This document shows, piece after piece, positions 1 through 64,000 of a DNA stretch of 64,000 nucleotides. The stretch comes from a virus (taxonomy: Duplodnaviria; Caudoviricetes). A model generated the notes under the pieces. The model was given only the letters and a program-made list of their open reading frames with translations. It did not search any database and was not told the origin of the DNA. The stretch covers positions 1-64,000 of the IMG/VR virus record IMGVR_UViG_3300031760_000024; one strand, written 5' to 3'. The position numbers were made by a program, and so were the translations under genes. Numbering within the stretch: position 1 is the first letter of the stretch; each line of letters begins with the position of its first letter.

Positions 1-1
1 A

Positions 2-109
2 CCCGACACACACTTTACACAAAACGGAACGTATGAAGATGTGAAGAACGTGAGAGCGTGGAAACCCTTGCCTGAACCATATAAGGCAGAAAGTGAGGAT
101 AACGCATGA
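2..109 (+). CDS. 3' end of DUF551-like phage protein (partial)
   Basis: Frame 2 reads ...VRAWKPLPEPYKAESEDNA*; AWxPLPEPY is typical of the DUF551 C-terminus. Confidence 0.55.
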   Translation, partial: PDTHFTQNGTYEDVKNVRAWKPLPEPYKAESEDNA

Positions 110-471
110 TCCATGAGTTGAAGATTCTTCCGAAATGGTTTGAAGATGTGTGCACCCAGAAAAAGACATTTGAAATCAGAAAGAATGATAGAGATTACAA
201 TGTAGGAGACACGCTAATCCTAAAAGAATGGTGCAGAGGTAAGTACACAGGGAGAGAAGTTAAACGGACTGTAAGCTATATCTACTACGGTGACGGGTGC
301 TACGGATTGTCTGATGAATATGTTGTTATGGCAATAAGGGGAGCAAGAGTAGTTTTAGATGAGGGTCTGTGTAAGATGGACGGCGATCCTGTCGACATTG
401 ACAAGGCGGTTGAACACTACGAGGGGACGCTACAAACGCTGAAAGGTATTGATTTGGAGATAGATAGATGA
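106..471 (+). CDS. DUF3850/ASCH (PUA-like) domain protein
   Basis: HELKILPKWF...KKTFEIRKNDRDYNVGDTLILKEW motif. Confidence 0.8.
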   Translation: MIHELKILPKWFEDVCTQKKTFEIRKNDRDYNVGDTLILKEWCRGKYTGREVKRTVSYIYYGDGCYGLSDEYVVMAIRGARVVLDEGLCKMDGDPVDIDKAVEHYEGTLQTLKGIDLEIDR

Positions 472-803
472 ATGATTTAATCAGTAAGATAGTTACAGAA
501 ATAGTTGTAGTTGAAACGGAAGAAGAGTTTATATTAACTACAATTAAACCTTGGTGCGAAGAGACGACAAAGAGAACGATACCAAAGCGTGACTTAAAGA
601 GAGCATTGACTTTGTATTTTAATATAGACACGGAGATCAAAGCACTTGAAAAACAGAAAGCAATATCTGAACTACAACCACCTACAGATGACTGGGAAAA
701 TTACGCAGATCGGTTGTATGACTTGGCTTACTTGAGTGGATATAATGATGGATTGATTGCGAAAGAGGTGAAGAATACTGATGGAGATAATAAAAGAAAT
801 TAA
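468..803 (+). CDS. hypothetical protein
   Basis: ORF coupled to its neighbours by overlapping stop/start. Confidence 0.6.
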   Translation: MNDLISKIVTEIVVVETEEEFILTTIKPWCEETTKRTIPKRDLKRALTLYFNIDTEIKALEKQKAISELQPPTDDWENYADRLYDLAYLSGYNDGLIAKEVKNTDGDNKRN

Positions 804-1104
804 CTACGATTGGATATGGATATTTGGATTGATTCTACTTATCATCGGACTTGGTATACTGATAGTAGATATTGTTATTGCTCATGAATGGTGTTTAAAT
901 ATTGGCATTCTTATATTAGCAGTCGGTGTTATTTCCTTTGCAGTAGGACTCGCACAACTTAAAAACAGTCATACATTTCGGGTGAAACTTAGTGATACAT
1001 ATACAGTTCAAGAGTTATCAGAACAGTGTGAATATGTAGTATATGAACCGGATTATGGTACATGGCTTGTGCGATTTAGGGAGGATAGAAAGGATGAAAT
1101 GTGA
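781..1104 (+). CDS. two-TM membrane protein (paralog family with 3381 and 4515)
   Basis: Two hydrophobic helices plus a short C-terminal domain similar to those of the two paralogs. Confidence 0.7.
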   Translation: MEIIKEINYDWIWIFGLILLIIGLGILIVDIVIAHEWCLNIGILILAVGVISFAVGLAQLKNSHTFRVKLSDTYTVQELSEQCEYVVYEPDYGTWLVRFREDRKDEM

Positions 1105-1378
1105 AACTTGTCAATATTGTCAACAATCTTCTTATGAGATAAACGGTAAACAAGTTAATATAGCTTGTTGTACATTATCACATTGTGTCGTTAAAGCAGA
1201 TAAAGAGCATAATTGTACTTTACACAATAAAGACTTGTCTGGATACGATATTTGTTATAATTGTAAATATTATTCTGGAGGTAGTGATTGGGGATTATTC
1301 TGTAGTCACAAAGATATGTATCATCATCTTGGGAAGTTTAGTGATGATCCGTGTGATTATTATGAAAAAATAAAATAG
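1094..1378 (+). CDS. Cys-rich hypothetical protein
   Basis: ATG at 1094 after GGAGG/AAGGA; two CxxC...C repeats. Confidence 0.6.
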   Translation: MKCETCQYCQQSSYEINGKQVNIACCTLSHCVVKADKEHNCTLHNKDLSGYDICYNCKYYSGGSDWGLFCSHKDMYHHLGKFSDDPCDYYEKIK

Positions 1379-1401
1379 AACTTTGATGGGAGAAGATCAT
1401 T

Positions 1402-1656
1402 ATGACACAAATAATCGAAATTAAGGATAATGTCTTTTGGGAATATGATGTTAATAAAGCTATTTATGATTTCGAGGCAGAGTATGGTGTAGAACCACAT
1501 ATGATTATTGGCAGAAATTTCATTGAGTTAATTACAACTTCATATGATTGGATCAATGAAAAACCAATAGATAAGTCTGAAGGTATCGTTGCAAAATATA
1601 AAGGTGTGTCGTGTGAGTATGATCCTGATATATCTTGTGTAATTTTAAAAGCATAA
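1402..1656 (+). CDS. hypothetical protein flanked by two 18-bp palindromes
   Basis: RBS GGGAG; ORF lies between palindromes at 1370 and 1653. Confidence 0.6.
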   Translation: MTQIIEIKDNVFWEYDVNKAIYDFEAEYGVEPHMIIGRNFIELITTSYDWINEKPIDKSEGIVAKYKGVSCEYDPDISCVILKA

Positions 1657-1727
1657 AAGTACGATTTCATAGTATTTCAAAACGCCGAAACTAACGAGAA
1701 CAATACAATAAGAAAAGAGGATTAAAC

Positions 1728-2717
1728 ATGGTAAAAGAACATGACTTATTATCTGTAGATAAGGATATAAATCTTTATGTTCCAGAACTAACAAAATATC
1801 ACTCTGATGATAATTTATTAGATCATAATACAGATACTTATTTGGATAGACTATATACATACGATGAAGAATGTTGTTGGCAATATTCTATTCGTTTGAA
1901 CAACAAAACAGAAGATACGGAATATATTTATGATAACTTTAATATACTTCCGGAAGACATTAGTGTTGCCGATTTTGATGTTCTACCTATTACATCAAAA
2001 GAAAAGAAAAAAGAAGCCATAGAATTTATAAAGAAATATGAATGGCTTGGTACAATAACACAGTATTCAACGCATTACTTTGGAGCTTATTACAAAGGGA
2101 TCTTAGGTGGGGTAACAATATTTTCTATGCCAAACGCCTTTAGTAAACTTTTAGGGGATAATACGAAAGATTTGGAGAGACTTATTAGTAGAGGCGCATG
2201 CGCTTCATGGACGCCAAAGGGATTAGCTTCTTCGTTTCTTATGGCTTGTATAAAGTGGATGGTACAAAATACTCAATACAGATTATTTACAGCGTATTCC
2301 GATCCGACAGCGAAAGAACTTGGCACAATTTATCAGGCATGTAATTTTTATTATCTTGGACAAAAGTCTGGCACTACAACCAGATATATTAATCCATATA
2401 CAGGAAGAATAGTTTCCGATAGATTCTTTCGTCAAAAAACTGCATATAAAAAATATGCTGAAGAGTTAAAAATTGAATGGGATAAAAGCTGGTCTAATGC
2501 TCATGGTATGAATTGGGATAATGTGCCTGATGAGATAGAAAAGCAACTTCGTGATTTCGGGAAAAAGAAACAGAAGGAATCTAAAAAAATAGAATACCCC
2601 AGTAAGCACAAATACGCATATGTATTGGGCAATAATAAAAAAGAAACAAGGCAATTAAGAAAGATTTTTGAAGAAAGAAATACGATATTACCATATCCAA
2701 AACAAAGAGGCAGATGA
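1728..2717 (+). CDS. Mom-like (GNAT-fold) DNA adenine-modification protein
   Basis: AIEFIKKYEWLG..., ERLISRG, TAYSDPTAKELGTIYQACNFYYLG resemble the Mom-family YxDP...GTIYQAxNxxYxG motif. Confidence 0.7.
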   Translation: MVKEHDLLSVDKDINLYVPELTKYHSDDNLLDHNTDTYLDRLYTYDEECCWQYSIRLNNKTEDTEYIYDNFNILPEDISVADFDVLPITSKEKKKEAIEFIKKYEWLGTITQYSTHYFGAYYKGILGGVTIFSMPNAFSKLLGDNTKDLERLISRGACASWTPKGLASSFLMACIKWMVQNTQYRLFTAYSDPTAKELGTIYQACNFYYLGQKSGTTTRYINPYTGRIVSDRFFRQKTAYKKYAEELKIEWDKSWSNAHGMNWDNVPDEIEKQLRDFGKKKQKESKKIEYPSKHKYAYVLGNNKKETRQLRKIFEERNTILPYPKQRGR

Positions 2718-2757
2718 ACACGGACAATGTTAATAAAAGTAACCAAGGAGGTTAATT

Positions 2758-2979
2758 ATGTTTCTGAAAACAAAGACGATTGACACAAGATGTGAGAACT
2801 GCAAATATTGGCACAAATTAAAGTATGGTTTTAAGACCGGAGACGGCTTTAAAGAATCGTCATGCTGCATAGCTTTGACAAGGCTTGACGAAGATATAGA
2901 TAAGTATGATTCCTTTATAGTTGAAACCGATGCAGATGATATGTGTGAAATGTTTACAAGAAAGGAAAATGTGAAATGA
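2758..2979 (+). CDS. small Cys-rich hypothetical protein
   Basis: RBS AAGGAGG; CxxCxYW...C motif. Confidence 0.6.
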   Translation: MFLKTKTIDTRCENCKYWHKLKYGFKTGDGFKESSCCIALTRLDEDIDKYDSFIVETDADDMCEMFTRKENVK

Positions 2980-3119
2980 TTGATGTAGAGTTTTGGAAGA
3001 AAGTGATTCAGGCGGATCGGGAAAACATCAAGAAATATGGAACGAGTTCTTTTGGGTCGTATGATGGTAGCGATGACGACAATGATGAGGATTATAACGA
3101 TGAAGAATGGGAAGACTGA
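2976..3119 (+). CDS. 47-aa protein with acidic tail (not in ORF track)
   Basis: MIDVEFWKKVIQADRENIKKYGTSSFGSYDGSDDDNDEDYNDEEWED*; ATGA overlap with the upstream stop. Confidence 0.55.
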   Translation: MIDVEFWKKVIQADRENIKKYGTSSFGSYDGSDDDNDEDYNDEEWED

Positions 3120-3172
3120 CAAAATGGTATACAGGAACAAGTCAAATCAGGCTTTGAATTGGAGGTGATAAT

Positions 3173-3361
3173 ATGCCGATGCTTGGTTATGATAATGAAG
3201 ATTGGAAACAATTTATACATTATCTTGGAGAAGCAAGTAAACACATTAACAAAAAAGAGATTAAACGACTTAAGAGAGAAGAAGGAGAAAATTATGCTGA
3301 TGCTCAATGGTGTGATCCATTAGAAGTGTTATTGGATTTAACAAAATCATATTTGAACTAG
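3173..3361 (+). CDS. hypothetical protein
   Basis: RBS GGAGGTG; bounded by palindrome-like sites at 3141 and 3352. Confidence 0.6.
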   Translation: MPMLGYDNEDWKQFIHYLGEASKHINKKEIKRLKREEGENYADAQWCDPLEVLLDLTKSYLN

Positions 3362-3380
3362 TCTTTAATGGGAGGTTTAT

Positions 3381-3686
3381 ATGGAAATAATATCTGAATC
3401 AAATGCAATGTCTACTATTTCGATTATCATGTTCGTATTTGGAATATTATTTGCAGTGATTGGCATTCTTGTTGTTTGTCTTGAAAGAGATTGGAAGGTT
3501 GGATGTTTTTGCTGGATCATAGCTGCGATTATTATCCCATGTTGCATTATTAAAACACCAACCAGATACCGCTTGAGAGTTAACAAGACAACTACTTTTG
3601 GTGAGGTCGAGGCAAAGTATGAAATACTAAAATATGATAAAAAGAATGATATATATATTGTGGTTAAAAAGGAGGAATCCCAATGA
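3381..3686 (+). CDS. two-TM membrane protein (paralog family)
   Basis: RBS GGGAGG; two TM helices; C-terminal YRLRVNK...YEILKY...IYIVVKKE. Confidence 0.7.
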   Translation: MEIISESNAMSTISIIMFVFGILFAVIGILVVCLERDWKVGCFCWIIAAIIIPCCIIKTPTRYRLRVNKTTTFGEVEAKYEILKYDKKNDIYIVVKKEESQ

Positions 3687-4112
3687 AAATTTATACAGAT
3701 GTGAATATAGAACCAACCACTGATGAATTGGTTGATCTGTTTCTAGAAAAAGAAGCTGATGGTAGGGCGAGGTTCTTTTATGAATTGTTTGTGAATCATG
3801 GATGGGATGAGAGTTTACTTGTTGATAATATTTATGACTACATGGACGAAATTGATGTTATGATTAACAAGTTAGAAAGTATGGCAAATCTACTAAGAAT
3901 CAGATATGGGAGGTAAAATTATGAGCAAAATCATACCAATTAAATCTATAAGCTGCGGAAACACGGGGAGGTTTTACATCGTATGTACAGATGGTAGATT
4001 ATTTGAAATGAAATCAATTGCAGATATGACATTTGATTCAGAAATGAATTCGTGTTTTATAACAGATAACGCCGGAATCATCTATAGAATGGGGCGTAAA
4101 GTAGAAAAGTAA
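3683..4112 (+). CDS. two small hypothetical proteins (3683-3916, 3921-4112)
   Basis: Both have GGAGG RBS and are tightly packed. Confidence 0.55.
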
Positions 4113-4128
4113 GGGAGGATATTATTTA

Positions 4129-4329
4129 GTGGCATCACGAGGTAAAGGATCAATATCATTACGCGACGTACAAAAAACATTAAAAGCAAATGGGTATGAA
4201 TTAAATAGGCAAAATAGACACATGATATATAGAAACGAAAAGACAAAAGACGTATTTATATTGCCAAGAAGTTGTCATGACATGTTAATCAGGAGAATGT
4301 ATAAAGAACATAATATATGTCAAAATTAA
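4129..4329 (+). CDS. HicA-like (dsRBD-fold) small protein
   Basis: SLRDVQKTLKANGYELNRQNRHMIY...VFILP resembles HicA xxEVxKxLxxNGWxxxRxxGSHxxY...VP. Confidence 0.5.
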   Translation: MASRGKGSISLRDVQKTLKANGYELNRQNRHMIYRNEKTKDVFILPRSCHDMLIRRMYKEHNICQN

Positions 4330-4342
4330 ATGAGATTTTAAT

Positions 4343-4513
4343 ATGAAGTGTAGATATTTAGCGTGTGATATTTGTGGTCACAATATCGAAAACAGAAGAG
4401 AAATTGGATATAAAATTAAGAAAAAATTATTTTTTCTAGATAATACATGGAAGAATATGGATGTTTGTCAGGATTGTATGCATAAAATAATAGAAAAGAT
4501 TAAGGAGGCGTAA
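4343..4513 (+). CDS. 56-aa zinc-finger-like protein (not in ORF track)
   Basis: MKCRYLACDICGHNIE...DVCQDCMHKIIEKIKEA*; two CxxC pairs. Confidence 0.55.
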   Translation: MKCRYLACDICGHNIENRREIGYKIKKKLFFLDNTWKNMDVCQDCMHKIIEKIKEA

Positions 4514-4514
4514 A

Positions 4515-4844
4515 ATGGAAATAGTGGAAACACTGAATGATGCTGGGTGGGGAATCGGAATGATCGTGGCTGCATGTGTTGTTTTTATAATACTCGGTCT
4601 GATGTTAGCAGTAATGATCGACGATGGAGATATTGGTACTGCAATTACATGTGGGATATATGTGTTTCTTTTAGGATTGATTTTGTTAATTGCTGGCATT
4701 CATACTTGTTTAATTGGGGATTATTACAAATTAAAAGTAAACAAAAACGTGACTATTGAACAGATAAAACAAGAATATAAAATTCTAAAATATAAAACTG
4801 AGGATGATATATGGATTGTAAAAAAAGAAAGGAGAACAAGATGA
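4515..4844 (+). CDS. two-TM membrane protein (paralog family)
   Basis: RBS AAGGAGG; C-terminal YYKLKVNK...YKILKY...IWIVKKE. Confidence 0.7.
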   Translation: MEIVETLNDAGWGIGMIVAACVVFIILGLMLAVMIDDGDIGTAITCGIYVFLLGLILLIAGIHTCLIGDYYKLKVNKNVTIEQIKQEYKILKYKTEDDIWIVKKERRTR

Positions 4845-4919
4845 CGTTAAATGAAGTATGCGAAATTCTTAAAGGTTATCTAAATAGTAGCATTGCAGTT
4901 TGAGCGAATTCATAAATTA

Positions 4920-4946
4920 AAGCCGCCACAATAGGCGGCTTTTTAT
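4920..4946 (+). terminator. intrinsic terminator
   Basis: AAGCCGCC-acaata-GGCGGCTT followed by TTT. Confidence 0.8.
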
Positions 4947-4974
4947 TAAGAAGGAGAAAATTATATGAGAAAAC

Positions 4975-5004
4975 TTGACAACATTAACCAAAATCAGTTA
5001 ATAT
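4975..5004 (+). promoter_or_regulatory. candidate sigma-A promoter of the repressor operon
   Basis: TTGACA at 4975, then TAATAT-like -10 after an 18-nt spacer. Confidence 0.45.
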
Positions 5005-5017
5005 TTATTAAAAGGAG

Positions 5018-6148
5018 GTGCAGGATATGTTACAGGATAAGAGCGCTTTAGCGAAGAGGTTAATGCCATATTTCACAAGCATAGGAAGAGAACGTAAGCA
5101 AGCACAAGAGTTATGCGATAAATTAAAAAAGGAATATAATCTGCCACCAGTTATTTGCTCAGATATATTATCCACAAGAAGGTCGTTAGAAGATTGTAAT
5201 GAACTGATTTGTTACTGGATTGTTCAGGGGATTAAGAAAGAATTAACCATTGAGTTTTTTACAAATAAGGAAATTAAAGATTTTGCCGGACTTCAATATG
5301 AGGACGAAAAACCAATTCTGCCATTAAAGGTACCAATGCTGGAAGTTAATGATGATCAATGGATTGGTGTTATAGATATTAAAACTTTAATGAGAATGCG
5401 GAAAGAGGGATTAATTCATTACAATGCAGAAACACAAAGAGCATTAAAGTTAATGATAAGAGGAGAAGAACATATTTATAAGCCATATACAAATCGCAGA
5501 GCGGTTAATGAGATATTTGAATTAATTGATGACAACTCTTTTATTCCTAACACGCTCACATTAAACATGCCTCCGGCAGATGAAAATATGGAATACGATT
5601 TTGCTGGTGGTATAATGACAATTAAGAGCATATCTCATTTTGACATAGTGGATGGTTATCATAGATTAAAAGCTTTTGAAAGAAAATATGACAAAGATCC
5701 TAAATATAATTGTAAGGTTGAACTGCGGTTAACAACATTCTCTGTAACAAAGGCAAAACAATTTATATTCCAAGAGGATCATAATAATAAAATGCCAAGG
5801 GTTGATGTGATATCCTATGATCAAAGGAATGATGTAAACAAAATTATTCAAAGAATAAATAATGATATAGATTTTGATATGCGTGGTGAGATTTGTGTTA
5901 ACGGAGGATTGATTCATGCAGGAATGGCTGCCAAAGCATTATCATCTGCGTTGCCAAAAGCAAAACTTTCCGCTGCTCAGATAACAAAATATGTTTCAGA
6001 TTATGTGTATAAATTAAATGTTATAGTAAGAAAGAGACCAGATTTTACCACAAAGAAATGGGATGGAATTCAAATTAAAACAGTATTTGGTAATTTAAAT
6101 GAACCAGCAGAAGCCATACTAAGAGAACTAGAAACAATAAAGCCATAA
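5018..6148 (+). CDS. DGQHR/DndB-ParB-like protein, SPbeta YopQ/SroE-like repressor
   Basis: FDIVDGYHRL motif; lies directly upstream of a YopR-like gene, as in the SPbeta sro operon. Confidence 0.65.
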   Translation: MQDMLQDKSALAKRLMPYFTSIGRERKQAQELCDKLKKEYNLPPVICSDILSTRRSLEDCNELICYWIVQGIKKELTIEFFTNKEIKDFAGLQYEDEKPILPLKVPMLEVNDDQWIGVIDIKTLMRMRKEGLIHYNAETQRALKLMIRGEEHIYKPYTNRRAVNEIFELIDDNSFIPNTLTLNMPPADENMEYDFAGGIMTIKSISHFDIVDGYHRLKAFERKYDKDPKYNCKVELRLTTFSVTKAKQFIFQEDHNNKMPRVDVISYDQRNDVNKIIQRINNDIDFDMRGEICVNGGLIHAGMAAKALSSALPKAKLSAAQITKYVSDYVYKLNVIVRKRPDFTTKKWDGIQIKTVFGNLNEPAEAILRELETIKP

Positions 6149-6185
6149 CCTCAATGTATTATCTATTATAAAGGAGGGGATAATA

Positions 6186-7133
6186 ATGAAGGAAATGGAT
6201 AAATTTTATAATGAACAGCAGAAAAATAGATTTTTAGATACGATAGATAAAAGCAAGTTCCCACCGTATTATTGGGATAGGTTGTTCGCTTCATATAAAA
6301 AATCCGAAGAAGAGTGTGGCAAAGACTTATGTAATTTTACAAGACAGGAAATATTTAATGCCCATAAAGAACAAAATTATCGTTCGTTTGAAACATTAAT
6401 TATAGGACATATCAATCTAAAGAATTATACTGATTGGGCTATTCAGCAGTCTTTAGTGGATGATGGCGAAAATCATTACGATGAATTTATAACGGAAGAG
6501 TTGTTTGATTGCGTCAACACTTTGCAATTAAAACAGTCAATAATTACAAGAGACTTGTTAGAGCGCGGTATTAGCAAGTTAGATAATCCACAGGATTCAT
6601 TTCTATTAATAGGTATATTTGAGGGTGTTAAAGGAAAGGAATTCATTGATTTAACTACTATTAAAATGTCAGATATTGATCTAGACAATAAAACTGTGCG
6701 GCTGCCAAGTATCAACACTGTGATACCAGTATCTAATACATTCATTAACTGGGCAATTAAAGCAAACAGTCAAGACAAATATTATAGAAGAGACGGAAGA
6801 GAATATCCTTTGTATGGAGATAATATAATAAAGCTGTCTGGAAGGTATGCAGAACAAAACTATATGACTGGTAATAAGCAGAGCGCAAGTACATACCGTG
6901 CGATCTTACGATCTTTGGATGAAATGGGATACGGCAAAACAATATCATGTAATAGTTTATATACTAGTGGGATCATTGACTTAATCAATACAATAGCCAA
7001 AGAACATGGAGTTAATGCAGAGAAGGTTTTGTACGATCAAGAATTATATAATTTAGTTTTACTAAAATATAATTTACCTGCAAGTTCACGACGGCGATTC
7101 CTAATTAAATTTGGAGATTTCCTTATTAAATAA
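6186..7133 (+). CDS. integrase-fold master repressor, SPbeta YopR/MrpR (SroF)-like
   Basis: FYNEQQKNRFLD, KDLCNFT, YTDWAI, EELFDCV, IFEGVKG, NSLYTSG match my recollection of YopR; no RxxE or HxxR catalytic motifs. Confidence 0.75.
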   Translation: MKEMDKFYNEQQKNRFLDTIDKSKFPPYYWDRLFASYKKSEEECGKDLCNFTRQEIFNAHKEQNYRSFETLIIGHINLKNYTDWAIQQSLVDDGENHYDEFITEELFDCVNTLQLKQSIITRDLLERGISKLDNPQDSFLLIGIFEGVKGKEFIDLTTIKMSDIDLDNKTVRLPSINTVIPVSNTFINWAIKANSQDKYYRRDGREYPLYGDNIIKLSGRYAEQNYMTGNKQSASTYRAILRSLDEMGYGKTISCNSLYTSGIIDLINTIAKEHGVNAEKVLYDQELYNLVLLKYNLPASSRRRFLIKFGDFLIK

Positions 7134-7139
7134 CTTACA

Positions 7140-7162
7140 GTACCCACCGAAATGGTGGGTAC
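7140..7162. other. perfect 9-bp inverted repeat after the repressor gene
   Basis: GTACCCACC-gaaat-GGTGGGTAC; no U-tract. Confidence 0.7.
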
Positions 7163-7172
7163 ATAAAAAGTT

Positions 7173-7223
7173 TGATAAAGTTGAAAACTAACTATTGACA
7201 TTGTACCACGGTAGTGGTATTAT
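7173..7223 (+). promoter_or_regulatory. sigma-A promoter with conserved upstream box (shared with 24124)
   Basis: TTGACA(7195)-17-TATTAT(7218); TACCAC/GTGGTA inverted repeat in the spacer. Confidence 0.75.
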
Positions 7224-7248
7224 AAGATCATCAGGTACGGAACATTAG

Positions 7249-7336
7249 TGAGATGTAGCTCAATCGGTAAGAGCCACGGTCTTATAAACCGTAAGCCCTG
7301 ACAAGGTAAATGTGGGTTCGATTCCCACCATCTCGA
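7249..7336 (+). tRNA. tRNA-Ile(UAU) with long variable arm
   Basis: Acceptor TGAGATG/CATCTCG, D-arm GCTC/GAGC, anticodon ACGGT-CTTATAA-ACCGT, 19-nt V region, T-arm GTGGG-TTCGATT-CCCAC; no CCA. Confidence 0.85.
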
Positions 7337-7343
7337 CACATTT

Positions 7344-7427
7344 GCTACCGTGTCGGAATTGGAATACGAATCAGACTTAAAATCTGAGGCCCAGAAGGGA
7401 TTGAGGGTTCAAGTCCCTCCGGTAGCA
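7344..7427 (+). tRNA. tRNA-Leu(UAA)
   Basis: GCTACCG/CGGTAGC, TCAGA-CTTAAAA-TCTGA, long V arm. Confidence 0.9.
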
Positions 7428-7460
7428 CGAACAGAATCACGAAAGGAGGTATGGTATGAG

Positions 7461-7664
7461 TTGATTTCACAAGAACATAAATCGACGATGTGTCAATGTA
7501 ATAATAAAAAAGATCCACATGTGTTTCTGTATTCAGATGCCGTTGGTAGTTTCCCAGATAAACGATGCCCAGAATGTGGCTTTGGCTTTTTCTTTATTGA
7601 CCCTCCATCTTGGATGGATAAATATCTATATGTAAATAATGATGTAAAATATTATGAGTATTAA
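7461..7664 (+). CDS. small zinc-ribbon protein
   Basis: TTG start after AGGAGG; CQC...CPECG. The longer track ORF overlaps tRNA-Leu. Confidence 0.5.
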   Translation: MISQEHKSTMCQCNNKKDPHVFLYSDAVGSFPDKRCPECGFGFFFIDPPSWMDKYLYVNNDVKYYEY

Positions 7665-7679
7665 GTAGAAAACTAAATA

Positions 7680-7806
7680 TCTCTATCCGCGAGAAGCGTA
7701 CCCGGCTATCCTTATGTCCGAAGACCTCCCTTAAAATAGCCATGTTAACTATCACCCCTCTTTATTATATAAATGATACTCCGGGTGCGCCTCTGACGGA
7801 TAGAGA
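7680..7806 (+). ncRNA. candidate structured RNA / thyX leader
   Basis: About 23-bp closing stem (7680-7705 pairs with 7781-7806) around two C-rich sub-hairpins. Confidence 0.6.
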
Positions 7807-7818
7807 GAAAGGATCAAA

Positions 7819-8769
7819 ATGCATATTGTAGATCAATCAATTGAACTAATTAAACACAACGATGATACGTACAAAATTATAGAGCGAATAGCAAGAACAT
7901 GTTATAAGTCAGAAGACAAAATTAAAGATGGTTCTGCGGAGAAGATGGTTGGTGGTTTATATAAATCAAACCATTACAGTATGTTTGAGCATGAATACCT
8001 ATATTTTGAAGTGTTGGAAAAGCACTGGCGGAAAGTAGTGGAGAGTGATTACGAACATCTCAAGTATATTAATCAAGCTTATACGAGCGATGGGAATGTG
8101 ATATTAAGTGCTTCTATCAGAGCGTGGATTGAGTTATTCAACAACATACATACACGTCTTTCTATTTTAGTTGACAGTAAAATGATGGCAATTGCGAGTG
8201 ATAAGTACCCATTGTTGTTCGACAAGCCGCTATATGATGTTGGTTATGGACTGGACGATGCGTGGATGGTAGGTCGTACATATGTAACACAGAATTATGA
8301 CATTAATGACGAAGACAAGACGGTGTTAGTACCGCACACCATCAAGTTTATTACAAGTAGGGCAGTAGCTAACGAGTTGGTACGTCACAGACCCTGCGCT
8401 TTTGCACAGGAGTCACAACGCTATGTGGATTATAACGGTGGTAATAGTGATCATCAGATTTCGGTGATTAAACCACTGATCGACACAGAAGATACACTTA
8501 ATTACGAACAATGGCATTACGCCATGATTATGGCAGAGTGCCAGTACATGCAGCTTCGTAAATGTGGTATCGCACCGGAAATTGCTCGTGGTGTACTACC
8601 AAACGATTGTAAAACAGAGATCGTGGTTACTGCTACCGAGCAGGAATGGCAACATATCATAAACCTGCGTTATCACGGTACAACTGGTAGACCGCATCCG
8701 CAGATGAAGGAACTAATGACCTTAGCATATCCAATATTAAAGGAGGAATCAAATGGCAGAATCACGTAG
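7819..8769 (+). CDS. thyX: FAD-dependent thymidylate synthase
   Basis: RAVANELVRHRPCAFAQESQRYV and EIARGVLP motifs; N-terminal ARTCY/SMFEH. Confidence 0.9.
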   Translation: MHIVDQSIELIKHNDDTYKIIERIARTCYKSEDKIKDGSAEKMVGGLYKSNHYSMFEHEYLYFEVLEKHWRKVVESDYEHLKYINQAYTSDGNVILSASIRAWIELFNNIHTRLSILVDSKMMAIASDKYPLLFDKPLYDVGYGLDDAWMVGRTYVTQNYDINDEDKTVLVPHTIKFITSRAVANELVRHRPCAFAQESQRYVDYNGGNSDHQISVIKPLIDTEDTLNYEQWHYAMIMAECQYMQLRKCGIAPEIARGVLPNDCKTEIVVTATEQEWQHIINLRYHGTTGRPHPQMKELMTLAYPILKEESNGRIT

Positions 8770-8774
8770 ACATC

Positions 8775-8981
8775 TTGTTGTGTATCACACAAGAGAAATT
8801 GATCGAAATATTGCGAGACGTAATATACGAGATCGTGGATTTACTCAGATTAACAAAGATAAATCCAAAGATAATAAAACTGGTAGCTTTTTTGCCAACA
8901 ATTGGCGAAAGTATGTATATTAAAAGGAGGAAATTAAAGAATGGCATTTCAGAAACCAGTAATCAACAGAATTACGGCTGA
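8775..8981 (+). CDS. hypothetical protein (start uncertain)
   Basis: Fills the gap between thyX and the ATPase, overlapping the ATPase start. Confidence 0.3.
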   Translation: MLCITQEKLIEILRDVIYEIVDLLRLTKINPKIIKLVAFLPTIGESMYIKRRKLKNGISETSNQQNYG

Positions 8982-10074
8982 TATTAGTAATATCAGTATC
9001 TATCTCCGTTCAGTAAAGAAGTTTGGAAAGACTACACTGTTCAGAGATGTGGTGATGGAAAAGTATGGTGATCCAAGTAGAGGTCTTCTCGTTGGATGTG
9101 GTAGTGAAATTGGTTACGCAATGTTGGATAACCTCAACTACACACAGGTCGAGACTTATGCCGACCTTGTGGAACTCGGTAATTGGCTCATTACGCAGAA
9201 GGGCATTGAGCACAACATTGAAATGATTGCGTTTGACACAGTTGATGAACTTGTACTTATGGCGGATAAAGAAACCATCGCAAGATACAAGAAGGAGTCT
9301 GGCAAAGATTGTAAGTCAATAAAAGGAGCCTTTGGTGGGTTTGGTGCAGGAGCACAGTATTCTGCAAATAACATTATTAAACCTTTTATGTCTGCTCTTA
9401 AGAAGGCTGGTTTTGGTATTTGGGCTATTGCTCATACGAGTATGAAGACCATCAAAAACAAGGGCGATATTGAAGAAGATGGATATCAGATGCTCACTTC
9501 CAACCTTGAGAAGAATGCAGAAAGTGCATTTGGCGATATCTTTGACGTAACACTTACTGGTGTTATTGACCGTAATATGAATTCAAAGTATAAGGAAGGA
9601 TTTAACGGTAAGAAGATTAAAGAGAACTTTGTAACTGATGAAGTTCGTAAGCTGTATTTTAGAGGAACATCTGTAATTGATGCTGGTGGTAGATTTGCGT
9701 CTGGTTCAGTGCCTGAGTATCTTGTGTTTGACAAGGGGAATATGGCTGCGGAATTTATCAAGACTGTAGAAGATGGTATTGAAAAGTCAAGAACAGATTT
9801 TTCTACCGCTCCAGCTGAAAAGAAGGTTGAGCAGAAGGTTGAAATCAATGTTGATGATGCCGAAGATAAGCCGACAGAGAACACGATGTTTGACGATTCA
9901 GTTGGTGAACCAGTTGATGATCTGGCTTCATTGAAGCAGAAGATTATTGACAAATGCAAGGAACTCGGCGGGACTAAATCAGAGAAGGTTATGAATGCTG
10001 TTAAGAATTTTGGTAACCCGAATGCACTTAAAGCAGTTGAAGATGCACAGAAGTATTTAGAGGCACTTAATTAA
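8941..10074 (+). CDS. AAA_24/Sak4-like recombination ATPase (SPbeta YorG-like)
   Basis: Walker A KKFGKTT, IAFDTVD Walker B, IWAIAH; next to SSB. Confidence 0.75.
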   Translation: MAFQKPVINRITADISNISIYLRSVKKFGKTTLFRDVVMEKYGDPSRGLLVGCGSEIGYAMLDNLNYTQVETYADLVELGNWLITQKGIEHNIEMIAFDTVDELVLMADKETIARYKKESGKDCKSIKGAFGGFGAGAQYSANNIIKPFMSALKKAGFGIWAIAHTSMKTIKNKGDIEEDGYQMLTSNLEKNAESAFGDIFDVTLTGVIDRNMNSKYKEGFNGKKIKENFVTDEVRKLYFRGTSVIDAGGRFASGSVPEYLVFDKGNMAAEFIKTVEDGIEKSRTDFSTAPAEKKVEQKVEINVDDAEDKPTENTMFDDSVGEPVDDLASLKQKIIDKCKELGGTKSEKVMNAVKNFGNPNALKAVEDAQKYLEALN

Positions 10075-10104
10075 TAATTAATATATAAAGGAGATAATTA
10101 AACT

Positions 10105-10515
10105 ATGAATAATGTATGCATTGTTGGTAATCTGTGTCGTGATAATGAGCTGAGATATACACAGGGAGAGAACGCAACCGCGATTCTTCGTAATACTGTT
10201 GCTGTTCAGCGTAAGTTTAAAAACAAAACTACTAATGAGTATGAGTCTGACTTTATCAGTATTCAGGCATTTGGTGCGCAGGCTGAATTTATTAATAAGT
10301 ACTTTACAAAGGGTCAGAAGATCGGTATTACTGGTGAGATTCGCACTGGGTCTTACACAAATAAGGAAGGTGTAAAGGTCTATACCACAGATGTTGTTGT
10401 AAATAATGTTGAGTTTGTTTCCAAGAAGGGTGAAACGGAAGCAGTAAAAAATGATGGTGATGATTCGTATATGGCAATTCCTGACACCGACGAAAACTCA
10501 CTTCCTTTTAAGTAA
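10105..10515 (+). CDS. ssb: single-stranded DNA-binding protein
   Basis: MNNVCIVGNL, KGQKIGITGEIRTGSY, acidic tail ending LPF. Confidence 0.95.
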   Translation: MNNVCIVGNLCRDNELRYTQGENATAILRNTVAVQRKFKNKTTNEYESDFISIQAFGAQAEFINKYFTKGQKIGITGEIRTGSYTNKEGVKVYTTDVVVNNVEFVSKKGETEAVKNDGDDSYMAIPDTDENSLPFK

Positions 10516-10552
10516 AAATACTAACTAGATGAAGCATGTTTTCATCTAGTAC

Positions 10553-10641
10553 GGGAATGTACCCAAGTGGTTGAAGGGATCGGTCTTGAAAACCGACAGA
10601 TCGTTAATAGCGGTGCGAGGGTTCGAATCCCTCCGTTCCCG
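10553..10641 (+). tRNA. tRNA-Ser(UGA)
   Basis: GGGAATG/CGTTCCC, TCGGT-CTTGAAA-ACCGA, long V arm, G73. Confidence 0.9.
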
Positions 10642-10690
10642 TACCCCCCCATTTAAATACCTTGTGGTGTATAGGTTAACCACGAATTTA

Positions 10691-10763
10691 GTGCTTGTAG
10701 CTCAGTTGGTAGAGCATTTGACTTTTAATCAAAGGGTCGGAAGTTCGAGTCTTCTCAAGCACA
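10691..10763 (+). tRNA. tRNA-Lys(UUU)
   Basis: GTGCTTG/CAAGCAC, TTTGA-CTTTTAA-TCAAA. Confidence 0.9.
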
Positions 10764-10766
10764 TTT

Positions 10767-10840
10767 CGCCGCATCGTCTAATCGGTTTAGGACACAGCCC
10801 TTTCACGGCTGAAATACGAGTTCGAGTCTCGTTGCGGTGA
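10767..10840 (+). tRNA. tRNA-Glu(UUC)
   Basis: CGCCGCA/TGCGGTG, CAGCC-CTTTCAC-GGCTG. Confidence 0.9.
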
Positions 10841-10879
10841 TATGTACGGTTTGATGATAAACCATTAAACCATCTATAT

Positions 10880-10953
10880 AGCCCCTTCGCCAAGCGGATT
10901 AAGGCACGAGGTTTTGATCCTCGCATTCACTGGTTCGAATCCAGTAAGGGCTG
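10880..10953 (+). tRNA. tRNA-Gln(UUG)
   Basis: AGCCCCT/AAGGGCT (one mismatch), CGAGG-TTTTGAT-CCTCG. Confidence 0.85.
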
Positions 10954-10961
10954 CTATGAAT

Positions 10962-11036
10962 ACGGGAGTGGGCCAATCGGTAGGCCTCCTCATTTGGGAT
11001 GAGGACATCGTGAGGGTTCAAGTCCCTTCTCCCGTA
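10962..11036 (+). tRNA. tRNA-Pro(UGG)
   Basis: ACGGGAG/CTCCCGT, CCTCA-TTTGGGA-TGAGG. Confidence 0.85.
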
Positions 11037-11086
11037 ATATATAATCGAGGTAAGAAATTTATAAAAAATAGAAAGGAATTTAAGTA

Positions 11087-11551
11087 ATGCTTAAGTGCGG
11101 TTGGACTCATTGTAGCTGTGGATGGACTATCTTCGATAACCAAAAGAAAGTTAAGGTCGGGAAAAGATGGTATCACGAAGAATGCGCAAAAGAACGTGAC
11201 ACAATTCAATCAATTATCACAAAGTTTATTGAGAATGTTAATGACACAGTTGATGTAGTTGTTTTACGCAAGGTGATCAATGAAATTATTTATAATGATG
11301 ACAATCCAAGACCTGCTGAGTATGTGATGTATGCTTTAGATTATGCAATTGCGCATCCGGAAATGAAGCTTACATTTGCACAGGGCATGTACCGTATTTG
11401 CGACAATAGAGATGTATTAAAATCATGGTGTCAAAAGGTTGCAGATGAACGTGTTGGGTCACATACGATTCAACTACAAACAGTTGAACAACCGCAAACA
11501 GAACACAATGTAACTGCTAAAAAGAGGCTGGTGTCTGACCTCTTTGACTAG
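11087..11551 (+). CDS. zinc-binding replication-associated protein (possible helicase loader)
   Basis: N-terminal C..C...H.EC motif; directly upstream of the helicase. Confidence 0.5.
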   Translation: MLKCGWTHCSCGWTIFDNQKKVKVGKRWYHEECAKERDTIQSIITKFIENVNDTVDVVVLRKVINEIIYNDDNPRPAEYVMYALDYAIAHPEMKLTFAQGMYRICDNRDVLKSWCQKVADERVGSHTIQLQTVEQPQTEHNVTAKKRLVSDLFD

Positions 11552-11564
11552 TCAGGAGGTACGA

Positions 11565-12941
11565 ATGAACGAACTTGATAACATGGTATCAGAAACTGCG
11601 GAAGCGACGGTTGTTGCGACCGCTTTATGTCATCCTGAATTTACTCTTCATTCTGAGATGTTAAAACCTAAATATTTTTACTTTACAGAGAATGGTTGTT
11701 GGATGTGGGCGATTAACGAATTGTACCAAAATGGAATTGTAAATATAGATGCAGTTAATCTAACAAATGTTATTCAATCTAACAAGGCTGTTGCAAATAC
11801 AATAGCAAAGAAGGGTATTGTAAATATACAACAGTTTATTGAGTTATCTACATTTGCTGCAAGAGATACAGTAGAAGAATATATGCTTGCGGTTAAAGAA
11901 GTATTAACTATGGCATATAAAAGAGATTTATATAAGGTTCTTAACGGTCTTGCAAAGGATTGTACGGATGTAACCGTTGATTTGAAATCATTAGAGAAGA
12001 AGCTGCATGAGAATATTAATACTGTTACTGAGAAATATTTAATTGATGATGATATGCATAGCTCTGGTGATGATATAGATGATTTATGGGAGCAGATTCA
12101 GGAGGATCGTAACACTGATGGTAGTTTTGGTATTCCGACAATCTTCCCAACGCTAACGAAACACGGTTTAGTACATGAAAAAGGTGAAATGATTTTGTTA
12201 TGTGCAAAGCGTAAGGTTGGTAAGTCGTTGTTACTGTTAAATGAGTTTACTAATAAATTAAACATTGGTATGTCATGTATTTATCATGATACAGAAATGT
12301 CAGATAAACTATTCACAATACGAATGATCTCCAATCTGACAGGAATACCACAGGGTATGATTAAAAGTGGTGATTATACAAAGACAGATGCAGATAAGAT
12401 AAGAGATGTATTGTCATGGTTGAAGACACGAAAATATAAACATATATATGCTCCAAGATTTAATGAAACCGAAATATATAACCAGTATAGAATATTTATG
12501 TATAGGTACGGTGAGAATATGTTTGGTTTCTACGACTATTTCAAAGCTACTGGCACTGACTCTTCAATGAACTATAATCAGCTTGGAACACAAGCTAATT
12601 ATATGAAAAACGAGATAGCTGGCGGGTTGCAAATTCCGATTATGGCTGCCGCTCAGTTAAATCGTGATGGAGCAATTGCAGATAGTTTTAGACTTGAAAT
12701 GATTGCTTCTGCCGGATTGAGTTATAGAGAAAAAACATCAGAAGAGATTATGAATGACGGTGGGTTGGATGCAGGTAATTATGTACTACATTTAGATTTT
12801 GCACGTTCTGCTGAACCAATGGGAGAAAAGGAATTTATTAATATTGCAGTTGATGGTTCTCGTATGAGAATTCAAGAAGCAAAAAAGCAACCAGTTAAAA
12901 TAGACCCATTCAACAAGGAGGATAGTGATGATAACGGTTAA
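11565..12941 (+). CDS. DnaB-like replicative helicase
   Basis: AKRKVGKS Walker A, DTEM, FYDYFK, AAQLNR motifs; ATG after AGGAGG. Confidence 0.9.
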   Translation: MNELDNMVSETAEATVVATALCHPEFTLHSEMLKPKYFYFTENGCWMWAINELYQNGIVNIDAVNLTNVIQSNKAVANTIAKKGIVNIQQFIELSTFAARDTVEEYMLAVKEVLTMAYKRDLYKVLNGLAKDCTDVTVDLKSLEKKLHENINTVTEKYLIDDDMHSSGDDIDDLWEQIQEDRNTDGSFGIPTIFPTLTKHGLVHEKGEMILLCAKRKVGKSLLLLNEFTNKLNIGMSCIYHDTEMSDKLFTIRMISNLTGIPQGMIKSGDYTKTDADKIRDVLSWLKTRKYKHIYAPRFNETEIYNQYRIFMYRYGENMFGFYDYFKATGTDSSMNYNQLGTQANYMKNEIAGGLQIPIMAAAQLNRDGAIADSFRLEMIASAGLSYREKTSEEIMNDGGLDAGNYVLHLDFARSAEPMGEKEFINIAVDGSRMRIQEAKKQPVKIDPFNKEDSDDNG

Positions 12942-13629
12942 TGATGTAGTGAGAGACGGTGTTACAAATGAAAGAGGGATTGTTGTTGGGATCAGAAACG
13001 GTATGTATATGGTCAAATTGGATAATGGTGATTCTAATATGTATTTCGAGTATGAGTTGTATCAAGATGCAGACCCCGGAGAGAAGGTGGTTTAGATGTG
13101 GGTATCATGCAAAAAACCACCATTACCATTTTTAAGGGTGGAAATAAAAGATATTAATGAGAGGATGTATCTCGGGTTTTATGCAGGATTTGGATGTTGG
13201 TTAGAAACAGATGGGCATGAGGTCATTAAAAATCCAAACGTATGGAGACATATAAAATCAGATTCAATACTTGAAAAAGAATTTAAGTATAAGATATCTC
13301 AAAGAGCATTAGTAAAAGAGTGTGGTGATTAAATGAAAAGAGGAGTTAAAATTATTTATAACCGTGCAAGATGTAAATTGTGTGGAGATATAATTGAAAG
13401 TAAAAGCACACATGATTTTGTAGGATGTTCATGCTTTATAGAATCACATGGCGAACGGGGAATTGCAGTAGATGGCGGTCATGCATATATCAAGAGATGT
13501 GGTTCACCAGATGCATGTGAAGAAATGTCGGAAACAAGGGCATTTACGGATGAAGAAGTTGATGAATATAATAAAAGAATGTTACGCAAATATGAAGAAT
13601 TTGGTTGGGCAATAGATCTAATGGAATAG
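12928..13629 (+). CDS. three small ORFs (12928-13095, 13096-13332, 13333-13629 zinc-binding)
   Basis: Tandem ORFs; the last has CKLCGD...HDFVGCSC...AVDGG. Confidence 0.55.
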
Positions 13630-13638
13630 GAGAGATAT

Positions 13639-14460
13639 ATGGACAATTGGGAACTTAAACCAGAGGAAATCAAAAAGAAACTGGATGACATGGAATGGAG
13701 TTTTAGCCGTATTAAAACCGCGGATTCTTGTGATTTTGGCTGGTACTTACAATATTTGTCAGGGCTTAAAAAAGAAGAGTTGGCTCCAAACGCATATGCG
13801 GAATTCGGTACGGTTGTGCATAACACATGCGAAAAAATACTTAAGCACGAAATAGATATTTTTGATGCCGTTGATTATTATATCTCAAAATTTAATGAGA
13901 TAGTTGTAACTCCGTTTCCTTCTAATGCTCATGCTGATCTACGCGAGAAAGCATATCAGAGTGGATTGGATTATTTTTCAAATCTGTTATTTGACTTCGA
14001 TAGATATGAAGTACTTGGCGTAGAAAAGGAATGTCATTTTAAAGTTGGAAATTATCCGTTTGTTGGATATATTGATGCTTTATATAGAGATAAAGAAACA
14101 GGAGAAATAATTATCAGAGATCATAAAACAACATCATTTAAATACCTTAAGAATGGATCGCTATCAAAGACAAGCCTTCCTGCATTTGAGGGATATAAAA
14201 AACAGGAGTATTTATACGCTATTCCTGTAATTGAAGAGTATGGCAAGGTCGATTATTTGTCTTGGAATATGATAAGGGATCGAAAAGAAATCAAGATACC
14301 ATTTGTCCAAGAGGAATTTGAAGAAACAAAGGAGTGGGCAATTGCAAACATTCAAAGAATTTACGATGAATTGTTGTGGCTGCCTGACGAAAGTAACTCG
14401 TATTTCTGCAATGTTTTATGTAGCGTAAGGAGTTATTGCCCATACAGAAAAACAGAATAA
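13639..14460 (+). CDS. Cas4/AddB-like PD-(D/E)XK exonuclease with Fe-S cysteines
   Basis: WSFSRI..C, GYIDAL...RDHKT, QxYxY, C-terminal C...C.....C. Confidence 0.8.
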   Translation: MDNWELKPEEIKKKLDDMEWSFSRIKTADSCDFGWYLQYLSGLKKEELAPNAYAEFGTVVHNTCEKILKHEIDIFDAVDYYISKFNEIVVTPFPSNAHADLREKAYQSGLDYFSNLLFDFDRYEVLGVEKECHFKVGNYPFVGYIDALYRDKETGEIIIRDHKTTSFKYLKNGSLSKTSLPAFEGYKKQEYLYAIPVIEEYGKVDYLSWNMIRDRKEIKIPFVQEEFEETKEWAIANIQRIYDELLWLPDESNSYFCNVLCSVRSYCPYRKTE

Positions 14461-14472
14461 GGAGGTGTTACT

Positions 14473-15072
14473 ATGAGTATGTTAACTGGTAAATGTGATT
14501 TTTATGATTCTTTTATGATGATCCACGGTGAATGTAACACGGAAAAGGCATTAGAGAATATAAAGAAGCTAGAATTATATGTACCGGGAAGCGACGGAAG
14601 AGACCATCTCGTTAAAACAGAAACATTATTGGATGTTGCAAAATACTTCCCATATATTATTTCTCATGGTTGTTTTTCGAGTGATGCATTTGTTATTTAT
14701 CTTTCATCAACATCATACATTGACGTTATGGAAAATGAAAGAATTAAATTATATGTTGATGATATAATGCGTTACTGGAAAAAATGCAAGAGGCAGAAAA
14801 AAGCTTTTGTCGTTGAAGAATGTATAGGAAATCAAACAACTTACAATTATGATATCAAGTTATTAATTGCAAATAAAGTACAAAAAGATGGCGATAAAGC
14901 GATATTTGACGATATTCATTTACCGACATATGAACATGCTAGAAAAGAGTGGTTCAAAACGCTAGTTGAATTTGGGTCAAGTGAATACAAAGCTTGGTGT
15001 TGGTGTTTTAATGAGTTTACATTGAATCAGGATTATATTAAAAAACGACTTGGCAGAGCAATTAAAATCTGA
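14473..15072 (+). CDS. hypothetical protein
   Basis: RBS AAGGAGG; 199 aa. Confidence 0.65.
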   Translation: MSMLTGKCDFYDSFMMIHGECNTEKALENIKKLELYVPGSDGRDHLVKTETLLDVAKYFPYIISHGCFSSDAFVIYLSSTSYIDVMENERIKLYVDDIMRYWKKCKRQKKAFVVEECIGNQTTYNYDIKLLIANKVQKDGDKAIFDDIHLPTYEHARKEWFKTLVEFGSSEYKAWCWCFNEFTLNQDYIKKRLGRAIKI

Positions 15073-15084
15073 AAGGTGTCATAG

Positions 15085-16092
15085 ATGAAATATGGTCAAG
15101 ATGATCTTAAAGAAATGGCGGAGAAAATTAATATTGTAGATTATATTGGTCAGACAGAAGAATTGCGTAGGAGAGGACAAAATTATTTTATTAATTGTCC
15201 ATTTCATAAGGGCGATGATACTCCGTCATTATGTATTTATACAGATAGTCAGCGATGGCATTGTTTTGGGTGTAATGCAGGAGGAGATATATACCAATGG
15301 ATTGTAGATAAAGAAAACGTTTCATTCTCTGTTGCAGTACAAAAAGTAATGTCGTTAGTTGGAGTAACTGTTAGACCACATATTGAAAATAAGGCAATGT
15401 CATTTTTTAAAACTATAAAAAAGGCAGTTAACCCTGAATCAAAACAAGAGATTACAAGAACTGTTTTGGACTGGAATAGAGATTATTATGACAAGTATGA
15501 CCATGAGTTGCCAGAAGAATGGTTAAATGAAGATATGAAGCCAGAGGCTCTTAAAGAATATTGTATAATGGTTGATAACTCGGCAAATAGAATTGTGTAT
15601 CCAGTTCTGGATCGGAATGGTGCTCTTATAGGAGTTAAGGGTAGAACAAGAATTAACAATTATAAACTTCTTGGACTGCAAAAATACATGAATTATTACA
15701 AGGTTGGAACGCTTGATTATTTTCAGGGATGGCAACAGGCATTACCATCAATTCAGAGTGGTAAACCAATTATCATATTTGAAGGAATAAAAAGTTGTAT
15801 AAAAGCATGGGGATGGGGAATTAAAAATACAATAGCCTCGGAAACTGCAAAGTTATCTGATGGACAAATTGAGTTGTTGATACGTAATAGGATTCCTGAA
15901 GTTATTATAGGATGGGATACCGATAAGGATTTGCAATGCATTATAGAAGATCAAAAAATAATGATGTTAAAAAGATTTACACGAGTATCTGTTATTATAG
16001 ATACAGATAAATTGTTAGATTCTAAAATGGCGCCAGTAGATAAAGGCGAAGAGGTTTTCCGTGAGTTGTTAGATAGGAGGATAAAAATATGA
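15085..16092 (+). CDS. DNA primase (CHC2 zinc finger + Toprim)
   Basis: CPFH...TPS...WHCFGC, IFEG, IGWDTD. Confidence 0.9.
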   Translation: MKYGQDDLKEMAEKINIVDYIGQTEELRRRGQNYFINCPFHKGDDTPSLCIYTDSQRWHCFGCNAGGDIYQWIVDKENVSFSVAVQKVMSLVGVTVRPHIENKAMSFFKTIKKAVNPESKQEITRTVLDWNRDYYDKYDHELPEEWLNEDMKPEALKEYCIMVDNSANRIVYPVLDRNGALIGVKGRTRINNYKLLGLQKYMNYYKVGTLDYFQGWQQALPSIQSGKPIIIFEGIKSCIKAWGWGIKNTIASETAKLSDGQIELLIRNRIPEVIIGWDTDKDLQCIIEDQKIMMLKRFTRVSVIIDTDKLLDSKMAPVDKGEEVFRELLDRRIKI

Positions 16093-19070
16093 GTGAGTTA
16101 CCAAGTATGGAAGAGTTTAAAACTAAAAACACAACGAACACGATCCAGTTTGATGAACATGTAGTAAATTCGTTGCCGTTGTTCGAGTGTCCGAAGTGCG
16201 GTGGGAATGTGTACAGGGACATGTCTATTGTGTATATGACAAATCCGCCGAAGTACAAGTATTTCTGTAAGGATTGTGGTTCAGTTCACATTTTTTAGGA
16301 GGTTACAATGACAGATAAAGAGTTACTTGATGCTGGATATAAACGATACGATCCACCAATAATACATGCAGATTGTGTAACAGATTTATATCAGAAATGT
16401 ATCAAGGATGATACTGGCAAGCGTTATTTTATCTCAATTGAGAGATGGGATTTCTCCAGGATATCTCACAGGGCAAGTGATACACAACCAAGTTTTGAAA
16501 CAACGGTACAGTTTACTCATAAGAATGGAGAGACGGTTGATATCACTTGTTATAACGGTTGGGAGATAGATCAGATAGAGAAATTTTACGATGATCTTTG
16601 GAAACTTGGATGGTTTAAGTATTACGAAAAGTATTGGACTTATGAGGAGGATGATAACAATGATTAGTGCAAAGGAAGCAAGGGAATTGTCGGAAGAGGC
16701 AATCAACGAAGATTATGAAAAGCAGATGGATCTTATTGATAAGAAGATCAGAGATGCAAGTAGTCGTAAACTCAAGTATGTAACAGTATATGGATATTAC
16801 AGCAACAGTGTAATCATGGCATTGAAAACACAGGGATATGATGTGAAACAAGATGATAGCAATGCATATCATGGCCCACAACTCAGAATAGATTGGAGTC
16901 AGGCATGAAAGTGATCGACCGTAGTTGGCGGTGAGTGCTTGCACCAATGTGGATACAGTTATCAATTATAGCACTGATAGTGGTGATTATTGTAATTATG
17001 AGATGTATTGATAGGAGGAAATGGTGATAATGAATAACAATGGTGACAAAGATATTAAGTGGATGATAGATAAGGAACACCGTGTAATTGTTTGCACACT
17101 GACAAATTGTGAAAAAATTGCATGTGAACGTATTTGGAAATATTGCAAGAGATATCCATTGGAATTTGATAAATACTATCTACGCAAAGAATATGTTGGT
17201 GTGGCTCGGTGTGCCCCGGGTGACGAATGGGATGAAGAATACGGCAAAGCATTAGCACTCAAACGTGCAAAACGTAAACGTGGTGTCGCAGCAAATCTTG
17301 CGGTTATTCGTTATTATAACAAGGCGAAGCATGATCTGAATCGTCTGTTAGAGTACGGTGTGCACGGGGAGGTAGAGTAATGGGTATGTTCTTTTTAGGA
17401 TTATTTCTTGGTGCGTGTATTGGCGTTGTAATTATGGGACTTATGGCTGCGGCAGGTAGGAGTGATGATCATGAACCGTAAACCGGAAGTAATTGAAGCT
17501 GAGTTAGATCGGCTGTATCAGTTTGAAATCGACAAATATGTGGAAGAATGTAATACATGGAAGCGTTATGGTTATAGGATTTACCGTAATCCTGATGGCA
17601 AACATAAGGTAGTAGAACCTGCAAGGCCAAATGATATGTATGGTGATAACGACATCTTTAATGCTTTCGGTGGTATATTCGGAGACATATTTAAAAAATA
17701 ATAAAAAGAAAAGGAGAATAACAAAATGGCAAATTGGTTAGCAAAAGCAGTCTACAGTGATGGTAGTGAGGAAGAGAAGGAGTTTCCGATTGTTGGGTAT
17801 ACTCTTGGTGTATCTATGGACAAAGAAAAAGGTAAGATTGAACAGTTCATGAAGACTCTTAAAGAAGAAAATAATATTGAATGTACATCATGTGCAGTAA
17901 GCATAGTTGAATAATTTTAAGAGGTGAAGTTATGCATAGACGAATGTTGTATATCACTATAAGCCTCATCTTAATGACTCTGATTCTGCTACTCAATATT
18001 GGATCTGTAATCTGGTTTTGGGTAGCAGAACCTGAGATCACAGAACAGCTATACTGGGGTATGTTAGTAAGCCGATTAGCGTTGGCTATATGTCTGTTTA
18101 CAACAGTATTATTGCAATACATCGATATGCGGCTTGATGCTCACGATGATGAACTTAAGGATTTGCAAGAGCTTAAACGTTTGAAAGAAGGTGAAAAGGC
18201 TGATGATAATACCGATTGAGGAACAGGAAACGGTTATCAACTATAACCGTAACGATAAATATGCGGAGATATATACCACTGACACTACGGTAATGACCAA
18301 GCTAGATAAGCGTGTGAAGAGTGGCAAGGATTGGAAGTTGGTTAAGTCAGAGACTAGCGAAGGCCGTGTGGTATCTAAAACATACCAGTGCCCGAAGCGT
18401 CTTGTCAGCTTCCGTGGAACTACAGTAACTCGTGAAATGACACCAGAGCAAAAGGCATTATCGGCTGAAAGACTTCGTATAGCGAGAGAAGAAAAAGCAG
18501 AGCGACTTCGCATAGAAAAAGAAAAACAAGAGGTATAGAGACATGTATTTTGAAGGAGAACCATATGAATTCCATCAGGTAGGTAAGTTTTACACACACT
18601 TCTTATCTGATTTGGATGGTGTAACAGCTGCATTAATTGCGGGCGGATACAGGGTATGCAAAACGTTAGACGGAGATATGATTATTATGGCTCCAAATGA
18701 CTATGATGATGAAGATTTTAACATCGTTTTTCATGATATGTTGGGCATTGATGATGACGACGACGGTGATGATGGCGACGATCCTGATGACCCAGATGAT
18801 AACATAAAGCATTTCCCACGTAACTATTAGGGGGCGTATATGATACATAAGGATAGTGTTACAACAGTTGAAATGCTACGACGTATGCTAGATAAGTTCG
18901 CACCTAATGACATAGTGGTTGTGGATATGAATACCAGTGTTGATATGAATGACTGTCCAGTTACTGGGGTGTTCAAACTTAGAGATCGTGTCGGAGAGTG
19001 TGTGTTGGAAGCATGGGATGAAGACATCACATACGATCCTGAGTACGAAGATGATACGTGGATGGAGTAA
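16089..19070 (+). CDS. cluster of about 10 small hypothetical ORFs (16089, 16308, 16660, 17021, 17462, 17726, 17932, 18191, 18543, 18840)
   Basis: Contiguous + strand ORFs with RBS; includes a zinc ribbon, TM proteins and an Asp-rich protein. Confidence 0.6.
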
Positions 19071-19591
19071 CGCGTATGGGAATAAAAGTAATTTTTCTTG
19101 ATTGTGATGGTGTATTGAATACTGAATATAGTACATCGTCTTTTGGCAGATATATTGGTTGTGATGATGATAAGTTGGAGAGGCTAAAAAGAATAGTGGA
19201 CGAGACAGGCGCAAAGATTGTGGTTTCGTCCACTTGGCGTCTTGATATATCTCGCGGAAATGGGAGCTTCTGGGCGTGTGGTATTTATCAATACTTGTTG
19301 GATAAACTTGCCAAGTATGGTCTTGATGTATTCGACATTACGCCGGACTTATCAAGAGCATGTAGATCCCGTGGTATTGAAATCCATACGTGGTTAGAAG
19401 AACACAAAGACCTAAATATAGAAAGTTGGGTAGTGCTGGATGATGAATGGTTTTGGGATTTTGTTTATCCTGAATATGAGATCCGCCAGCATTTAGTAGA
19501 AACTAACTTCTATATCAGAGACGGCGGGTTACAAAATACACATGTTGCAAAAGCAATACGTATTCTGAACGGTGAAACCGTAGATAAATGA
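19058..19591 (+). CDS. HAD phosphatase, RNA-repair-associated (HAD_SAK_2-like)
   Basis: IFLDCDGVLN, VVSSTWR, RGIEIHTWL, WVVLDD. Confidence 0.8.
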   Translation: MDGVTRMGIKVIFLDCDGVLNTEYSTSSFGRYIGCDDDKLERLKRIVDETGAKIVVSSTWRLDISRGNGSFWACGIYQYLLDKLAKYGLDVFDITPDLSRACRSRGIEIHTWLEEHKDLNIESWVVLDDEWFWDFVYPEYEIRQHLVETNFYIRDGGLQNTHVAKAIRILNGETVDK

Positions 19592-20883
19592 TGGGAGGGT
19601 ACAGGATGGGAACAAATTATTATTTAATAACAAAAAGCAAGCGTCTGGTACATACGCACTTCGCCACCAAAGTGGATTATGGTGGGGCACATCCTGAGTA
19701 TTTGGATCAGGAATATAAGTTGTGTGATGTGCCGGACTTTTATTATGAAATCCATCTTAACAAATGCAGCATGGGTTGGAGACCGCTATTTCAACGCCAT
19801 AAAGCCTTTCAGTCGTTTACTGAATTGGAGAATTTTGTGAAAAAGTATCAGCGGTATCTAACAATTCAGAATGAATACGGTGAGACGTTTACGTTGGATG
19901 AATACAAAAAGATTATTGTGGATCATGGTTCTCGTAAACCCGAGCCTATGAAGTGGGTTTATAAGGAAGATAAGATATGTGGTGTACCGGGTAAGTTGTA
20001 TTTACAGACTGAAAGATGTAAAGAAAGTGAAGCGGATTTGTATATGCCATTTATTCACTCGGAATATGGTCATACAAAAATGGAAGCATATCAGAGGCTT
20101 CGGTCATTTGGTCAGGCAGGTTATATATATGTTGGAGATTGCTTAGAGTTGTCCAAATACTCTGAGGATCCTGACTACCCGATAGATTGGTGTGATGGGG
20201 AGTTTAGTTGATGGGAAAGAAAATGACTATAAAAATAAGCCGATGGATACCGGACGAAGCAAAGAATAAACAGTTATGGTTGATACGTATACCATACTGG
20301 AAGTGCGAGAACTGTGGCAAAGGCAGTCATCGCTGGGATACAGATTCACCGGAACCACAATTGGTACAATGCCCGGACTGTAAAGCAATTATGATAAATA
20401 AAGAAACCGTTTCTAGAGGAGATTGATATATGTATGAGTGTTTTCATTGTTTAAGTCGGTCTGTTATATGGGACTGTGATTATAGTTTTGAAGATTTTTG
20501 CATGGATGGCGAAGGTATAATACAGTGTTGCCATTGTACGAATTGCGGTGCGCAGATTGAATATTACATCAGTTTCAATAAAGAAGAGGAATGATAAAAT
20601 GATTAGTGTCAATAAGTTATTACCAAATAGCGATATACCAAATAAGCAATATCTTGTACTTGTGAAAGTTGGAACAGACGAATATCCAGTGTATTCATAT
20701 GAGGTTATGTTTTACCGTTCGAAGGAGCAGGATGGGTTTTATCTTGGTAACAATCCAGATCCTGATCCGCCTCCATATGGTTGGTGGATGCTTGATGATA
20801 ACTTTGAATATTATTCATTTGATGTGGTAGCGTGGATGGAGTGCCCTGACGTGGAGGAGGTGCTGAATGCAGAATTATCATAA
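19588..20883 (+). CDS. four hypothetical ORFs (19588-20211, 20208-20426, 20430-20594, 20599-20883 DUF551-like)
   Basis: Tandem ORFs; two have CxxC pairs. Confidence 0.55.
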
Positions 20884-23800
20884 ACACAGTTATTATTCAA
20901 ATTTATATAGTGCAGATGCAATTCCATCATATGAGGATTATGCAAAAAGAGCAGTAGAGTTGGGACATAAGGTATTGAGTTCTGCGGAGCATGGTTGGCA
21001 GGGATATTACCATCAAGTATATGAGTTATCAAAAAAATATAATTTAAAGTGTGTCGTTGGAACTGAGGCATACTGGGTAAAAGATCGATTTGAAAATGAT
21101 AAGTCAAATAAGCATATTATCTTACTTGCCAAGTCTAATATGGGTAGAGAAGCAATTAACGATATTTTATCAGAGGCTAATATTAGTGGATATTATTATC
21201 GCCCTCGAATTGATTTACAGTTACTTCTTAGCCTACCTCCAGATGATGTTTTTGTTACATCTGCATGTATTGCATTTAGCGGATATGATAATACTGACAA
21301 TATCATTTTGGCGTTGCACGAACACTTTGGAAATAATTTTATGCTTGAAATACAAGCACATGCAACTGAACAGCAAGTAAAATGGAACTCTCATTTGCAA
21401 GAATTGTCGGCTCAACACAATATTGAAATGATTGCCGGAGTCGATTCTCATTTTATCTATCCACAGGATAGTATTCTGCGTGATGATTTATTAGCATCAA
21501 AAGGTGTTCATTACGAAGACGAAGAAGGATGGTTTATGGATTATCCTGATGACTCGACATTTCGTAATCGTTTAATGCAGCAGGGTATTTGGAAAGAAGA
21601 ACAAGTGACACGTTTGATGAATAATACAGATGTTACATTAGATTTTTGTGATTACGATACAGTAAGAGTCTTTACTAAGGACATTAAACTTCCTTCACTG
21701 TATCCAGACAAAACACAGGAAGAAAAGAATCAAATATACAAAGATTTAATCAATGAGAAACTGACAGAGTATTTAAAGGGAGTCCCACAAGAACGGCATC
21801 AAGAATATATAGATGGTGTAAATGCGGAAGTACAAACATACATAGACACTGGAATGGTTGATTATCCATTGCTTGACTATGCAATTGTTAATGATGCGAT
21901 AGACCACGGATGTCTTGTTACTTCCACTGGACGTGGCTCTGCTGTAGGTTACTTTACAAACACGTTATGTGGATTCTCTAAGGTTGATAGATTTACTTCA
22001 GCAATTAAATTGTACCCAGAACGATTTATTTCAACCACGAGAATCCTTGAAACAAAGTCTTTGCCTGATATCGACTTAAATACTGGAACCCCAGATATTT
22101 TAGAGGAATCTCAAAAACGTTTGTTGGGTGAAGACCATGCAGCTCCAATGATTGCATTCGGCACGTTAAAGAAGAAGGCTGCATTTAAGCTTTATGCTAA
22201 ATCACAACACATGGACTTTACGCTTGCCAATCAAATCTCAGCACAGATTTCAGCATATGATGATGCTGTCAAACATGCCGACGAAGATGATAAGGATGAT
22301 ATTGATGTGTATGATTTTGTAGATAAACAATATCAATCTTATCTAGATCAGAGCCAGCAGTACTGGGGAGTAATATCAGATAAAAAGAAGGCTCCAAGCG
22401 CTTACTTATTATATGATGGTGACATTAGAAGAGAGATCGGACTAATAAAGTGCAAGAGTGAATCTACAAAAAAAGAGTATATCACATGTTGTATTGATGG
22501 TGCTGTAGCAGAAAATTATAAATTTTTGAAGAATGATATTCTTAAAGTGGATGTCGTTCTTTTAATTGCAAAAGTTTTTGAAAGAATTGGAATACAGCCT
22601 TTTGATGTTAATACATTAATTAAAACAGTTACTAACGATGAAAAAGTGTGGGATTTGTATGCAAAGGGCTATACTATTGGGCTTAACCAAGTGGAAAAGA
22701 TGGGAAGTACGAAAAAGTGTATGAATTATAAGCCTCATAACGTATCGGAGTTAAGTGCATTTGTAGCTGCAATTAGACCTGGCTTTAAGTCAATGTATTC
22801 TCGATATGAAAACAGAGAAGATTTTTCATGGGGAATTCCTGCGCTTGACAACTTGTTACGTACTAACGAACTTCCTGTTTCATTTTTGTTTTTCCAAGAG
22901 CAAGTAATGTCAGTACTTAACTATGCTGGATTTCCAATGGATGAATGTTATGGTATTATCAAAGCTATTGCAAAGAAACATCCTGAAAAAGTGAAACCAT
23001 TAAAACAAAAGTTTATTGATGGATTCTATAATAAATTATTGGAAGAAGGTTTGTCAGAAGAAGACGCGAGATCAAACGCAGAAAAAGTTTGGATAATCGT
23101 TAACGATAACTGTGGTTATTCATTTAATAGTAGTCACGCTTTCTGTATGGCGCTCGATTCATTATATCAAGCATGGCAGAAAGCAAATTATCCTTACGAA
23201 TTTTATGAGGTATTGATGCAACATTATTCAGATAAGGGTAAAAAAGATAAGGTGGCTGCTCTGAAACAAGAAATGAGAATCGCTTTTGGAATTAATAGTG
23301 GTCAATATAAGTTTGGTAAAGATAATCGTGGATTTGTTGCAGATAAAGCTTCTAAATCGATTAACCCAGCATTAAAAGCAGTTAAGGGATTTAATGATGT
23401 GATTGCCAACGAACTCTATGATTTGTCACAAAACTATCAATTTGCCAACTTTATAGACCTGCTTGAGAAAATAACGCAGGAGACAAGTTGCAATTCTCGT
23501 CAGTTAGATATTTTGATCCGCCTCGGATATTTCAGCAACTACGGCGAGATTAACGAGTTACTCTACAAGACCAAGTATTTCCAGTCGCTCTTTGACAAGA
23601 CCAAAGGATACAAGAAACAGATCAAACTGTCAACTGCTAAAAAACTGGAGTTGGATACTGGGATTATTAATCAGTACTCCGAGTTTAAACCGAGTAAAAC
23701 AAATGCGGATGATGGTAACTTTGCAAATTTATGTACAAAGGATATGCTTATGGCATTAAAATATAATGGTGAACCACGATCGGTATCTGCCATAATAAGA

Positions 23801-24142
23801 GATCAACAGGAATTTTTGTCATATATTGACTATAAAGATACAAAAGCTAACCCTATGCTTGTATGTGTTACCAATTTGAATACAACGTATTCGCCTACTT
23901 TTACTGCTTACCGCCTGAAAGATGGAACAACATGTAATTTTAAGGTACATAAATCATATAACCCTAAAAATAAGAGTGTTACAAAGGCATTTAACATGTT
24001 GCCGTTTGAAAATGGTGATATACTATTTATAAAAAAATGGGAAAGAACTGTTAAGAAAAAGCCAGACGGTAATGGTGGTTGGGTGCCAGTTCCAAATTCA
24101 TATGACTGGTGGATAAATGATTATGATAAAGTAGGAAACTAA
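20867..24142 (+). CDS. dnaE: DNA polymerase III alpha subunit (DnaE-type)
   Basis: PHP domain YHKHS/SAEHG, GRGSAVG, LPDIDL, YSFNSSHA. Confidence 0.95.
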   Translation: MQNYHKHSYYSNLYSADAIPSYEDYAKRAVELGHKVLSSAEHGWQGYYHQVYELSKKYNLKCVVGTEAYWVKDRFENDKSNKHIILLAKSNMGREAINDILSEANISGYYYRPRIDLQLLLSLPPDDVFVTSACIAFSGYDNTDNIILALHEHFGNNFMLEIQAHATEQQVKWNSHLQELSAQHNIEMIAGVDSHFIYPQDSILRDDLLASKGVHYEDEEGWFMDYPDDSTFRNRLMQQGIWKEEQVTRLMNNTDVTLDFCDYDTVRVFTKDIKLPSLYPDKTQEEKNQIYKDLINEKLTEYLKGVPQERHQEYIDGVNAEVQTYIDTGMVDYPLLDYAIVNDAIDHGCLVTSTGRGSAVGYFTNTLCGFSKVDRFTSAIKLYPERFISTTRILETKSLPDIDLNTGTPDILEESQKRLLGEDHAAPMIAFGTLKKKAAFKLYAKSQHMDFTLANQISAQISAYDDAVKHADEDDKDDIDVYDFVDKQYQSYLDQSQQYWGVISDKKKAPSAYLLYDGDIRREIGLIKCKSESTKKEYITCCIDGAVAENYKFLKNDILKVDVVLLIAKVFERIGIQPFDVNTLIKTVTNDEKVWDLYAKGYTIGLNQVEKMGSTKKCMNYKPHNVSELSAFVAAIRPGFKSMYSRYENREDFSWGIPALDNLLRTNELPVSFLFFQEQVMSVLNYAGFPMDECYGIIKAIAKKHPEKVKPLKQKFIDGFYNKLLEEGLSEEDARSNAEKVWIIVNDNCGYSFNSSHAFCMALDSLYQAWQKANYPYEFYEVLMQHYSDKGKKDKVAALKQEMRIAFGINSGQYKFGKDNRGFVADKASKSINPALKAVKGFNDVIANELYDLSQNYQFANFIDLLEKITQETSCNSRQLDILIRLGYFSNYGEINELLYKTKYFQSLFDKTKGYKKQIKLSTAKKLELDTGIINQYSEFKPSKTNADDGNFANLCTKDMLMALKYNGEPRSVSAIIRDQQEFLSYIDYKDTKANPMLVCVTNLNTTYSPTFTAYRLKDGTTCNFKVHKSYNPKNKSVTKAFNMLPFENGDILFIKKWERTVKKKPDGNGGWVPVPNSYDWWINDYDKVGN

Positions 24143-24174
24143 CTATTGCATTTGTACGATGAGTGTGATATAAT
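24124..24174 (+). promoter_or_regulatory. sigma-A promoter with conserved upstream box overlapping the dnaE end
   Basis: TTGCAT(24146)-17-TATAAT(24169) with TG extension; 23/25 identity to 7173-7197. Confidence 0.75.
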
Positions 24175-24204
24175 AGAAAATGAGCATATAAGAAAGGAGC
24201 TTTA

Positions 24205-24297
24205 ATGATTGTACAGTTAAGAGACTACTGGTGCATTCGTATCTTCGGTAAAGACTTCTATATCAAAAAGCCAAAATGGAAAAGGAGAAAGAAATGA
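24205..24297 (+). CDS. 30-aa basic peptide
   Basis: RBS AAGGAG; MIVQLRDYWCIRIFGKDFYIKKPKWKRRKK*. Confidence 0.45.
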   Translation: MIVQLRDYWCIRIFGKDFYIKKPKWKRRKK

Positions 24298-25115
24298 ACC
24301 GAAGTAAAAATGTAGCCTGTGCACTGATCGTTTTCATTATTCTAATGGTAACACTCCCGTTAGTGTTGACCGTCAGAGTTAAGGAATTCGATAACCTTGT
24401 AAAAGAAAAGAATGAAGTTATTGCGGAGTTGACTAATGAAAAGGCGTCATTAGAGGAGCAAATTAAACAACTACAAGATAACATCACTAATCTTGAAAAG
24501 GAAATATCACAACTTAATAATGACTACGTAGTTGTATTACGCGACTATGAGGAACTCAAGCAAACGCTTGGAGAACCAGCAGAAGAGGAACAACAGGAAG
24601 AAACAGAAAACCAAGTAACTATTGAAAACAAGAAGAAAGAAGAATTATATGCTCAAAAACCAGAAACACCAACCACTCAAAGAGCGGTTGAAGAGACAAC
24701 TGAATCAGTTGAAGAAATCACCAAATCAACAGAGTCATTTTTCATCGAAGAAACAACGGATGATACAGAAACCACAGAAGCGGAACAGAGAACAGAGAAC
24801 GGTATCACCCTTCTTTATTCCGAGACGTATCCGAAGACGGATGGACACCTCACGAAGTCGAACGGAGTAGTATATTACAACGGTCACAAAGAGACGTGGT
24901 ACTCAATCCACGAGCCGGGACAAACGGTAACTGCCCGTGATATTCCCGGCAAACACATAGCAGATGACGGTACGATCCGTGATGCCGATGGATATGTATG
25001 CGTAGCGTCATCTGACTTATCATTTTATAGCGTCGTAATGACCACTGTAGGCCCCGGCAAGGTATATGACTGCGGATGTAGTCATGGTACAATCGACGTT
25101 TACACTAATTGGTAA
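24294..25115 (+). CDS. membrane-anchored coiled-coil protein with C-terminal 3D/RlpA-like domain
   Basis: N-terminal TM, coiled coil, Glu/Thr linker, then GYVCVAS...VVMTTVGPGKVYDCG...GTIDVY. Confidence 0.6.
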   Translation: MNRSKNVACALIVFIILMVTLPLVLTVRVKEFDNLVKEKNEVIAELTNEKASLEEQIKQLQDNITNLEKEISQLNNDYVVVLRDYEELKQTLGEPAEEEQQEETENQVTIENKKKEELYAQKPETPTTQRAVEETTESVEEITKSTESFFIEETTDDTETTEAEQRTENGITLLYSETYPKTDGHLTKSNGVVYYNGHKETWYSIHEPGQTVTARDIPGKHIADDGTIRDADGYVCVASSDLSFYSVVMTTVGPGKVYDCGCSHGTIDVYTNW

Positions 25116-25146
25116 AAGTAGAAAACTAAATAAAGGAGCATAATTA

Positions 25147-25674
25147 ATGAAGGTAATCACTATTAGCGGATATGCAGAATCTGGAAAAGACACTGTTGCT
25201 AATCAAATTAAATGGCAGTTACAGGATATGAAGTTTGACACAAGAATTGTTATTATCCATTACGCAGATATCCTAAAGTTTATTTGCAAACAATATTTTG
25301 GATGGGACGGACAGAAAGACAATAAGGGGAGAGAGTTATTGCAACATGTCGGGACAGACATTGTTCGTGCCAAAGACGAAAACTATTGGATTAATTTTGT
25401 TGTTCAGATAATTGATATGTTCAAAGATGAATGGGATTACGTGCTTATACCTGATTGTCGTTTTCCGAACGAGGCGGATGTTATCAAATCTAAATTTGAT
25501 AGTATAGCAATTCGCGTCGTACGACCGGGATATAAAAATCATTTAACCGAAGAACAAAGACATCATGCATCGGAAATATCTATGGATGGTTACAAGTTTG
25601 ATTACATTATCAATAATCCGGGAACCGAAGGACTGGAGGAAAACGTTGCAGACTTCATTAGGAGACGCTTATGA
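25147..25674 (+). CDS. deoxynucleoside monophosphate kinase
   Basis: ISGYAESGKDT, RELLQHVGTD, IPDCRFPNE. Confidence 0.85.
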   Translation: MKVITISGYAESGKDTVANQIKWQLQDMKFDTRIVIIHYADILKFICKQYFGWDGQKDNKGRELLQHVGTDIVRAKDENYWINFVVQIIDMFKDEWDYVLIPDCRFPNEADVIKSKFDSIAIRVVRPGYKNHLTEEQRHHASEISMDGYKFDYIINNPGTEGLEENVADFIRRRL

Positions 25675-26237
25675 AAAGAGACTTATTTATAGACTTAGAT
25701 GGCGTATGCTATGACACCATAGGACGCATATGTGCTTTATATAATGAGGACTTTCAATACTATGACGGGTTTGAGCGCATAAAACCAGAACAAATCACGT
25801 CATGGGACTTTGATGAATTGAGGCTGACCACGAAATCGTATATTGACTACTATTTCTGTCAGCCTCGATTCTTTGAAAAACTTAAACTAATGCCTTTTGT
25901 GATCACATATATTGATAGGTTAATTAGCGATGGATATAAAGTTACGTTTATTTCCAAAGGCGAAAAACCAAATTTAAGATTAAAGAATATATGGATTAAG
26001 GATAACTTGCCACTTTGTAATTATATCGGTGTACCGATACATCAAGACAAGTCGATAATAGATATGAGCGGTTGTATATTTATTGATGATAGTATAGCCA
26101 ATCTGTCTACAAGCAATGCAGATTATAAGATTTGCTTTGGCAAAGTATATCCGTGGAATGCTGATTGGGGAGGCATTAGATGTAAAGACTGGTTTAATGT
26201 TTACAAAAAAATTAGGGAGATTGAAAATGAAAATTAA
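25671..26237 (+). CDS. 5'(3')-deoxyribonucleotidase (HAD, NT5C-like)
   Basis: FIDLDGVCYD, IFIDD, YPWN. Confidence 0.8.
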   Translation: MKRDLFIDLDGVCYDTIGRICALYNEDFQYYDGFERIKPEQITSWDFDELRLTTKSYIDYYFCQPRFFEKLKLMPFVITYIDRLISDGYKVTFISKGEKPNLRLKNIWIKDNLPLCNYIGVPIHQDKSIIDMSGCIFIDDSIANLSTSNADYKICFGKVYPWNADWGGIRCKDWFNVYKKIREIENEN

Positions 26238-26466
26238 ATTCCGTAGAGTTGAACAAATTGAATCGTTCTGTAAATTAGCAGAAAAGTATAATGGAGACGT
26301 GATAGTTAGTGAAGGTAGTGTTCAGGTTGATGGTGAATCATTTGTTGGTTTAATTCTGTTTGGTGTGAACAAAACTCTTGATGTAAAAATAGCCAATGAG
26401 TTTTCCGATGAGGGAAAAATCTTCAAAATGGAAATTGATAAACTTGGAATAAAAGTAAAGGAGTAG
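26227..26466 (+). CDS. HPr-like protein lacking His15
   Basis: VDGESFVGL resembles HPr V(D/N)AKSIMG; N-terminal pattern of clostridial HPr-like proteins. Confidence 0.6.
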   Translation: MKIKFRRVEQIESFCKLAEKYNGDVIVSEGSVQVDGESFVGLILFGVNKTLDVKIANEFSDEGKIFKMEIDKLGIKVKE

Positions 26467-26470
26467 ACGC

Positions 26471-26836
26471 ATGTACACATATCAAATGATCGGAGTTGCA
26501 GATGAAAACGGTAAAACATACAAATCCAAATACGGCACATATAACAAGGAAACTGGTTTCGTATTTCTTGAAGATGTGGATGTCGGGGCAGATCTTATCA
26601 ATAGGCTTTTTCATGATGATATTTGGAAACTAGAAGAGCCAGAACGCAAGAAAATGAGTATTGCGGATATTGAGAAAGAGCTGGGTTACAGAGTACAGAT
26701 TGCTGACCCTGAGTTTAATAAGCCGCAAGAAGAGAAGAAGGTGTTATCACAGAAGCACAAACAGGAAGTGGATGATGCGGTAGACTTCTTTAAGCGGTTT
26801 TTCGGGATTGAGTTAGATCCAAAGAAATATTACTAA
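26471..26836 (+). CDS. hypothetical protein
   Basis: RBS AAGGAG; KKMSIADIEKELGY motif. Confidence 0.6.
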   Translation: MYTYQMIGVADENGKTYKSKYGTYNKETGFVFLEDVDVGADLINRLFHDDIWKLEEPERKKMSIADIEKELGYRVQIADPEFNKPQEEKKVLSQKHKQEVDDAVDFFKRFFGIELDPKKYY

Positions 26837-26860
26837 AAACTACAGATTGGAGATTTGATT

Positions 26861-29800
26861 ATGAAAGTTGTCAAAAGAGATGGCCGGAAAGTCAACTTCA
26901 ATAAGGAGAATATTAAAAATGCAATTATAAAAGCCTTTGAAAGCGTTGACGGTGTTGTAACACCATATGCGGAAAACAAGGCTAAAGAGATTGCCACACA
27001 TATTGAATCCCTTAATAGAAGATTGACAGTCGAAGAAATACAAGACGAGATTGAAAATAAACTCATGGCTTCCAATAGGAAGGATGTAGCCAAGAGCTAC
27101 ATATTATATAGGGATGAACGAACTAGAGAACGAGAAAGAAAAAGCACACTTATTAAAAATGTAGGTGAGAAATTAAGAGCAGATAACGTACAGAATCAAA
27201 ATGCTAATGTTGATGAACATTCATTTGGCGGCAGAAAAGGCGAAGCAGATAGTGAATTAATGAAAACATATGCCCTTAACTATTGTATGTCAGAAATGTC
27301 AAGAAACAACCATCTGAATAATGAGATTTACATACACGATCTCGATTCGTATGCGGTAGGGATGCATAACTGTTTGACACTGCCGTTTGACAAATTATTA
27401 GCAACAGGATTCAACACTAGGCAGACTGATGTAAGACCAGCTAATTCTGTTAATACAGCATTTCAGTTGGTGGCTGTGTTATTTCAATTACAGTCATTAC
27501 AACAGTTTGGAGGTTGTTCCGCAAGTCATTTGGACTGGACAATGGTTCCGTATGTACGAAAGAGTTTTACAAAACACTTAGGAGACGGACTCGCATATGT
27601 AGAAAAGAAAAGCGAATATAAAGTTCAGCGATTTCATAAATGGCTAGAACATGATACAGAAAATCATCCTGATGGTACTATTCATTTTGATGATGAAGCG
27701 TTTAAAAATCTACATCCAGACGCATGGGAATATGCGATGGATTTAACAGAGCGTGAAACACAGCAAGCCGTTGAGGGTATGTACCATAACCTTAACACAC
27801 TGCAAAGCCGTTCGGGAAACCAGTTACCTTTTACGTCAATCAACTACGGTACATGTACACTACCGGAAGGGCGCATGGTAACTAAAGCGTTACTCGAAGG
27901 TTCGATAAAAGGGGTTGGGAAGTTCCATAAGACGCCTATTTTCCCATGTGGAATATTTCAGTGTATGAAAGGCGTTAATCGTCATCCTGGCGATCCGAAT
28001 TATGACTTATTTCAGTTAGCGCTTCGGTCTACATCGCAGAGACTTTATCCGAATTATGCTAATTGTGATTGGAGCGGCAACGAAGGATACGATAGGGATG
28101 ATCCGAAAACATATTTTAGCACCATGGGTAAGCGTAAACTTATAGCTCATGTAAAACCTTTTGAACCGTTACTCGCGGGTGTGGCTTAGGCTGCTAACGG
28201 TTAGGACTCTCTGAGTTGAGACCGTGGGAAGATATACATTAGTCGGTCATGAAAGGATGGTTCATGGTCGAAACAAAATATAAAAATATCTTCGTTAATG
28301 AAGAAGATTTGGAAATATATAAGAGAACAAAAACTGGTAGGATTATTAAATTAGGTAAATGGGTGGACTCACTTGGATATTATATGATTGCTTTTAAAAC
28401 TGATGAAAAGAAATATTGGAAAAGAGTTCACAGATTAATAGCAGAAACACTAATTCCTAATCCAAATAATTATAAGCAAGTAAACCATAAAGATGGTTGC
28501 AAATTAAATAATAGTTTAAATAATTTAGAATGGTGTGATAATCAATACAACACACAAGAAGCTTATAATAATGGCTTATATAAATCCAAAAAAGAATGCC
28601 CTATAAGGGCAATAAATAAAGAAACTGGTCAAATATTAGAATTTAAAAGTATAAGAAATTGTGGAGAACAGCTCCACCTAAATAGGAAAACAATTACTTC
28701 AATCCTTAAAGGAGAGAAGAAAACAAATAATTATGAATACAATTTTGAATATATTTGACCGAATAATGTATATAACCTGTATCGACTATCCCTGATGAAT
28801 GTAAGGGAGTAGGGTTGGATATGAGTACCAACTCGAAGCGGAAGGCTATCGAAAGATAGAAGATATAGTCAGTGCCTCTGGCGACAGAGGGTAAACATGT
28901 GTAGAACAGCTAACGGCTTTGATATTAACGGCTTCGGGCAGTTAAAAGATGGGCGTGGCAACATTTGCCCAGTAACAATTATTATGCCAACATTGGCGAT
29001 GGAGGCTATAAAACAACAGGAATATAATCCCGCAAATGAACAAGCAGATGAAATTGCTAAAAAATTATATGTTAAACGATTCATGTTATTGTTAAACAAA
29101 AAAATCCACGAAGCCAAGGATATGCTTATTGAACGATTTGAATGGATTTGTTCACAGAGTCCTGCTTCAGCAAAGTTTATGTATGAGAATGGTACTATGG
29201 AAGGATATGTACCAGAGGAAGGCATTCGCTCTGCTCTGAAACATGGGACATTAGCAATAGGGCAGATTGGTTTAGCGGAGACATTACAGATACTTATTGG
29301 TTGCGATCACACAACGGAAGAAGGTATGAAAGTTGCTAAACAAATCGAACAATTATTTAAGGACAAATGTTCTGAATTCAAGGAAGAATACAAACTTAAC
29401 TTCGGCGTATACTACACTCCTGCCGAGAATCTGTGTTATACGGCGATGAAGAAATTTCAACAGGCTTACGGTTTAATTCCGAAGATTTCTGACAAATCGT
29501 TCCTCACAAACTCGATCCATGTGCCCGTCTGGTATGAATGTGATCCATTCACAAAGATTGACATTGAATCGCAACTCACTGGATATTCGTCAGCAGGATG
29601 TATCGTCTATGTGGAGTTTGACGCTAGCGCAAAACAGAATCTTGAAGCATTAGAGACGGTTGTTAATTATGCAATGGACAAAGACATACCTTATTTTGCC
29701 GTAAATGTACCCTGTGATACCTGTTTGGATTGTGGGTATACAGATGATCTTAATGATGTTTGCCCAGAATGTGGTGGTCATCATATTCAAAGATTACGTA

Positions 29801-29904
29801 GAGTCACCGGCTATTTAACTGGCGATTACAAAACAGCATTTAATCTTGGTAAACAACAGGAAACAGAGATGCGATTTAAACATAGTAAGTTAATTAATAA
29901 TTAA
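26861..29904 (+). CDS. nrdD: anaerobic ribonucleoside-triphosphate reductase (exons 26861-28129 and 28900-29904)
   Basis: ATP cone, YIHDLD; splicing restores TMG|CRT; C-terminal CxxC...CxxC and RRVTGYL glycyl-radical loop. Confidence 0.93.
28130..28899 (+). mobile_element. group I intron in nrdD (770 nt)
   Basis: Exon ends in U (GGT), intron ends in G; CGACTA and AAGATATAGTC core elements present. Confidence 0.92.
28249..28758 (+). CDS. intron-encoded HNH homing endonuclease with NUMOD1-like tail
   Basis: VHRLIAETLIPNP...VNHKDGCKLNNSLNNLEW. Confidence 0.9.
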   Translation: MKGWFMVETKYKNIFVNEEDLEIYKRTKTGRIIKLGKWVDSLGYYMIAFKTDEKKYWKRVHRLIAETLIPNPNNYKQVNHKDGCKLNNSLNNLEWCDNQYNTQEAYNNGLYKSKKECPIRAINKETGQILEFKSIRNCGEQLHLNRKTITSILKGEKKTNNYEYNFEYI

Positions 29905-29916
29905 CATAATAATCTA

Positions 29917-30013
29917 GGGATGACACTCCCCCGGCTCACTGCCCTTATTTGGCAGGACGTCGGTGACAACAATTGGGCGAGGAGTGCGGTACGGTGGAGA
30001 GGGGTAATCGTAC
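29917..30013. ncRNA. candidate GC-rich structured RNA after nrdD
   Basis: CACTCC/GGAGTG, GCTC/GGGC, CTGCC/GGCAG and GTACG/CGTAC helices in an AT-rich intergenic region. Confidence 0.45.
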
Positions 30014-30135
30014 AATTAATATCTGCTATATTTAGTTTTTGCAGAATATTATTGAAAACCACGCACATCGGCAAAAAGCCATACAAATTGACAATGTGCG
30101 TACCAAACATTTTGTAAATAGAGAGGAAAACATAA

Positions 30136-30469
30136 ATGACAATGAGTGAGATACAAGAGGAAATCGCAAAGCTTGAAGAAGAGCGATTTCAACTAGATTT
30201 AAAGGATGAATGGGAGTGGGAGGATGAACGCCGAGCTATCTACATTAGTCGGAAAATCCGACAATACTACACCATCATTAATGGCGGTGGTTACTATGGA
30301 CGGCATTAGTTGGTTAGTGTTGGTTATCATGGTTGTCATCATGATAGGTTCAGTACCACTGATCGAGTGGATATCTTTCAAGTGGTATCAGTATAAGTAC
30401 GGTGATGAAGACGCACGATTTTTGTGGATGAAAAACAAAAAGGACAAAAAGGAGAAGAAACATGAGTGA
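30136..30469 (+). CDS. two small ORFs (30136-30309; 30296-30469 with a TM helix)
   Basis: RBS GAGAGG; translated by hand. Confidence 0.5.
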
Positions 30470-31229
30470 TTATAAGGTAGCCATTGTTGGGCATGGTCAT
30501 GTCGGCGGGATAATGCACGAGTTATTCCCTGACGCAATTATCTATGACGAACCGAAAGGTATAGGAACGAGAGAAGAAGTGAATGAATGCGACTTTACAT
30601 TCGTATGTGTACCAACACCAAAGGCGGAAGATGGACACTGTGATACGAGTATTGTGGATGATGTATTGGATTGGATAAAGAGTGATGTGGTCATAATTCG
30701 CTCTACAGTACCAGTTGGATATACATTTTACAAACAATCCAAAGTACAGCCTCATCTTGTATTCCAGCCGGAGTACTACGGTGAAACAAAGAACCATCCA
30801 TTTGCCGATCCACATAACCGCAATTGGATAACACTTGGTGGTTTTCCAACTGGAACAAGTCGAGTAGCGAATCTGTATAAGACCGTATTCACTTCTGATG
30901 TATTCATTTACGAAATCACATCGGATGAAGCAGAAATGGCGAAGTATATGGAGAATTCCTTCTTCTCAACGAAAGTTACGTTCTGTAATCAGTTCTACGA
31001 TCTGTGTAAAAGATTTGGTATTAACTACGACAGAGTTCGTGAGGCTTGGTTATTAGACCCACGAATTGGGCGTTCCCATACATTTGTATACCCTGATAAC
31101 CGTGGCTACGGTGGATCATGTCTGCCAAAGGACACGGCTGCTATCATCTATCAGGGCGATGAAATGGGCGTGGATATGAAACTGTTGAAATCAGTAGAGG
31201 AAATAAACGGAGGATATCATAATGATTGA
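30462..31229 (+). CDS. UDP-glucose/GDP-mannose dehydrogenase family protein (no C-terminal domain)
   Basis: GHGHVG, CVPTP, RSTVPVG, PEY, EMAKY, GYGGSCLPKD. Confidence 0.88.
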   Translation: MSDYKVAIVGHGHVGGIMHELFPDAIIYDEPKGIGTREEVNECDFTFVCVPTPKAEDGHCDTSIVDDVLDWIKSDVVIIRSTVPVGYTFYKQSKVQPHLVFQPEYYGETKNHPFADPHNRNWITLGGFPTGTSRVANLYKTVFTSDVFIYEITSDEAEMAKYMENSFFSTKVTFCNQFYDLCKRFGINYDRVREAWLLDPRIGRSHTFVYPDNRGYGGSCLPKDTAAIIYQGDEMGVDMKLLKSVEEINGGYHND

Positions 31230-32100
31230 TAAGCGTATTTTTTACTGTTGGTTTGGTGGCGGAGAAATGTCCGACCTTAATAAGAAGTGTATGGAGTCAT
31301 GGAAGAAGTGGTGTCCTGACTACGAGATCGTAGAGATCAATGAATCCAACTTTGACTATCACATCACACCGTATGCAGAAGAAGCGTACGAGCATGGTAA
31401 CTGGTCATATGTCAGCAATGCTGCAAGACTTGAGTTTCTGAAACATAATAGTGGCATTTACCTTGACACTGATATCCAGTTGGTAAAGTCGCTTGATAGC
31501 TTGCTTGAGTATGACGATGGTTTCATTACAGAGTTTGAGTCAGGTCAGCCTGACTCTGGTATTCTTGGATGTTCAAGATGGCCGAAGTTTTACGATGAAG
31601 TATACAACCGTCTCGTGCCCGGAACAGTACTGCACAAGGAGTTTATTCAAGTAATGTATAGGGATTACAACATTCATGGTGAGAAAATCCTTAAGAACGA
31701 CGATGGATTTGTTGTACTTGGCGAAGAGTTTATACCTACTGTACGTACAGGATTGTTTACACCGAACACTATTGCCATCCATCACTTCGAGAACACATGG
31801 GTAAAACAGTGGCGTAATATTACTGATGGTTTCTACCCGTTCCCTCGGATCAAGGCTTATCTCGGTAACAAAGTGCTGCATGAGGATAAAGACCCAGAGG
31901 TTATCTTTATTTCCAAGAACCTGAAAAAGAAGTGGAGTGATGGTGACATGCTTGGTAAAATTAACTACTTTTTTAACCCGAAGGTTGTGCAGTTATCATG
32001 TAAAGATTTCGATGCACAGCGAATCGGATATGACAAGACGAAAGAAAAGCGCATGACTATCACACCGGGCGGTTTAATGGTTTGGTGGATTGCGGATTAG
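31222..32100 (+). CDS. glycosyltransferase (GT32/Och1-like, DxD)
   Basis: IFYCWFGG, SWKKWCPDYEI, SNAARL...GIYLDTD. Confidence 0.85.
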   Translation: MIDKRIFYCWFGGGEMSDLNKKCMESWKKWCPDYEIVEINESNFDYHITPYAEEAYEHGNWSYVSNAARLEFLKHNSGIYLDTDIQLVKSLDSLLEYDDGFITEFESGQPDSGILGCSRWPKFYDEVYNRLVPGTVLHKEFIQVMYRDYNIHGEKILKNDDGFVVLGEEFIPTVRTGLFTPNTIAIHHFENTWVKQWRNITDGFYPFPRIKAYLGNKVLHEDKDPEVIFISKNLKKKWSDGDMLGKINYFFNPKVVQLSCKDFDAQRIGYDKTKEKRMTITPGGLMVWWIAD

Positions 32101-32121
32101 AAATATTAGGAGGAAAAGGAA

Positions 32122-32634
32122 ATGTCAGAGACAAGATATGAGAGTGTACCAGTTGGTGATAATGTTTGTAAACAAGTACTTAAACAGAATGAGTGTTCCG
32201 TTCTTAAAGTAAAGCGAGTGAGTGACACGGCTATTCTCCCAACACGAGGATCGGAGAAAGCGGCAGGGATTGATTTGTATGCAGATATACATGAGCCGTT
32301 TATTACCATTGCTCCTCAACAGACAAAGGTGATTAGTAGTGGAATAGCATGTGAGTTTCCAGAAGGATACTGGGGAGCGTTAATTCCACGTAGTTCTACT
32401 GGCATTAAGAAAGGTTTGTCATTGGCGAATAATTTAGGGTGTATAGATGAGGACTTTAGAGGCCCTATTATGATGGCATTCTATAATCACACCGATCATA
32501 GTGTTATTATTGAGCGTGGTGAGAAAGTAGCACAACTAATATTGTTACCATATTATTTGTACGACGTTGTAGAAGTCGATGAATTATCAGAAACTAAACG
32601 TGGAGAAGGCGGCATTGGTAGCACTGGTAAATAA
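32122..32634 (+). CDS. dut: trimeric dUTPase
   Basis: AAGIDL, PRSS, GCIDEDFRG, AQL, RGEGGIGSTG. Confidence 0.95.
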   Translation: MSETRYESVPVGDNVCKQVLKQNECSVLKVKRVSDTAILPTRGSEKAAGIDLYADIHEPFITIAPQQTKVISSGIACEFPEGYWGALIPRSSTGIKKGLSLANNLGCIDEDFRGPIMMAFYNHTDHSVIIERGEKVAQLILLPYYLYDVVEVDELSETKRGEGGIGSTGK

Positions 32635-32682
32635 TACGCCTAAAATAATTGGCGTAAGATTATAGAAAGGAGTCGGATATGG

Positions 32683-32862
32683 ATGACCAATTACCTTAAA
32701 CCAAAGGACATCCAATCCATATTAGGCTTTAATATGAAGAAAATATACTCAATTATCAACAGACCTGACTTTCCAAAAACAAAAGTCGGAAGACAGTATA
32801 TCATTCCAGAGGATAAATTCTATGCCTATATGGAGACACGATGTTATAAAATTTTGTCTTGA
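32683..32862 (+). CDS. excisionase / HTH_17 recombination directionality factor (not in ORF track)
   Basis: MTNYLKPKDIQSILGFNMKKIYSIINRPDFPKTKVGRQYIIPEDKF. Confidence 0.75.
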   Translation: MTNYLKPKDIQSILGFNMKKIYSIINRPDFPKTKVGRQYIIPEDKFYAYMETRCYKILS

Positions 32863-32887
32863 CAGGGTTCATATGATTTGATAATAT
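32859..32887 (+). promoter_or_regulatory. sigma-A promoter pointing into the tRNA-Trp half
   Basis: TTGACA-17-TAATAT with TG extension. Confidence 0.65.
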
Positions 32888-33002
32888 ACCCTTTGTGGTT
32901 ACGGTAACAGACACCAAACAAATCTAAATCGGCTTAACCAATGGGCGTAAGCCTGACACAAATAGGCGTAACTACTTGCAAGCCCTTATAAAATAAGGGC
33001 AT

Positions 33003-33039
33003 AGGGGATTGGTCAAATGGTATGATAGGGGTCTCCAAA
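33003..33039 (+). other. attP identity block: 5' half of tRNA-Trp(CCA), tRNA positions 1-38
   Basis: AGGGGAT-TG-GTCA-AATGGTA-TGAT-A-GGGGT-CTCCAAA, after which the tRNA fold stops (no 3' anticodon stem, T-arm or acceptor). Confidence 0.8.
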
Positions 33040-33075
33040 TTAAACTCCAAGGATTTGTAATTAATATAAAAATAC

Positions 33076-33116
33076 ATCCGTAAGCACTTTATTTACAAAG
33101 GCTTGCGGATTTTTTT
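33076..33116 (+). terminator. intrinsic terminator between the att core and int
   Basis: ATCCGTAAGC / GCTTGCGGAT stem plus T-tract. Confidence 0.7.
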
Positions 33117-33220
33117 GTTTAGTATTGTTTAGGCGTAACTAACGGTATTTAGAGGTATCTAACGGTATCTATTCCAGCGTAATTAGGCGTAAATTAGTCG
33201 CACGAATAGGCGTAAGCCTG

Positions 33221-33250
33221 TTGACAACCGAATCTTGGCTGTGATATATT
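33221..33250 (+). promoter_or_regulatory. integrase promoter
   Basis: TTGACA-18-TATATT with TG extension, abutting the last arm repeat. Confidence 0.55.
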
Positions 33251-33273
33251 CCAACCAAGAGGAGGTGATTACT

Positions 33274-34434
33274 ATGAAGAAGCTTGCTAAATTACCAAGA
33301 GGAGAGGGTAGCTTTAATTACAGAGCAAACGGTTCTGTAGAATTCAAAAAATACGTCCATGTAGATAATGGCACAGTACGTCTTGTTGTGTATGGTAAAA
33401 CAGAACAGGAATGTATGGAGAAGATGCGTCAGAAGGAAGCGAAGGTTAAAGAGAAAAGTCATTTCGTTTCCACAGAGTTATTAGGAGAAGCTTTAATTGA
33501 GTGGGTAAACAAAGTTAAAAAGAATACACTTAAGAAACAATCTTATGACAGACTGATTGGAACAGCTAAACAGATCGGCAAAGCGGATATTGGTCATCAT
33601 TTTTACACTGATATTGGCATTGTAGAGCTTCAGGATTACATTCAAAGCCTTATTGACAAAAGATACTCATGGTCAACCATTAAGAAATCCTATGATATTT
33701 TAAGAGCGTTCTACCGTTATGCTTCAGCAAGAGATCAGTTTCGTGATCCGATGTTGTTGGTTGTTATGCCAAGACGAACCAATGTAAAGGTTGAAGCCAA
33801 GGAGATTCAATGGTTCGAGGAAGATGATATCAAGAAATTCACGGATGCATGTGAAGCAAGGTGGAATACAGGACGTCTCAAAAACAAATACTCATATGCA
33901 CTTGCGGCGAATATATATCTCGGTTTAAGAGGCGGAGAGTTGCTTGCTTTACAGTGGCAGGATATAGATTTTGATGCTGGAACTGTGTATATCTCTAAAA
34001 CACTTATTGAGTATAGAAAAGATGGCAAGACACACTTTGAGATTCAGGAATCTACGAAAAGAGACAAGAACAGATATGTACCAATGAATTCGAAAGCCAA
34101 AGATTTCTTGTTAAAACATAAAAAAGAATGCAAATTTACAGAACCTACAGACTATGTGGTATGTACAACTAACAGGAAAACGACAACACTCAAGAACATT
34201 TCTGATATGATCCGCAACATAGAAGAAGAGGCTGGTACAAAAGTAAGAGCATATAACTCACATATTCTCCGTCATACTTGTGCATCACTATATTTCAAGA
34301 AGGGTGTCCCCATCGAAACCATCTGCGCAATCCTAGGTAATACCAGAGAAGTATGCGAGAAAACCTATATTCATTTCGCAGAAGAACAACTCAAGAATGC
34401 TGCATCAAGGATTATTCCTGCAATAGAATTGTAA
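33274..34434 (+). CDS. int: tyrosine integrase
   Basis: GLRGGELLAL, HILRHT, LGN, TYIH; RBS AGGAGGTG. Confidence 0.93.
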   Translation: MKKLAKLPRGEGSFNYRANGSVEFKKYVHVDNGTVRLVVYGKTEQECMEKMRQKEAKVKEKSHFVSTELLGEALIEWVNKVKKNTLKKQSYDRLIGTAKQIGKADIGHHFYTDIGIVELQDYIQSLIDKRYSWSTIKKSYDILRAFYRYASARDQFRDPMLLVVMPRRTNVKVEAKEIQWFEEDDIKKFTDACEARWNTGRLKNKYSYALAANIYLGLRGGELLALQWQDIDFDAGTVYISKTLIEYRKDGKTHFEIQESTKRDKNRYVPMNSKAKDFLLKHKKECKFTEPTDYVVCTTNRKTTTLKNISDMIRNIEEEAGTKVRAYNSHILRHTCASLYFKKGVPIETICAILGNTREVCEKTYIHFAEEQLKNAASRIIPAIEL

Positions 34435-34444
34435 TCACAGCACC

Positions 34445-34492
34445 AAAAAAAGCCCAAGAGGACTCATTCCCCTTGGGCTATATTATTTTTTT
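34445..34492. terminator. bidirectional terminator between convergent int and lysin
   Basis: A-run, AGCCCAAG/CTTGGGCT stem, T-run. Confidence 0.75.
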
Positions 34493-34540
34493 GCCAATAA
34501 AAAACGCGCATCTATCTTGGCACAGACATCTTGACACAGA

Positions 34541-35773
34541 CTAATCTACCAAATATCCTTCACTGTCGAAGGTATATTCTTTACCGTCAATAATTACGGT
34601 CTCGTTCTTCGCATACCATCCGGTATCATCTCCGAACCACCATTTCTTGGTGCCGTCCACTTCTTTCTCATGCCAAGCACCTACGTGCAGGTAAGTGAAC
34701 TTGCCAGTCTTTCCGATCCAGTAGTAGCCACGTTTCTCGCCACCACCAACCGGGAAGTCATGAATCCACTCACTTTCAACCATGTCGCCATTCTTGTGGA
34801 AGTAATATGTAGCCTTACCTACCTCTTTCCAACCAACAGCCATAGAACCGTCGTTGTTGAGATAGTACCACTCGCCTTTCCACTTCTGCCAACCAGTCTG
34901 CATCAGACCGCTTCCTTTGAAGAAGTACCACTTGTCATCAATGTACTGCCATCCAGTAACCATAGCGCCTGACTCATCCATGTAGTACCACTTGTTTCCT
35001 TCGTGTACCCATCCAGTCTTCATGACGCCATCCGTGTCAAAGAAGTACCATTTCTTTTTGATCTTCTTCCATCCGGTAACGTATTCACCGTTAACGTAGA
35101 AGTACCAATTACCGTTCTCGTATACCCAGCCAGCTTTCTGGAGCAGAGCAGCAACGTCGTTGCGTACATCTTCCATGTTCTTGCCGATAATCTTCGGAAA
35201 CCAATCGTATATATCGTCGTGGCCGCTCCCCAGGCCGAGCAAATAGGCATCCCAATGGCATAAGATCGTAGGTACTTTAATACCTTTGTAATCAATAAAA
35301 CCGTGCGGATCTATGTCATATCTTTCACACAGCCATGCGGTCATCTTAACAGCTTCATCGTATGCTTTCTGCGCATATTCGGGATCCTTCTTACTATCCT
35401 CTGCGATCTCCCACTGAATGTGCGTATCATTCAGCGAACCTTTCTTTCCAGCGCCACATCCCCAAGGACGCCAATCCCACGGGCCAGTCTGGGTTGTGCC
35501 GACAGAACCATCATCAAAACAGCCAACCCAAGAATTAAGTCCTGCCTGTTTGGTGGTATGATTCCAATCGTTTCCATACTTGTTTTTACCAAGTTTAGCA
35601 ATCTTTTCGTCATAGTTAGCATCCCCGGCATACGGCTGTACATATCTCTTGAGCCACTTGTTATCTGCTCCCGTATCATGCCAGAGAATACCCAACGGCT
35701 TAAATGGTCTGGTCTTGCCATACCAAGTAGAGTGCGTCATAAAGCACTCAAACGGTTTCCAATCTAAAGCCAT
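34541..35773 (-). CDS. endolysin: N-acetylmuramoyl-L-alanine amidase + cell-wall (choline-binding-like) repeats
   Basis: ILWHDTG, WEIAE, HWD, HDD; many GWxKIxxKWYYF repeats. Confidence 0.9.
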   Translation of the reverse strand: MALDWKPFECFMTHSTWYGKTRPFKPLGILWHDTGADNKWLKRYVQPYAGDANYDEKIAKLGKNKYGNDWNHTTKQAGLNSWVGCFDDGSVGTTQTGPWDWRPWGCGAGKKGSLNDTHIQWEIAEDSKKDPEYAQKAYDEAVKMTAWLCERYDIDPHGFIDYKGIKVPTILCHWDAYLLGLGSGHDDIYDWFPKIIGKNMEDVRNDVAALLQKAGWVYENGNWYFYVNGEYVTGWKKIKKKWYFFDTDGVMKTGWVHEGNKWYYMDESGAMVTGWQYIDDKWYFFKGSGLMQTGWQKWKGEWYYLNNDGSMAVGWKEVGKATYYFHKNGDMVESEWIHDFPVGGGEKRGYYWIGKTGKFTYLHVGAWHEKEVDGTKKWWFGDDTGWYAKNETVIIDGKEYTFDSEGYLVD

Positions 35774-35831
35774 ATTTATTCCTCCTTCTTATCCTAAAAA
35801 AGAAGAGGAGAGTAGTTGACTCTCCTCTTGT

Positions 35832-36578
35832 TTATGGTTTACAATTTGTGATTATGTAATTCAGCGCAGCGTTTGTGTGATTTGTTAACCGAATAGTTGA
35901 AACCCCAATTTCTTCAAAATGTTGTTCTACTGATACATCCATATCATTGTTCTTTGTTATGTATGTGATTCCGCCCCACTGATCAAAAATAGCATATGTC
36001 GGTGTTGCCGACGTATCAGCTCTCGACATTATCACAGTTCCACATCTTCCATCAAAGTCATATATAGAGTCCATCGTAGAATTATAGGCTAATGCTCCAT
36101 ACTGCACCTCAAATTTAGCAGCACTTGGAACTCCGTTATTGAAGTATACAGGCTGGTACGAATTGCCTACATTACCAGACGACAGTTGAGAAGCAGTAGT
36201 AGCACTTACAGCATTCGCTACGTTGTTAACGGTTACTTCCTGAATATCGCCAGTAGACGGCGTTAGTGTGAGAGTAGCGTCTTCTCCTGTCAGCGTGTAT
36301 GTGGTATTCGTAACCGCATTAATCATGTCGCTCGTCTTCTTAGAACTCCACACCTCATCAGTAGCAGTGCGGTTGTCATTAATAACCACTTCTTTCACAG
36401 GATCGACTTCTTCATCCCAATCATCAATGTAAGCACCACGGTTCACATAGTTAGTCAACGGTTCGTTCTCAGGAAGCTCTACGGTATCAGCAGATACCCA
36501 CGGTGATACTCTTTTGTAATCACCGTTGTCATCTACCTTGTGCAGTTTAACTGCATCATATCCACTTAAAATCGACAT
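35832..36578 (-). CDS. tail-associated protein
   Basis: Position in the tail cluster; Thr/Ser-rich fibre-like segments. Confidence 0.55.
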   Translation of the reverse strand: MSILSGYDAVKLHKVDDNGDYKRVSPWVSADTVELPENEPLTNYVNRGAYIDDWDEEVDPVKEVVINDNRTATDEVWSSKKTSDMINAVTNTTYTLTGEDATLTLTPSTGDIQEVTVNNVANAVSATTASQLSSGNVGNSYQPVYFNNGVPSAAKFEVQYGALAYNSTMDSIYDFDGRCGTVIMSRADTSATPTYAIFDQWGGITYITKNNDMDVSVEQHFEEIGVSTIRLTNHTNAALNYIITNCKP

Positions 36579-36605
36579 TTGGTCATATCACCTCCTTAAA
36601 GCATC

Positions 36606-38114
36606 TTACGATATTGTCAGGGGATTACGATCAATCACAACTCTAATAAGGCCATCTATATTTGTTATATGAGACTCGTCTTCTGAATTACACCATACTC
36701 CAACAGCCAATGGTGCACCATAATAGCTATTTACACCAACGTGCAAATGAGTACCTTTTGTATATTGCTGAGGTGTTTTATCGGTAACCGCAAATTCAAG
36801 TGTGTGTCCATATCCCCAACTACCACTACCATAGGCTGATCGTCCAAAATATGATTCATACACACAATAGTCAACGTTATCATACTTATAAGTTATATAG
36901 TATGTGACCATAATACTCTGGTTATAATCAAGATCGCCACCTATATCAACAGACCCTAAACCAGTTACATAAATCGTTTTTTCATATGTATCACCTAACG
37001 CAGACTTGATCAAATCCAAAATCGGTTGCTCACCCTGCGTGATATACTCCACCTCCATATCCCCCGTACTGCTCTCTATGTGGTTGTAGCCGGAGAGAGA
37101 TTTGATAGGTAGGTTGGTGGGGGTGACGGATGAGGTTGTGGGGGTGGCGAGTTCGTAAGCAAGCATTACACCATCAACCGCATTCGCGAAATCTGTAGCC
37201 TCTGTAAATCGGGTGTCTTTGAAATAGATTTCTCTGTAATTGTCTCTTGACTTATAGTAAGCCATGAATGAACAATCGGGCTTAGTAACGAGATCGGGAG
37301 TACCTGTCATCGTTGTTCCGACATAATTATATGCGGAGCTTAACATGATAACATTGGAGACAAATTTATAATCCGGCAAAGTCGCATAGAATGTTCCTGT
37401 GATTGTACTTGACTTATTCCATGTCAAATCTCCCATATCAATGACGGTCATATCACTCGTCACTTCCCCCTTCACCACATCCTCACTCCCTCTATATATA
37501 GCAGAGGGGTAGGTGGTGGTGTGGGTGGTTCTTACATAAGGCTCGTAGTCATGTGGTGTTTCACCTTTTTCTACCATTACGTTATCAATGTTTTCTGTTC
37601 TAAAATCGAACCTTAAATATTTTGCATTTGCAGGGCTTTCTCGTGTTGTAAAACTTGAATTTCCACTAATATATGTTTTACTGCTGTCATAAAAAGCAAC
37701 GGCACAAGTAGATGTCTGTGGAATCGTTAGAGTGTATTTTGTTAATGGTTCAATTTCAATATAATCTGACAAACTCCATGACGTTGTTAAATAAGGATCT
37801 CCTGTATTCGGATTCAATGCTTTGCCTGTTAAAATGTCTGGATCATTTTTATCAAACAGATTCTTCCCCCTCACCTCAATCTCCCCCTCCGTATATGCCA
37901 CGATAGGACGGATATTATCGGGTGAGGGTGTACCCGTGCCGCTCTGATATCCCATGATCTGTGTCACGCACTTCACAAGCGGCGCATCTGCTCCGTCTGT
38001 AAATTCTAAAACTCTAGAACCAGTTTCGCTTGTTGCTGTTCTTGTTGGGTCTGCTTGTATGTCATATATTTCATCATCAGGCATGAGCTTAATTTGTTTT
38101 ATTGTTTCATTCAT
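36606..38114 (-). CDS. tail fibre / receptor-binding-like protein
   Basis: GTGTPSPDNIRPI, VRGKNLFD, carbohydrate-binding-like segment; tail context. Confidence 0.6.
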   Translation of the reverse strand: MNETIKQIKLMPDDEIYDIQADPTRTATSETGSRVLEFTDGADAPLVKCVTQIMGYQSGTGTPSPDNIRPIVAYTEGEIEVRGKNLFDKNDPDILTGKALNPNTGDPYLTTSWSLSDYIEIEPLTKYTLTIPQTSTCAVAFYDSSKTYISGNSSFTTRESPANAKYLRFDFRTENIDNVMVEKGETPHDYEPYVRTTHTTTYPSAIYRGSEDVVKGEVTSDMTVIDMGDLTWNKSSTITGTFYATLPDYKFVSNVIMLSSAYNYVGTTMTGTPDLVTKPDCSFMAYYKSRDNYREIYFKDTRFTEATDFANAVDGVMLAYELATPTTSSVTPTNLPIKSLSGYNHIESSTGDMEVEYITQGEQPILDLIKSALGDTYEKTIYVTGLGSVDIGGDLDYNQSIMVTYYITYKYDNVDYCVYESYFGRSAYGSGSWGYGHTLEFAVTDKTPQQYTKGTHLHVGVNSYYGAPLAVGVWCNSEDESHITNIDGLIRVVIDRNPLTIS

Positions 38115-39055
38115 GAATCTACCTCCTTTTCATAATTAAAATATGGATACTCGGAGTTATCAGGTGGATACCATTCAGGATGAGTCTGCGGAGAAATTAA
38201 AAATTCATCGGACATAAGCCGATGAATCGTTAGTTTATCACGCTCCTTAAATGGGATTCTTTTCATTGGTATATTATGCTCCCAAGCCCATTTATTCTTA
38301 AATAGATCATGACTATGTGTTTTAAGATAATGATCCTCTGTATCCCATCCAACACCTCGATAATCAAAATGTTGCTTTCCATCGAATTCAATAATACAAG
38401 GATCATCATGAATATAAAAATCAAAAAAGCCGTAGTATCCAGTATCAGGAAACTTACAGCTTTCAAAGGTTTTATTATTAGTATATGTAATATTATTTTC
38501 TTTTAATAATCTCTTAATATGGATTTCGCCAATAGATACACCCATACATCCGCATGATCGAGTATGTTCGTTGCGGAGATTCCCACCGCTAACTTCTATC
38601 ATACTACCACAACTACATTCACATAAAAACATGTGTTTATTATTTATGTATTTTGTGTGTTGGATAACTGTTAATTCACCGAAAGTTTTACCAATCATTG
38701 TATTTACATAATGATTTTTACAAGCAATAGATTTACTATTTCTTAAGACAGAAGATGTATATTTGCATTCTTCTCCGCAACTACATTTACATAACCATAT
38801 GGATCTACGCTTACTATCATTTCCAATCTTTTTTAGTATAGTTAATTCTCCAAGCTTTTGCCCTGTTAAATCAAAACCGCCGTGTTTACCGCAACTTTTT
38901 GTATGACCGTTTTTTAAATCACGCCCAATAACAACCACATGATTCCCACAATCACACACACATTCCCAACATGCGCGTTTAAGATTATTTTCAACTCTAC
39001 GCAAGACAACCAATTTCCCGAACCGCTGTCCTGTTAAATCTATCAGCTTGCTCAT
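38111..39055 (-). CDS. free-standing putative homing endonuclease (3x CxC..SCG repeats + PD-(D/E)XK-like C-terminus)
   Basis: DLTGQRFGKL...WECVCDCG...SCG three times; FDFY...IEFDGKQH. Confidence 0.75.
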   Translation of the reverse strand: MSKLIDLTGQRFGKLVVLRRVENNLKRACWECVCDCGNHVVVIGRDLKNGHTKSCGKHGGFDLTGQKLGELTILKKIGNDSKRRSIWLCKCSCGEECKYTSSVLRNSKSIACKNHYVNTMIGKTFGELTVIQHTKYINNKHMFLCECSCGSMIEVSGGNLRNEHTRSCGCMGVSIGEIHIKRLLKENNITYTNNKTFESCKFPDTGYYGFFDFYIHDDPCIIEFDGKQHFDYRGVGWDTEDHYLKTHSHDLFKNKWAWEHNIPMKRIPFKERDKLTIHRLMSDEFLISPQTHPEWYPPDNSEYPYFNYEKEVDS

Positions 39056-39058
39056 ACA

Positions 39059-39418
39059 TTAATGCGTAGTGATAGTCAGCACTTTGTTCGATACACTAAA
39101 TGTCGGCATAGCTGCGGCAACACCTTTACCGCTGATAGGAGCCTCGCTTGTTGCGCTATATGTGTGAACAACATCACTTGCAGGTCTAGCGTCTGTAAGT
39201 CTTGTATCATTACCTTTGACTACCTGACTCGAAGATGCATTACCACTTGCCGCCACATCAAGAGCAGAAGCAGTACCAAGAGTCGGCAGTCCTTCCAGGT
39301 CGGCATAGTTACCACTAAACGTATCCAGATTATCAATTGCATCGGCAACCGCTTCTATCTGTGCTACTATGTCCTGACCAGTCTCATCTAATATAACTGG
39401 TTTTGTAATTTGACTCAT
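39059..39418 (-). CDS. short tail-fibre module protein
   Basis: Shares ITKPVILDETG with 39812 and the LGTA..DV..SGNAS..QVV.GND.RLTD module with 41941. Confidence 0.65.
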   Translation of the reverse strand: MSQITKPVILDETGQDIVAQIEAVADAIDNLDTFSGNYADLEGLPTLGTASALDVAASGNASSSQVVKGNDTRLTDARPASDVVHTYSATSEAPISGKGVAAAMPTFSVSNKVLTITTH

Positions 39419-39449
39419 ATTAGATTTCTCCTTTTGTATATAATTAAAA

Positions 39450-39479
39450 AAGGAGTTGACACCGAAGCATCAACTCCTT
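39450..39479. terminator. 10-bp hairpin (terminator for - strand transcription)
   Basis: AAGGAGTTGA/TCAACTCCTT; an A-run on the left gives a U-tract on the - strand. Confidence 0.7.
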
Positions 39480-39520
39480 AAACTACATGTGACACGACGG
39501 GCGAACCGTCGACTAAAAAT

Positions 39521-39601
39521 CGCTTAATATAATTAAGTGAGAGTTATAAGATACTTAATAATGTTAAGCGTATGAATGTTTACACTTAACAAAGTAAAGT
39601 A
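39521..39601. repeat. three 19-bp imperfect palindromes at 31-bp period
   Basis: CGCTTAAT-ATA-ATTAAGTG, TACTTAAT-AAT-GTTAAGCG, CACTTAAC-AAA-GTAAAGTA. Confidence 0.8.
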
Positions 39602-39640
39602 TTTTATCCAATAAAATAATGGTTTTATGGGGTTCATGAA

Positions 39641-39781
39641 TTAACTATGTTCTTTTGCTATTTTCTTAATAGCTTCCATAGTTAGTTGTTTTGTCTGCAA
39701 CATGTTCCTGATTTGCAGCTCTCTGTCTTGTTGTACCATTTTTGGATCGATATATACACGACCAGAATCATCTGATTTCAT
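39641..39781 (-). CDS. 46-aa ORF flanked by 18-bp direct repeats (not in ORF track)
   Basis: RBS AAGGAGG; MKSDDSGRVYIDPKMVQQDRELQIRNMLQTKQLTMEAIKKIAKEHS*. Confidence 0.65.
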   Translation of the reverse strand: MKSDDSGRVYIDPKMVQQDRELQIRNMLQTKQLTMEAIKKIAKEHS

Positions 39782-39811
39782 TGTTCAGTCCTCCTTAATG
39801 GTTTTATGGGG

Positions 39812-41926
39812 TTATTCAGAAACATCGATCTTCCGTTTCACAAGTACATTGATTTCATCACCCGTGTTAAAAGTTTCGACAGATTCACCCTCTGCGATGT
39901 TCTCCGCTGAAAGGGAACATACAACAGGCATCATGTAGAATTTGATCCGATTATCCACATTCGGCGGGAACCACGGACGGATATTTGTGATCTTGTTTCT
40001 GTCCCCATCCATCTGGAAAAGCTGATTCGTTACACGATATTTTTCACCGAACATAATAACTTCATTCGCACGAACAAACCCATTTGTTTTCAGATTCAGA
40101 TTTGTCCCGCCCTTCTTAACGATTGCGAAATTGTTATCCAGATCGACAGCATTCCATGACATTTCTTTGTTATTGATAATAACATTTGTGAAATATGGCG
40201 GATAACAAGCGACCATTGCTCCATGACATTCGTCAAACTGAATATTATCCATGTTGATGACCAGTTTGTTTCTGTGTTCGATTTCGTTGTTTCCCTTCAA
40301 AACATAGTCGATGAAATTGAAACTTTCGATCACTGGTGAACCGTCAACAATAACCGGAATTGTTCCTGTGGTCTGTGTTCCGTCCGACAGATAATGCTTT
40401 ACTTTTTCGGTGAACCTGAATTCATTTCCATATAACGGCGCGGTCATCGTTGTGGGATCAAATTCTTTTCCGTCAACAAAGAACAATGACCATAATGCTA
40501 CACAACACCCGTCACCGGCTCCAACATATCCCGAATGGTCAATGATGTTATGGATGAAATTCGTGTTGCCTTGCATCAGATTGTTTCCGTCTTTGTCCTG
40601 TATATATTCTGCATACCACACATCCGTTGTAACATAATCAACGCCGCCGATTGTCGATTCTGCGTGTACTTTTGTAAATGTATGCGTCAAATATCCACCT
40701 TCGTCCATATAGGAACGCACGGCGAACTTTTTATCAGTTATCTTGTAAACTACTATTTTATGATCTGTGTTGTTGCTTTCCTTAAAACTTGCTAATGCTC
40801 CGTATAATTCGGGATATGAAACATAGATGAAATGGTCACGATTTATTGAAAAGTTTGCGACTACATATTCCGTATTACTTGAAGTGTTCTTATATGTGAC
40901 AAAGCTAACACTTCCGACGCCAGCTTCCAGACAGGAAAGGAAAACACCATTTTTGTCGGTCTTTGTCAATACAGAAACAATCTGATTTCCGTATAGATAC
41001 GCGCTAAAAGTTGCCCCCGGTGGTAAAATTATCGGCTCTGTAATGTGATATGAACTGGATGAAACAACGGTGAGGGAATCTTTTTCAATATATCCTTCTG
41101 TATAGCTCAATTCATCCGTGATTTCTGTCTTTTTCAAAATGACATTATCTTGCACATTATATGCTGACATATCCGCTGTGGCAACGATGGCAGATCCTAA
41201 ATGCTGAACATAAACAATCAATGTCTTGAATCCGGAATAATCATTTATGTCGATTATTTTTTCGGATACTCCATCGTATGACTGAAATTCACTGATAGTC
41301 GTTCCGACTGCAACATCTGCTACGGCTTTCGTTGTGTATGCTATACGAAAACGGTTGTTATTATTTGCTACAATATAAGCCCTTGCCCCGTGAATGTCGC
41401 TGATGTCAAACAGGGCAAGCCTTGAATTTGTATTACTTGTGACAGCAGAACCTGTCATTTCTGCATTGTCAAGATAGACAACTGTCTGTTTATCCCCTAT
41501 GTTTAATGCGGTTTGTTTCACTGCGTCTATATTTGTCTGTAATTTTGTATCACACCCCTGTACCATCGCCGCCGGACTACTATACTCTACCCCATCAAAT
41601 CCTGTTTTGAGCGCTTTTACTTGGCTGTCGATCGCACGTACTGCATCTCCTGCAGTGTTGTATGTATTCCCCGAAGAGTCTACACGAATGTTGGTTAGTT
41701 CGGCATCACCAGTTGTAGAACCCGGTGTAAGTGCCGTGAAACTATCTATCTGACCCTGTAAAGAATCAAGGTTGTTTTTCAGATCGGTCTGGTTGGAGAG
41801 TGTACCTTTAACCTGACCCCACTGTACTTTGTCCATGTTATTGATTGCGGTGGCAACACTACCGAGTGCCTGTGCCACGCTTTTACCAGTGTCGTCTAAC
41901 ATGACTGGTTTCGTTACATTACTCAT
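39812..41926 (-). CDS. tail fibre / receptor-binding protein
   Basis: STTGDAELTNIRV...YNTAGDAVR fibre motif; divergent C-terminal domain. Confidence 0.7.
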   Translation of the reverse strand: MSNVTKPVMLDDTGKSVAQALGSVATAINNMDKVQWGQVKGTLSNQTDLKNNLDSLQGQIDSFTALTPGSTTGDAELTNIRVDSSGNTYNTAGDAVRAIDSQVKALKTGFDGVEYSSPAAMVQGCDTKLQTNIDAVKQTALNIGDKQTVVYLDNAEMTGSAVTSNTNSRLALFDISDIHGARAYIVANNNNRFRIAYTTKAVADVAVGTTISEFQSYDGVSEKIIDINDYSGFKTLIVYVQHLGSAIVATADMSAYNVQDNVILKKTEITDELSYTEGYIEKDSLTVVSSSSYHITEPIILPPGATFSAYLYGNQIVSVLTKTDKNGVFLSCLEAGVGSVSFVTYKNTSSNTEYVVANFSINRDHFIYVSYPELYGALASFKESNNTDHKIVVYKITDKKFAVRSYMDEGGYLTHTFTKVHAESTIGGVDYVTTDVWYAEYIQDKDGNNLMQGNTNFIHNIIDHSGYVGAGDGCCVALWSLFFVDGKEFDPTTMTAPLYGNEFRFTEKVKHYLSDGTQTTGTIPVIVDGSPVIESFNFIDYVLKGNNEIEHRNKLVINMDNIQFDECHGAMVACYPPYFTNVIINNKEMSWNAVDLDNNFAIVKKGGTNLNLKTNGFVRANEVIMFGEKYRVTNQLFQMDGDRNKITNIRPWFPPNVDNRIKFYMMPVVCSLSAENIAEGESVETFNTGDEINVLVKRKIDVSE

Positions 41927-41940
41927 ATTGTGTCACCTCC

Positions 41941-42879
41941 TTATGCAGTATATGTCTGGCAAAGTTTGCCATCGACTACCGAGAAACCAAGAGCGTCAAA
42001 TGCTGCTCTAAGTGTCGGTTCATCAGTTACACGAGTATCATTTCCCATAACTACCTGAGTAGTGGATGCATTACCACTGGCAGGAACGTCCTTCACTGCC
42101 GCAGTACCAAGTCCAATGTTGGTACGAGCGTTAGACTTCTCTGTTGATGTAAGCCCCTGTGAAGCTACGGTTGATACTGCCTTAAAGTTACCTACGTTAC
42201 CAAGACCAACATCTGACTTTGTAACGTTATGCGGATTACCGCTTGTTAATTGTGAATGGTCATATGCGGTCTTACCACGGTCACCACGGTAAGCAGTAGA
42301 AGAGGTCTCACCAAGTGCGAGGCTTTCGCTAATCTCTGCATACCCTGTACCGCTCCAACGGTATGTCTTGTTAGATACGAGGTCAATGTAGATTTTACCA
42401 GTAGCGCCAGTAATCTCTGTGGTATGTGCCGAATCCTCGTAGAATTTGTTGTTATAATAGTACCCCTCGATTACATCATCCACATAAGACGGGAGTTGTG
42501 AACTCGGAACCTTGCCGTTGGAATCCAGTTCGGCAACACCACCGTTTGCGCCCTTTGCAGTAGTAGCAATAGCACCCACTTCGGATGCGGTATAACTCGG
42601 CTTCGTAGATGCCTTTGCCCAAGCAGATACATCGTTTGCCTGACGCGCGTCTGTAAGACGGGAGTCATTACCAAGTACCACTTGTGTAGAGCTAGCGTCA
42701 CCAGTTGATGGGACGTCTTTTGCTGCGGCTGTGCCAAGAGTTGGTTTGTTTTTTATAAAGTCTTTCTTTGTGTTGTCCGATTCATTCCAGTCAGATTGAG
42801 GTATCTGATTGGGGATGTAGTCCTTGATTTTGGAGTCATATCTGGACAACCCTGTATAGTCGAGAAACTCTTTCGACAT
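41941..42879 (-). CDS. tail fibre module protein
   Basis: QSDWNESD, NGGVAELDSNGKVPSSQLPSYVDDV, LGETSSTAYRGDRG, NPHNVTKSDVGLGNV. Confidence 0.75.
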   Translation of the reverse strand: MSKEFLDYTGLSRYDSKIKDYIPNQIPQSDWNESDNTKKDFIKNKPTLGTAAAKDVPSTGDASSTQVVLGNDSRLTDARQANDVSAWAKASTKPSYTASEVGAIATTAKGANGGVAELDSNGKVPSSQLPSYVDDVIEGYYYNNKFYEDSAHTTEITGATGKIYIDLVSNKTYRWSGTGYAEISESLALGETSSTAYRGDRGKTAYDHSQLTSGNPHNVTKSDVGLGNVGNFKAVSTVASQGLTSTEKSNARTNIGLGTAAVKDVPASGNASTTQVVMGNDTRVTDEPTLRAAFDALGFSVVDGKLCQTYTA

Positions 42880-43087
42880 GTTATTGCCTCCTTTCAGTTT
42901 TTGGAGTGTGTATTTACGTTTGTAGATGGTAGTGCATTTATTGTCTTACAAGACCGATTAATCATTTGTGCACGAGGTCTTGTAAAATAACAAATCGCTT
43001 ACCAACCCAACTACCAATAATAGGAGAGGGCGGTGATCAACCAACCCTCTCCTGAATAGTGTTTATGAATAAGTAAATGTTTTTATC

Positions 43088-44488
43088 TTACGAAAACAGC
43101 GCCTCTATGGAAGCCTGTGGAATTTCCGATAAATCTCCCGGTTGCAAAGCTGTGTCGGCTAATGCTCCCTGAGCACTTGTCGCATACGCAGTAGAAGCTG
43201 TATACGCCGCACTACCAAGACCGTGTACAGCAACGTCTGTACCATTAACGGCTACAGTACCGTTCGTAGCACCTTCAGCAACAGTTACATTAACTGCCTT
43301 GTTTACATCCGGTGTAAGAGCAGAGCCATTAACCTTAACAGTCTCAATGGTGTTAACCTGAGCGCCATCAGCAACATTAAGTGCCGTTCTGAGTTCAGAA
43401 GCCGTAATATTATCCTGAAGATCAACGCCAGCAATAGTAGTAGTCTTCTTTACGAATTCTGCCTCATCGCCAACTTCACTCCAAGTAGTACCATCATAAA
43501 TATATTCCTTGGCATTGTCAGACATGACCACAACATCGCCAGCTTCAGGATCAGTAATTACACGAGCAATAGCCTGTGCATCAGTTTCACCAGTCTGACG
43601 AGTAATAACACCGCGGAAGTGCATAGCGCCTTCAAGACCAGCGATTTCAGTAGCTACGAATGCAGATACCTGAGCAGCGGTTACAAGGCTATCGTCAGAA
43701 GACTGCTCTGTAATAGCAGAAGTAGCGACGTCAGCATATGCAGCTGTACCAAGAGAATCCTCAACCGCATCTACCTGCTCATCCACATACCCAATTACGT
43801 CAGTTGCGGAAGAACCCTGAGGAATGGAACCGATGAAGTCAGCGATGGTGTAAGTTCTGTCGAAGCCAGCTGTGGCACCGATAGCATCTTCTACGTCATC
43901 AATGGAAACGCCGCTAGTAGACACCTCATAATCGTCACTGGTATTAATTAACAACACACCAACACCAGTGCCGACATAACTATGTAAATATCCATGTAAG
44001 AACTGACCTTCTGCTGGCACTTCAGGCCCAGGACTAACTGTACCATCATCGTTAGTAACAGCGACATGACCACTGTGCCACTCTTCTCCACCTCTCGGCA
44101 TATAATCATCAGCCGCATCCGCAATAGCTTCGCCAATATAATCAACAACCGTCGTAGACTCAGCACCTTGTGGAATGGAACCTACAAATGCGTTGGTTGC
44201 GAGATCGGAGATAGCCGTACCGCTTTCGGATACCTCACCAGTAGCTGTAGAGGTTACGATCTTACCGCCTGTTGCGGAAGCAATTTTGGACATGAGCGAG
44301 GAGGTATCCGGCATATTCACGGTATAAGCAGCTGTTCCAGTCGCATCAGCCGTACGGTAGAACGATACGGTATTACCAGACACACTAATTGACTTGATAG
44401 AAGAGGCATTTTCCTCGCCAATGTACTGCTTAATTAATCCGTCATAAACCTGAAGCCCGGAAATATCAAGATATTGTTTTGTTGCCAT
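43088..44488 (-). CDS. acidic repeat-rich tail protein (paralog of 44604)
   Basis: Shares N-terminus and GGK...FVGSIP repeats with 44604. Confidence 0.7.
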   Translation of the reverse strand: MATKQYLDISGLQVYDGLIKQYIGEENASSIKSISVSGNTVSFYRTADATGTAAYTVNMPDTSSLMSKIASATGGKIVTSTATGEVSESGTAISDLATNAFVGSIPQGAESTTVVDYIGEAIADAADDYMPRGGEEWHSGHVAVTNDDGTVSPGPEVPAEGQFLHGYLHSYVGTGVGVLLINTSDDYEVSTSGVSIDDVEDAIGATAGFDRTYTIADFIGSIPQGSSATDVIGYVDEQVDAVEDSLGTAAYADVATSAITEQSSDDSLVTAAQVSAFVATEIAGLEGAMHFRGVITRQTGETDAQAIARVITDPEAGDVVVMSDNAKEYIYDGTTWSEVGDEAEFVKKTTTIAGVDLQDNITASELRTALNVADGAQVNTIETVKVNGSALTPDVNKAVNVTVAEGATNGTVAVNGTDVAVHGLGSAAYTASTAYATSAQGALADTALQPGDLSEIPQASIEALFS

Positions 44489-44603
44489 AGTTTATATTTC
44501 TCCTTTCGAAAGAATAAATATTTTCCACATTTTAATCCTATCAAAAATGTGTTTTATTATGTGAATAGTTACTATCTATAATCACGCACATGCGTAACTA
44601 TCA

Positions 44604-46151
44604 TTACGAAGCGCTAAACAGCGCATCAATTTGGGCATTGCTAATACTGCCCGTCATTTCACCTACGTACGCTACAACGTTACTGGATGACGCACCTGAT
44701 GGGATAGTGCCGACATAAGCCTTGGTTGCAAGATCATTAATGGTGTATCCTGTTGCCGCTAGTCCATTATCATCATTACCAACAGCGACTATCCGCCCAA
44801 TTTTGTCACCATCATAGAAATACCCTGTGACTACATTTTCAGCCACGATGTCTGTCTCGGAAACAGTGCCATCCGAATTCGTTACAGCAACTCTATAACC
44901 ATCCCAAGAGTTACCTAATGGCATATAAACGTTACTAAAGCCATCGATTGTATCATTAATTGCATCAATAGCATCAGCAATTGTATTATCTCCGTCAAAT
45001 CCATCAGTAGCAGCTACAGAGTCTACAACACTTTCGTAGAATAAACCATTACCAAATCCAATAGTAGAACCGTCTGGACTTATAATGGGAATATACCCAG
45101 TCGTGTTAGTATCAAACGATATAAAATCTCCGGTGGCATCATCAATTGCCTCGCTAATGTAATCAACTACATTAGTGGACGTAGCACCAGACGGGATACT
45201 TCCAACAAATGTATTAGTTGCAAGATCAGAAATCGCAGTACTGGACTCGGCTACTTCACCACCAGAAGTAGTAGTAGCAATCTTTCCGCCAGTAGCATTG
45301 CTAATAACGTCGATCTTATCATCAAGAGCATCAGCAACCGTATGTTGATCGCTGAAACCATGAAGAGCTGCTACGGCATCTTCAATGGCACCCAGACCAG
45401 TTTCTCCCATATATACAGTACCATCAGAAGAAGTACCTACAATATATCCAGTTAACCAGTTAGTCCCTTTTGGCATTAAATCATCAATAGCATCTGACAA
45501 ACCATCAATGGTACCAGCAATAGTATTGTCTCCATCGAATCCAGTAGTTGCGGCTACCGCATCTTCAAATTCTCCGTATCCAATAGAAGTTGGCGCAATT
45601 CTGTGATTTTCTGCGTCCCAATATAAAACACTGTATCCTGTAATATTAGGATCAATATCAGCCTTATCTTCAATGGCTTCACTAATATAATCTACTACCG
45701 TCGTAGACGATGCTCCCGCTGGGATGCTGCCTACATAAGCATTAGTAGCAAGAGCAGAAATTGCAGTATCAGTTTCAGTAACTCCACCATTGATATTAGA
45801 AATAACAAGCTTTCCTCCGACTGGCTGAATTATTTTGTCCATTCTTGCATTAATGTTTCCCATCAGTGCATCAATGGTATATCCAGTTTCCGATACATCC
45901 CCAGAAGAAGTGGACTCAACTAAATATCCACCATCTGCATATTCAATCTTTGGAATCAGCCCACTGGTATCCGGCAGAGTTATGGTATATGCGACTGTGC
46001 CAGTAGCATCCGTACTACGATAGAAGTTGACCGTATTACCGCTAATCGACATACTACGAATTGACTTTGCATCCTCTGTACCGATGTACTGTGTCATAAG
46101 GTCTTTGAAGGTTGATAAGCCCGTAAGGTCTAAAAATTGTTTTTGTGCCAT
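44604..46151 (-). CDS. acidic repeat-rich tail protein
   Basis: Likely start MAQKQ after GAGGTG; three GSIP-containing repeats. Confidence 0.7.
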   Translation of the reverse strand: MAQKQFLDLTGLSTFKDLMTQYIGTEDAKSIRSMSISGNTVNFYRSTDATGTVAYTITLPDTSGLIPKIEYADGGYLVESTSSGDVSETGYTIDALMGNINARMDKIIQPVGGKLVISNINGGVTETDTAISALATNAYVGSIPAGASSTTVVDYISEAIEDKADIDPNITGYSVLYWDAENHRIAPTSIGYGEFEDAVAATTGFDGDNTIAGTIDGLSDAIDDLMPKGTNWLTGYIVGTSSDGTVYMGETGLGAIEDAVAALHGFSDQHTVADALDDKIDVISNATGGKIATTTSGGEVAESSTAISDLATNTFVGSIPSGATSTNVVDYISEAIDDATGDFISFDTNTTGYIPIISPDGSTIGFGNGLFYESVVDSVAATDGFDGDNTIADAIDAINDTIDGFSNVYMPLGNSWDGYRVAVTNSDGTVSETDIVAENVVTGYFYDGDKIGRIVAVGNDDNGLAATGYTINDLATKAYVGTIPSGASSSNVVAYVGEMTGSISNAQIDALFSAS

Positions 46152-46165
46152 ATCACACCTCCTCA

Positions 46166-47435
46166 CTATGCTTCTTCTTCATCGAAGAGTTCTTCAATGT
46201 CTTCTTCGGGGATCCCACCAATATTAGCCTCAATGTAAAAATTTACGAGGGGTTCGACAACGGGGGCAACTAACTCTTCAATTTCATCTTCGAGCTGTTC
46301 TTTCAGAATCTCAAACTTGTAGTCAATGTACGCTTGATCCGCATAACCCTGTGCCTGAATCCACTCTTTGGTAGCAACTGTCTCACGAGTAACAGAGAGG
46401 TCTTCCTCAACAGTAGCGTCTTCGATAGTATCAGCAGTAATTCGCTTTACTTTCTTCTTACCGTCAATGGTTTGTACTACGCACAGAATGTTTGACATAC
46501 TGTAATACGTAGTCTCATCATCGGCGGTAATCTTATGTTGTCCACTTATCTCATACAATCCATCATCAAGAGATGAAAGAATAATCTGATTTTCATTTGT
46601 ACCAACAAATGTCGGTATACCGATAATCTCTAGCTCATTATTCTTATTGATAAAGCCATACTGACTACGATCCACAATCCAACAGTAAGCGGGATATTTG
46701 ATTCTGCCATCAGCAATAGCTTTAATGGTATTCTCATAATTACCATGTGTAAAAATAGGAGTCAGCAATTTTACAAAACCCCCTTTCTTAAACTTCTATA
46801 AAGTTGCCTTGTTGTGGTTCAGGTTCCGGTTGAACATCATCCAGATCAAAAATACCGTCCTTACTCGAATCCAACTCTTCAAATTGTGTTGGCATCAGAA
46901 TCTCAACGCCCTCACCAATCTTTGTACCATCATGTACCATGTGCAGATTCTCATTCTCACCAATCTCAAGGTCGGTCGGCATCTCTGCTTTCAGTTTAGC
47001 CAGCTCTGCCTTATATGCCTCAATATCCTCGGAGTTAACGAAGTCGTTAAATCCATCAGGCTTATTGATACGGAGAGTAGTAGAGTTAGTCTCCAACTTA
47101 AGAACTTCCGGTTCCTCAGGGTCATCACTGAAATCAATAAATGTAAGACGAAGCGTGATAGCTCCGGCAACACTTGTCAGCTGTGTATCAACTGGCAGTA
47201 CATACCTGAGATAGTTTTTGTACATTTCTTCATCGCATGCCAATACTTCCGAATGAAAGTTCCCATTCGGGTCAACATACTTGAGTACAGCATTGAAATC
47301 TGCAATGTTAGGAATCTCGTCGTATTCAGGCGGTACTAAAAACTGTATTTTGTCCACCAAGGATTCCTTTTGGAAAATAGTTGTACGAACCGTAGTATTC
47401 AGGTTCTTATACTTATCCATTACTATGGTATACAT
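46166..47435 (-). CDS. two tail-associated proteins (46166-46768; 46788-47435, BppU-like)
   Basis: Tail context; the second has DKIQFLVP...VLKYVDPNG. Confidence 0.55.
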
Positions 47436-47507
47436 TCCTGTTTTCTCCTCCTTTCGTTTCTATTCAAAAAGGAGAGAGGAACGTATACCTCTCTCCGTTA
47501 TAATTAT

Positions 47508-48659
47508 TTACTCGCCTTCCTGTGAAAATTCACTATTAGAAGAAGAGCTGTTTGTTGTTGGCTTAGTGTATCGGATGGTTAGATGTCCACTTGTCACATT
47601 CCAACTTGACGTGCCTGTGAATATTAGATTTTGGTTTGAATCTACTTTTATTCTCACAGATGGGTCAGGCAAAGCATACATTGTATTACTCTCCACCATG
47701 TATCCGTTATAATCAATCAGCAAGTTAATACTTGTAGATGATTCGATAGTATGGTCTGACCATGAGCCAACAGAGAATGAACCGAGATCAATAGTCCTTT
47801 CGTATACATCGCTTCCATCAATCCATGTACCGACTCTGCGTTCTGTAATAGAATATGTAGGCGCCATATACGCCGTCACATCATCTATAATAGGAGTATA
47901 TGTTTCTCCCCACAGCAACGCTCCATTTGACGGTGGAACAGTGGCAGCGTTTTGATGGTACTGGATACCACTTAAGCATACCCACTTACCAGTATATGAA
48001 TCAGGACTATCAGAAACCCAACACACATTCGTGCCAGCAGGATATAATACTCCAGTGGGACCTATAAAGCCACTTGTAGTAATAAATGGCTCATTGATGC
48101 GATATGTTGATCCTGCTGGAATAGGGTCTTGTTCTGTTGAAACTGGTAACTGATTAATTGATGTGGATTGCATCCATATCATTCCATGAGAACCATCATA
48201 TTGACCAGCATCAATCCATGCTTTCATTCTATAATAATAATCCTCTGCTGCATCCGAACGTGTTATCATATCATCCCACATAGAAGATTCATCACCGCTC
48301 GGAAGAGTATCATCAGTAACAGCAGCGCCCTCAATAATGATTGTACCTTTAATCGTACTGATGGTAACATCATCTTTATTCAACACAATCTGATAGTTAG
48401 ATTTGCCGGGGTATGCTGTCATCTCTGCCGTTACTATAAACGTAACAGTGCTACCATCGATAGTACACGGCTGATCCACATAATGACCGTCAGGCTTTAA
48501 CATTGTAAAGGTAGCGCTTACACCAGTAAGCTCCATCGGTTCATCATCATCTGTAATAGTAATCTCAACCGTACGACCTACATCATACTGATTTGCAAAC
48601 ACATATTCATAGGAGTGATTATTCATAATATCCAACGAAAGTTTCTGTAAGTTCTCCAA
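47508..48659 (-). CDS. BppU-family baseplate protein
   Basis: ANQYDVGR...MLKPDG...MTAYPG N-terminal domain; C-terminal ERRVGTWIDG. Confidence 0.75.
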   Translation of the reverse strand: MENLQKLSLDIMNNHSYEYVFANQYDVGRTVEITITDDDEPMELTGVSATFTMLKPDGHYVDQPCTIDGSTVTFIVTAEMTAYPGKSNYQIVLNKDDVTISTIKGTIIIEGAAVTDDTLPSGDESSMWDDMITRSDAAEDYYYRMKAWIDAGQYDGSHGMIWMQSTSINQLPVSTEQDPIPAGSTYRINEPFITTSGFIGPTGVLYPAGTNVCWVSDSPDSYTGKWVCLSGIQYHQNAATVPPSNGALLWGETYTPIIDDVTAYMAPTYSITERRVGTWIDGSDVYERTIDLGSFSVGSWSDHTIESSTSINLLIDYNGYMVESNTMYALPDPSVRIKVDSNQNLIFTGTSSWNVTSGHLTIRYTKPTTNSSSSNSEFSQEGE

Positions 48660-48672
48660 TTAATCACCTCCT

Positions 48673-50218
48673 TTATATTGTATAAGGAACCCAAATCTGG
48701 ATTGTGGTTACCTTGTTATGTGTAGAGTCACCGAATGCGGTTTCTATCTTTGAAGATGGGATACCACACAGATAGATTTCACCACGATGCTCCCCATTTG
48801 GATGCATAATACAATTAAGCCCATAAAAATATCCAGCAAACTCCACTATTTCACATCCATAGATTGAAGCACCAGACGGTATCTTGGCAACTGTACGTCC
48901 CTGTGAATCAATATTATCGTCATATACTTTTGCAAAGAATGCCTTGCCATCATTGTTAATTGATAACCCGTTGGAATATGTCTTCTTCAACTTCCAAATA
49001 TATATTGTCGGTTGCTTACCGTTCAGCTGTGTCTGTATATTACCAGTGATTCCGTTGAGTTGATGCAACTCATCAAGTGATATTTGCGAGTCAGTAGTTA
49101 TATCTCCGTTACTATCCGACACCATAACACGCTCATGCACTTCCGCAGTCTTATCGAGTTTGTCGGCCATCTCATCCTCCACATCCAGCAGGTGATTTGC
49201 AAGCGTAGTTTGTGTATCTACATACACGGCATCCGACGTTGTGCGAGGATAGATTTTATTCTTTAACCTATCTCGTAATGCTACTATATATGCCATTCAC
49301 ATCACCTCCTACGAAAGATCCCATGAAAAGGTTTTTGTAAATGAGGCGCCGGACGCAACAACAATCGGTTCATCTAGTTTATGCTTAATAAGCATAACGT
49401 TGGTATATTCGTCGCTGTTTGCATTTTTCCACACCTTTTTTGCAATACAAATCTGTCTGATTGTCTGCTCATAAGGGTTGACGCAAGTTCCACTAATCGT
49501 AACCGTCAACGTCGCTTTTCCATCTTCGGCGCCCGAAGTAAATGTGGTCGTCAGATTGAACGAGTTTGTGATGTTACTTGTTACGCTATAATCAGACGCA
49601 GCGGGATCGCCTTCGTCACTTGTCAAAATAACCGAAACTTCTTTCCACGCGACAAGATTGTTCGCAACTCTTGGATTGTCAGTCAGTGAGCCGTAACAAC
49701 CATACTGCCAGTTCACGCTCGATCCGCTTGTATCTTTCAAGCCAATATCCGCAAACGCAGTTTCATCGCCTATTTTATAGTTATACCGTGGGACATTCCC
49801 GATAAAATTATAATAATTATTTAATATCATTTTTATCTACCTCCTATGCACTTGGCTCAGTTACAGTAATTGTACTAGTGACCAACTCACGATCCGTAAT
49901 TACATACTCGTGAAAATAGTTACCGCCATGTATATTACTCAGGATTTCAGCTATATTAGTTTCAACCCAATTATTTGGTTGCCAAGTACCAGTAGAGCCA
50001 TTTGTATTACATACATATAATTTTTTATTATGTCTTCTTATAAATCCCTTATCACACTCTTCATCGGGATCATATTCAGGAGCAATCATAAACGAGCAAT
50101 CAAACCCTACTTGATCTGCGGCCACTTTCTTTGTCCCGTTTGTCGCGCTATCGATTGCTATATAATCCGAAGACGATGCAGAGGAGGCGGATGTTAAATC
50201 TTTAATTCGTTTGCCCAT
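48673..50218 (-). CDS. three small tail proteins (48673-49296, 49309-49830, 49844-50218)
   Basis: Contiguous - strand ORFs with GGAGG RBS. Confidence 0.6.
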
Positions 50219-50220
50219 TT

Positions 50221-53200
50221 TTATTCTCCTTCGCTAAAAATAATAGTGTCGCCATCAGACGTCTCAAGCACATCACCGTCAGATGTCTCAATAGCATTCG
50301 GATCAGTGCCGAATTGCCACGGCATCCATACACCGTTGATCTTACCCCAGACATTTGTTACAACACCATTAGAGTATTTCATATATATGTTCCCATTTAC
50401 GCCAAGTGAAGCGGATGGGTTTGTTGTACCATATAAATTTGCACACGTTGTTGAGATAACATTGGTTGGAGAGATAGTAATGTTCTCGCCCGGAGTCAGT
50501 TTATCTTGCTTCTTATCTAAGTCGGCTTCAATATCCGCCACATCACTAATCGGGACAGTGTCACCATTTGACTTCCGTACCTCAACGTTATTACCAAGCA
50601 TGATTTGGTCACCGTTAAAAGCGACGCCATAACCGCCTTCCTGACCATTACCACCAAATACAAACTCTCCGGTATTCAGGTCAATGTGACTACCTTTGTA
50701 TACACCATTGCCATTATCAGACCAGTTCTCACTGTATATCTGACCAGCTATCATAAGTCCGGCAATTAACGCATCAGCCCTTACGCCGTATGTTGTTTTC
50801 TGTTCGCCATTCAGCGTGTACAATATCTTACCAATGGCAGCTTTAACATGCTCCCAATTATCCTCTGTGAATTCCAACGTGTTACTGTTCATACGTAACT
50901 GTTCTGGTGAGTCCTTGCCTTCAATGTCGTCGTAATCCCTAAACAACATACCGTGTTCATCTATCACTACACGACTATTTGCTCCTGCAAGGATGTTATA
51001 GGTTGATGCGTCAACACCATCGTTCTTCATCTGTGTTACATCTGCATTTGCTTCATCACCCTGTTTTGCCTGATGTACCACATGGTTATATGAGCCAGCC
51101 ATAGACTGTGCAGAACTCAATACCTTGTTTACATCATCAGCGATAGACATCATGCGATCCACATTAGAGAATGTGAACGTGATGGATTCAGGGCTACTAT
51201 ATGTGTAACTAACAGAGATAAGTCTCATCTTGTACAGTTCGCCATCTGCCTCGGCAACAAGCCAGTCGCCTATATCAAACTTACCCTTGAAGTCCTTAAA
51301 CTCTTTCAGGTTGAGCATGTTGTTAATGGTTATAGAAAGCGTGAGTTCGATCTCACTTGCTTTAATAGCTTCATCCTGAGCAACCTCAAAGAATTCTCTC
51401 GCCTTATTTACCAACTCCGTGTTTTCGAGGTCGGTGGATATATAATTAGAGTTAGTGTATTCACCCTCCTTACGGTACATGCTCCATATCTTATAGAGGT
51501 CATCACCGAGAAATGCTACGAAGTCGAGTTCGTCTTCAATTGCTTTGCGTTGCTCATCAATAGCATCACGCAATTCTTCCTGTGTTGTAACCTGATCCGC
51601 ACGTTTATCCATCTCTTTCTGTATATAGCCAATCTTACGGTAATACGGTAGATACATATCTTCACGCAGGTTGAGTCCGAAGTAGTCTGTGGTCTCGGCA
51701 GCCTCATTCTTAGAAAGCGTTTCGCACACCGCAGAGTAGCTGTTATAAAACGATTTAAGTCGTTCCAAACTGTACTTAGTGAGTTCTTCTTTAAACTGAT
51801 CCTCATCCTTAATATCAAATAGAGTAGTAAGCCCGTAATCTGTGCGGTCTAACTGCTTAAGTATCTTTTGATGTAAGAACGTTTCATACGTGGAATCATC
51901 ACCAATGATGGTAACTCCAACAGGACTACTAATCGCTTGCCACTTTTCCTCGGTGTCTTTCTTGATGTCTTCATCAGTAGCACCAAGACTCTTTACCAAC
52001 AGTCTGCCAGTCCATGTACGGCTCTTGGTAGATTTGTTATAGTCAGATAACTTGACGTTATTCTCATCGTAAATCTCAACTGTATAACGTGGATCAATTA
52101 ACGCACGAGAATATGTCTTTACCGCATTAGTGGCAGTATAAGCAGTAGCATGTTCACTGTCCTTTACCGCTACAGTTTCCTTGTCAGTGGAGCGTGTAAG
52201 TAAACTAACCAATAACTGTAATTGTTCCTTTGCCGTCGTCTCACCCGGAATCGGTGTCTCAGGCATCATGGTGTGTTCCAAATCCAGTATTGCATCCACA
52301 TACCCATACCACTCATCTGTGAGAGTAGCATATGTTGGTTGCAAAGATTTATACAGTGTATTGTAATCATTTATCTTATCTACCAGTGCAGGAGGCATGT
52401 CGTGTAACATTGCATCTGAGAAGTGATAGATATACCGTGAACCATTCGGATTCACATTGATTACGGTAGCAGTCATCAGATCATCTCCGGCAGTTAACCG
52501 TAAGCAGTTCTTGACGTTATCCGTATCACCGCTAACGTTGATCTCCGTGGCATAGTTCTCGGTGCTTAAAAAGATACCAGTTCGATCCCCGTATCCTTCA
52601 ATAAAAGAAGTGCCTCCACATTTGGGGCACTTATCTACCTTTGAATGACGGTAACCACACTGCTCACATTTATTATAAAGATCATAAGCGTTCACGGTTC
52701 TGTTAACACTGTCGAACGTGAACAAGCAATTGATTTCTTTACCAACCGTATTCGTGAGGAAGTCATATACCGCAGTATTATCGCAACTGTATGTACGCTG
52801 AATATTGGCAATCGTGGAATCCACATGACCAATACTCCAGTCAGGACATTTATCTGCTAACACACGGTGCAGGAGAGAAGACCGTTTCTTCTTCTTAATC
52901 AAATCGGGCGAATCAGTTGGAGAAATCGGACGATATAACACGGTAGCGGTATACCATTCAGTTTGACCATCCAGCAGATCACTTTCTTTATCCTTTGTAT
53001 CGTACTCGAAATCTACTACACCCTTTGGGTCTTTCTCAACCGCCTTACCATCTTCAACGCCATATTTGCCAACATACAAAATATCAGTTTCGTCATTACA
53101 ATGGAAGTCGTTCAGTTTACGGTTACCCAGTTCGACTTCTCCAGCTGTCTTTGCTGTGACGTGCTTTACTGTGTTGTCCGTGTCATCAATGGTTACATAT

Positions 53201-53454
53201 ATCTCGTAATACGCTTTATGGTCTGGGATATAGATATATCTGAAACTAACAATCTCATCCCACAGACCACACTCTTTGCCATCCCAGTATTTGTTAACGT
53301 CAAATGACACCTCGTCTACCGAGTTCATGTTAAATACTACATTGAGTCCTTCCGGTATATTGGTGATCGTACCAAGATGCTTATGCCATGTGGTAGACAG
53401 GATCACCAGTGGGTTCTCAATCTCGTATGCCATGTCATAACTAAATTTACGCAT
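50221..53454 (-). CDS. Tal-like baseplate hub / tail spike protein
   Basis: 1077 aa directly after Dit; coiled-coil middle; synteny TMP-Dit-Tal. Confidence 0.7.
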   Translation of the reverse strand: MRKFSYDMAYEIENPLVILSTTWHKHLGTITNIPEGLNVVFNMNSVDEVSFDVNKYWDGKECGLWDEIVSFRYIYIPDHKAYYEIYVTIDDTDNTVKHVTAKTAGEVELGNRKLNDFHCNDETDILYVGKYGVEDGKAVEKDPKGVVDFEYDTKDKESDLLDGQTEWYTATVLYRPISPTDSPDLIKKKKRSSLLHRVLADKCPDWSIGHVDSTIANIQRTYSCDNTAVYDFLTNTVGKEINCLFTFDSVNRTVNAYDLYNKCEQCGYRHSKVDKCPKCGGTSFIEGYGDRTGIFLSTENYATEINVSGDTDNVKNCLRLTAGDDLMTATVINVNPNGSRYIYHFSDAMLHDMPPALVDKINDYNTLYKSLQPTYATLTDEWYGYVDAILDLEHTMMPETPIPGETTAKEQLQLLVSLLTRSTDKETVAVKDSEHATAYTATNAVKTYSRALIDPRYTVEIYDENNVKLSDYNKSTKSRTWTGRLLVKSLGATDEDIKKDTEEKWQAISSPVGVTIIGDDSTYETFLHQKILKQLDRTDYGLTTLFDIKDEDQFKEELTKYSLERLKSFYNSYSAVCETLSKNEAAETTDYFGLNLREDMYLPYYRKIGYIQKEMDKRADQVTTQEELRDAIDEQRKAIEDELDFVAFLGDDLYKIWSMYRKEGEYTNSNYISTDLENTELVNKAREFFEVAQDEAIKASEIELTLSITINNMLNLKEFKDFKGKFDIGDWLVAEADGELYKMRLISVSYTYSSPESITFTFSNVDRMMSIADDVNKVLSSAQSMAGSYNHVVHQAKQGDEANADVTQMKNDGVDASTYNILAGANSRVVIDEHGMLFRDYDDIEGKDSPEQLRMNSNTLEFTEDNWEHVKAAIGKILYTLNGEQKTTYGVRADALIAGLMIAGQIYSENWSDNGNGVYKGSHIDLNTGEFVFGGNGQEGGYGVAFNGDQIMLGNNVEVRKSNGDTVPISDVADIEADLDKKQDKLTPGENITISPTNVISTTCANLYGTTNPSASLGVNGNIYMKYSNGVVTNVWGKINGVWMPWQFGTDPNAIETSDGDVLETSDGDTIIFSEGE

Positions 53455-53455
53455 T

Positions 53456-54250
53456 CTACAATCCCACCTTCCTTATACCTCGATAGGAGAGGGTAATCGT
53501 ACAATCGCCTTCGACAGTAAACACGTTCTTGTAATCACCGTATTGATTACACAGGCGTGGGAATTGATAGTTGAAGTCGGACGAAAAGTCATGAGTAGTA
53601 TTCGTTGACGTGATCTGTTTTGTATCTCCTCCGATGATCGTGATGACTTCACCGTCAATACAATTCTGAATCTCTGTTTCACGATTCTCGTAGGCATTAG
53701 TGATTCGTACGGTTCCGCCGCCTTGTTTTGTGATAACTACATCAGGATAGATATATCCTTCCTCGTCAGTTCTCACATACACAGTGTGCGGTTCAGAATT
53801 GTTCGTCCACGCTTGTTTTATTTCACGAGTGAGTCCATATGGGCGATTTGATTCAACATGCAGCACAAGACCAATGATATCAGTACCGTATGCTTTCTTA
53901 TCCATAGTGATACGTACCTCATGCCATATCTCATCCTGCCCGATTTCATCTACCCATCTGAACCATTTATATTCTTTACGGCACAGCCATCGTGCCATCT
54001 CTGATATTTCATCATTTGTTAGATTGAGATCGCCGTCAGAACACGGGTTCTTCATGATCTCAATATCAACATGATAGTTTTCTGAATAAGGAGTGGCTAC
54101 CTTATGGCTCAAATCAGATCGTGCTGCTTTCACGGTGGTGTATTCCATGCCGGATACAACACCATCTTCATCCTGCACACCGTCATGGATTATGATGTAA
54201 CCCAAGTCGGAGAGTGCAATGTTATCAAAGACAAAATTCTCTTCGGTCAT
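53456..54250 (-). CDS. distal tail protein (Dit)-like
   Basis: FVFDNIALSDLG...PYG...YPDV; synteny. Confidence 0.7.
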   Translation of the reverse strand: MTEENFVFDNIALSDLGYIIIHDGVQDEDGVVSGMEYTTVKAARSDLSHKVATPYSENYHVDIEIMKNPCSDGDLNLTNDEISEMARWLCRKEYKWFRWVDEIGQDEIWHEVRITMDKKAYGTDIIGLVLHVESNRPYGLTREIKQAWTNNSEPHTVYVRTDEEGYIYPDVVITKQGGGTVRITNAYENRETEIQNCIDGEVITIIGGDTKQITSTNTTHDFSSDFNYQFPRLCNQYGDYKNVFTVEGDCTITLSYRGIRKVGL

Positions 54251-54267
54251 AAGACATTCCTCCTTTC

Positions 54268-54573
54268 CTAATTGATTGCCTTCACCACCTCGGTTACGGC
54301 TTTGTTGTATTTCTTTATTATTTTGCTATCATTCTGACGAAGTTTAAAAAGTAGCTTTTGATATTGCTCCCTACAATCACGAAGATCTAGCAATAACTCA
54401 TGGTATTCAGCCATCGTCTCATCAATTACTTTCTCTTTGTCAGACCATTCTTTTTCCTTTAATTTCCACATTAATTCACTATCTTTATATTTTTGTATCT
54501 CGGCTTTAAGAGAATCGTTCTCTTTTTCAAGCCGCTCAATTCTCTTTTCGAGACGTTGTTCTTTCATAATCAC
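54268..54573 (-). CDS. coiled-coil hypothetical protein
   Basis: Heptad-rich 101 aa. Confidence 0.55.
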   Translation of the reverse strand: MIMKEQRLEKRIERLEKENDSLKAEIQKYKDSELMWKLKEKEWSDKEKVIDETMAEYHELLLDLRDCREQYQKLLFKLRQNDSKIIKKYNKAVTEVVKAIN

Positions 54574-54628
54574 TAATCTCCTTAATAGAAGAGGAGCGGG
54601 TGTCTTACCCGCCCCCCATATCTATATA

Positions 54629-57600
54629 TTAATAGTTACCACGATTCAGCTTGCCTTTCCCAAGACTTTGACCGAGTGTGGTAGCCTGAATAAAGTTTGT
54701 AAACTTCGGGTCTTTCTGCAATGCAGTCTTAAACTCATCGTAATTCTTAACATTTGGCAATACGATTGTGATGTCATTATCGTTATTTACAGTACGTGCA
54801 GAAGCAGCAACAGCATTTGCACCAAGAATGGAAGGATTCTTTGCAATATCCCATAACTGTTTTGTCATATCATTTGTAAATACCATATCACCAGTATTTA
54901 AACGCGTAAGCATTGCTCCGTCAGACTTACGATAAATAAGTTCTGATCCATTTTCTTGAGTCCATGCAATTTGATTTGACTTAATTCCGCTAGAACCAGT
55001 GGCATATCCTTTGATTTTCTTTGATGCTCCAGCCTCAAGCCCACTCATGACCAGATATCCATCCTTATCAAATGTATATTCTACGCCATCAATTGTATAG
55101 GTTGCGTCCTTTGCATACCAAGTAGAATCGCCATACCACCAGCCCTTGGATGTCTTATGCCATTGCGCCATTTCACCAGACTTTGTGCCATTCTTGCCAA
55201 ACCAATAACCACCAGAATATTGGTTAGTTACCATATATCCTTCATCATCAAAATGGTAGAACTTGCCACCAATTTCAACTGTTTCGTTTTTGGCATAAGA
55301 GCCATCGTCATATTGATACCAATATCCTTTGCTATTCTTACGCCAATTACCGCTGATACGACCAGTTCCCTCAGAATCAACAACATTCTTTGCATTCTTA
55401 CCAAAGGCTAATTCATAAACTGCATCCTTAATATCCTTAATTGTAAGTATAGCGTCTGCCATCTTATCATTAAAGTCTTTATTAAAAGCACTTACCATTT
55501 CGCCCTCGCCGTCAAGAATATTCTGTGTCTCTTCGGAAATATCGTAACCATATTGTTCGGAAACTTCTTTGAGAGTATTGTTGATAAGCTCACTATTGGA
55601 ATTGATATAACCAATCATATCTTCCATAAGTTTATCAATGTCCTTCAGTCTTTCATTTAGAGTTTCCTCATACTTCTCATACATATCATCAAGCAGTTTT
55701 CCTGTTTCCTCAATGTATTTGTCCCATTCGGTTTCTTTCAAACCTTCTTCGGCTTCTTTAAGAGATTGCGCTAAACGCTGAATAGTTGCTCTTGCTTCTT
55801 CGGAATCATCGCCGCGATATGCTTCGAGTTGTTTCTGTAAATCAGCAATGTTCTTTGTCTGTTGAGAAATATTCTTTGAATATTCATAAGCAGACTTTGC
55901 ATTTGATAATGTTTCTTTATACTTATCAATAAGTTTCTGTAACATTTCAAGATGCTTTGTGATTGCCTGACTTACCAAATCCTTGATAGCCTCTTTTTCC
56001 TGCTCTGCAGCCTTGATAGAATCTTGCTGAAGTTTCAACAAAGACTCACGACGTTCAATAAGATTCTTATCTACAACGCCATTTTTCTCCATCTCATCAG
56101 CAATCTCTTTTTCAATATCAGCCATCTCTTTTGCATATTCTTTTGACTTCTGCATATAAACATCATATTCAGTAGCCATAAGACCTGCACTTGCCCAACC
56201 ACGACCATTGAATTTTCCGTTTTCCTCAATAAGATCATGCTGATCTAACATGTCAATTAAGAATTCAGCTTCATCAGTGATCAAGCCCAGACGATCAAGC
56301 CAATAATCAAATGCATCCCATTTGAGTTGACGAATCTCATTATTGAGTTTCTGGACAGAAGTAGCAGAAGCTTCGATTTCTTTACGCATAGCCATGATGG
56401 TTTGTGTCATCTCTGTATATGCCTCGGAACCAAGCTCAATTGCTCCAGTTTCCACCGCTTTGTCACGAGCCGCAACAAGTTTCTTATACTCTTCAATACG
56501 ATGTTGGTTAGCTTCCTTCTCAAGTTGAATCTGTTGCTGATAATACTTCTGATTCACAAAGTATCCATGTTCTTGACTGCGGCTAATACGCTCATCAACA
56601 ATATCTGACAAATCAGTAAAACCTTGAATAATCGCATCAAACTCTGATTTAATATGATCAAATCTGGTTTTGTTTAAATCACCAAGCTTAATCTTGTCGT
56701 CCTGAATAGCGTCTCCTGCGTCAACAGCTTTTTGATATAATTCTATATACTGATTAATGGTTTCAACAAGGTATTTGTTTTGTATCTGTTCAATATCATT
56801 TTTCCCAATCTTGCCTTCACGCACAAGCTTTTGATACTTACCAGAATTCCATTCCTCAATAGCCTTATCCCATTGCTGTTGATCATAATCATATTGTTTC
56901 TTGCTACCAGAATCTTCCTCATTCGGAGCGACATTAACATCTTCAACCTTCAGCTTATTTGCGTTTTCAAGATAACGCTTATAGGCATGCTCATGAACAC
57001 CCATTTCCTCTGTAACTTTATCAAGCTCTTTAACAAGCGCTTTGTTACGGTCACTCCAATCTTCATAGGTATTGTTCATGGTTTTGTCAAGACGAGCAAT
57101 AGCTTCATCAAGACGTTGGATTTTCTTTTCTATCCAGTCGAATGTTTCTTTAGTGTCTTCTTGAAGTTTACTTTTGCTACCATTACTGTTGCTTCCGTTA
57201 CTAGAAGAAGAGGAGGAGGAACCACTTGGCTTAGAATAATGAGCACCAGCAATTTTAGAACCAACTTGATAACTAATACTCGGCACATAAATTTGCCCAG
57301 CAGTTGTCATGGTTTTATATGCTTGTTCACCTGCTTGAGCACCATACTGTTGTTTTAACTCTTGTAATGCGTTGCCATTATATGTTTTAATATCTACTGG
57401 CACCATATCTATTTTTGGCACAACGCCAATACCAGCCAAGATATTATTCATACTTTCTTGGGTAATTAGACCCATCTTAATCATGTGATTAAGACCTTCA
57501 ATTACATTCTTATCATTAAATGTTGTACCAATTTCAAGGCTGTCAAGATCAACGCCATCAATTAAAGCATTAATTTCATCACGTATACCGTTTATTGCTG

Positions 57601-60600
57601 AGGGATCGACATTTTGAATTTCAATTTGAGCAATTATTTGTTTTGATGCTTCACGCCTCAATTCATTAATTGCATCAACATCTCCATATGCGGCTTGGCG
57701 AATCATATCTAAATGTTCAATGATAAACGATTCATCAAAATTAAAATCAAAATCACCGATCTTATTACCTTCGGCATCAATAAGTGTGAACATATCCTTT
57801 AATGTTGATTTAATTAAATCAATTCCATCAAGATATCCTTGCCCAGCTGTTTCACCAGTTTCTAATGCGCTCCCATATAATCTAAACGCATCATTTAACC
57901 TAGACATACCACTTAATAATTGCTTGTTAGCCTTATTTAATCTCGTGGTAACAACAGCGTCGGCGTTTGTAATACCCATTGCCTCCAACTGTTCTTTTGC
58001 CCATTCTTGATTTGATTCATTTAAATTATCCAGAACTTTTGTCTGATCAATATACGAATTAATTAAAGTGTCAATTGCTTTTTGAGCTGCGTCTGCATCA
58101 TTAGGAAACTGTATCATAGTTTCTTCAAACTGCTTTAACGCAGTATTCATAGCCTTCGCCGCTTCATCATCAGATAAGAGTGAAATGTAATTATTAAATG
58201 CAGATTCAACAGAGTTAAGTAGTGCGGGGTCTGCGGCACCAACAGCTAAATCATTCGTATCGCTTTGTTTTAAGACAGTCCCATCTTCAGAAAGATATTT
58301 CTTATCCTTTTTCATCGCAAGCTGATTCTTGACTGTTTGTTCCCATAGGTCTCCGAGACTTGCGACAGCAGTCTTCATATCTGCCATCGAATCAACCATT
58401 TTATCTGCATTAAAAGATAAGTCTATTGGATGTGCATTAGCTTCAGCTTGTGCTTCTTCAATAATTTTGTATATGGTTTCTTTTGTAACAGCCCTCATAT
58501 CTGTTTCATCTAACTTCAATTTGAGCTGTACCTTTTCATCCATAGATAATTTAGCGTATTCATCTTTTAGGATTTTTGATACTTCTTTATTCTTCTCTGC
58601 ATAATCTCTAAACCATTCGTTTATAGATTGACTTTTGCCACCAAGAATACTATTAAAGATATTATCATATCCTTCACGAAGACTATCACCGGGATTATAT
58701 TCACGAATGCGCTCCTCAACTTCTTCTAAATTATTAGCGGCTTCGTCTAATGCTTCTTTGGTTTCTTGATTTGCATCAGATTCATATGCTTTAAGAGCTT
58801 TATTGTATTCAGTAACAGCGTCTTTGGCATCTTCTTCAAGACTATTTACAGAATCATTGGTATCATAAGCCATTTGAGCACGAACAGTATTTTCGAGCAT
58901 CGTGATCATATTCTGATATTCTGTCGGGTCAAAATCTAATTTATTGATCGCATTTTCTATTGACATCACAAGATTTGTTTGTGCCTGTGTCCACTGTGTT
59001 TCATCAGACCCAAGTTGTTCTCGAACATCTTGTAATAAATCAGTTAACTGTTCATATGCTTCTTTTTTTGTTGTACCTTCGGCTATTAATATCCCTGAGC
59101 CATATTCTCCACCACTGGGGCCGTAAGGATCCCACCCGTTACCGTTCCATTCTGATAAGGCTGAATACTTTTTCAGAATGTCGTCCATTCGTATACCAGT
59201 AGTATTTAAATTTTTTCTTTTATTACCAATATATAAATCTTTAAAAACATCTTCAAGAAAACGATCATCACTACCGACAGTGGCATTTATATAATCATTG
59301 GCTCTATCAATATCAGTAAGACCATACTCATCTTGCTTTAATACGCCCTCTTTGCCGTATAAATAATCTCTTGCCTTGCTTCTATTAATATTTTCCAATA
59401 ATTCTAATTGTTCTTGATATTTCCCATTTACAAGATCAATATTTTCTGCCTCTGTCCCATATGATTCAACTAAACTATCTTGTATTCCAAGAAGTTCTTC
59501 TTTTAAAGATAATTCTTCGTCTATTGAAAGATTAGAATCTTTTAACTTTTCATGAAGCTCCTTATACTTATTTGTTAAATCACCTACATTTTTTGATGTT
59601 TCCTTATATGCAGCGGATGCTTCTTTAAGGTGGTTGATAGATTCTTCTGCTCTCTGATTCTTTGCATTATCAGTAAGCCAGTTGTCCCATATCCATTTAC
59701 CAGCAGATATAATCAAGTTAGTTGCTTCGGCAGCAATATACCCAATAACTCCGCCTACAACTGCACCAGCCAAAGATGACAATAATGACTTGCCGACATC
59801 TAAAATAGACCTGCCAAGTTTTTTTAACCCAGAACTAAATTTAATGCAATATGCTTCCGATAATTTTTGTCCTTCTTTGATTATGTTATTATTCTCTGTC
59901 CATGCTCTGCCGTATGCTTTTGCACTTTCAGTAACATTTCCTATATTATCGGCAAGACTATCCATTTGTTCTGCGCTAATATTACCGCCTTGCTCATCAT
60001 ATACTTCTTGTACTTTATCAAGATAGTCTAAATTAGATTGGTTTTTAATATCTGGACTTCCTTGGAAGAAGTTTTTAATACTGTTTCCCATTTTTGGGAT
60101 AAATTTAAAACCACTTTGCCAGCCTTTCATACCACCAATAATGGCGCCAACGCCAATTAAGGCGGTTCCAAGCATTCCGACTTTATCTATAATGTCTCCA
60201 AGACCTTCCGAGATTTGAGTCAAAAAATCAATAAAATTCTTAAACGAATCACGATTAACAGTATCTTGTAATACGCCAACCCATGTCTGCTTTAATGCGT
60301 TTAATTTGTATTCTATTGAATCTTGAATAATGCTCATCTCTTTATCGGCAGAGCCAGCCGCACCTTCCATTGTTTCAAGTGCTCGTTCTACTTCAGAAAA
60401 ATCAGATAATATTCCTGCAAGTACCTGACCTCCACGTTTACCAGCAATTGTCTCTAATAACGATGCTTGATTCTTATCTGTTAACTGATCCCATATTTCA
60501 GAAATTTCTTTCAAAAATTGATATGTACTCTTATATGTTGTTTTTGTTTTATCCGTAAATAAAGAAATACCTTGTGGAGTAGAAGCTGTCTTGGTTAAGT

Positions 60601-63600
60601 CTGCTATTTTGCCTTTTATTACTTCATAATCTTCAAGTGCTTCTTCTGTTTCTTCATCAAGACCTCTAATTCTCATTGAAACGGTACGAAATGCAGTGCC
60701 AGTCGTTTCCGCGTTTCTAGTAATTTCAACAGCGGCACTCTCCAGAGCTATCGTTTCTTCAAGTGAATTGTTGGCGGCTTTCATAGCAGCAGAAGAGCGG
60801 GTGAGCATTTCACCAATCTCGGCATTAGTCGTAGCAAAAGTATTACCAATCTTGTTAACATTATCCATTATCTTACGTTCAACATCATCGACAGCTATAC
60901 CATATGCTTGCATAGTCGAAACAAGATAATCGGTTGCATTATCCGTAGTCATGCCGGGAGATATACTTGTAAATTGAGAACTTAATTCAGCCATTCTAGT
61001 TGCGGCTTCGTTACTTGAGTAACCTCGTTTTGTTACTTTTTGCTTTCGCAAAAGGGTAGGTCATTTCTGCCTACCTCTGCAATTTTATTAGACTTGCGTC
61101 TATCGATTATATTTGCAGACCAGACCATACCTTTATCCTATAAAGGATACCCCCGTATGTCTAATCGTTGCCTTTTAGACTGTGGTCGTTGCGGGACGTG
61201 TTTTACATAACACATTACCCTCATGATTATCCATCTCTGGACTTCCCATGATTTGAGAGGGTGTTTACCTATACGTTGCCATATAGGGGGCCTATTTTGT
61301 TAAGCCTAGACCAAGCCGCTGCTTGGCTTATAATCTCACTTGTCGTAACACCAAGTTGTTTTGCCACATTAGAAGAGTTCTTATAAAACTCTTCTAATTC
61401 ATAATTATTCATAGTAGTGGTTTTTCTTAAATCAACAAGTTGAGTATCAAGGTCTTTAATTGTTGATATAGCACTTCTTATAAATCCAACGATTCTGTAG
61501 AAACTTGCAAACGAGCCTAAATATGCTAATAATGATTTCCATCGCTTTGAAAGCATTTGGGTCATGGTTTGACCAGCCATACCAGCCCGTTCTGCTTCTC
61601 CCTTAATTTGCGCAAGTCTTTGCCAAATCTTTGTTAGGGCTTTTTCAGCCTCTTTAGAATCAGCAGGAAGATTATTCAACGACGCTTCGAATGAACGCAA
61701 TTCGTCACCATATACTTTATTAATCTGACCCTTATTTTGCATTTCACCAATACTCTTCAATAAAGACGCACGGCGATTTGCAATTTTTGTTTCCGTCTTT
61801 AATCTTTTTTCCTCTGCGCGTTCTTCTTCTTTTGCAGCCTCTTCAACTTTTTCCTGTTCTTTTTTCTTCGCATTAGCTACGCGTCGAGCAGATTCTTCAG
61901 CCGCCTTTGCTTGCGCATCCCTTAATTTTTGAGTAGAATCAGCAGTACGTTCTTCAACTTTTTTTAACTGTTCTTCTGTTAAGGATACCTTTTTCAACTC
62001 ATTTAAATAAGTTTCTAATTCTCGTACTTTTTTCTGACGATCAGTAATACGGGAATCTCTTGGATTATCAGTATGATTATATAATGATTCTAATTCTGCA
62101 TTAATCTTATTAATCGAATTAATTGTTTTTACTCTTGCATCAATGTTTTGCTGTTCTGTAGTTTTAGAAGCAATCGCCTCTTTAGCTTCATTAATTTGTT
62201 TCGTTGTAGCTTTTAACACAGTCGCAACATCTTTTAATGAGTCTCCTTGTTTTGCCAGTTCATTGATAGCATTTAAGAATGAATTATCATTAATTGGCTC
62301 GTTCAGTATTTTCTTTATTGATTCTAAATTTTTAACAAGATTAGTAATCCTGTCCTTATCATTGTCAGCTAAATTGCTAATAATTTTATTCAGGTATTTA
62401 AACGCATCAGCCTCTCCACTTAATCCTTTTAATGATTCTACAATTGAAGATAGAACCTCTTTATTCGCAGAAACAAACTCGCGCTTACCTTCTGCAGCAT
62501 CCTTTGATTTAGAAGCAACATCTTCCATTTTATCTGCTTCTTTTTGTTCTGCATCGGCTGCTTGATTAGCAGAATCTACAACGGGAACGGCTTGATTTTG
62601 AGCATTCATTTGTTGCAATGTTTCATATGATGACTGCATTTCTTGTATAATTGAATCAATGCCTCCACCATTCATAACAGAGCTTTTCCAATCCTCAATA
62701 GGATTTGGTTTATTTTTCAAATACTCATAAATATTACGAATTGCGTCTTGAGTTGTACCGGCGTCTTTAATAACATCACCAAATTGTTCTCTTAATTGTT
62801 GTAAAAATATAAGTGCATCCGGTTTATCAAATGTTCCCATTTGAAAATTTTCAAGACCAATCACCCCACGAACCTTGGCAAATTCATCACCCGGAAACTC
62901 TTGACGATCCTTTTTATCAAAACCAAAACGCGAATGAGAAACAAAATCACGTACCTTTTGCCATGTATCATATTGTCCCTTTTGCAATTTGGTAATGCCG
63001 CTAGATCCTGATAAAATGTCTATAATATGTGCATATGAAGAAGTTTCAAGAGTTGTTCCATTTGATAACTCCTTGAATAAACTTTTTACCTCTTGTTTTA
63101 ATTTTTCGAATACATCCTTTGAAGCTCCAAAGTTATCAATAATTTTATTTGCAACTTCACCAGACACATACTCTAGTCTTCGTTCTTCTTCTTCTAATTG
63201 TTCTATGGTTTTATCTGTTTTTGTAACTGAATCAGCAGTAGTACCAGTAAACGATGATGATATATTTGTAATCGCTGTTTCTATTGTGGTTAATTTTTGC
63301 GCGATTGCGTCTAAAGACCCGCCAAACAAATCTTTCTTTGAAATATCAGACAAAAGTTGTTTGATTTCTTTGAGTTGTTCAACTACTCCTTTGAGTTTGA
63401 TTTGATTATCACTAATTTCAACTACATCAGTTTTTCTTGTTTGCGTAATTTTACGCATATTAGCAAGATATGTACTTTCAGCATTTCCATTTGGTAATTT
63501 TAATCCTGATAAATCCATCATAAAATCAGGATATGCGGCTGCATCCGCTAATATTTTAAAGAAATCAATGAGTCTATATATTTTATCTTCTACTGAACCT

Positions 63601-64000
63601 AATTGTTGTACGTTAATAGGAGAGTATCGATCAATTAATGTCTGCATACCACCCGGCAAATTCAAAACATTATTTATAGATGCGAACAATAAATCTTCAT
63701 TGCCAGCTCTTCCAACAACTCCTTCATACATTTGTTGATATTTTGTATAGACGCCTCTTTGATAATTATTAACTTTATTTGCCATTTGCATGGCATCAAC
63801 ATTAGATATACTATTAATACGTTGATTTGTTTCATCTAACTTCTTTAAAAGAGTATCTATACTTTGTATGATACTAATGAATCCATTGTTATCATCAACT
63901 GAACCTAATGTATTTTTAATTGATTCTAAATGTTGAGCAATTTCAGACAACATGGTATTAAACTGAGAAACCACTGATGGATCAAATACCCCATTAGCGC
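54629..64000 (-). CDS. tape measure protein (5'-partial; exons >64000-61303 and 61025-54629)
   Basis: TMP motifs IKDLDTQLVDLRK, AAAWSRL|GYS, AGKRGG; frame stays open to the window edge; about 3000 aa after splicing. Confidence 0.9.
61026..61302 (-). mobile_element. ORF-less group I intron in the tape measure gene (277 nt)
   Basis: 5' exon ends in U, P1 GGCU/GGCC with U:G, P4 CAUG/CAUG, P7 GACCA/UGGUC, terminal G; splicing gives CT+A = Leu in WSRLGYS. Confidence 0.88.

Follow-up and report, generated by a model that had tools for sequence, protein, structure and literature searches.

The PeSLs (promoter-early stem-loops) of T4-type phages are mobile regulatory cassettes (Arbiol et al. 2010, PMC2839356; Comeau et al. 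2014, PMC4122927), which hold a sigma-70 promoter together with a GC-rich stem-loop terminator. In Cluster K mycobacteriophages, start-associated sequences, SAS and ESAS, have been described (Pope et al. 2011, PMC3203893; PMC12699233); the former is a GC-rich 13-mer with the consensus GGGATAGGAGCCC, and the latter consists of 17-bp inverted repeats with a 4-13 bp spacer (PMC12699233). According to PMC3203893, the stoperators of Cluster A mycobacteriophages, the sites of the L5 immunity repressor gp71, are asymmetric 13-mers. Finally, the master repressor of SPbeta, MrpR/YopR, has as its operator a 15-bp motif that overlaps promoters, SPBRE (Kohm et al. 2023, PMC10516654), and the SPBRE motif derived from ten target promoters is ACAAAWACAAAWAATATGTATA-like.

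The window, which is the whole 64,000-nt stretch of viral DNA analysed here (IMGVR_UViG_3300031760_000024:1-64000), belongs to an 86.8-kb contig (GEN). A sequence-only reading of the window had proposed that an 18-bp palindrome, ATNAAA-N6-TTTNAT, recurs at accessory-gene boundaries as a candidate cassette recombination site. The copies that it named are all correct in position and sequence (strict at 1370, 1653, 4325, 39611, and 44540; degenerate at 3141 and 3352; Table 1). It was also right that four of the five early copies overlap a stop codon (1370, 1653, 3352, and 4325, but not 3141), and that two pairs of copies bracket single ORFs (1402-1656 and 3173-3361). Two in-gene strict copies (25483 and 56636) had, however, been missed; both are probably background, favoured in the case of 25483 by codon usage. 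In total, there are 7 strict matches in the window and 9 in the contig, where ~1 is expected, and the two outside the window lie at contig positions 71079 and 78084.

Table 1. Copies of the motif and associated features in the window (copies on the minus strand are written in gene orientation).
Feature	Position	Strand	Remark
Strict copy, ATAAAA-TAGAAC-TTTGAT	1370..1387	+	Spacer contains the TAG of gene 1094-1378
Shine-Dalgarno sequence (SD), GGGAGAAG	1388-1395	+	Abutted by the right arm of the 1370 copy
84-aa ORF	1402..1656	+	ATG at 1402; a linker copy on either side
Strict copy, ATAAAA-GTACGA-TTTCAT	1653..1670	+	Left arm holds the TAA of the 84-aa gene (1654-1656)
Half linker	2733..2751	+	ATAAAA and 6-nt spacer, then SD AAGGAGG of gene 2758-2979; no right arm
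Degenerate copy, GTCAAA-TCAGGC-TTTGAA	3141..3158	+	Followed after 2 nt by SD GGAGG of gene 3173-3361
Degenerate copy, TTTGAA-CTAGTC-TTTAAT	3352..3369	+	Spacer has the TAG stop of gene 3173-3361
Strict copy, ATTAAA-TGAGAT-TTTAAT	4325..4342	+	Left arm holds the TAA of HicA-like gene 4129-4329
Sak4-like single-strand annealing protein (AAA_24)	8941-10074	+	Candidate recombination machinery
SSB	10105-10515	+	Candidate recombination machinery, with the Sak4-like gene
Strict copy, in-gene	25483..25500	+	Codon frame 0 (I K S K F D)
Strict copy, ATAAAA-CCATTA-TTTTAT	39611..39628	-	13 nt past the stop of the 46-aa ORF; no SD after it
46-aa ORF (39781..39641) and flanking repeats	39617..39811	-	16-bp direct repeat on either side
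Strict copy, ATAAAA-CACATT-TTTGAT	44540..44557	-	AGGA comes next, then a 12-codon mini-ORF with its ATG
Strict copy, in a 2140-aa ORF	56636..56653	-	Codon frame 0 (I K S E F D)

Chance, or a compositional artefact of AT-rich gene ends, has to be weighed, given that the pattern was picked only after the sequence had been viewed, that its arms are built of favoured codons (ATN AAA ... TTT NAT), and that three of the four in-gene matches in the contig are in codon frame 0. The chance level had been put at about one copy per window; dinucleotide shuffles give 0.54 strict matches per window. Under a codon-shuffle null for the whole contig, 0.99 strict copies are expected and 9 are seen, and the claimed enrichment at gene boundaries is borne out by the five copies that overlap non-coding sequence, as against ~0.09 expected (0.088 under the same null). 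As a look-elsewhere control, we counted all arms of the XXNXXX form, N being allowed at each of the six positions, at spacers of 0-12; ATNAAA-N6-TTTNAT ranks first among all of these arm patterns in the real contig, and of 450 Markov simulations (orders 1, 3, and 5) one gave a count of at least nine. The same arms at every other spacer from 0 to 15 yield 0-4 copies each in the contig. When GEN was pooled with G002 (one of three motif-rich whole viral records, G001-G003), SPbeta, and phi3T, spacer 6 gave 44 non-coding and 20 in-gene sites, compared with means of 2.4 and 7.6, respectively, for each of the other spacers (Fisher p = 2.6e-9). One-mismatch variants are not in excess at spacer 6 (21 vs 15-34 at other spacers), so the motif family cannot be widened by way of degenerate sites, and a de novo k-mer search of intergenic regions turned up chiefly Shine-Dalgarno words.

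The motif is present across a phage group that extends to SPbeta and phi3T. Related metagenomic phages (loci L007-L018) carry 15 copies, compared with 0-5 at other spacers; the three whole viral records have 15, 24, and 10 copies, compared with 2, 1, and 2 for a control pattern; and there are 14 copies in SPbeta and 17 in phi3T. Loci found through the spacer-6 pattern contain 28 extra copies, as against ~4 in either control set (spacer 5 or spacer 7). Cellular genomes show isolated matches only, with no excess, and in scans of IMG/VR the raw numbers of spacer-5 and spacer-7 matches are similar to those of spacer 6; the signal is therefore specific to the phage family and not global. A general host translation signal was rejected on the strength of the same isolated cellular matches. 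Neither the window nor L022 or L031 had a close relative among named phages by megablast, and relatives of the Mom-like gene (L002-L006), as well as L001, were too distant or in contexts too unrelated for breakpoint mapping. A full-text literature search on the motif string found no description of it. The dinucleotide, Markov, and codon-shuffle nulls and the spacer controls rule out chance or composition, which is contradicted both by family-wise and codon-aware statistics with spacer specificity in four genomes and by independent replication in relatives, whole records, SPbeta, and phi3T, and we give it next to no credence.

In this phage and its gut relatives, the motif has a conserved anatomy of ATAAAA-N6-TTT(G/T)AT, in which the arms are conserved, the spacer is variable, and the whole is co-directional with the genes. 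In 22 of 31 cases the upstream stop codon overlaps the left arm. The right arm is TTTGAT in most copies and adjoins the SD (0-2 nt away in the gut phages), with SD and start codon following 8-18 nt downstream at 52 of 82 exact sites. In the window, the SD of gene 3381-3686 (GGGAGG) and the ATG of gene 4343-4513 directly adjoin the right arms of the 3352 and 4325 copies, respectively; the GGG that had been noted after several copies is the Shine-Dalgarno sequence of the next gene. TTTNAT lies 8-18 nt from the start codon of 24 of 203 genes, as against 5-8 for four T-rich control hexamers, and the full right-arm-plus-SD arrangement occurs at just 2 of 112 gene starts in the contig. Beyond the 6-bp arms, information content falls to ~0-0.4 bit, the right flank being the SD and the left flank having no mirror of it. 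The element in this phage is not a true palindrome: in gene orientation, G at position 16 outnumbers C at position 3 by 16 to 3 (p = 0.004). The arms in SPbeta and phi3T do form a true palindrome, at 6-22 nt from the SD, so the link to the ribosome-binding site is not universal, and some copies in these two phages occupy divergent or terminator-proximal regions. Some G002 copies sit within larger regulatory regions with long inverted repeats. No sigma-70/sigma-A-type promoters or intrinsic terminators were found at the sites.

Gene co-orientation, a stop codon in the left arm, and a right arm with the SD 0-2 nt away and the start codon 8-18 nt downstream are what one would expect of a signal that is associated with gene starts, acts on RNA alone and, apart from being conserved, plays no part in recombination, and SAS and ESAS are similarly placed (PMC3203893, PMC12699233). 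Such a signal could act in translation initiation or re-initiation, or in the processing of polycistronic early mRNA. We nevertheless consider this explanation unlikely, given that the arm-arm hairpin is unstable and without covariation, A.G being the commonest combination; that in SPbeta and phi3T the motif stands at a varying distance from the SD (6-22 nt), with some copies in divergent regions or near terminators; that the copies at 1653 and 39611 are orphans with no SD; and that homologues of the 84-aa gene in L010 and L012 lack the motif. A hairpin in RNA or single-strand DNA was itself rejected on the grounds of its instability and the lack of covariation between positions 3 and 16.

The 84-aa gene, which has 49 homologue clusters (48-96% identity), is a mobile accessory gene with differing neighbours across L007-L018. 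The layout of its upstream 1370 copy is repeated before the homologues in L007, L013, and L015. Downstream of it, the orphan copy at 1653 is followed, 58 nt on, by the start of a Mom-like gene with a leader of its own, and near-identical 18-mers, in which the spacer is GTACAA, link different pairs of genes in L007, L012, L013, and L028. Around the 46-aa ORF, the 16-bp direct repeat CCCCATAAAACCATTA occurs at 39617-39632 and 39796-39811, its upstream copy running into AGGAGG and its downstream copy into TTTTAT, which is the footprint that gain or loss by linker crossover would be expected to leave. Near the 44540 copy, gene 43088-44488 has its real SD and start beyond the 12-codon mini-ORF.

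More generally, identical 18-mers, spacer included, are found between unrelated genes in different phages, and homology among related phages begins or ends at the edges of the arms: HSP start points cluster at positions -4 to +1 and 13-17 of the motif, and end points at positions 5-7 and 18. Boundaries with a linker were broken in 39 of 45 comparisons, compared with 122 of 233 for other boundaries (odds ratio 5.9, p = 1e-5), or, counted per boundary, in 17 of 17 as against 91 of 135, figures that rest on crude gene calls of our own and on non-independent pairs, at loci selected via a bait gene or via the motif itself, and with most linker boundaries lying where genes are being shuffled and breaks are frequent in any case. 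The motif marks the places where these phages have swapped genes, and the expectation that variable genes in relatives would begin or end at the sites agrees with the identical 18-mers in different flanks, the HSP edges, and the 39 of 45 broken boundaries. The joints map to the edges of arm and spacer, and crossovers occur in both arms, with joints to either side of the spacer. The proposal of cassette shuffling is supported as regards boundary enrichment and variable genes that begin and end at the sites; the dif/pdif-like mechanism is not supported.

Tyrosine-recombinase core sites have recognition arms of ~9-13 conserved bp; those of dif, pdif, and lox sites are 11-13 bp long and bound by known recombinases, and the central regions of partner sites must match. 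These sites resemble the motif in having inverted arms round a 6-8-bp central region and in flanking modules; they differ in that the motif has just 6 bp per arm, spacers that all differ within a genome, and a tie to translation signals and gene orientation. The corresponding explanation is that a phage tyrosine recombinase uses the 6-6-6 site as its core site and exchanges cassettes enzymatically. Candidate enzymes would be the extra integrase-fold genes, like yomM or yopP, that SPbeta-like phages share, here a 340-aa gene (contig 69630-70652). Two to three genes with a Phage_integrase domain are present in every motif-rich genome examined, G001-G003 among them, which makes enzyme-catalysed exchange possible, and the 340-aa XerD-like protein retains the H-x-x-R and C-terminal Tyr motifs. 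Also in favour are the inverted arms with a strictly 6-bp spacer (other spacers being at background), the truly palindromic arms of SPbeta and phi3T, the joints at arm and spacer edges, and the recurrence of the same spacer in different phages despite unrelated flanks. On the other hand, conservation and symmetry stop at 6 bp per arm; the gut-phage site is asymmetric, gene-oriented, and fused to the SD; joints lie to the left and to the right of the spacer; Int at 33274-34434, a further candidate, plays an ordinary attP role; and an attC-like fold is unfavourable (+2.2 to +4.8 kcal/mol). Moreover, 9 of 9 spacers in the contig and 24 of 24 in G002 differ from one another, which would block exchange of the Cre, Xer, or lambda type between copies. 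We consider this explanation improbable, and the proposed dif/pdif-like core site is not supported, given the 6-bp arms, the orientation with genes, the fusion to the SD, the nine different spacers, the crossovers in both arms, and the lack of a stable fold.

Three other site types were rejected. An integron attC site is disfavoured by the energy of the forced hairpin, which formed between the arms in only 3 of 43 minimum-energy folds, and by the lack of an adjacent integrase, none being found beside the early cassette region of the window. A pdif module would need sites in opposite orientation, yet the copies are co-oriented with genes, and for a serine recombinase or invertase site (hix half-site ~ATCAAA) the spacing is wrong and there is no resolvase-family gene in the contig. 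Somewhat more improbable still than the general recombinase explanation is addressable cassette exchange, in which a YomM/YopP-like enzyme would read the arms and the variable 6-bp spacer would serve as the address. If true, only same-spacer linkers of co-infecting phages would recombine, flanking genes would be swapped precisely without scrambling of the genome, and phages would thereby have an equivalent of integrons or of heterospecific lox sites.

The alternative offered at the outset, an operator for the integrase-fold repressor, was rejected. The window does have an MrpR homologue (6186-7133), and both SPBRE and the motif are repeated intergenic elements of SPbeta-like phages, but they differ in sequence and in location. 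The sites are not at promoters, the phage has a promoter-fused repeat of its own at 7174 and 24125, distinct from the motif and likely the SPBRE counterpart, and no MrpR_N_CB match was found in the three motif-rich records, G001-G003. The consensus sites of IHF, ComK, CodY, and similar proteins do not seem to match the motif in order or spacing. A YonO late promoter is unlikely, because YonO is reported to transcribe the late genes of SPbeta as a single operon whose only start lies upstream of yonK (PMC5467207).

A broader DNA-level explanation is that a dimeric phage or host protein other than MrpR binds the intergenic copies, the joints being a by-product. Such a protein might act as a stoperator-type roadblock or silencer, or as a nucleoid-type organiser. 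The exact spacing and the palindromic arms in SPbeta and phi3T would suit a DNA-bound dimer, as would the tens of copies per genome, nearly all of them intergenic, and the placement of some G002 copies in larger regulatory regions; the stoperators of Cluster A mycobacteriophages (named in PMC3203893) provide a precedent for many oriented, intergenic repressor sites. Stoperators are like the motif in their many copies in short intergenic regions, often at stop or start codons and oriented with transcription, and unlike it in that the motif has inverted-repeat arms and no link to a repressor. We regard this explanation as rather unlikely, in view of the lack of sigma-A-type promoters at the window sites, the gene-oriented asymmetry and direct SD fusion in gut phages, the absence of an excess of one-mismatch variants, and the rejection of its specific MrpR version.

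The explanation that we prefer, tentatively but as a real possibility, is that the motif is a conserved intercistronic linker serving as a short-homology crossover point, much as PeSLs do in T4. The linker would run from an upstream stop in or near ATAAAA, through six variable bases, to TTT(G/T)AT and then the SD and start codon. The constancy of the arms would be due to a factor that recognises the linker as a whole, in the expression of polycistronic early messages or on DNA; a mere expression or AU-rich signal needs no exact 6-bp spacer, which points to a putative specific binding factor. With the same short sequence at many junctions, short-homology recombination would favour crossover in the linker, whether the partners are co-infecting relatives or two copies within one genome, and single genes would be moved, deleted, or swapped. 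The likely machinery would be the phage-borne Sak4-type annealing protein, SSB, and a RecJ-like nuclease. The Sak4-like/SSB pair, which may be tied to the motif, is also found downstream in L007, L013, and L014, and as yorG in SPbeta. The 6-bp arms are very short for homologous recombination; together with the SD, the right side reaches ~12 bp.

The findings give sequence-level support, in a new phage group, to the old idea of module exchange at short shared linkers, in contrast to random illegitimate joins as the sole route. Since SPbeta and phi3T carry the element and can be manipulated in Bacillus subtilis, the reader of the linker, passive versus enzymatic exchange, and the role of the spacer are all testable. 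The motif is also a practical marker of gene junctions and accessory-gene regions in unannotated Firmicute phage contigs, and a natural seam for modular phage engineering.

Among the described systems, SAS and ESAS resemble the motif as one-orientation elements just upstream of the starts of some genes, overlapping the SD region, and ESAS likewise has inverted repeats round a spacer with an unsupported hairpin. SPbeta and phi3T conform less closely to this pattern; the motif differs in its AT-rich 6-bp arms, unrelated sequence, and spacer of exactly 6, and a gene-shuffling role is unreported for SAS/ESAS. PeSLs are longer, whereas the motif consists of just two arms of 6 bp, always set 6 bp apart, with no promoter or terminator and no stable stem, the stop-to-start distances of 13-71 nt at its sites being mostly too short for a PeSL-type promoter and terminator; its phages are SPbeta-like siphoviruses of Firmicutes hosts. 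Both, however, are short repeated intergenic motifs that run from an upstream stop to the SD or start of the next gene, both are concentrated beside small accessory ORFs, with direct copies flanking single ORFs, and both are points at which unrelated sequence and accessory ORFs are exchanged between related phages.

The 18-mer ATNAAA-N6-TTTNAT (6-bp left arm, 6-bp spacer, 6-bp right arm) was proposed by the sequence-only reading as a site for recombining gene cassettes or, alternatively, as a repressor operator, and all of its coordinates proved correct on re-check. The motif occurs seven times in the window, against 0.54 copies expected from dinucleotide shuffles, and nine times in the whole contig, where identical arms with any spacer length from 0 to 15 except 6 give 0-4 copies. 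Since the pattern had been picked by eye, every same-shaped arm at spacers 0-12 was counted as a control; ATNAAA-N6-TTTNAT ranked top among them, and a count of nine was attained in one of 450 Markov simulations with all six N positions allowed. Under a codon-aware null (codons shuffled inside genes, bases shuffled inside spacers), the contig was expected to hold 0.99 copies overall versus the nine observed, and 0.088 copies touching non-coding sequence versus the five observed. The four in-gene copies, mostly in frame 0 (Ile-Lys-x-x-Phe-Asp), look like background, and one-mismatch variants of the motif showed no enrichment.

The window covers 64 kb at the start of this 86,826-bp viral contig, which CheckV estimates to be ~58% complete. 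Its genes lie on the plus strand as far as 34.4 kb and on the minus strand thereafter, and gene set and order match those of SPbeta-like phages. The early accessory genes include one for a Mom-family protein (E = 1e-16), a DUF3850/ASCH protein and a weak HicA-like match (24.1 bits; Pfam cut-off, 27); a Mom-like gene is also present in quite unrelated phages (loci L002-L006). In nrdD, which encodes anaerobic ribonucleotide reductase, an insertion with a homing endonuclease ORF, probably an intron, divides the gene into two ORFs. Beyond the window, a second tyrosine recombinase of 340 aa, with Phage_integrase and SAM-like N-terminal domains, is placed like SPbeta yomM and phi3T_29.

Features of the contig and its relatives (contig coordinates unless another genome is named)
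Feature	Position	Strand	Remark
Small early ORFs, Mom-like gene, DndB/YopQ-like gene		+	Early part of plus-strand block
MrpR/YopR homologue	6186-7133	+	Early part of plus-strand block
Sak4-like annealing protein, SSB, DnaB, primase, DnaE-type polymerase		+	After MrpR/YopR homologue
Split nrdD, tyrosine integrase		+	Final members of plus-strand block
Endolysin and structural genes	from 34.5 kb	-	Minus-strand block
Early accessory genes (Mom-family, weak HicA-like, DUF3850/ASCH, respectively)	1728-2717, 4129-4329, 106-471
84-aa ORF	1402-1656		Between motif copies 1370 and 1653
Half copy of motif	2733
Degenerate copies of motif	3141, 3352
23-bp repeat	7174-7196, 24125-24147		Leads into -35 box of two promoters
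First promoter	7195-7223		TTGACA-17-TATTAT with TG; strong
tRNA-Ile(TAT), tRNA-Leu(TAA)	7249-7428		Directly 3' of first promoter
nrdD ORFs	26861-28189, 28897-29904	+	Together 26861-29904
HNH/I-HmuI-like homing endonuclease ORF	28264-28758		Between nrdD halves
12-codon mini-ORF, MWKIFILSKGEI	44488-44529	-	Between motif copy 44540 and true start of gene 43088-44488
Second tyrosine recombinase	69630-70652 (L099:1459-2481)	-	Within structural-gene block
Motif copies with hexamer and inverted repeat	35070, 107463, 116687		In G002 (L101, L105)
Motif copies with spacer TATTCC	SPbeta 116414, phi3T 107931

In 52/82 exact sites (43 distinct), drawn from the contig and gut-metagenome relatives, the motif is immediately followed by a Shine-Dalgarno sequence (SD), with a start codon 8-18 nt past the right arm. 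Of the 43 distinct sites, 37 have A at position 3 and 30 have G at position 16; in the set that was not selected via the motif, sense G16 is seen 16 times and sense C3 three times (p = 0.004). From this bias, the true consensus is ATAAAA-N6-TTTGAT-GGGAG, which is gene-oriented. The GGG noted earlier after several copies is indeed present, but it is the SD of the next gene, and the two degenerate copies are laid out in this way as well. The stop codon of the upstream gene overlaps the left arm in 22/31 cases, 15 of them as TAA at positions 2-4; outside the arms, no base other than the SD is conserved. TTTNAT lies 8-18 nt upstream of the start codon in 24/203 genes, compared with 5-8 for four T-rich control hexamers. 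That the motif is purely a start signal acting at the RNA level, we consider quite unlikely.

Several other candidates were rejected. An RNA or folded-DNA hairpin would need an arm-arm stem costing +2.2 to +4.8 kcal/mol, and the commonest 3/16 combination is A.G; a sigma-70 promoter or terminator at the motif sites was likewise dismissed, as was a serine-recombinase site, there being no such gene in the contig. The mini-ORF upstream of gene 43088-44488 may be a leader peptide or what is left of a gene start that has been lost.

The spacing recurs in relatives. Homologues of the 84-aa ORF form 49 clusters, and the twelve loci retrieved with one (87.8 kb in total) hold 15 copies (13 distinct) at spacer 6 and 0-5 at other spacers. 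When IMG/VR was scanned with ATAAAA-Nk-TTTGATGGGAG (k = 5, 6, 7), raw matches were similar (20, 22 and 14 loci, respectively), so there is no global excess in IMG/VR; a further 28 copies lie in the k = 6 loci (8 of them within 13.9 kb and 7 within 7.7 kb), versus ~4 in each control set. In three whole viral records the motif is present 15, 24 and 10 times and the reversed control pattern 2, 1 and 2 times, respectively; cellular genomes yielded isolated matches only. SPbeta (NC_001884; L109-L111) contains 14 copies, compared with 1-6 at other spacers, and phi3T (KY030782; L112-L114) contains 17, compared with 0-6. Their copies are intergenic nearly throughout, have arms forming a true palindrome (ATAAAA-N6-TTTTAT), and stand just 3' of stop codons, 6-22 nt ahead of the next SD. 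When the contig, G002 (a complete 161-kb relative), SPbeta and phi3T are pooled, spacer 6 accounts for 44 sites in non-coding sequence and 20 within genes, versus a mean of 2.4 and 7.6 per other spacer (Fisher p = 2.6e-9). A description of the motif was not found in the searchable literature. At three G002 copies, a TTCACA/GTGACA hexamer precedes the motif and a long inverted repeat, AACCACAATATATAG ... CTATATATTGTGGTT, follows ~10 nt 3' of it; the whole is a larger putative regulatory element.

The proposal that the motif is an operator of the integrase-fold repressor, MrpR, was rejected. SPBRE, the MrpR operator of SPbeta, is a different sequence when derived from ten published target promoters (PMC10516654), the motif differs from it in both SPbeta and phi3T, and MrpR_N_CB has no match in three motif-rich records, which also counts against this role. 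Moreover, the contig carries a separate 23-bp repeat, GATAAAGTnGnAAACTAACTATTG, fused to two promoters, the second within the final codons of the gene for the DnaE-type polymerase; this repeat is likely the counterpart of SPBRE and the operator of the contig's own MrpR homologue. That the motif is the site of some other DNA-level regulator appears unlikely.

Identical 18-mers, spacer included, connect different genes in different phages. Spacer GTACAA has three partners on the left and three on the right (L007, L012, L013, L028), TGAAAC has several of each in every combination, and CGAAAA and TATTCC likewise join different genes. In all-against-all blastn comparisons among 19 loci, the starts of homology cluster between positions -4 and +1 of the motif and at 13-17, and the ends at 5-7 and 18, with nearly none within the spacer. 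When pairs of loci sharing homology on one side or both are compared, leaving out the bait gene's own junctions, a break is seen in 39/45 comparisons at linker boundaries versus 122/233 at others (odds ratio 5.9, p = 1e-5), or, counted per boundary, at 17/17 versus 91/135 (p = 0.003). These figures are based on crude gene calls and non-independent pairs from loci selected via the bait gene or the motif itself, and linkers are located in regions that are plastic anyway. A 46-aa ORF in the window is flanked by a 16-bp direct repeat (39617 and 39796) that includes the left arm and spacer.

Such joints would suit the core site of a phage tyrosine recombinase, as first proposed, in which case the variable spacer would serve as an address: the 6-6-6 layout fits, as do joints at the arm edges, and these phages carry spare tyrosine-recombinase genes. 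However, conservation is limited to 6 bp per arm, the element is gene-oriented and fused to the SD, the spacer differs in every copy of one genome, and joints occur on either side of it. We regard this explanation as very unlikely.

We tentatively favour a conserved intercistronic linker that would be recognised as one unit by a putative reading factor and that, because it is shared, would be a favoured point for short-homology crossover, probably through Sak4/SSB-type machinery. The linker would work like the PeSL cassettes of T4-type phages (PMC2839356, PMC4122927) and is placed like the start-associated sequences (SAS/ESAS) of mycobacteriophages (PMC3203893, PMC12699233). From both it is set apart by its sequence, size and fixed spacer and by having neither promoter nor terminator.

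Follow-up and report, generated by a model that had tools for sequence, protein, structure and literature searches.

The analysed window is a stretch of 64,000 nucleotides taken from the start of an 86.8-kb IMG/VR virus record with an estimated completeness of 58%. The phage belongs to the gut metagenomes of cattle and other ruminants and has no near match in the phage GenBank collection. Up to 32.9 kb the genes run rightward and include seven phage tRNAs in two clusters, a UDP-sugar dehydrogenase-like gene, a glycosyltransferase, a dUTPase and an HTH_17 gene, and from 34.5 kb onward endolysin and structural genes are read leftward. The dUTPase and the excisionase-like HTH_17 gene (xis) form the left flank, and the tyrosine integrase (int) and endolysin the right flank, of a host-identical tRNA-Trp half located in the 411-bp gap between xis and int. 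This xis-attP-int-endolysin layout is shared with contigs of 149-152 kb, and the arrangement of the site itself is retained in relatives whose integrases are 68-98% identical. The gap and its borders display the following features:

32651..32971, + strand: P-arm copies of GGCGTAA (32651-32657, 32944-32950 and 32965-32971), from the repeat count and in register in relatives
32683..32862, + strand: 59-aa HTH_17 protein, excisionase-like, candidate Xis/RDF (PF12728, E = 6.4e-7, 30 bits against a cut-off of 27)
32859..32887, + strand: promoter-like TTGACA-17-TAATAT with an extended -10 TG (10/12 matches)
32888..32902, + strand: conserved block ACCnnTTGTGGTTAC (also given as ACCnnTTGTGGTT) at the predicted transcript start (alignments A2 and A3)
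32982..33000, + strand: 8-bp hairpin or palindrome GCCCTTAT-AAA-ATAAGGGC without a U-run (from folding; in three of four lineages)
33003..33039, + strand: attP core, tRNA-Trp(CCA) positions 1-38 (exact host identity)
33040..33075, + strand: non-tRNA spacer replacing the tRNA 3' part (unconserved among relatives in the alignments)
33076..33117, + strand: intrinsic terminator, a 14-bp bulged hairpin followed by T7 (-17.5 kcal/mol, z = -5.1)
33128..33215, + strand: P'-arm copies of GGCGTAA (33132-33138, 33186-33192 and 33209-33215), from the repeat count and alignment
33128-33167, + strand: 20-nt tandem repeat (..CTAACGGTA) within the P' arm
33221..33250, + strand: promoter of int, TTGACA-18-TATATT with TG (11/12 matches, kept in relatives)
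33274..34434, + strand: tyrosine integrase of 386 aa (PF00589, E = 3e-23; phrog_1, E = 9e-52)

The catalytic residues of the integrase, R219, H330, R333 and Y365, occupy invariant columns of alignment A1. The HTH_17 protein also gives a weak match to phrog_66 (excisionase), and its gene, directly upstream of attP here, similarly adjoins attP in the related contigs L163, L265, L170 and L173. The heptamer GGCGTAA occurs 14 times in the 64 kb against 3.7 copies expected, and six of these copies fall within 565 bp, all on the + strand and three on each side of the tRNA half, the last of them abutting the -35 element of the int promoter. These copies are candidate arm-type sites of the integrase, and the 20-nt tandem repeat may bind an accessory protein. 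An alignment of the attP regions of the window, L265, L164 and L268, whose integrases are 68-82% identical, reveals that the promoter, the arm positions, the tRNA half, the terminator, the P' repeats and the int promoter are kept while the spacer following CTCCAAA has diverged. In L268, the most distant of the four (68% integrase identity), TTGTGTAGTA takes the place of GGCGTAA at the same positions (L268:3095-3506 against 32845-33280 of the window). The N-terminal 70 residues of the L268 integrase are 57% identical to those of the window integrase, against 71% for the remainder. Arm sites and arm-binding domain thus appear to co-vary.

Several other features of the phage were recorded. The tRNAs number eight when one at G000 72558-72631 is added to those at 7249-7428 and 10552-11037 of the window. 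They are Ile-TAT, Leu-TAA, Ser-TGA, Lys-TTT, Glu-TTC, Gln-TTG, Pro-TGG and Thr-TGT, all reading A/T-ending codons, and the set holds no tRNA-Trp of the phage's own. At 30462-32100 of the window a truncated UDP-glucose dehydrogenase-like gene and a DXD glycosyltransferase gene are embedded in a nucleotide-metabolism operon, and both lie beside dUTPase in all relatives. An HNH homing endonuclease gene (38111-39055, - strand; phrog_374, E = 1e-42) is located amid the structural genes. In the lineage with integrases 75-77% identical (L164:3586-5784 and L267:1-3963) the attP-int cassette occupies another gene context, with tail-side genes upstream of the cassette; downstream of it, in convergent orientation, lie xis and the genes for the dehydrogenase, the glycosyltransferase and the dUTPase. 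In L267, int and xis are separated by a resolvase and an IS605-type OrfB/TnpB element.

The tRNA-Trp half and its flanking signals

The sequence at 33003-33039 (AGGGGAT-TG-GTCA-AATGGTA-TGAT-A-GGGGT-CTCCAAA) comprises the acceptor 5' strand, the D arm, the anticodon 5' stem and the anticodon loop CTCCAAA. This 37-mer is present once in the window, with a chance expectation of 0, and is matched over 37/37 nt in at least 120 species-genome stretches, nearly all from Lachnospiraceae (genera including Blautia, Coprococcus, Mediterraneibacter, Roseburia and Pseudobutyrivibrio), as well as in 28 viral contigs. Among the matches listed, a complete tRNA-Trp follows the 37-mer in 147/147 other loci. The host loci continue with ACCTTTGGTGGGAGTTCGATTCTCTCATCCCCTG, and the window with the unrelated TTAAACTCC. 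Identity with the host stops at the end of the anticodon loop, positions 39-72 being absent altogether, and DNA to the left of tRNA position 1 has no match to the listed host loci. As expected for only half a tRNA, neither ARAGORN nor Rfam calls a tRNA at 33003-33039. L163, L164, L166 and L261 carry the half unchanged; L265, L268 and L270 have C at position 6. The anticodon-arm pattern of tRNA-Trp is single-copy in 4/5 host genomes.

The original prediction, made on this DNA from its letters, had proposed a tRNA-Trp(CCA) half that starts at position 1, stops where the anticodon loop ends and then gives way to unrelated sequence, which is what these positions contain; its assignment of the half to a Lachnospiraceae-type tRNA is confirmed by comparison of the 37-mer with bacterial tRNAs, nearly all the exact host matches lying in that family. 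It had also designated the site an attP, and this agrees with the phage genes and arm-type repeats on both sides and with the adjacent int. The region 32651-33250 is an attP in its free-phage form and not a prophage end, because phage genes occupy both flanks and the same junction recurs in the 149-152 kb contigs from other samples. As a separate observation, 28 IMG/VR contigs (L122-L149) hold an intact tRNA-Trp, which with few exceptions occupies one end of the contig and points inward, and their fetched flanks contain no homologue of the window integrase; other, unrelated Lachnospiraceae prophages seem to use tRNA-Trp too.

Upstream of the half, the predicted transcript start lies near 32894, ~108 nt ahead of tRNA position 1. 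The promoter is invariant in four attP lineages (integrases 68-82% identical), always 115-116 nt before the half, and this invariance holds although the upstream genes differ between lineages. Promoter-like matches also precede some of the 3'-type fragments described below, and the case for the promoter therefore rests on its invariance and fixed spacing and not on the consensus match. The conserved block at 32888-32902 is a candidate operator or 5' stem-loop. The leader closes with the 8-bp hairpin, separated from tRNA position 1 by 2 nt. To the right of the anticodon loop, where the C' core site is expected, the sequence is unconserved among relatives. The terminator hairpin (33076-33110) is not equalled in folding by any of 200 shuffles, and its stems are kept with altered sequence in L268. 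A simple consensus terminator scan does not list the terminator at 33076-33117, probably because of the internal bulge and the long loop. The terminator is found at the same place in 3'-type relatives, after the tRNA 3' end, and is not peculiar to the 5' type. Both signals had been proposed beforehand, a TTGACA-17-TAATAT promoter upstream of the half and a terminator before int that would stop host read-through into int, and both are present; the attL junctions of L166 and L266, in which tRNA positions 1-37 are followed by the terminator and then int, place the latter where such a role demands.

The leader hairpin and the terminator also resemble each other, 29 nt at 32978-33006 being 76% complementary to 33078-33106. 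The likeness is closer in L163 and L164, the latter with an identical stretch of 15 nt, CCGCATAAATAAAGG, and could represent a duplication scar or an alternative pairing.

Lysogen junctions and the integrase family

Two attL junctions are present in relatives, L166 and L266, and both run from host flank through tRNA-Trp 1-37 into phage terminator and int. The L166 junction, from the sample of ENA ERZ28575842, has an int 53% identical to that of the window and lies at the start of a 370-kb scaffold without Ns. Its nt 1-154 are 94.8% identical to the DNA upstream of an intact tRNA-Trp in a Lachnospiraceae genome (L096/G001) and include a 23S rRNA 3' end and a TTGACG-17-TATAAT promoter, past which come tRNA-Trp 1-37, non-tRNA sequence, the terminator, arm repeats and int. 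The second junction, L266, belongs to the window's own integrase clade (82% identity) and presents a host tRNA-Arg(ACG), a 37-nt spacer, tRNA-Trp 1-37 with A at position 6, and the P' arm. The order tRNA-Arg then tRNA-Trp is also found in the rumen MAG L042. The P' arm of L266 is 299/300 identical to that of attP L265, and the single difference is tRNA position 6, which is A in attL as in hosts and C in the attP of L265 and, from another sample, of L270. Exchange therefore took place 3' of position 6. Since L266, from SRR11784282, was assembled at k=31 and has one 31-mer in common with host tRNA genes, a chimera is conceivable, though unlikely.

The C6 variant bears on the fit of the rebuilt tRNA in this sublineage. 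In the L266 attL and in most host genes A6 is paired with T67, and a tRNA rebuilt at attR from the C6 attP of L265/L270 would contain a C6-U67 mismatch unless the usual host has G67. The 3'-type attPs L173 and L176, with the sequence AGCCCCTG, point to such a G67.

The opposite junction was sought more widely. An attR would show a P arm running into a complete tRNA; none turned up among the at least 120 genome loci or the 28 viral loci, nor in the scan of metagenome contigs or in the gene contexts of matching proteins. The exact junction patterns gave 0 matches in viral contigs, and the promoter-block pattern retrieved only another attP (L174) in metagenome contigs and nothing in viral contigs. 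Neither P-arm DNA nor an integrase homologue of the window lies beside the 37-mer in any of the 147 other listed loci. The integrase was not detected in 413 Lachnospiraceae species genomes (401 plus 12 of the genus of G001) or in six single genomes, and the truncated tRNA half pattern has no match in the 401 Lachnospiraceae genomes. The exact-protein contexts of xis and other P-side neighbours comprise attP forms or broken contigs only, and no lysogen of the exact window phage was seen in the collections searched. Logan contigs (k=31) of four cattle-gut runs all break within the shared 37-mer, where attP plus attB and attL plus attR are indistinguishable. Thus inspection of prophage junctions, which the original prediction had proposed, located attL of two relatives exactly at the half and found no attR.

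The integrase has 268 homologues. All those with readable context, down to 33% identity, adjoin a tRNA-Trp fragment on the same strand. In most of them the fragment is of the 3' type, with tRNA-Trp 27/28-71 followed by the terminator (L150/L175, L151/L177, L176, L179, L170-L172 and L173), and L170 and L173 share the dUTPase-xis-attP-int synteny of the window. The lysogen junctions of 3'-type relatives hold an intact tRNA beside int, as in L168/L169, where it lies behind a 23S end, and in L181-L187. L168 (positions 1800-4351), a 3'-type relative with the integrase P0098, also carries a TubZ-like tubulin gene just past int. In both types the fragment lies upstream of int on the same strand. The description of the site as a reversed-orientation integration is therefore not upheld, the orientation of fragment to int being that of the 3'-type sisters and only the duplicated half differing. 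The two types have in common only tRNA positions 28-38, so that, if the family uses one site, crossover is placed in or beside the anticodon loop.

The integrase tree groups the window with its 5'-type relatives in a clade supported at 100/99, whose sister is a 3'-type clade. In contrast, the 5'-type integrase P0070 (L166) pairs with the 3'-type P0098 at 99/99, and does so in both protein domains (64% and 70% identity). A single 5' clade is rejected by the AU test (p = 1e-4), for which the group was defined after inspection of an initial tree, with rows P0002 and P0004 taken as 5'-type by assumption. Together, the tree and the AU test indicate from the protein alignments that polarity changed independently at least twice in this family.

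Integration model, rival readings and known systems

In the proposed mechanism the integrase would bind the GGCGTAA repeats on both sides of the half and carry out strand exchange with the host gene somewhere in the 37 bp common to both, the anticodon loop or its immediate border being the likeliest place, since this loop is the only stretch shared with the sister attPs carrying 27/28-71. At attL the host promoter and a truncated host 5' half would lead directly into the phage terminator and int, as seen in the two relatives. At attR, ~150 kb away, the phage P arm with its promoter, ~108-nt leader and 5' half would be followed by the host 3' half, and the rebuilt tRNA-Trp would depend on the phage promoter and on processing of the leader by RNase P. 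Expression of tRNA-Trp in the lysogen would thereby come under prophage control, as originally suggested. Because the gene is apparently single-copy in 4/5 host genomes, its restoration would be needed for viability. The 5'-type attP would represent a derived variant of the usual 3' type that arose at least twice with orientation and crossover site unchanged.

We consider it probable, at roughly 0.8, that 32651-33250 is the attP of a ~150 kb temperate phage of rumen or gut Lachnospiraceae, with the 5' half of host tRNA-Trp as its core, integrating by these steps and derived from a 3'-type attP on at least two occasions. A bolder proposal is tentative, its odds falling somewhat short of even: that attP switched from the 3' to the 5' part at least twice with the same crossover and orientation, each switch taking the usually single tRNA-Trp away from its own promoter, often that of an rRNA or tRNA operon, and placing it behind a prophage promoter that is conserved and has a leader containing integrase-binding sites.

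The promoter, half and terminator might instead constitute a phage small RNA unit of ~220 nt, for example a tRNA-Trp mimic or decoy acting on a host factor, with the likeness to an att site secondary or an extra role. The half is indeed bracketed by a strong promoter and a start block, both conserved, and by a strong terminator, and the predicted transcript folds better than shuffles (z = -3.6). However, the end of the half coincides exactly with the attL junctions, arm repeats are located inside the supposed leader, the spacer between half and terminator is unconserved, the predicted transcript region has no Rfam match, and a 5'-type attP needs a promoter-half-terminator unit in any case; this explanation is accordingly improbable.

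Less probable again is that the half tRNA is a functionless scar, such as one left by an old imprecise excision, with the true attP core elsewhere. The missing attR and the unseen lysogen of the exact phage would fit such an origin, but the 37 nt are invariant bar position 6 beside a spacer that has diverged completely, the half lies at the centre of the arm repeats and two attL junctions occur at it, and the scar is disfavoured on these grounds. Slightly lower still stands the possibility that the window is a prophage end (attL) in a bacterial chromosome, as the classification of the IMG/VR record as linear and 58% complete might suggest. To the left, however, lie phage nucleotide-metabolism genes, xis and seven phage tRNAs, with no match of this flank to host loci, and to the right int, endolysin and tail genes; these phage genes on both flanks, with the recurrence of the same junction in several 149-152 kb contigs, speak against a prophage end.

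Read as the attP of a Lachnospiraceae phage, the locus assigns a host family and an exact integration site to uncultured ~150 kb rumen and gut phages, and provides a clean and well-replicated case of the rare 5'-polarity tRNA attachment site. It indicates that polarity can flip between closely related integrases on one tRNA. The 5'/3' sister pairs could serve to test the constraints on att-site polarity and why the 3' part is normally preferred, and could reveal the effects on a lysogen of exchanging the promoter of a single-copy essential tRNA; if true, the switch would let the prophage act on an essential host tRNA. Software for prophage detection that looks for an intact tRNA beside int will place the ends of these prophages wrongly.

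Tyrosine integrases reportedly follow, in the scheme attributed to Williams (2002), a standard type of integration into the anticodon loop of tRNA genes. The present site displays a tyrosine integrase with arm repeats, a predicted anticodon-arm crossover, int beside attP and a terminator after the tRNA part, all as in that type. The standard attP, however, carries the 3' portion and leaves the intact gene beside int, the state of L168/L169, L170 and L173, whereas the window attP carries the 5' portion and the intact gene would sit at the far end of the prophage. Zhao and Williams (2002) are said to have described integrative elements whose recombination target is the 5'-distal portion of a tRNA gene. 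Like that type, the attP of the window duplicates the tRNA 5' part, the element must bring a promoter, and the fragment displaced in the lysogen is the 5' part. Unlike those elements, it belongs to a ~150 kb Lachnospiraceae phage and targets tRNA-Trp, and its fragment-to-int orientation is that of its 3'-type sisters, both polarities occurring within one integrase family. A passage of PMC6563490, citing Zhao & Williams 2002 and others, gives recombination with the 5'-distal tRNA part as documented and "considerably less frequent" than with the 3' part. The site in the window is thus of a rare, already known type, the 5'-half attachment site. Less ordinary are the conserved promoter module and the fact that a single integrase family, acting on one tRNA in one orientation, includes both polarities.
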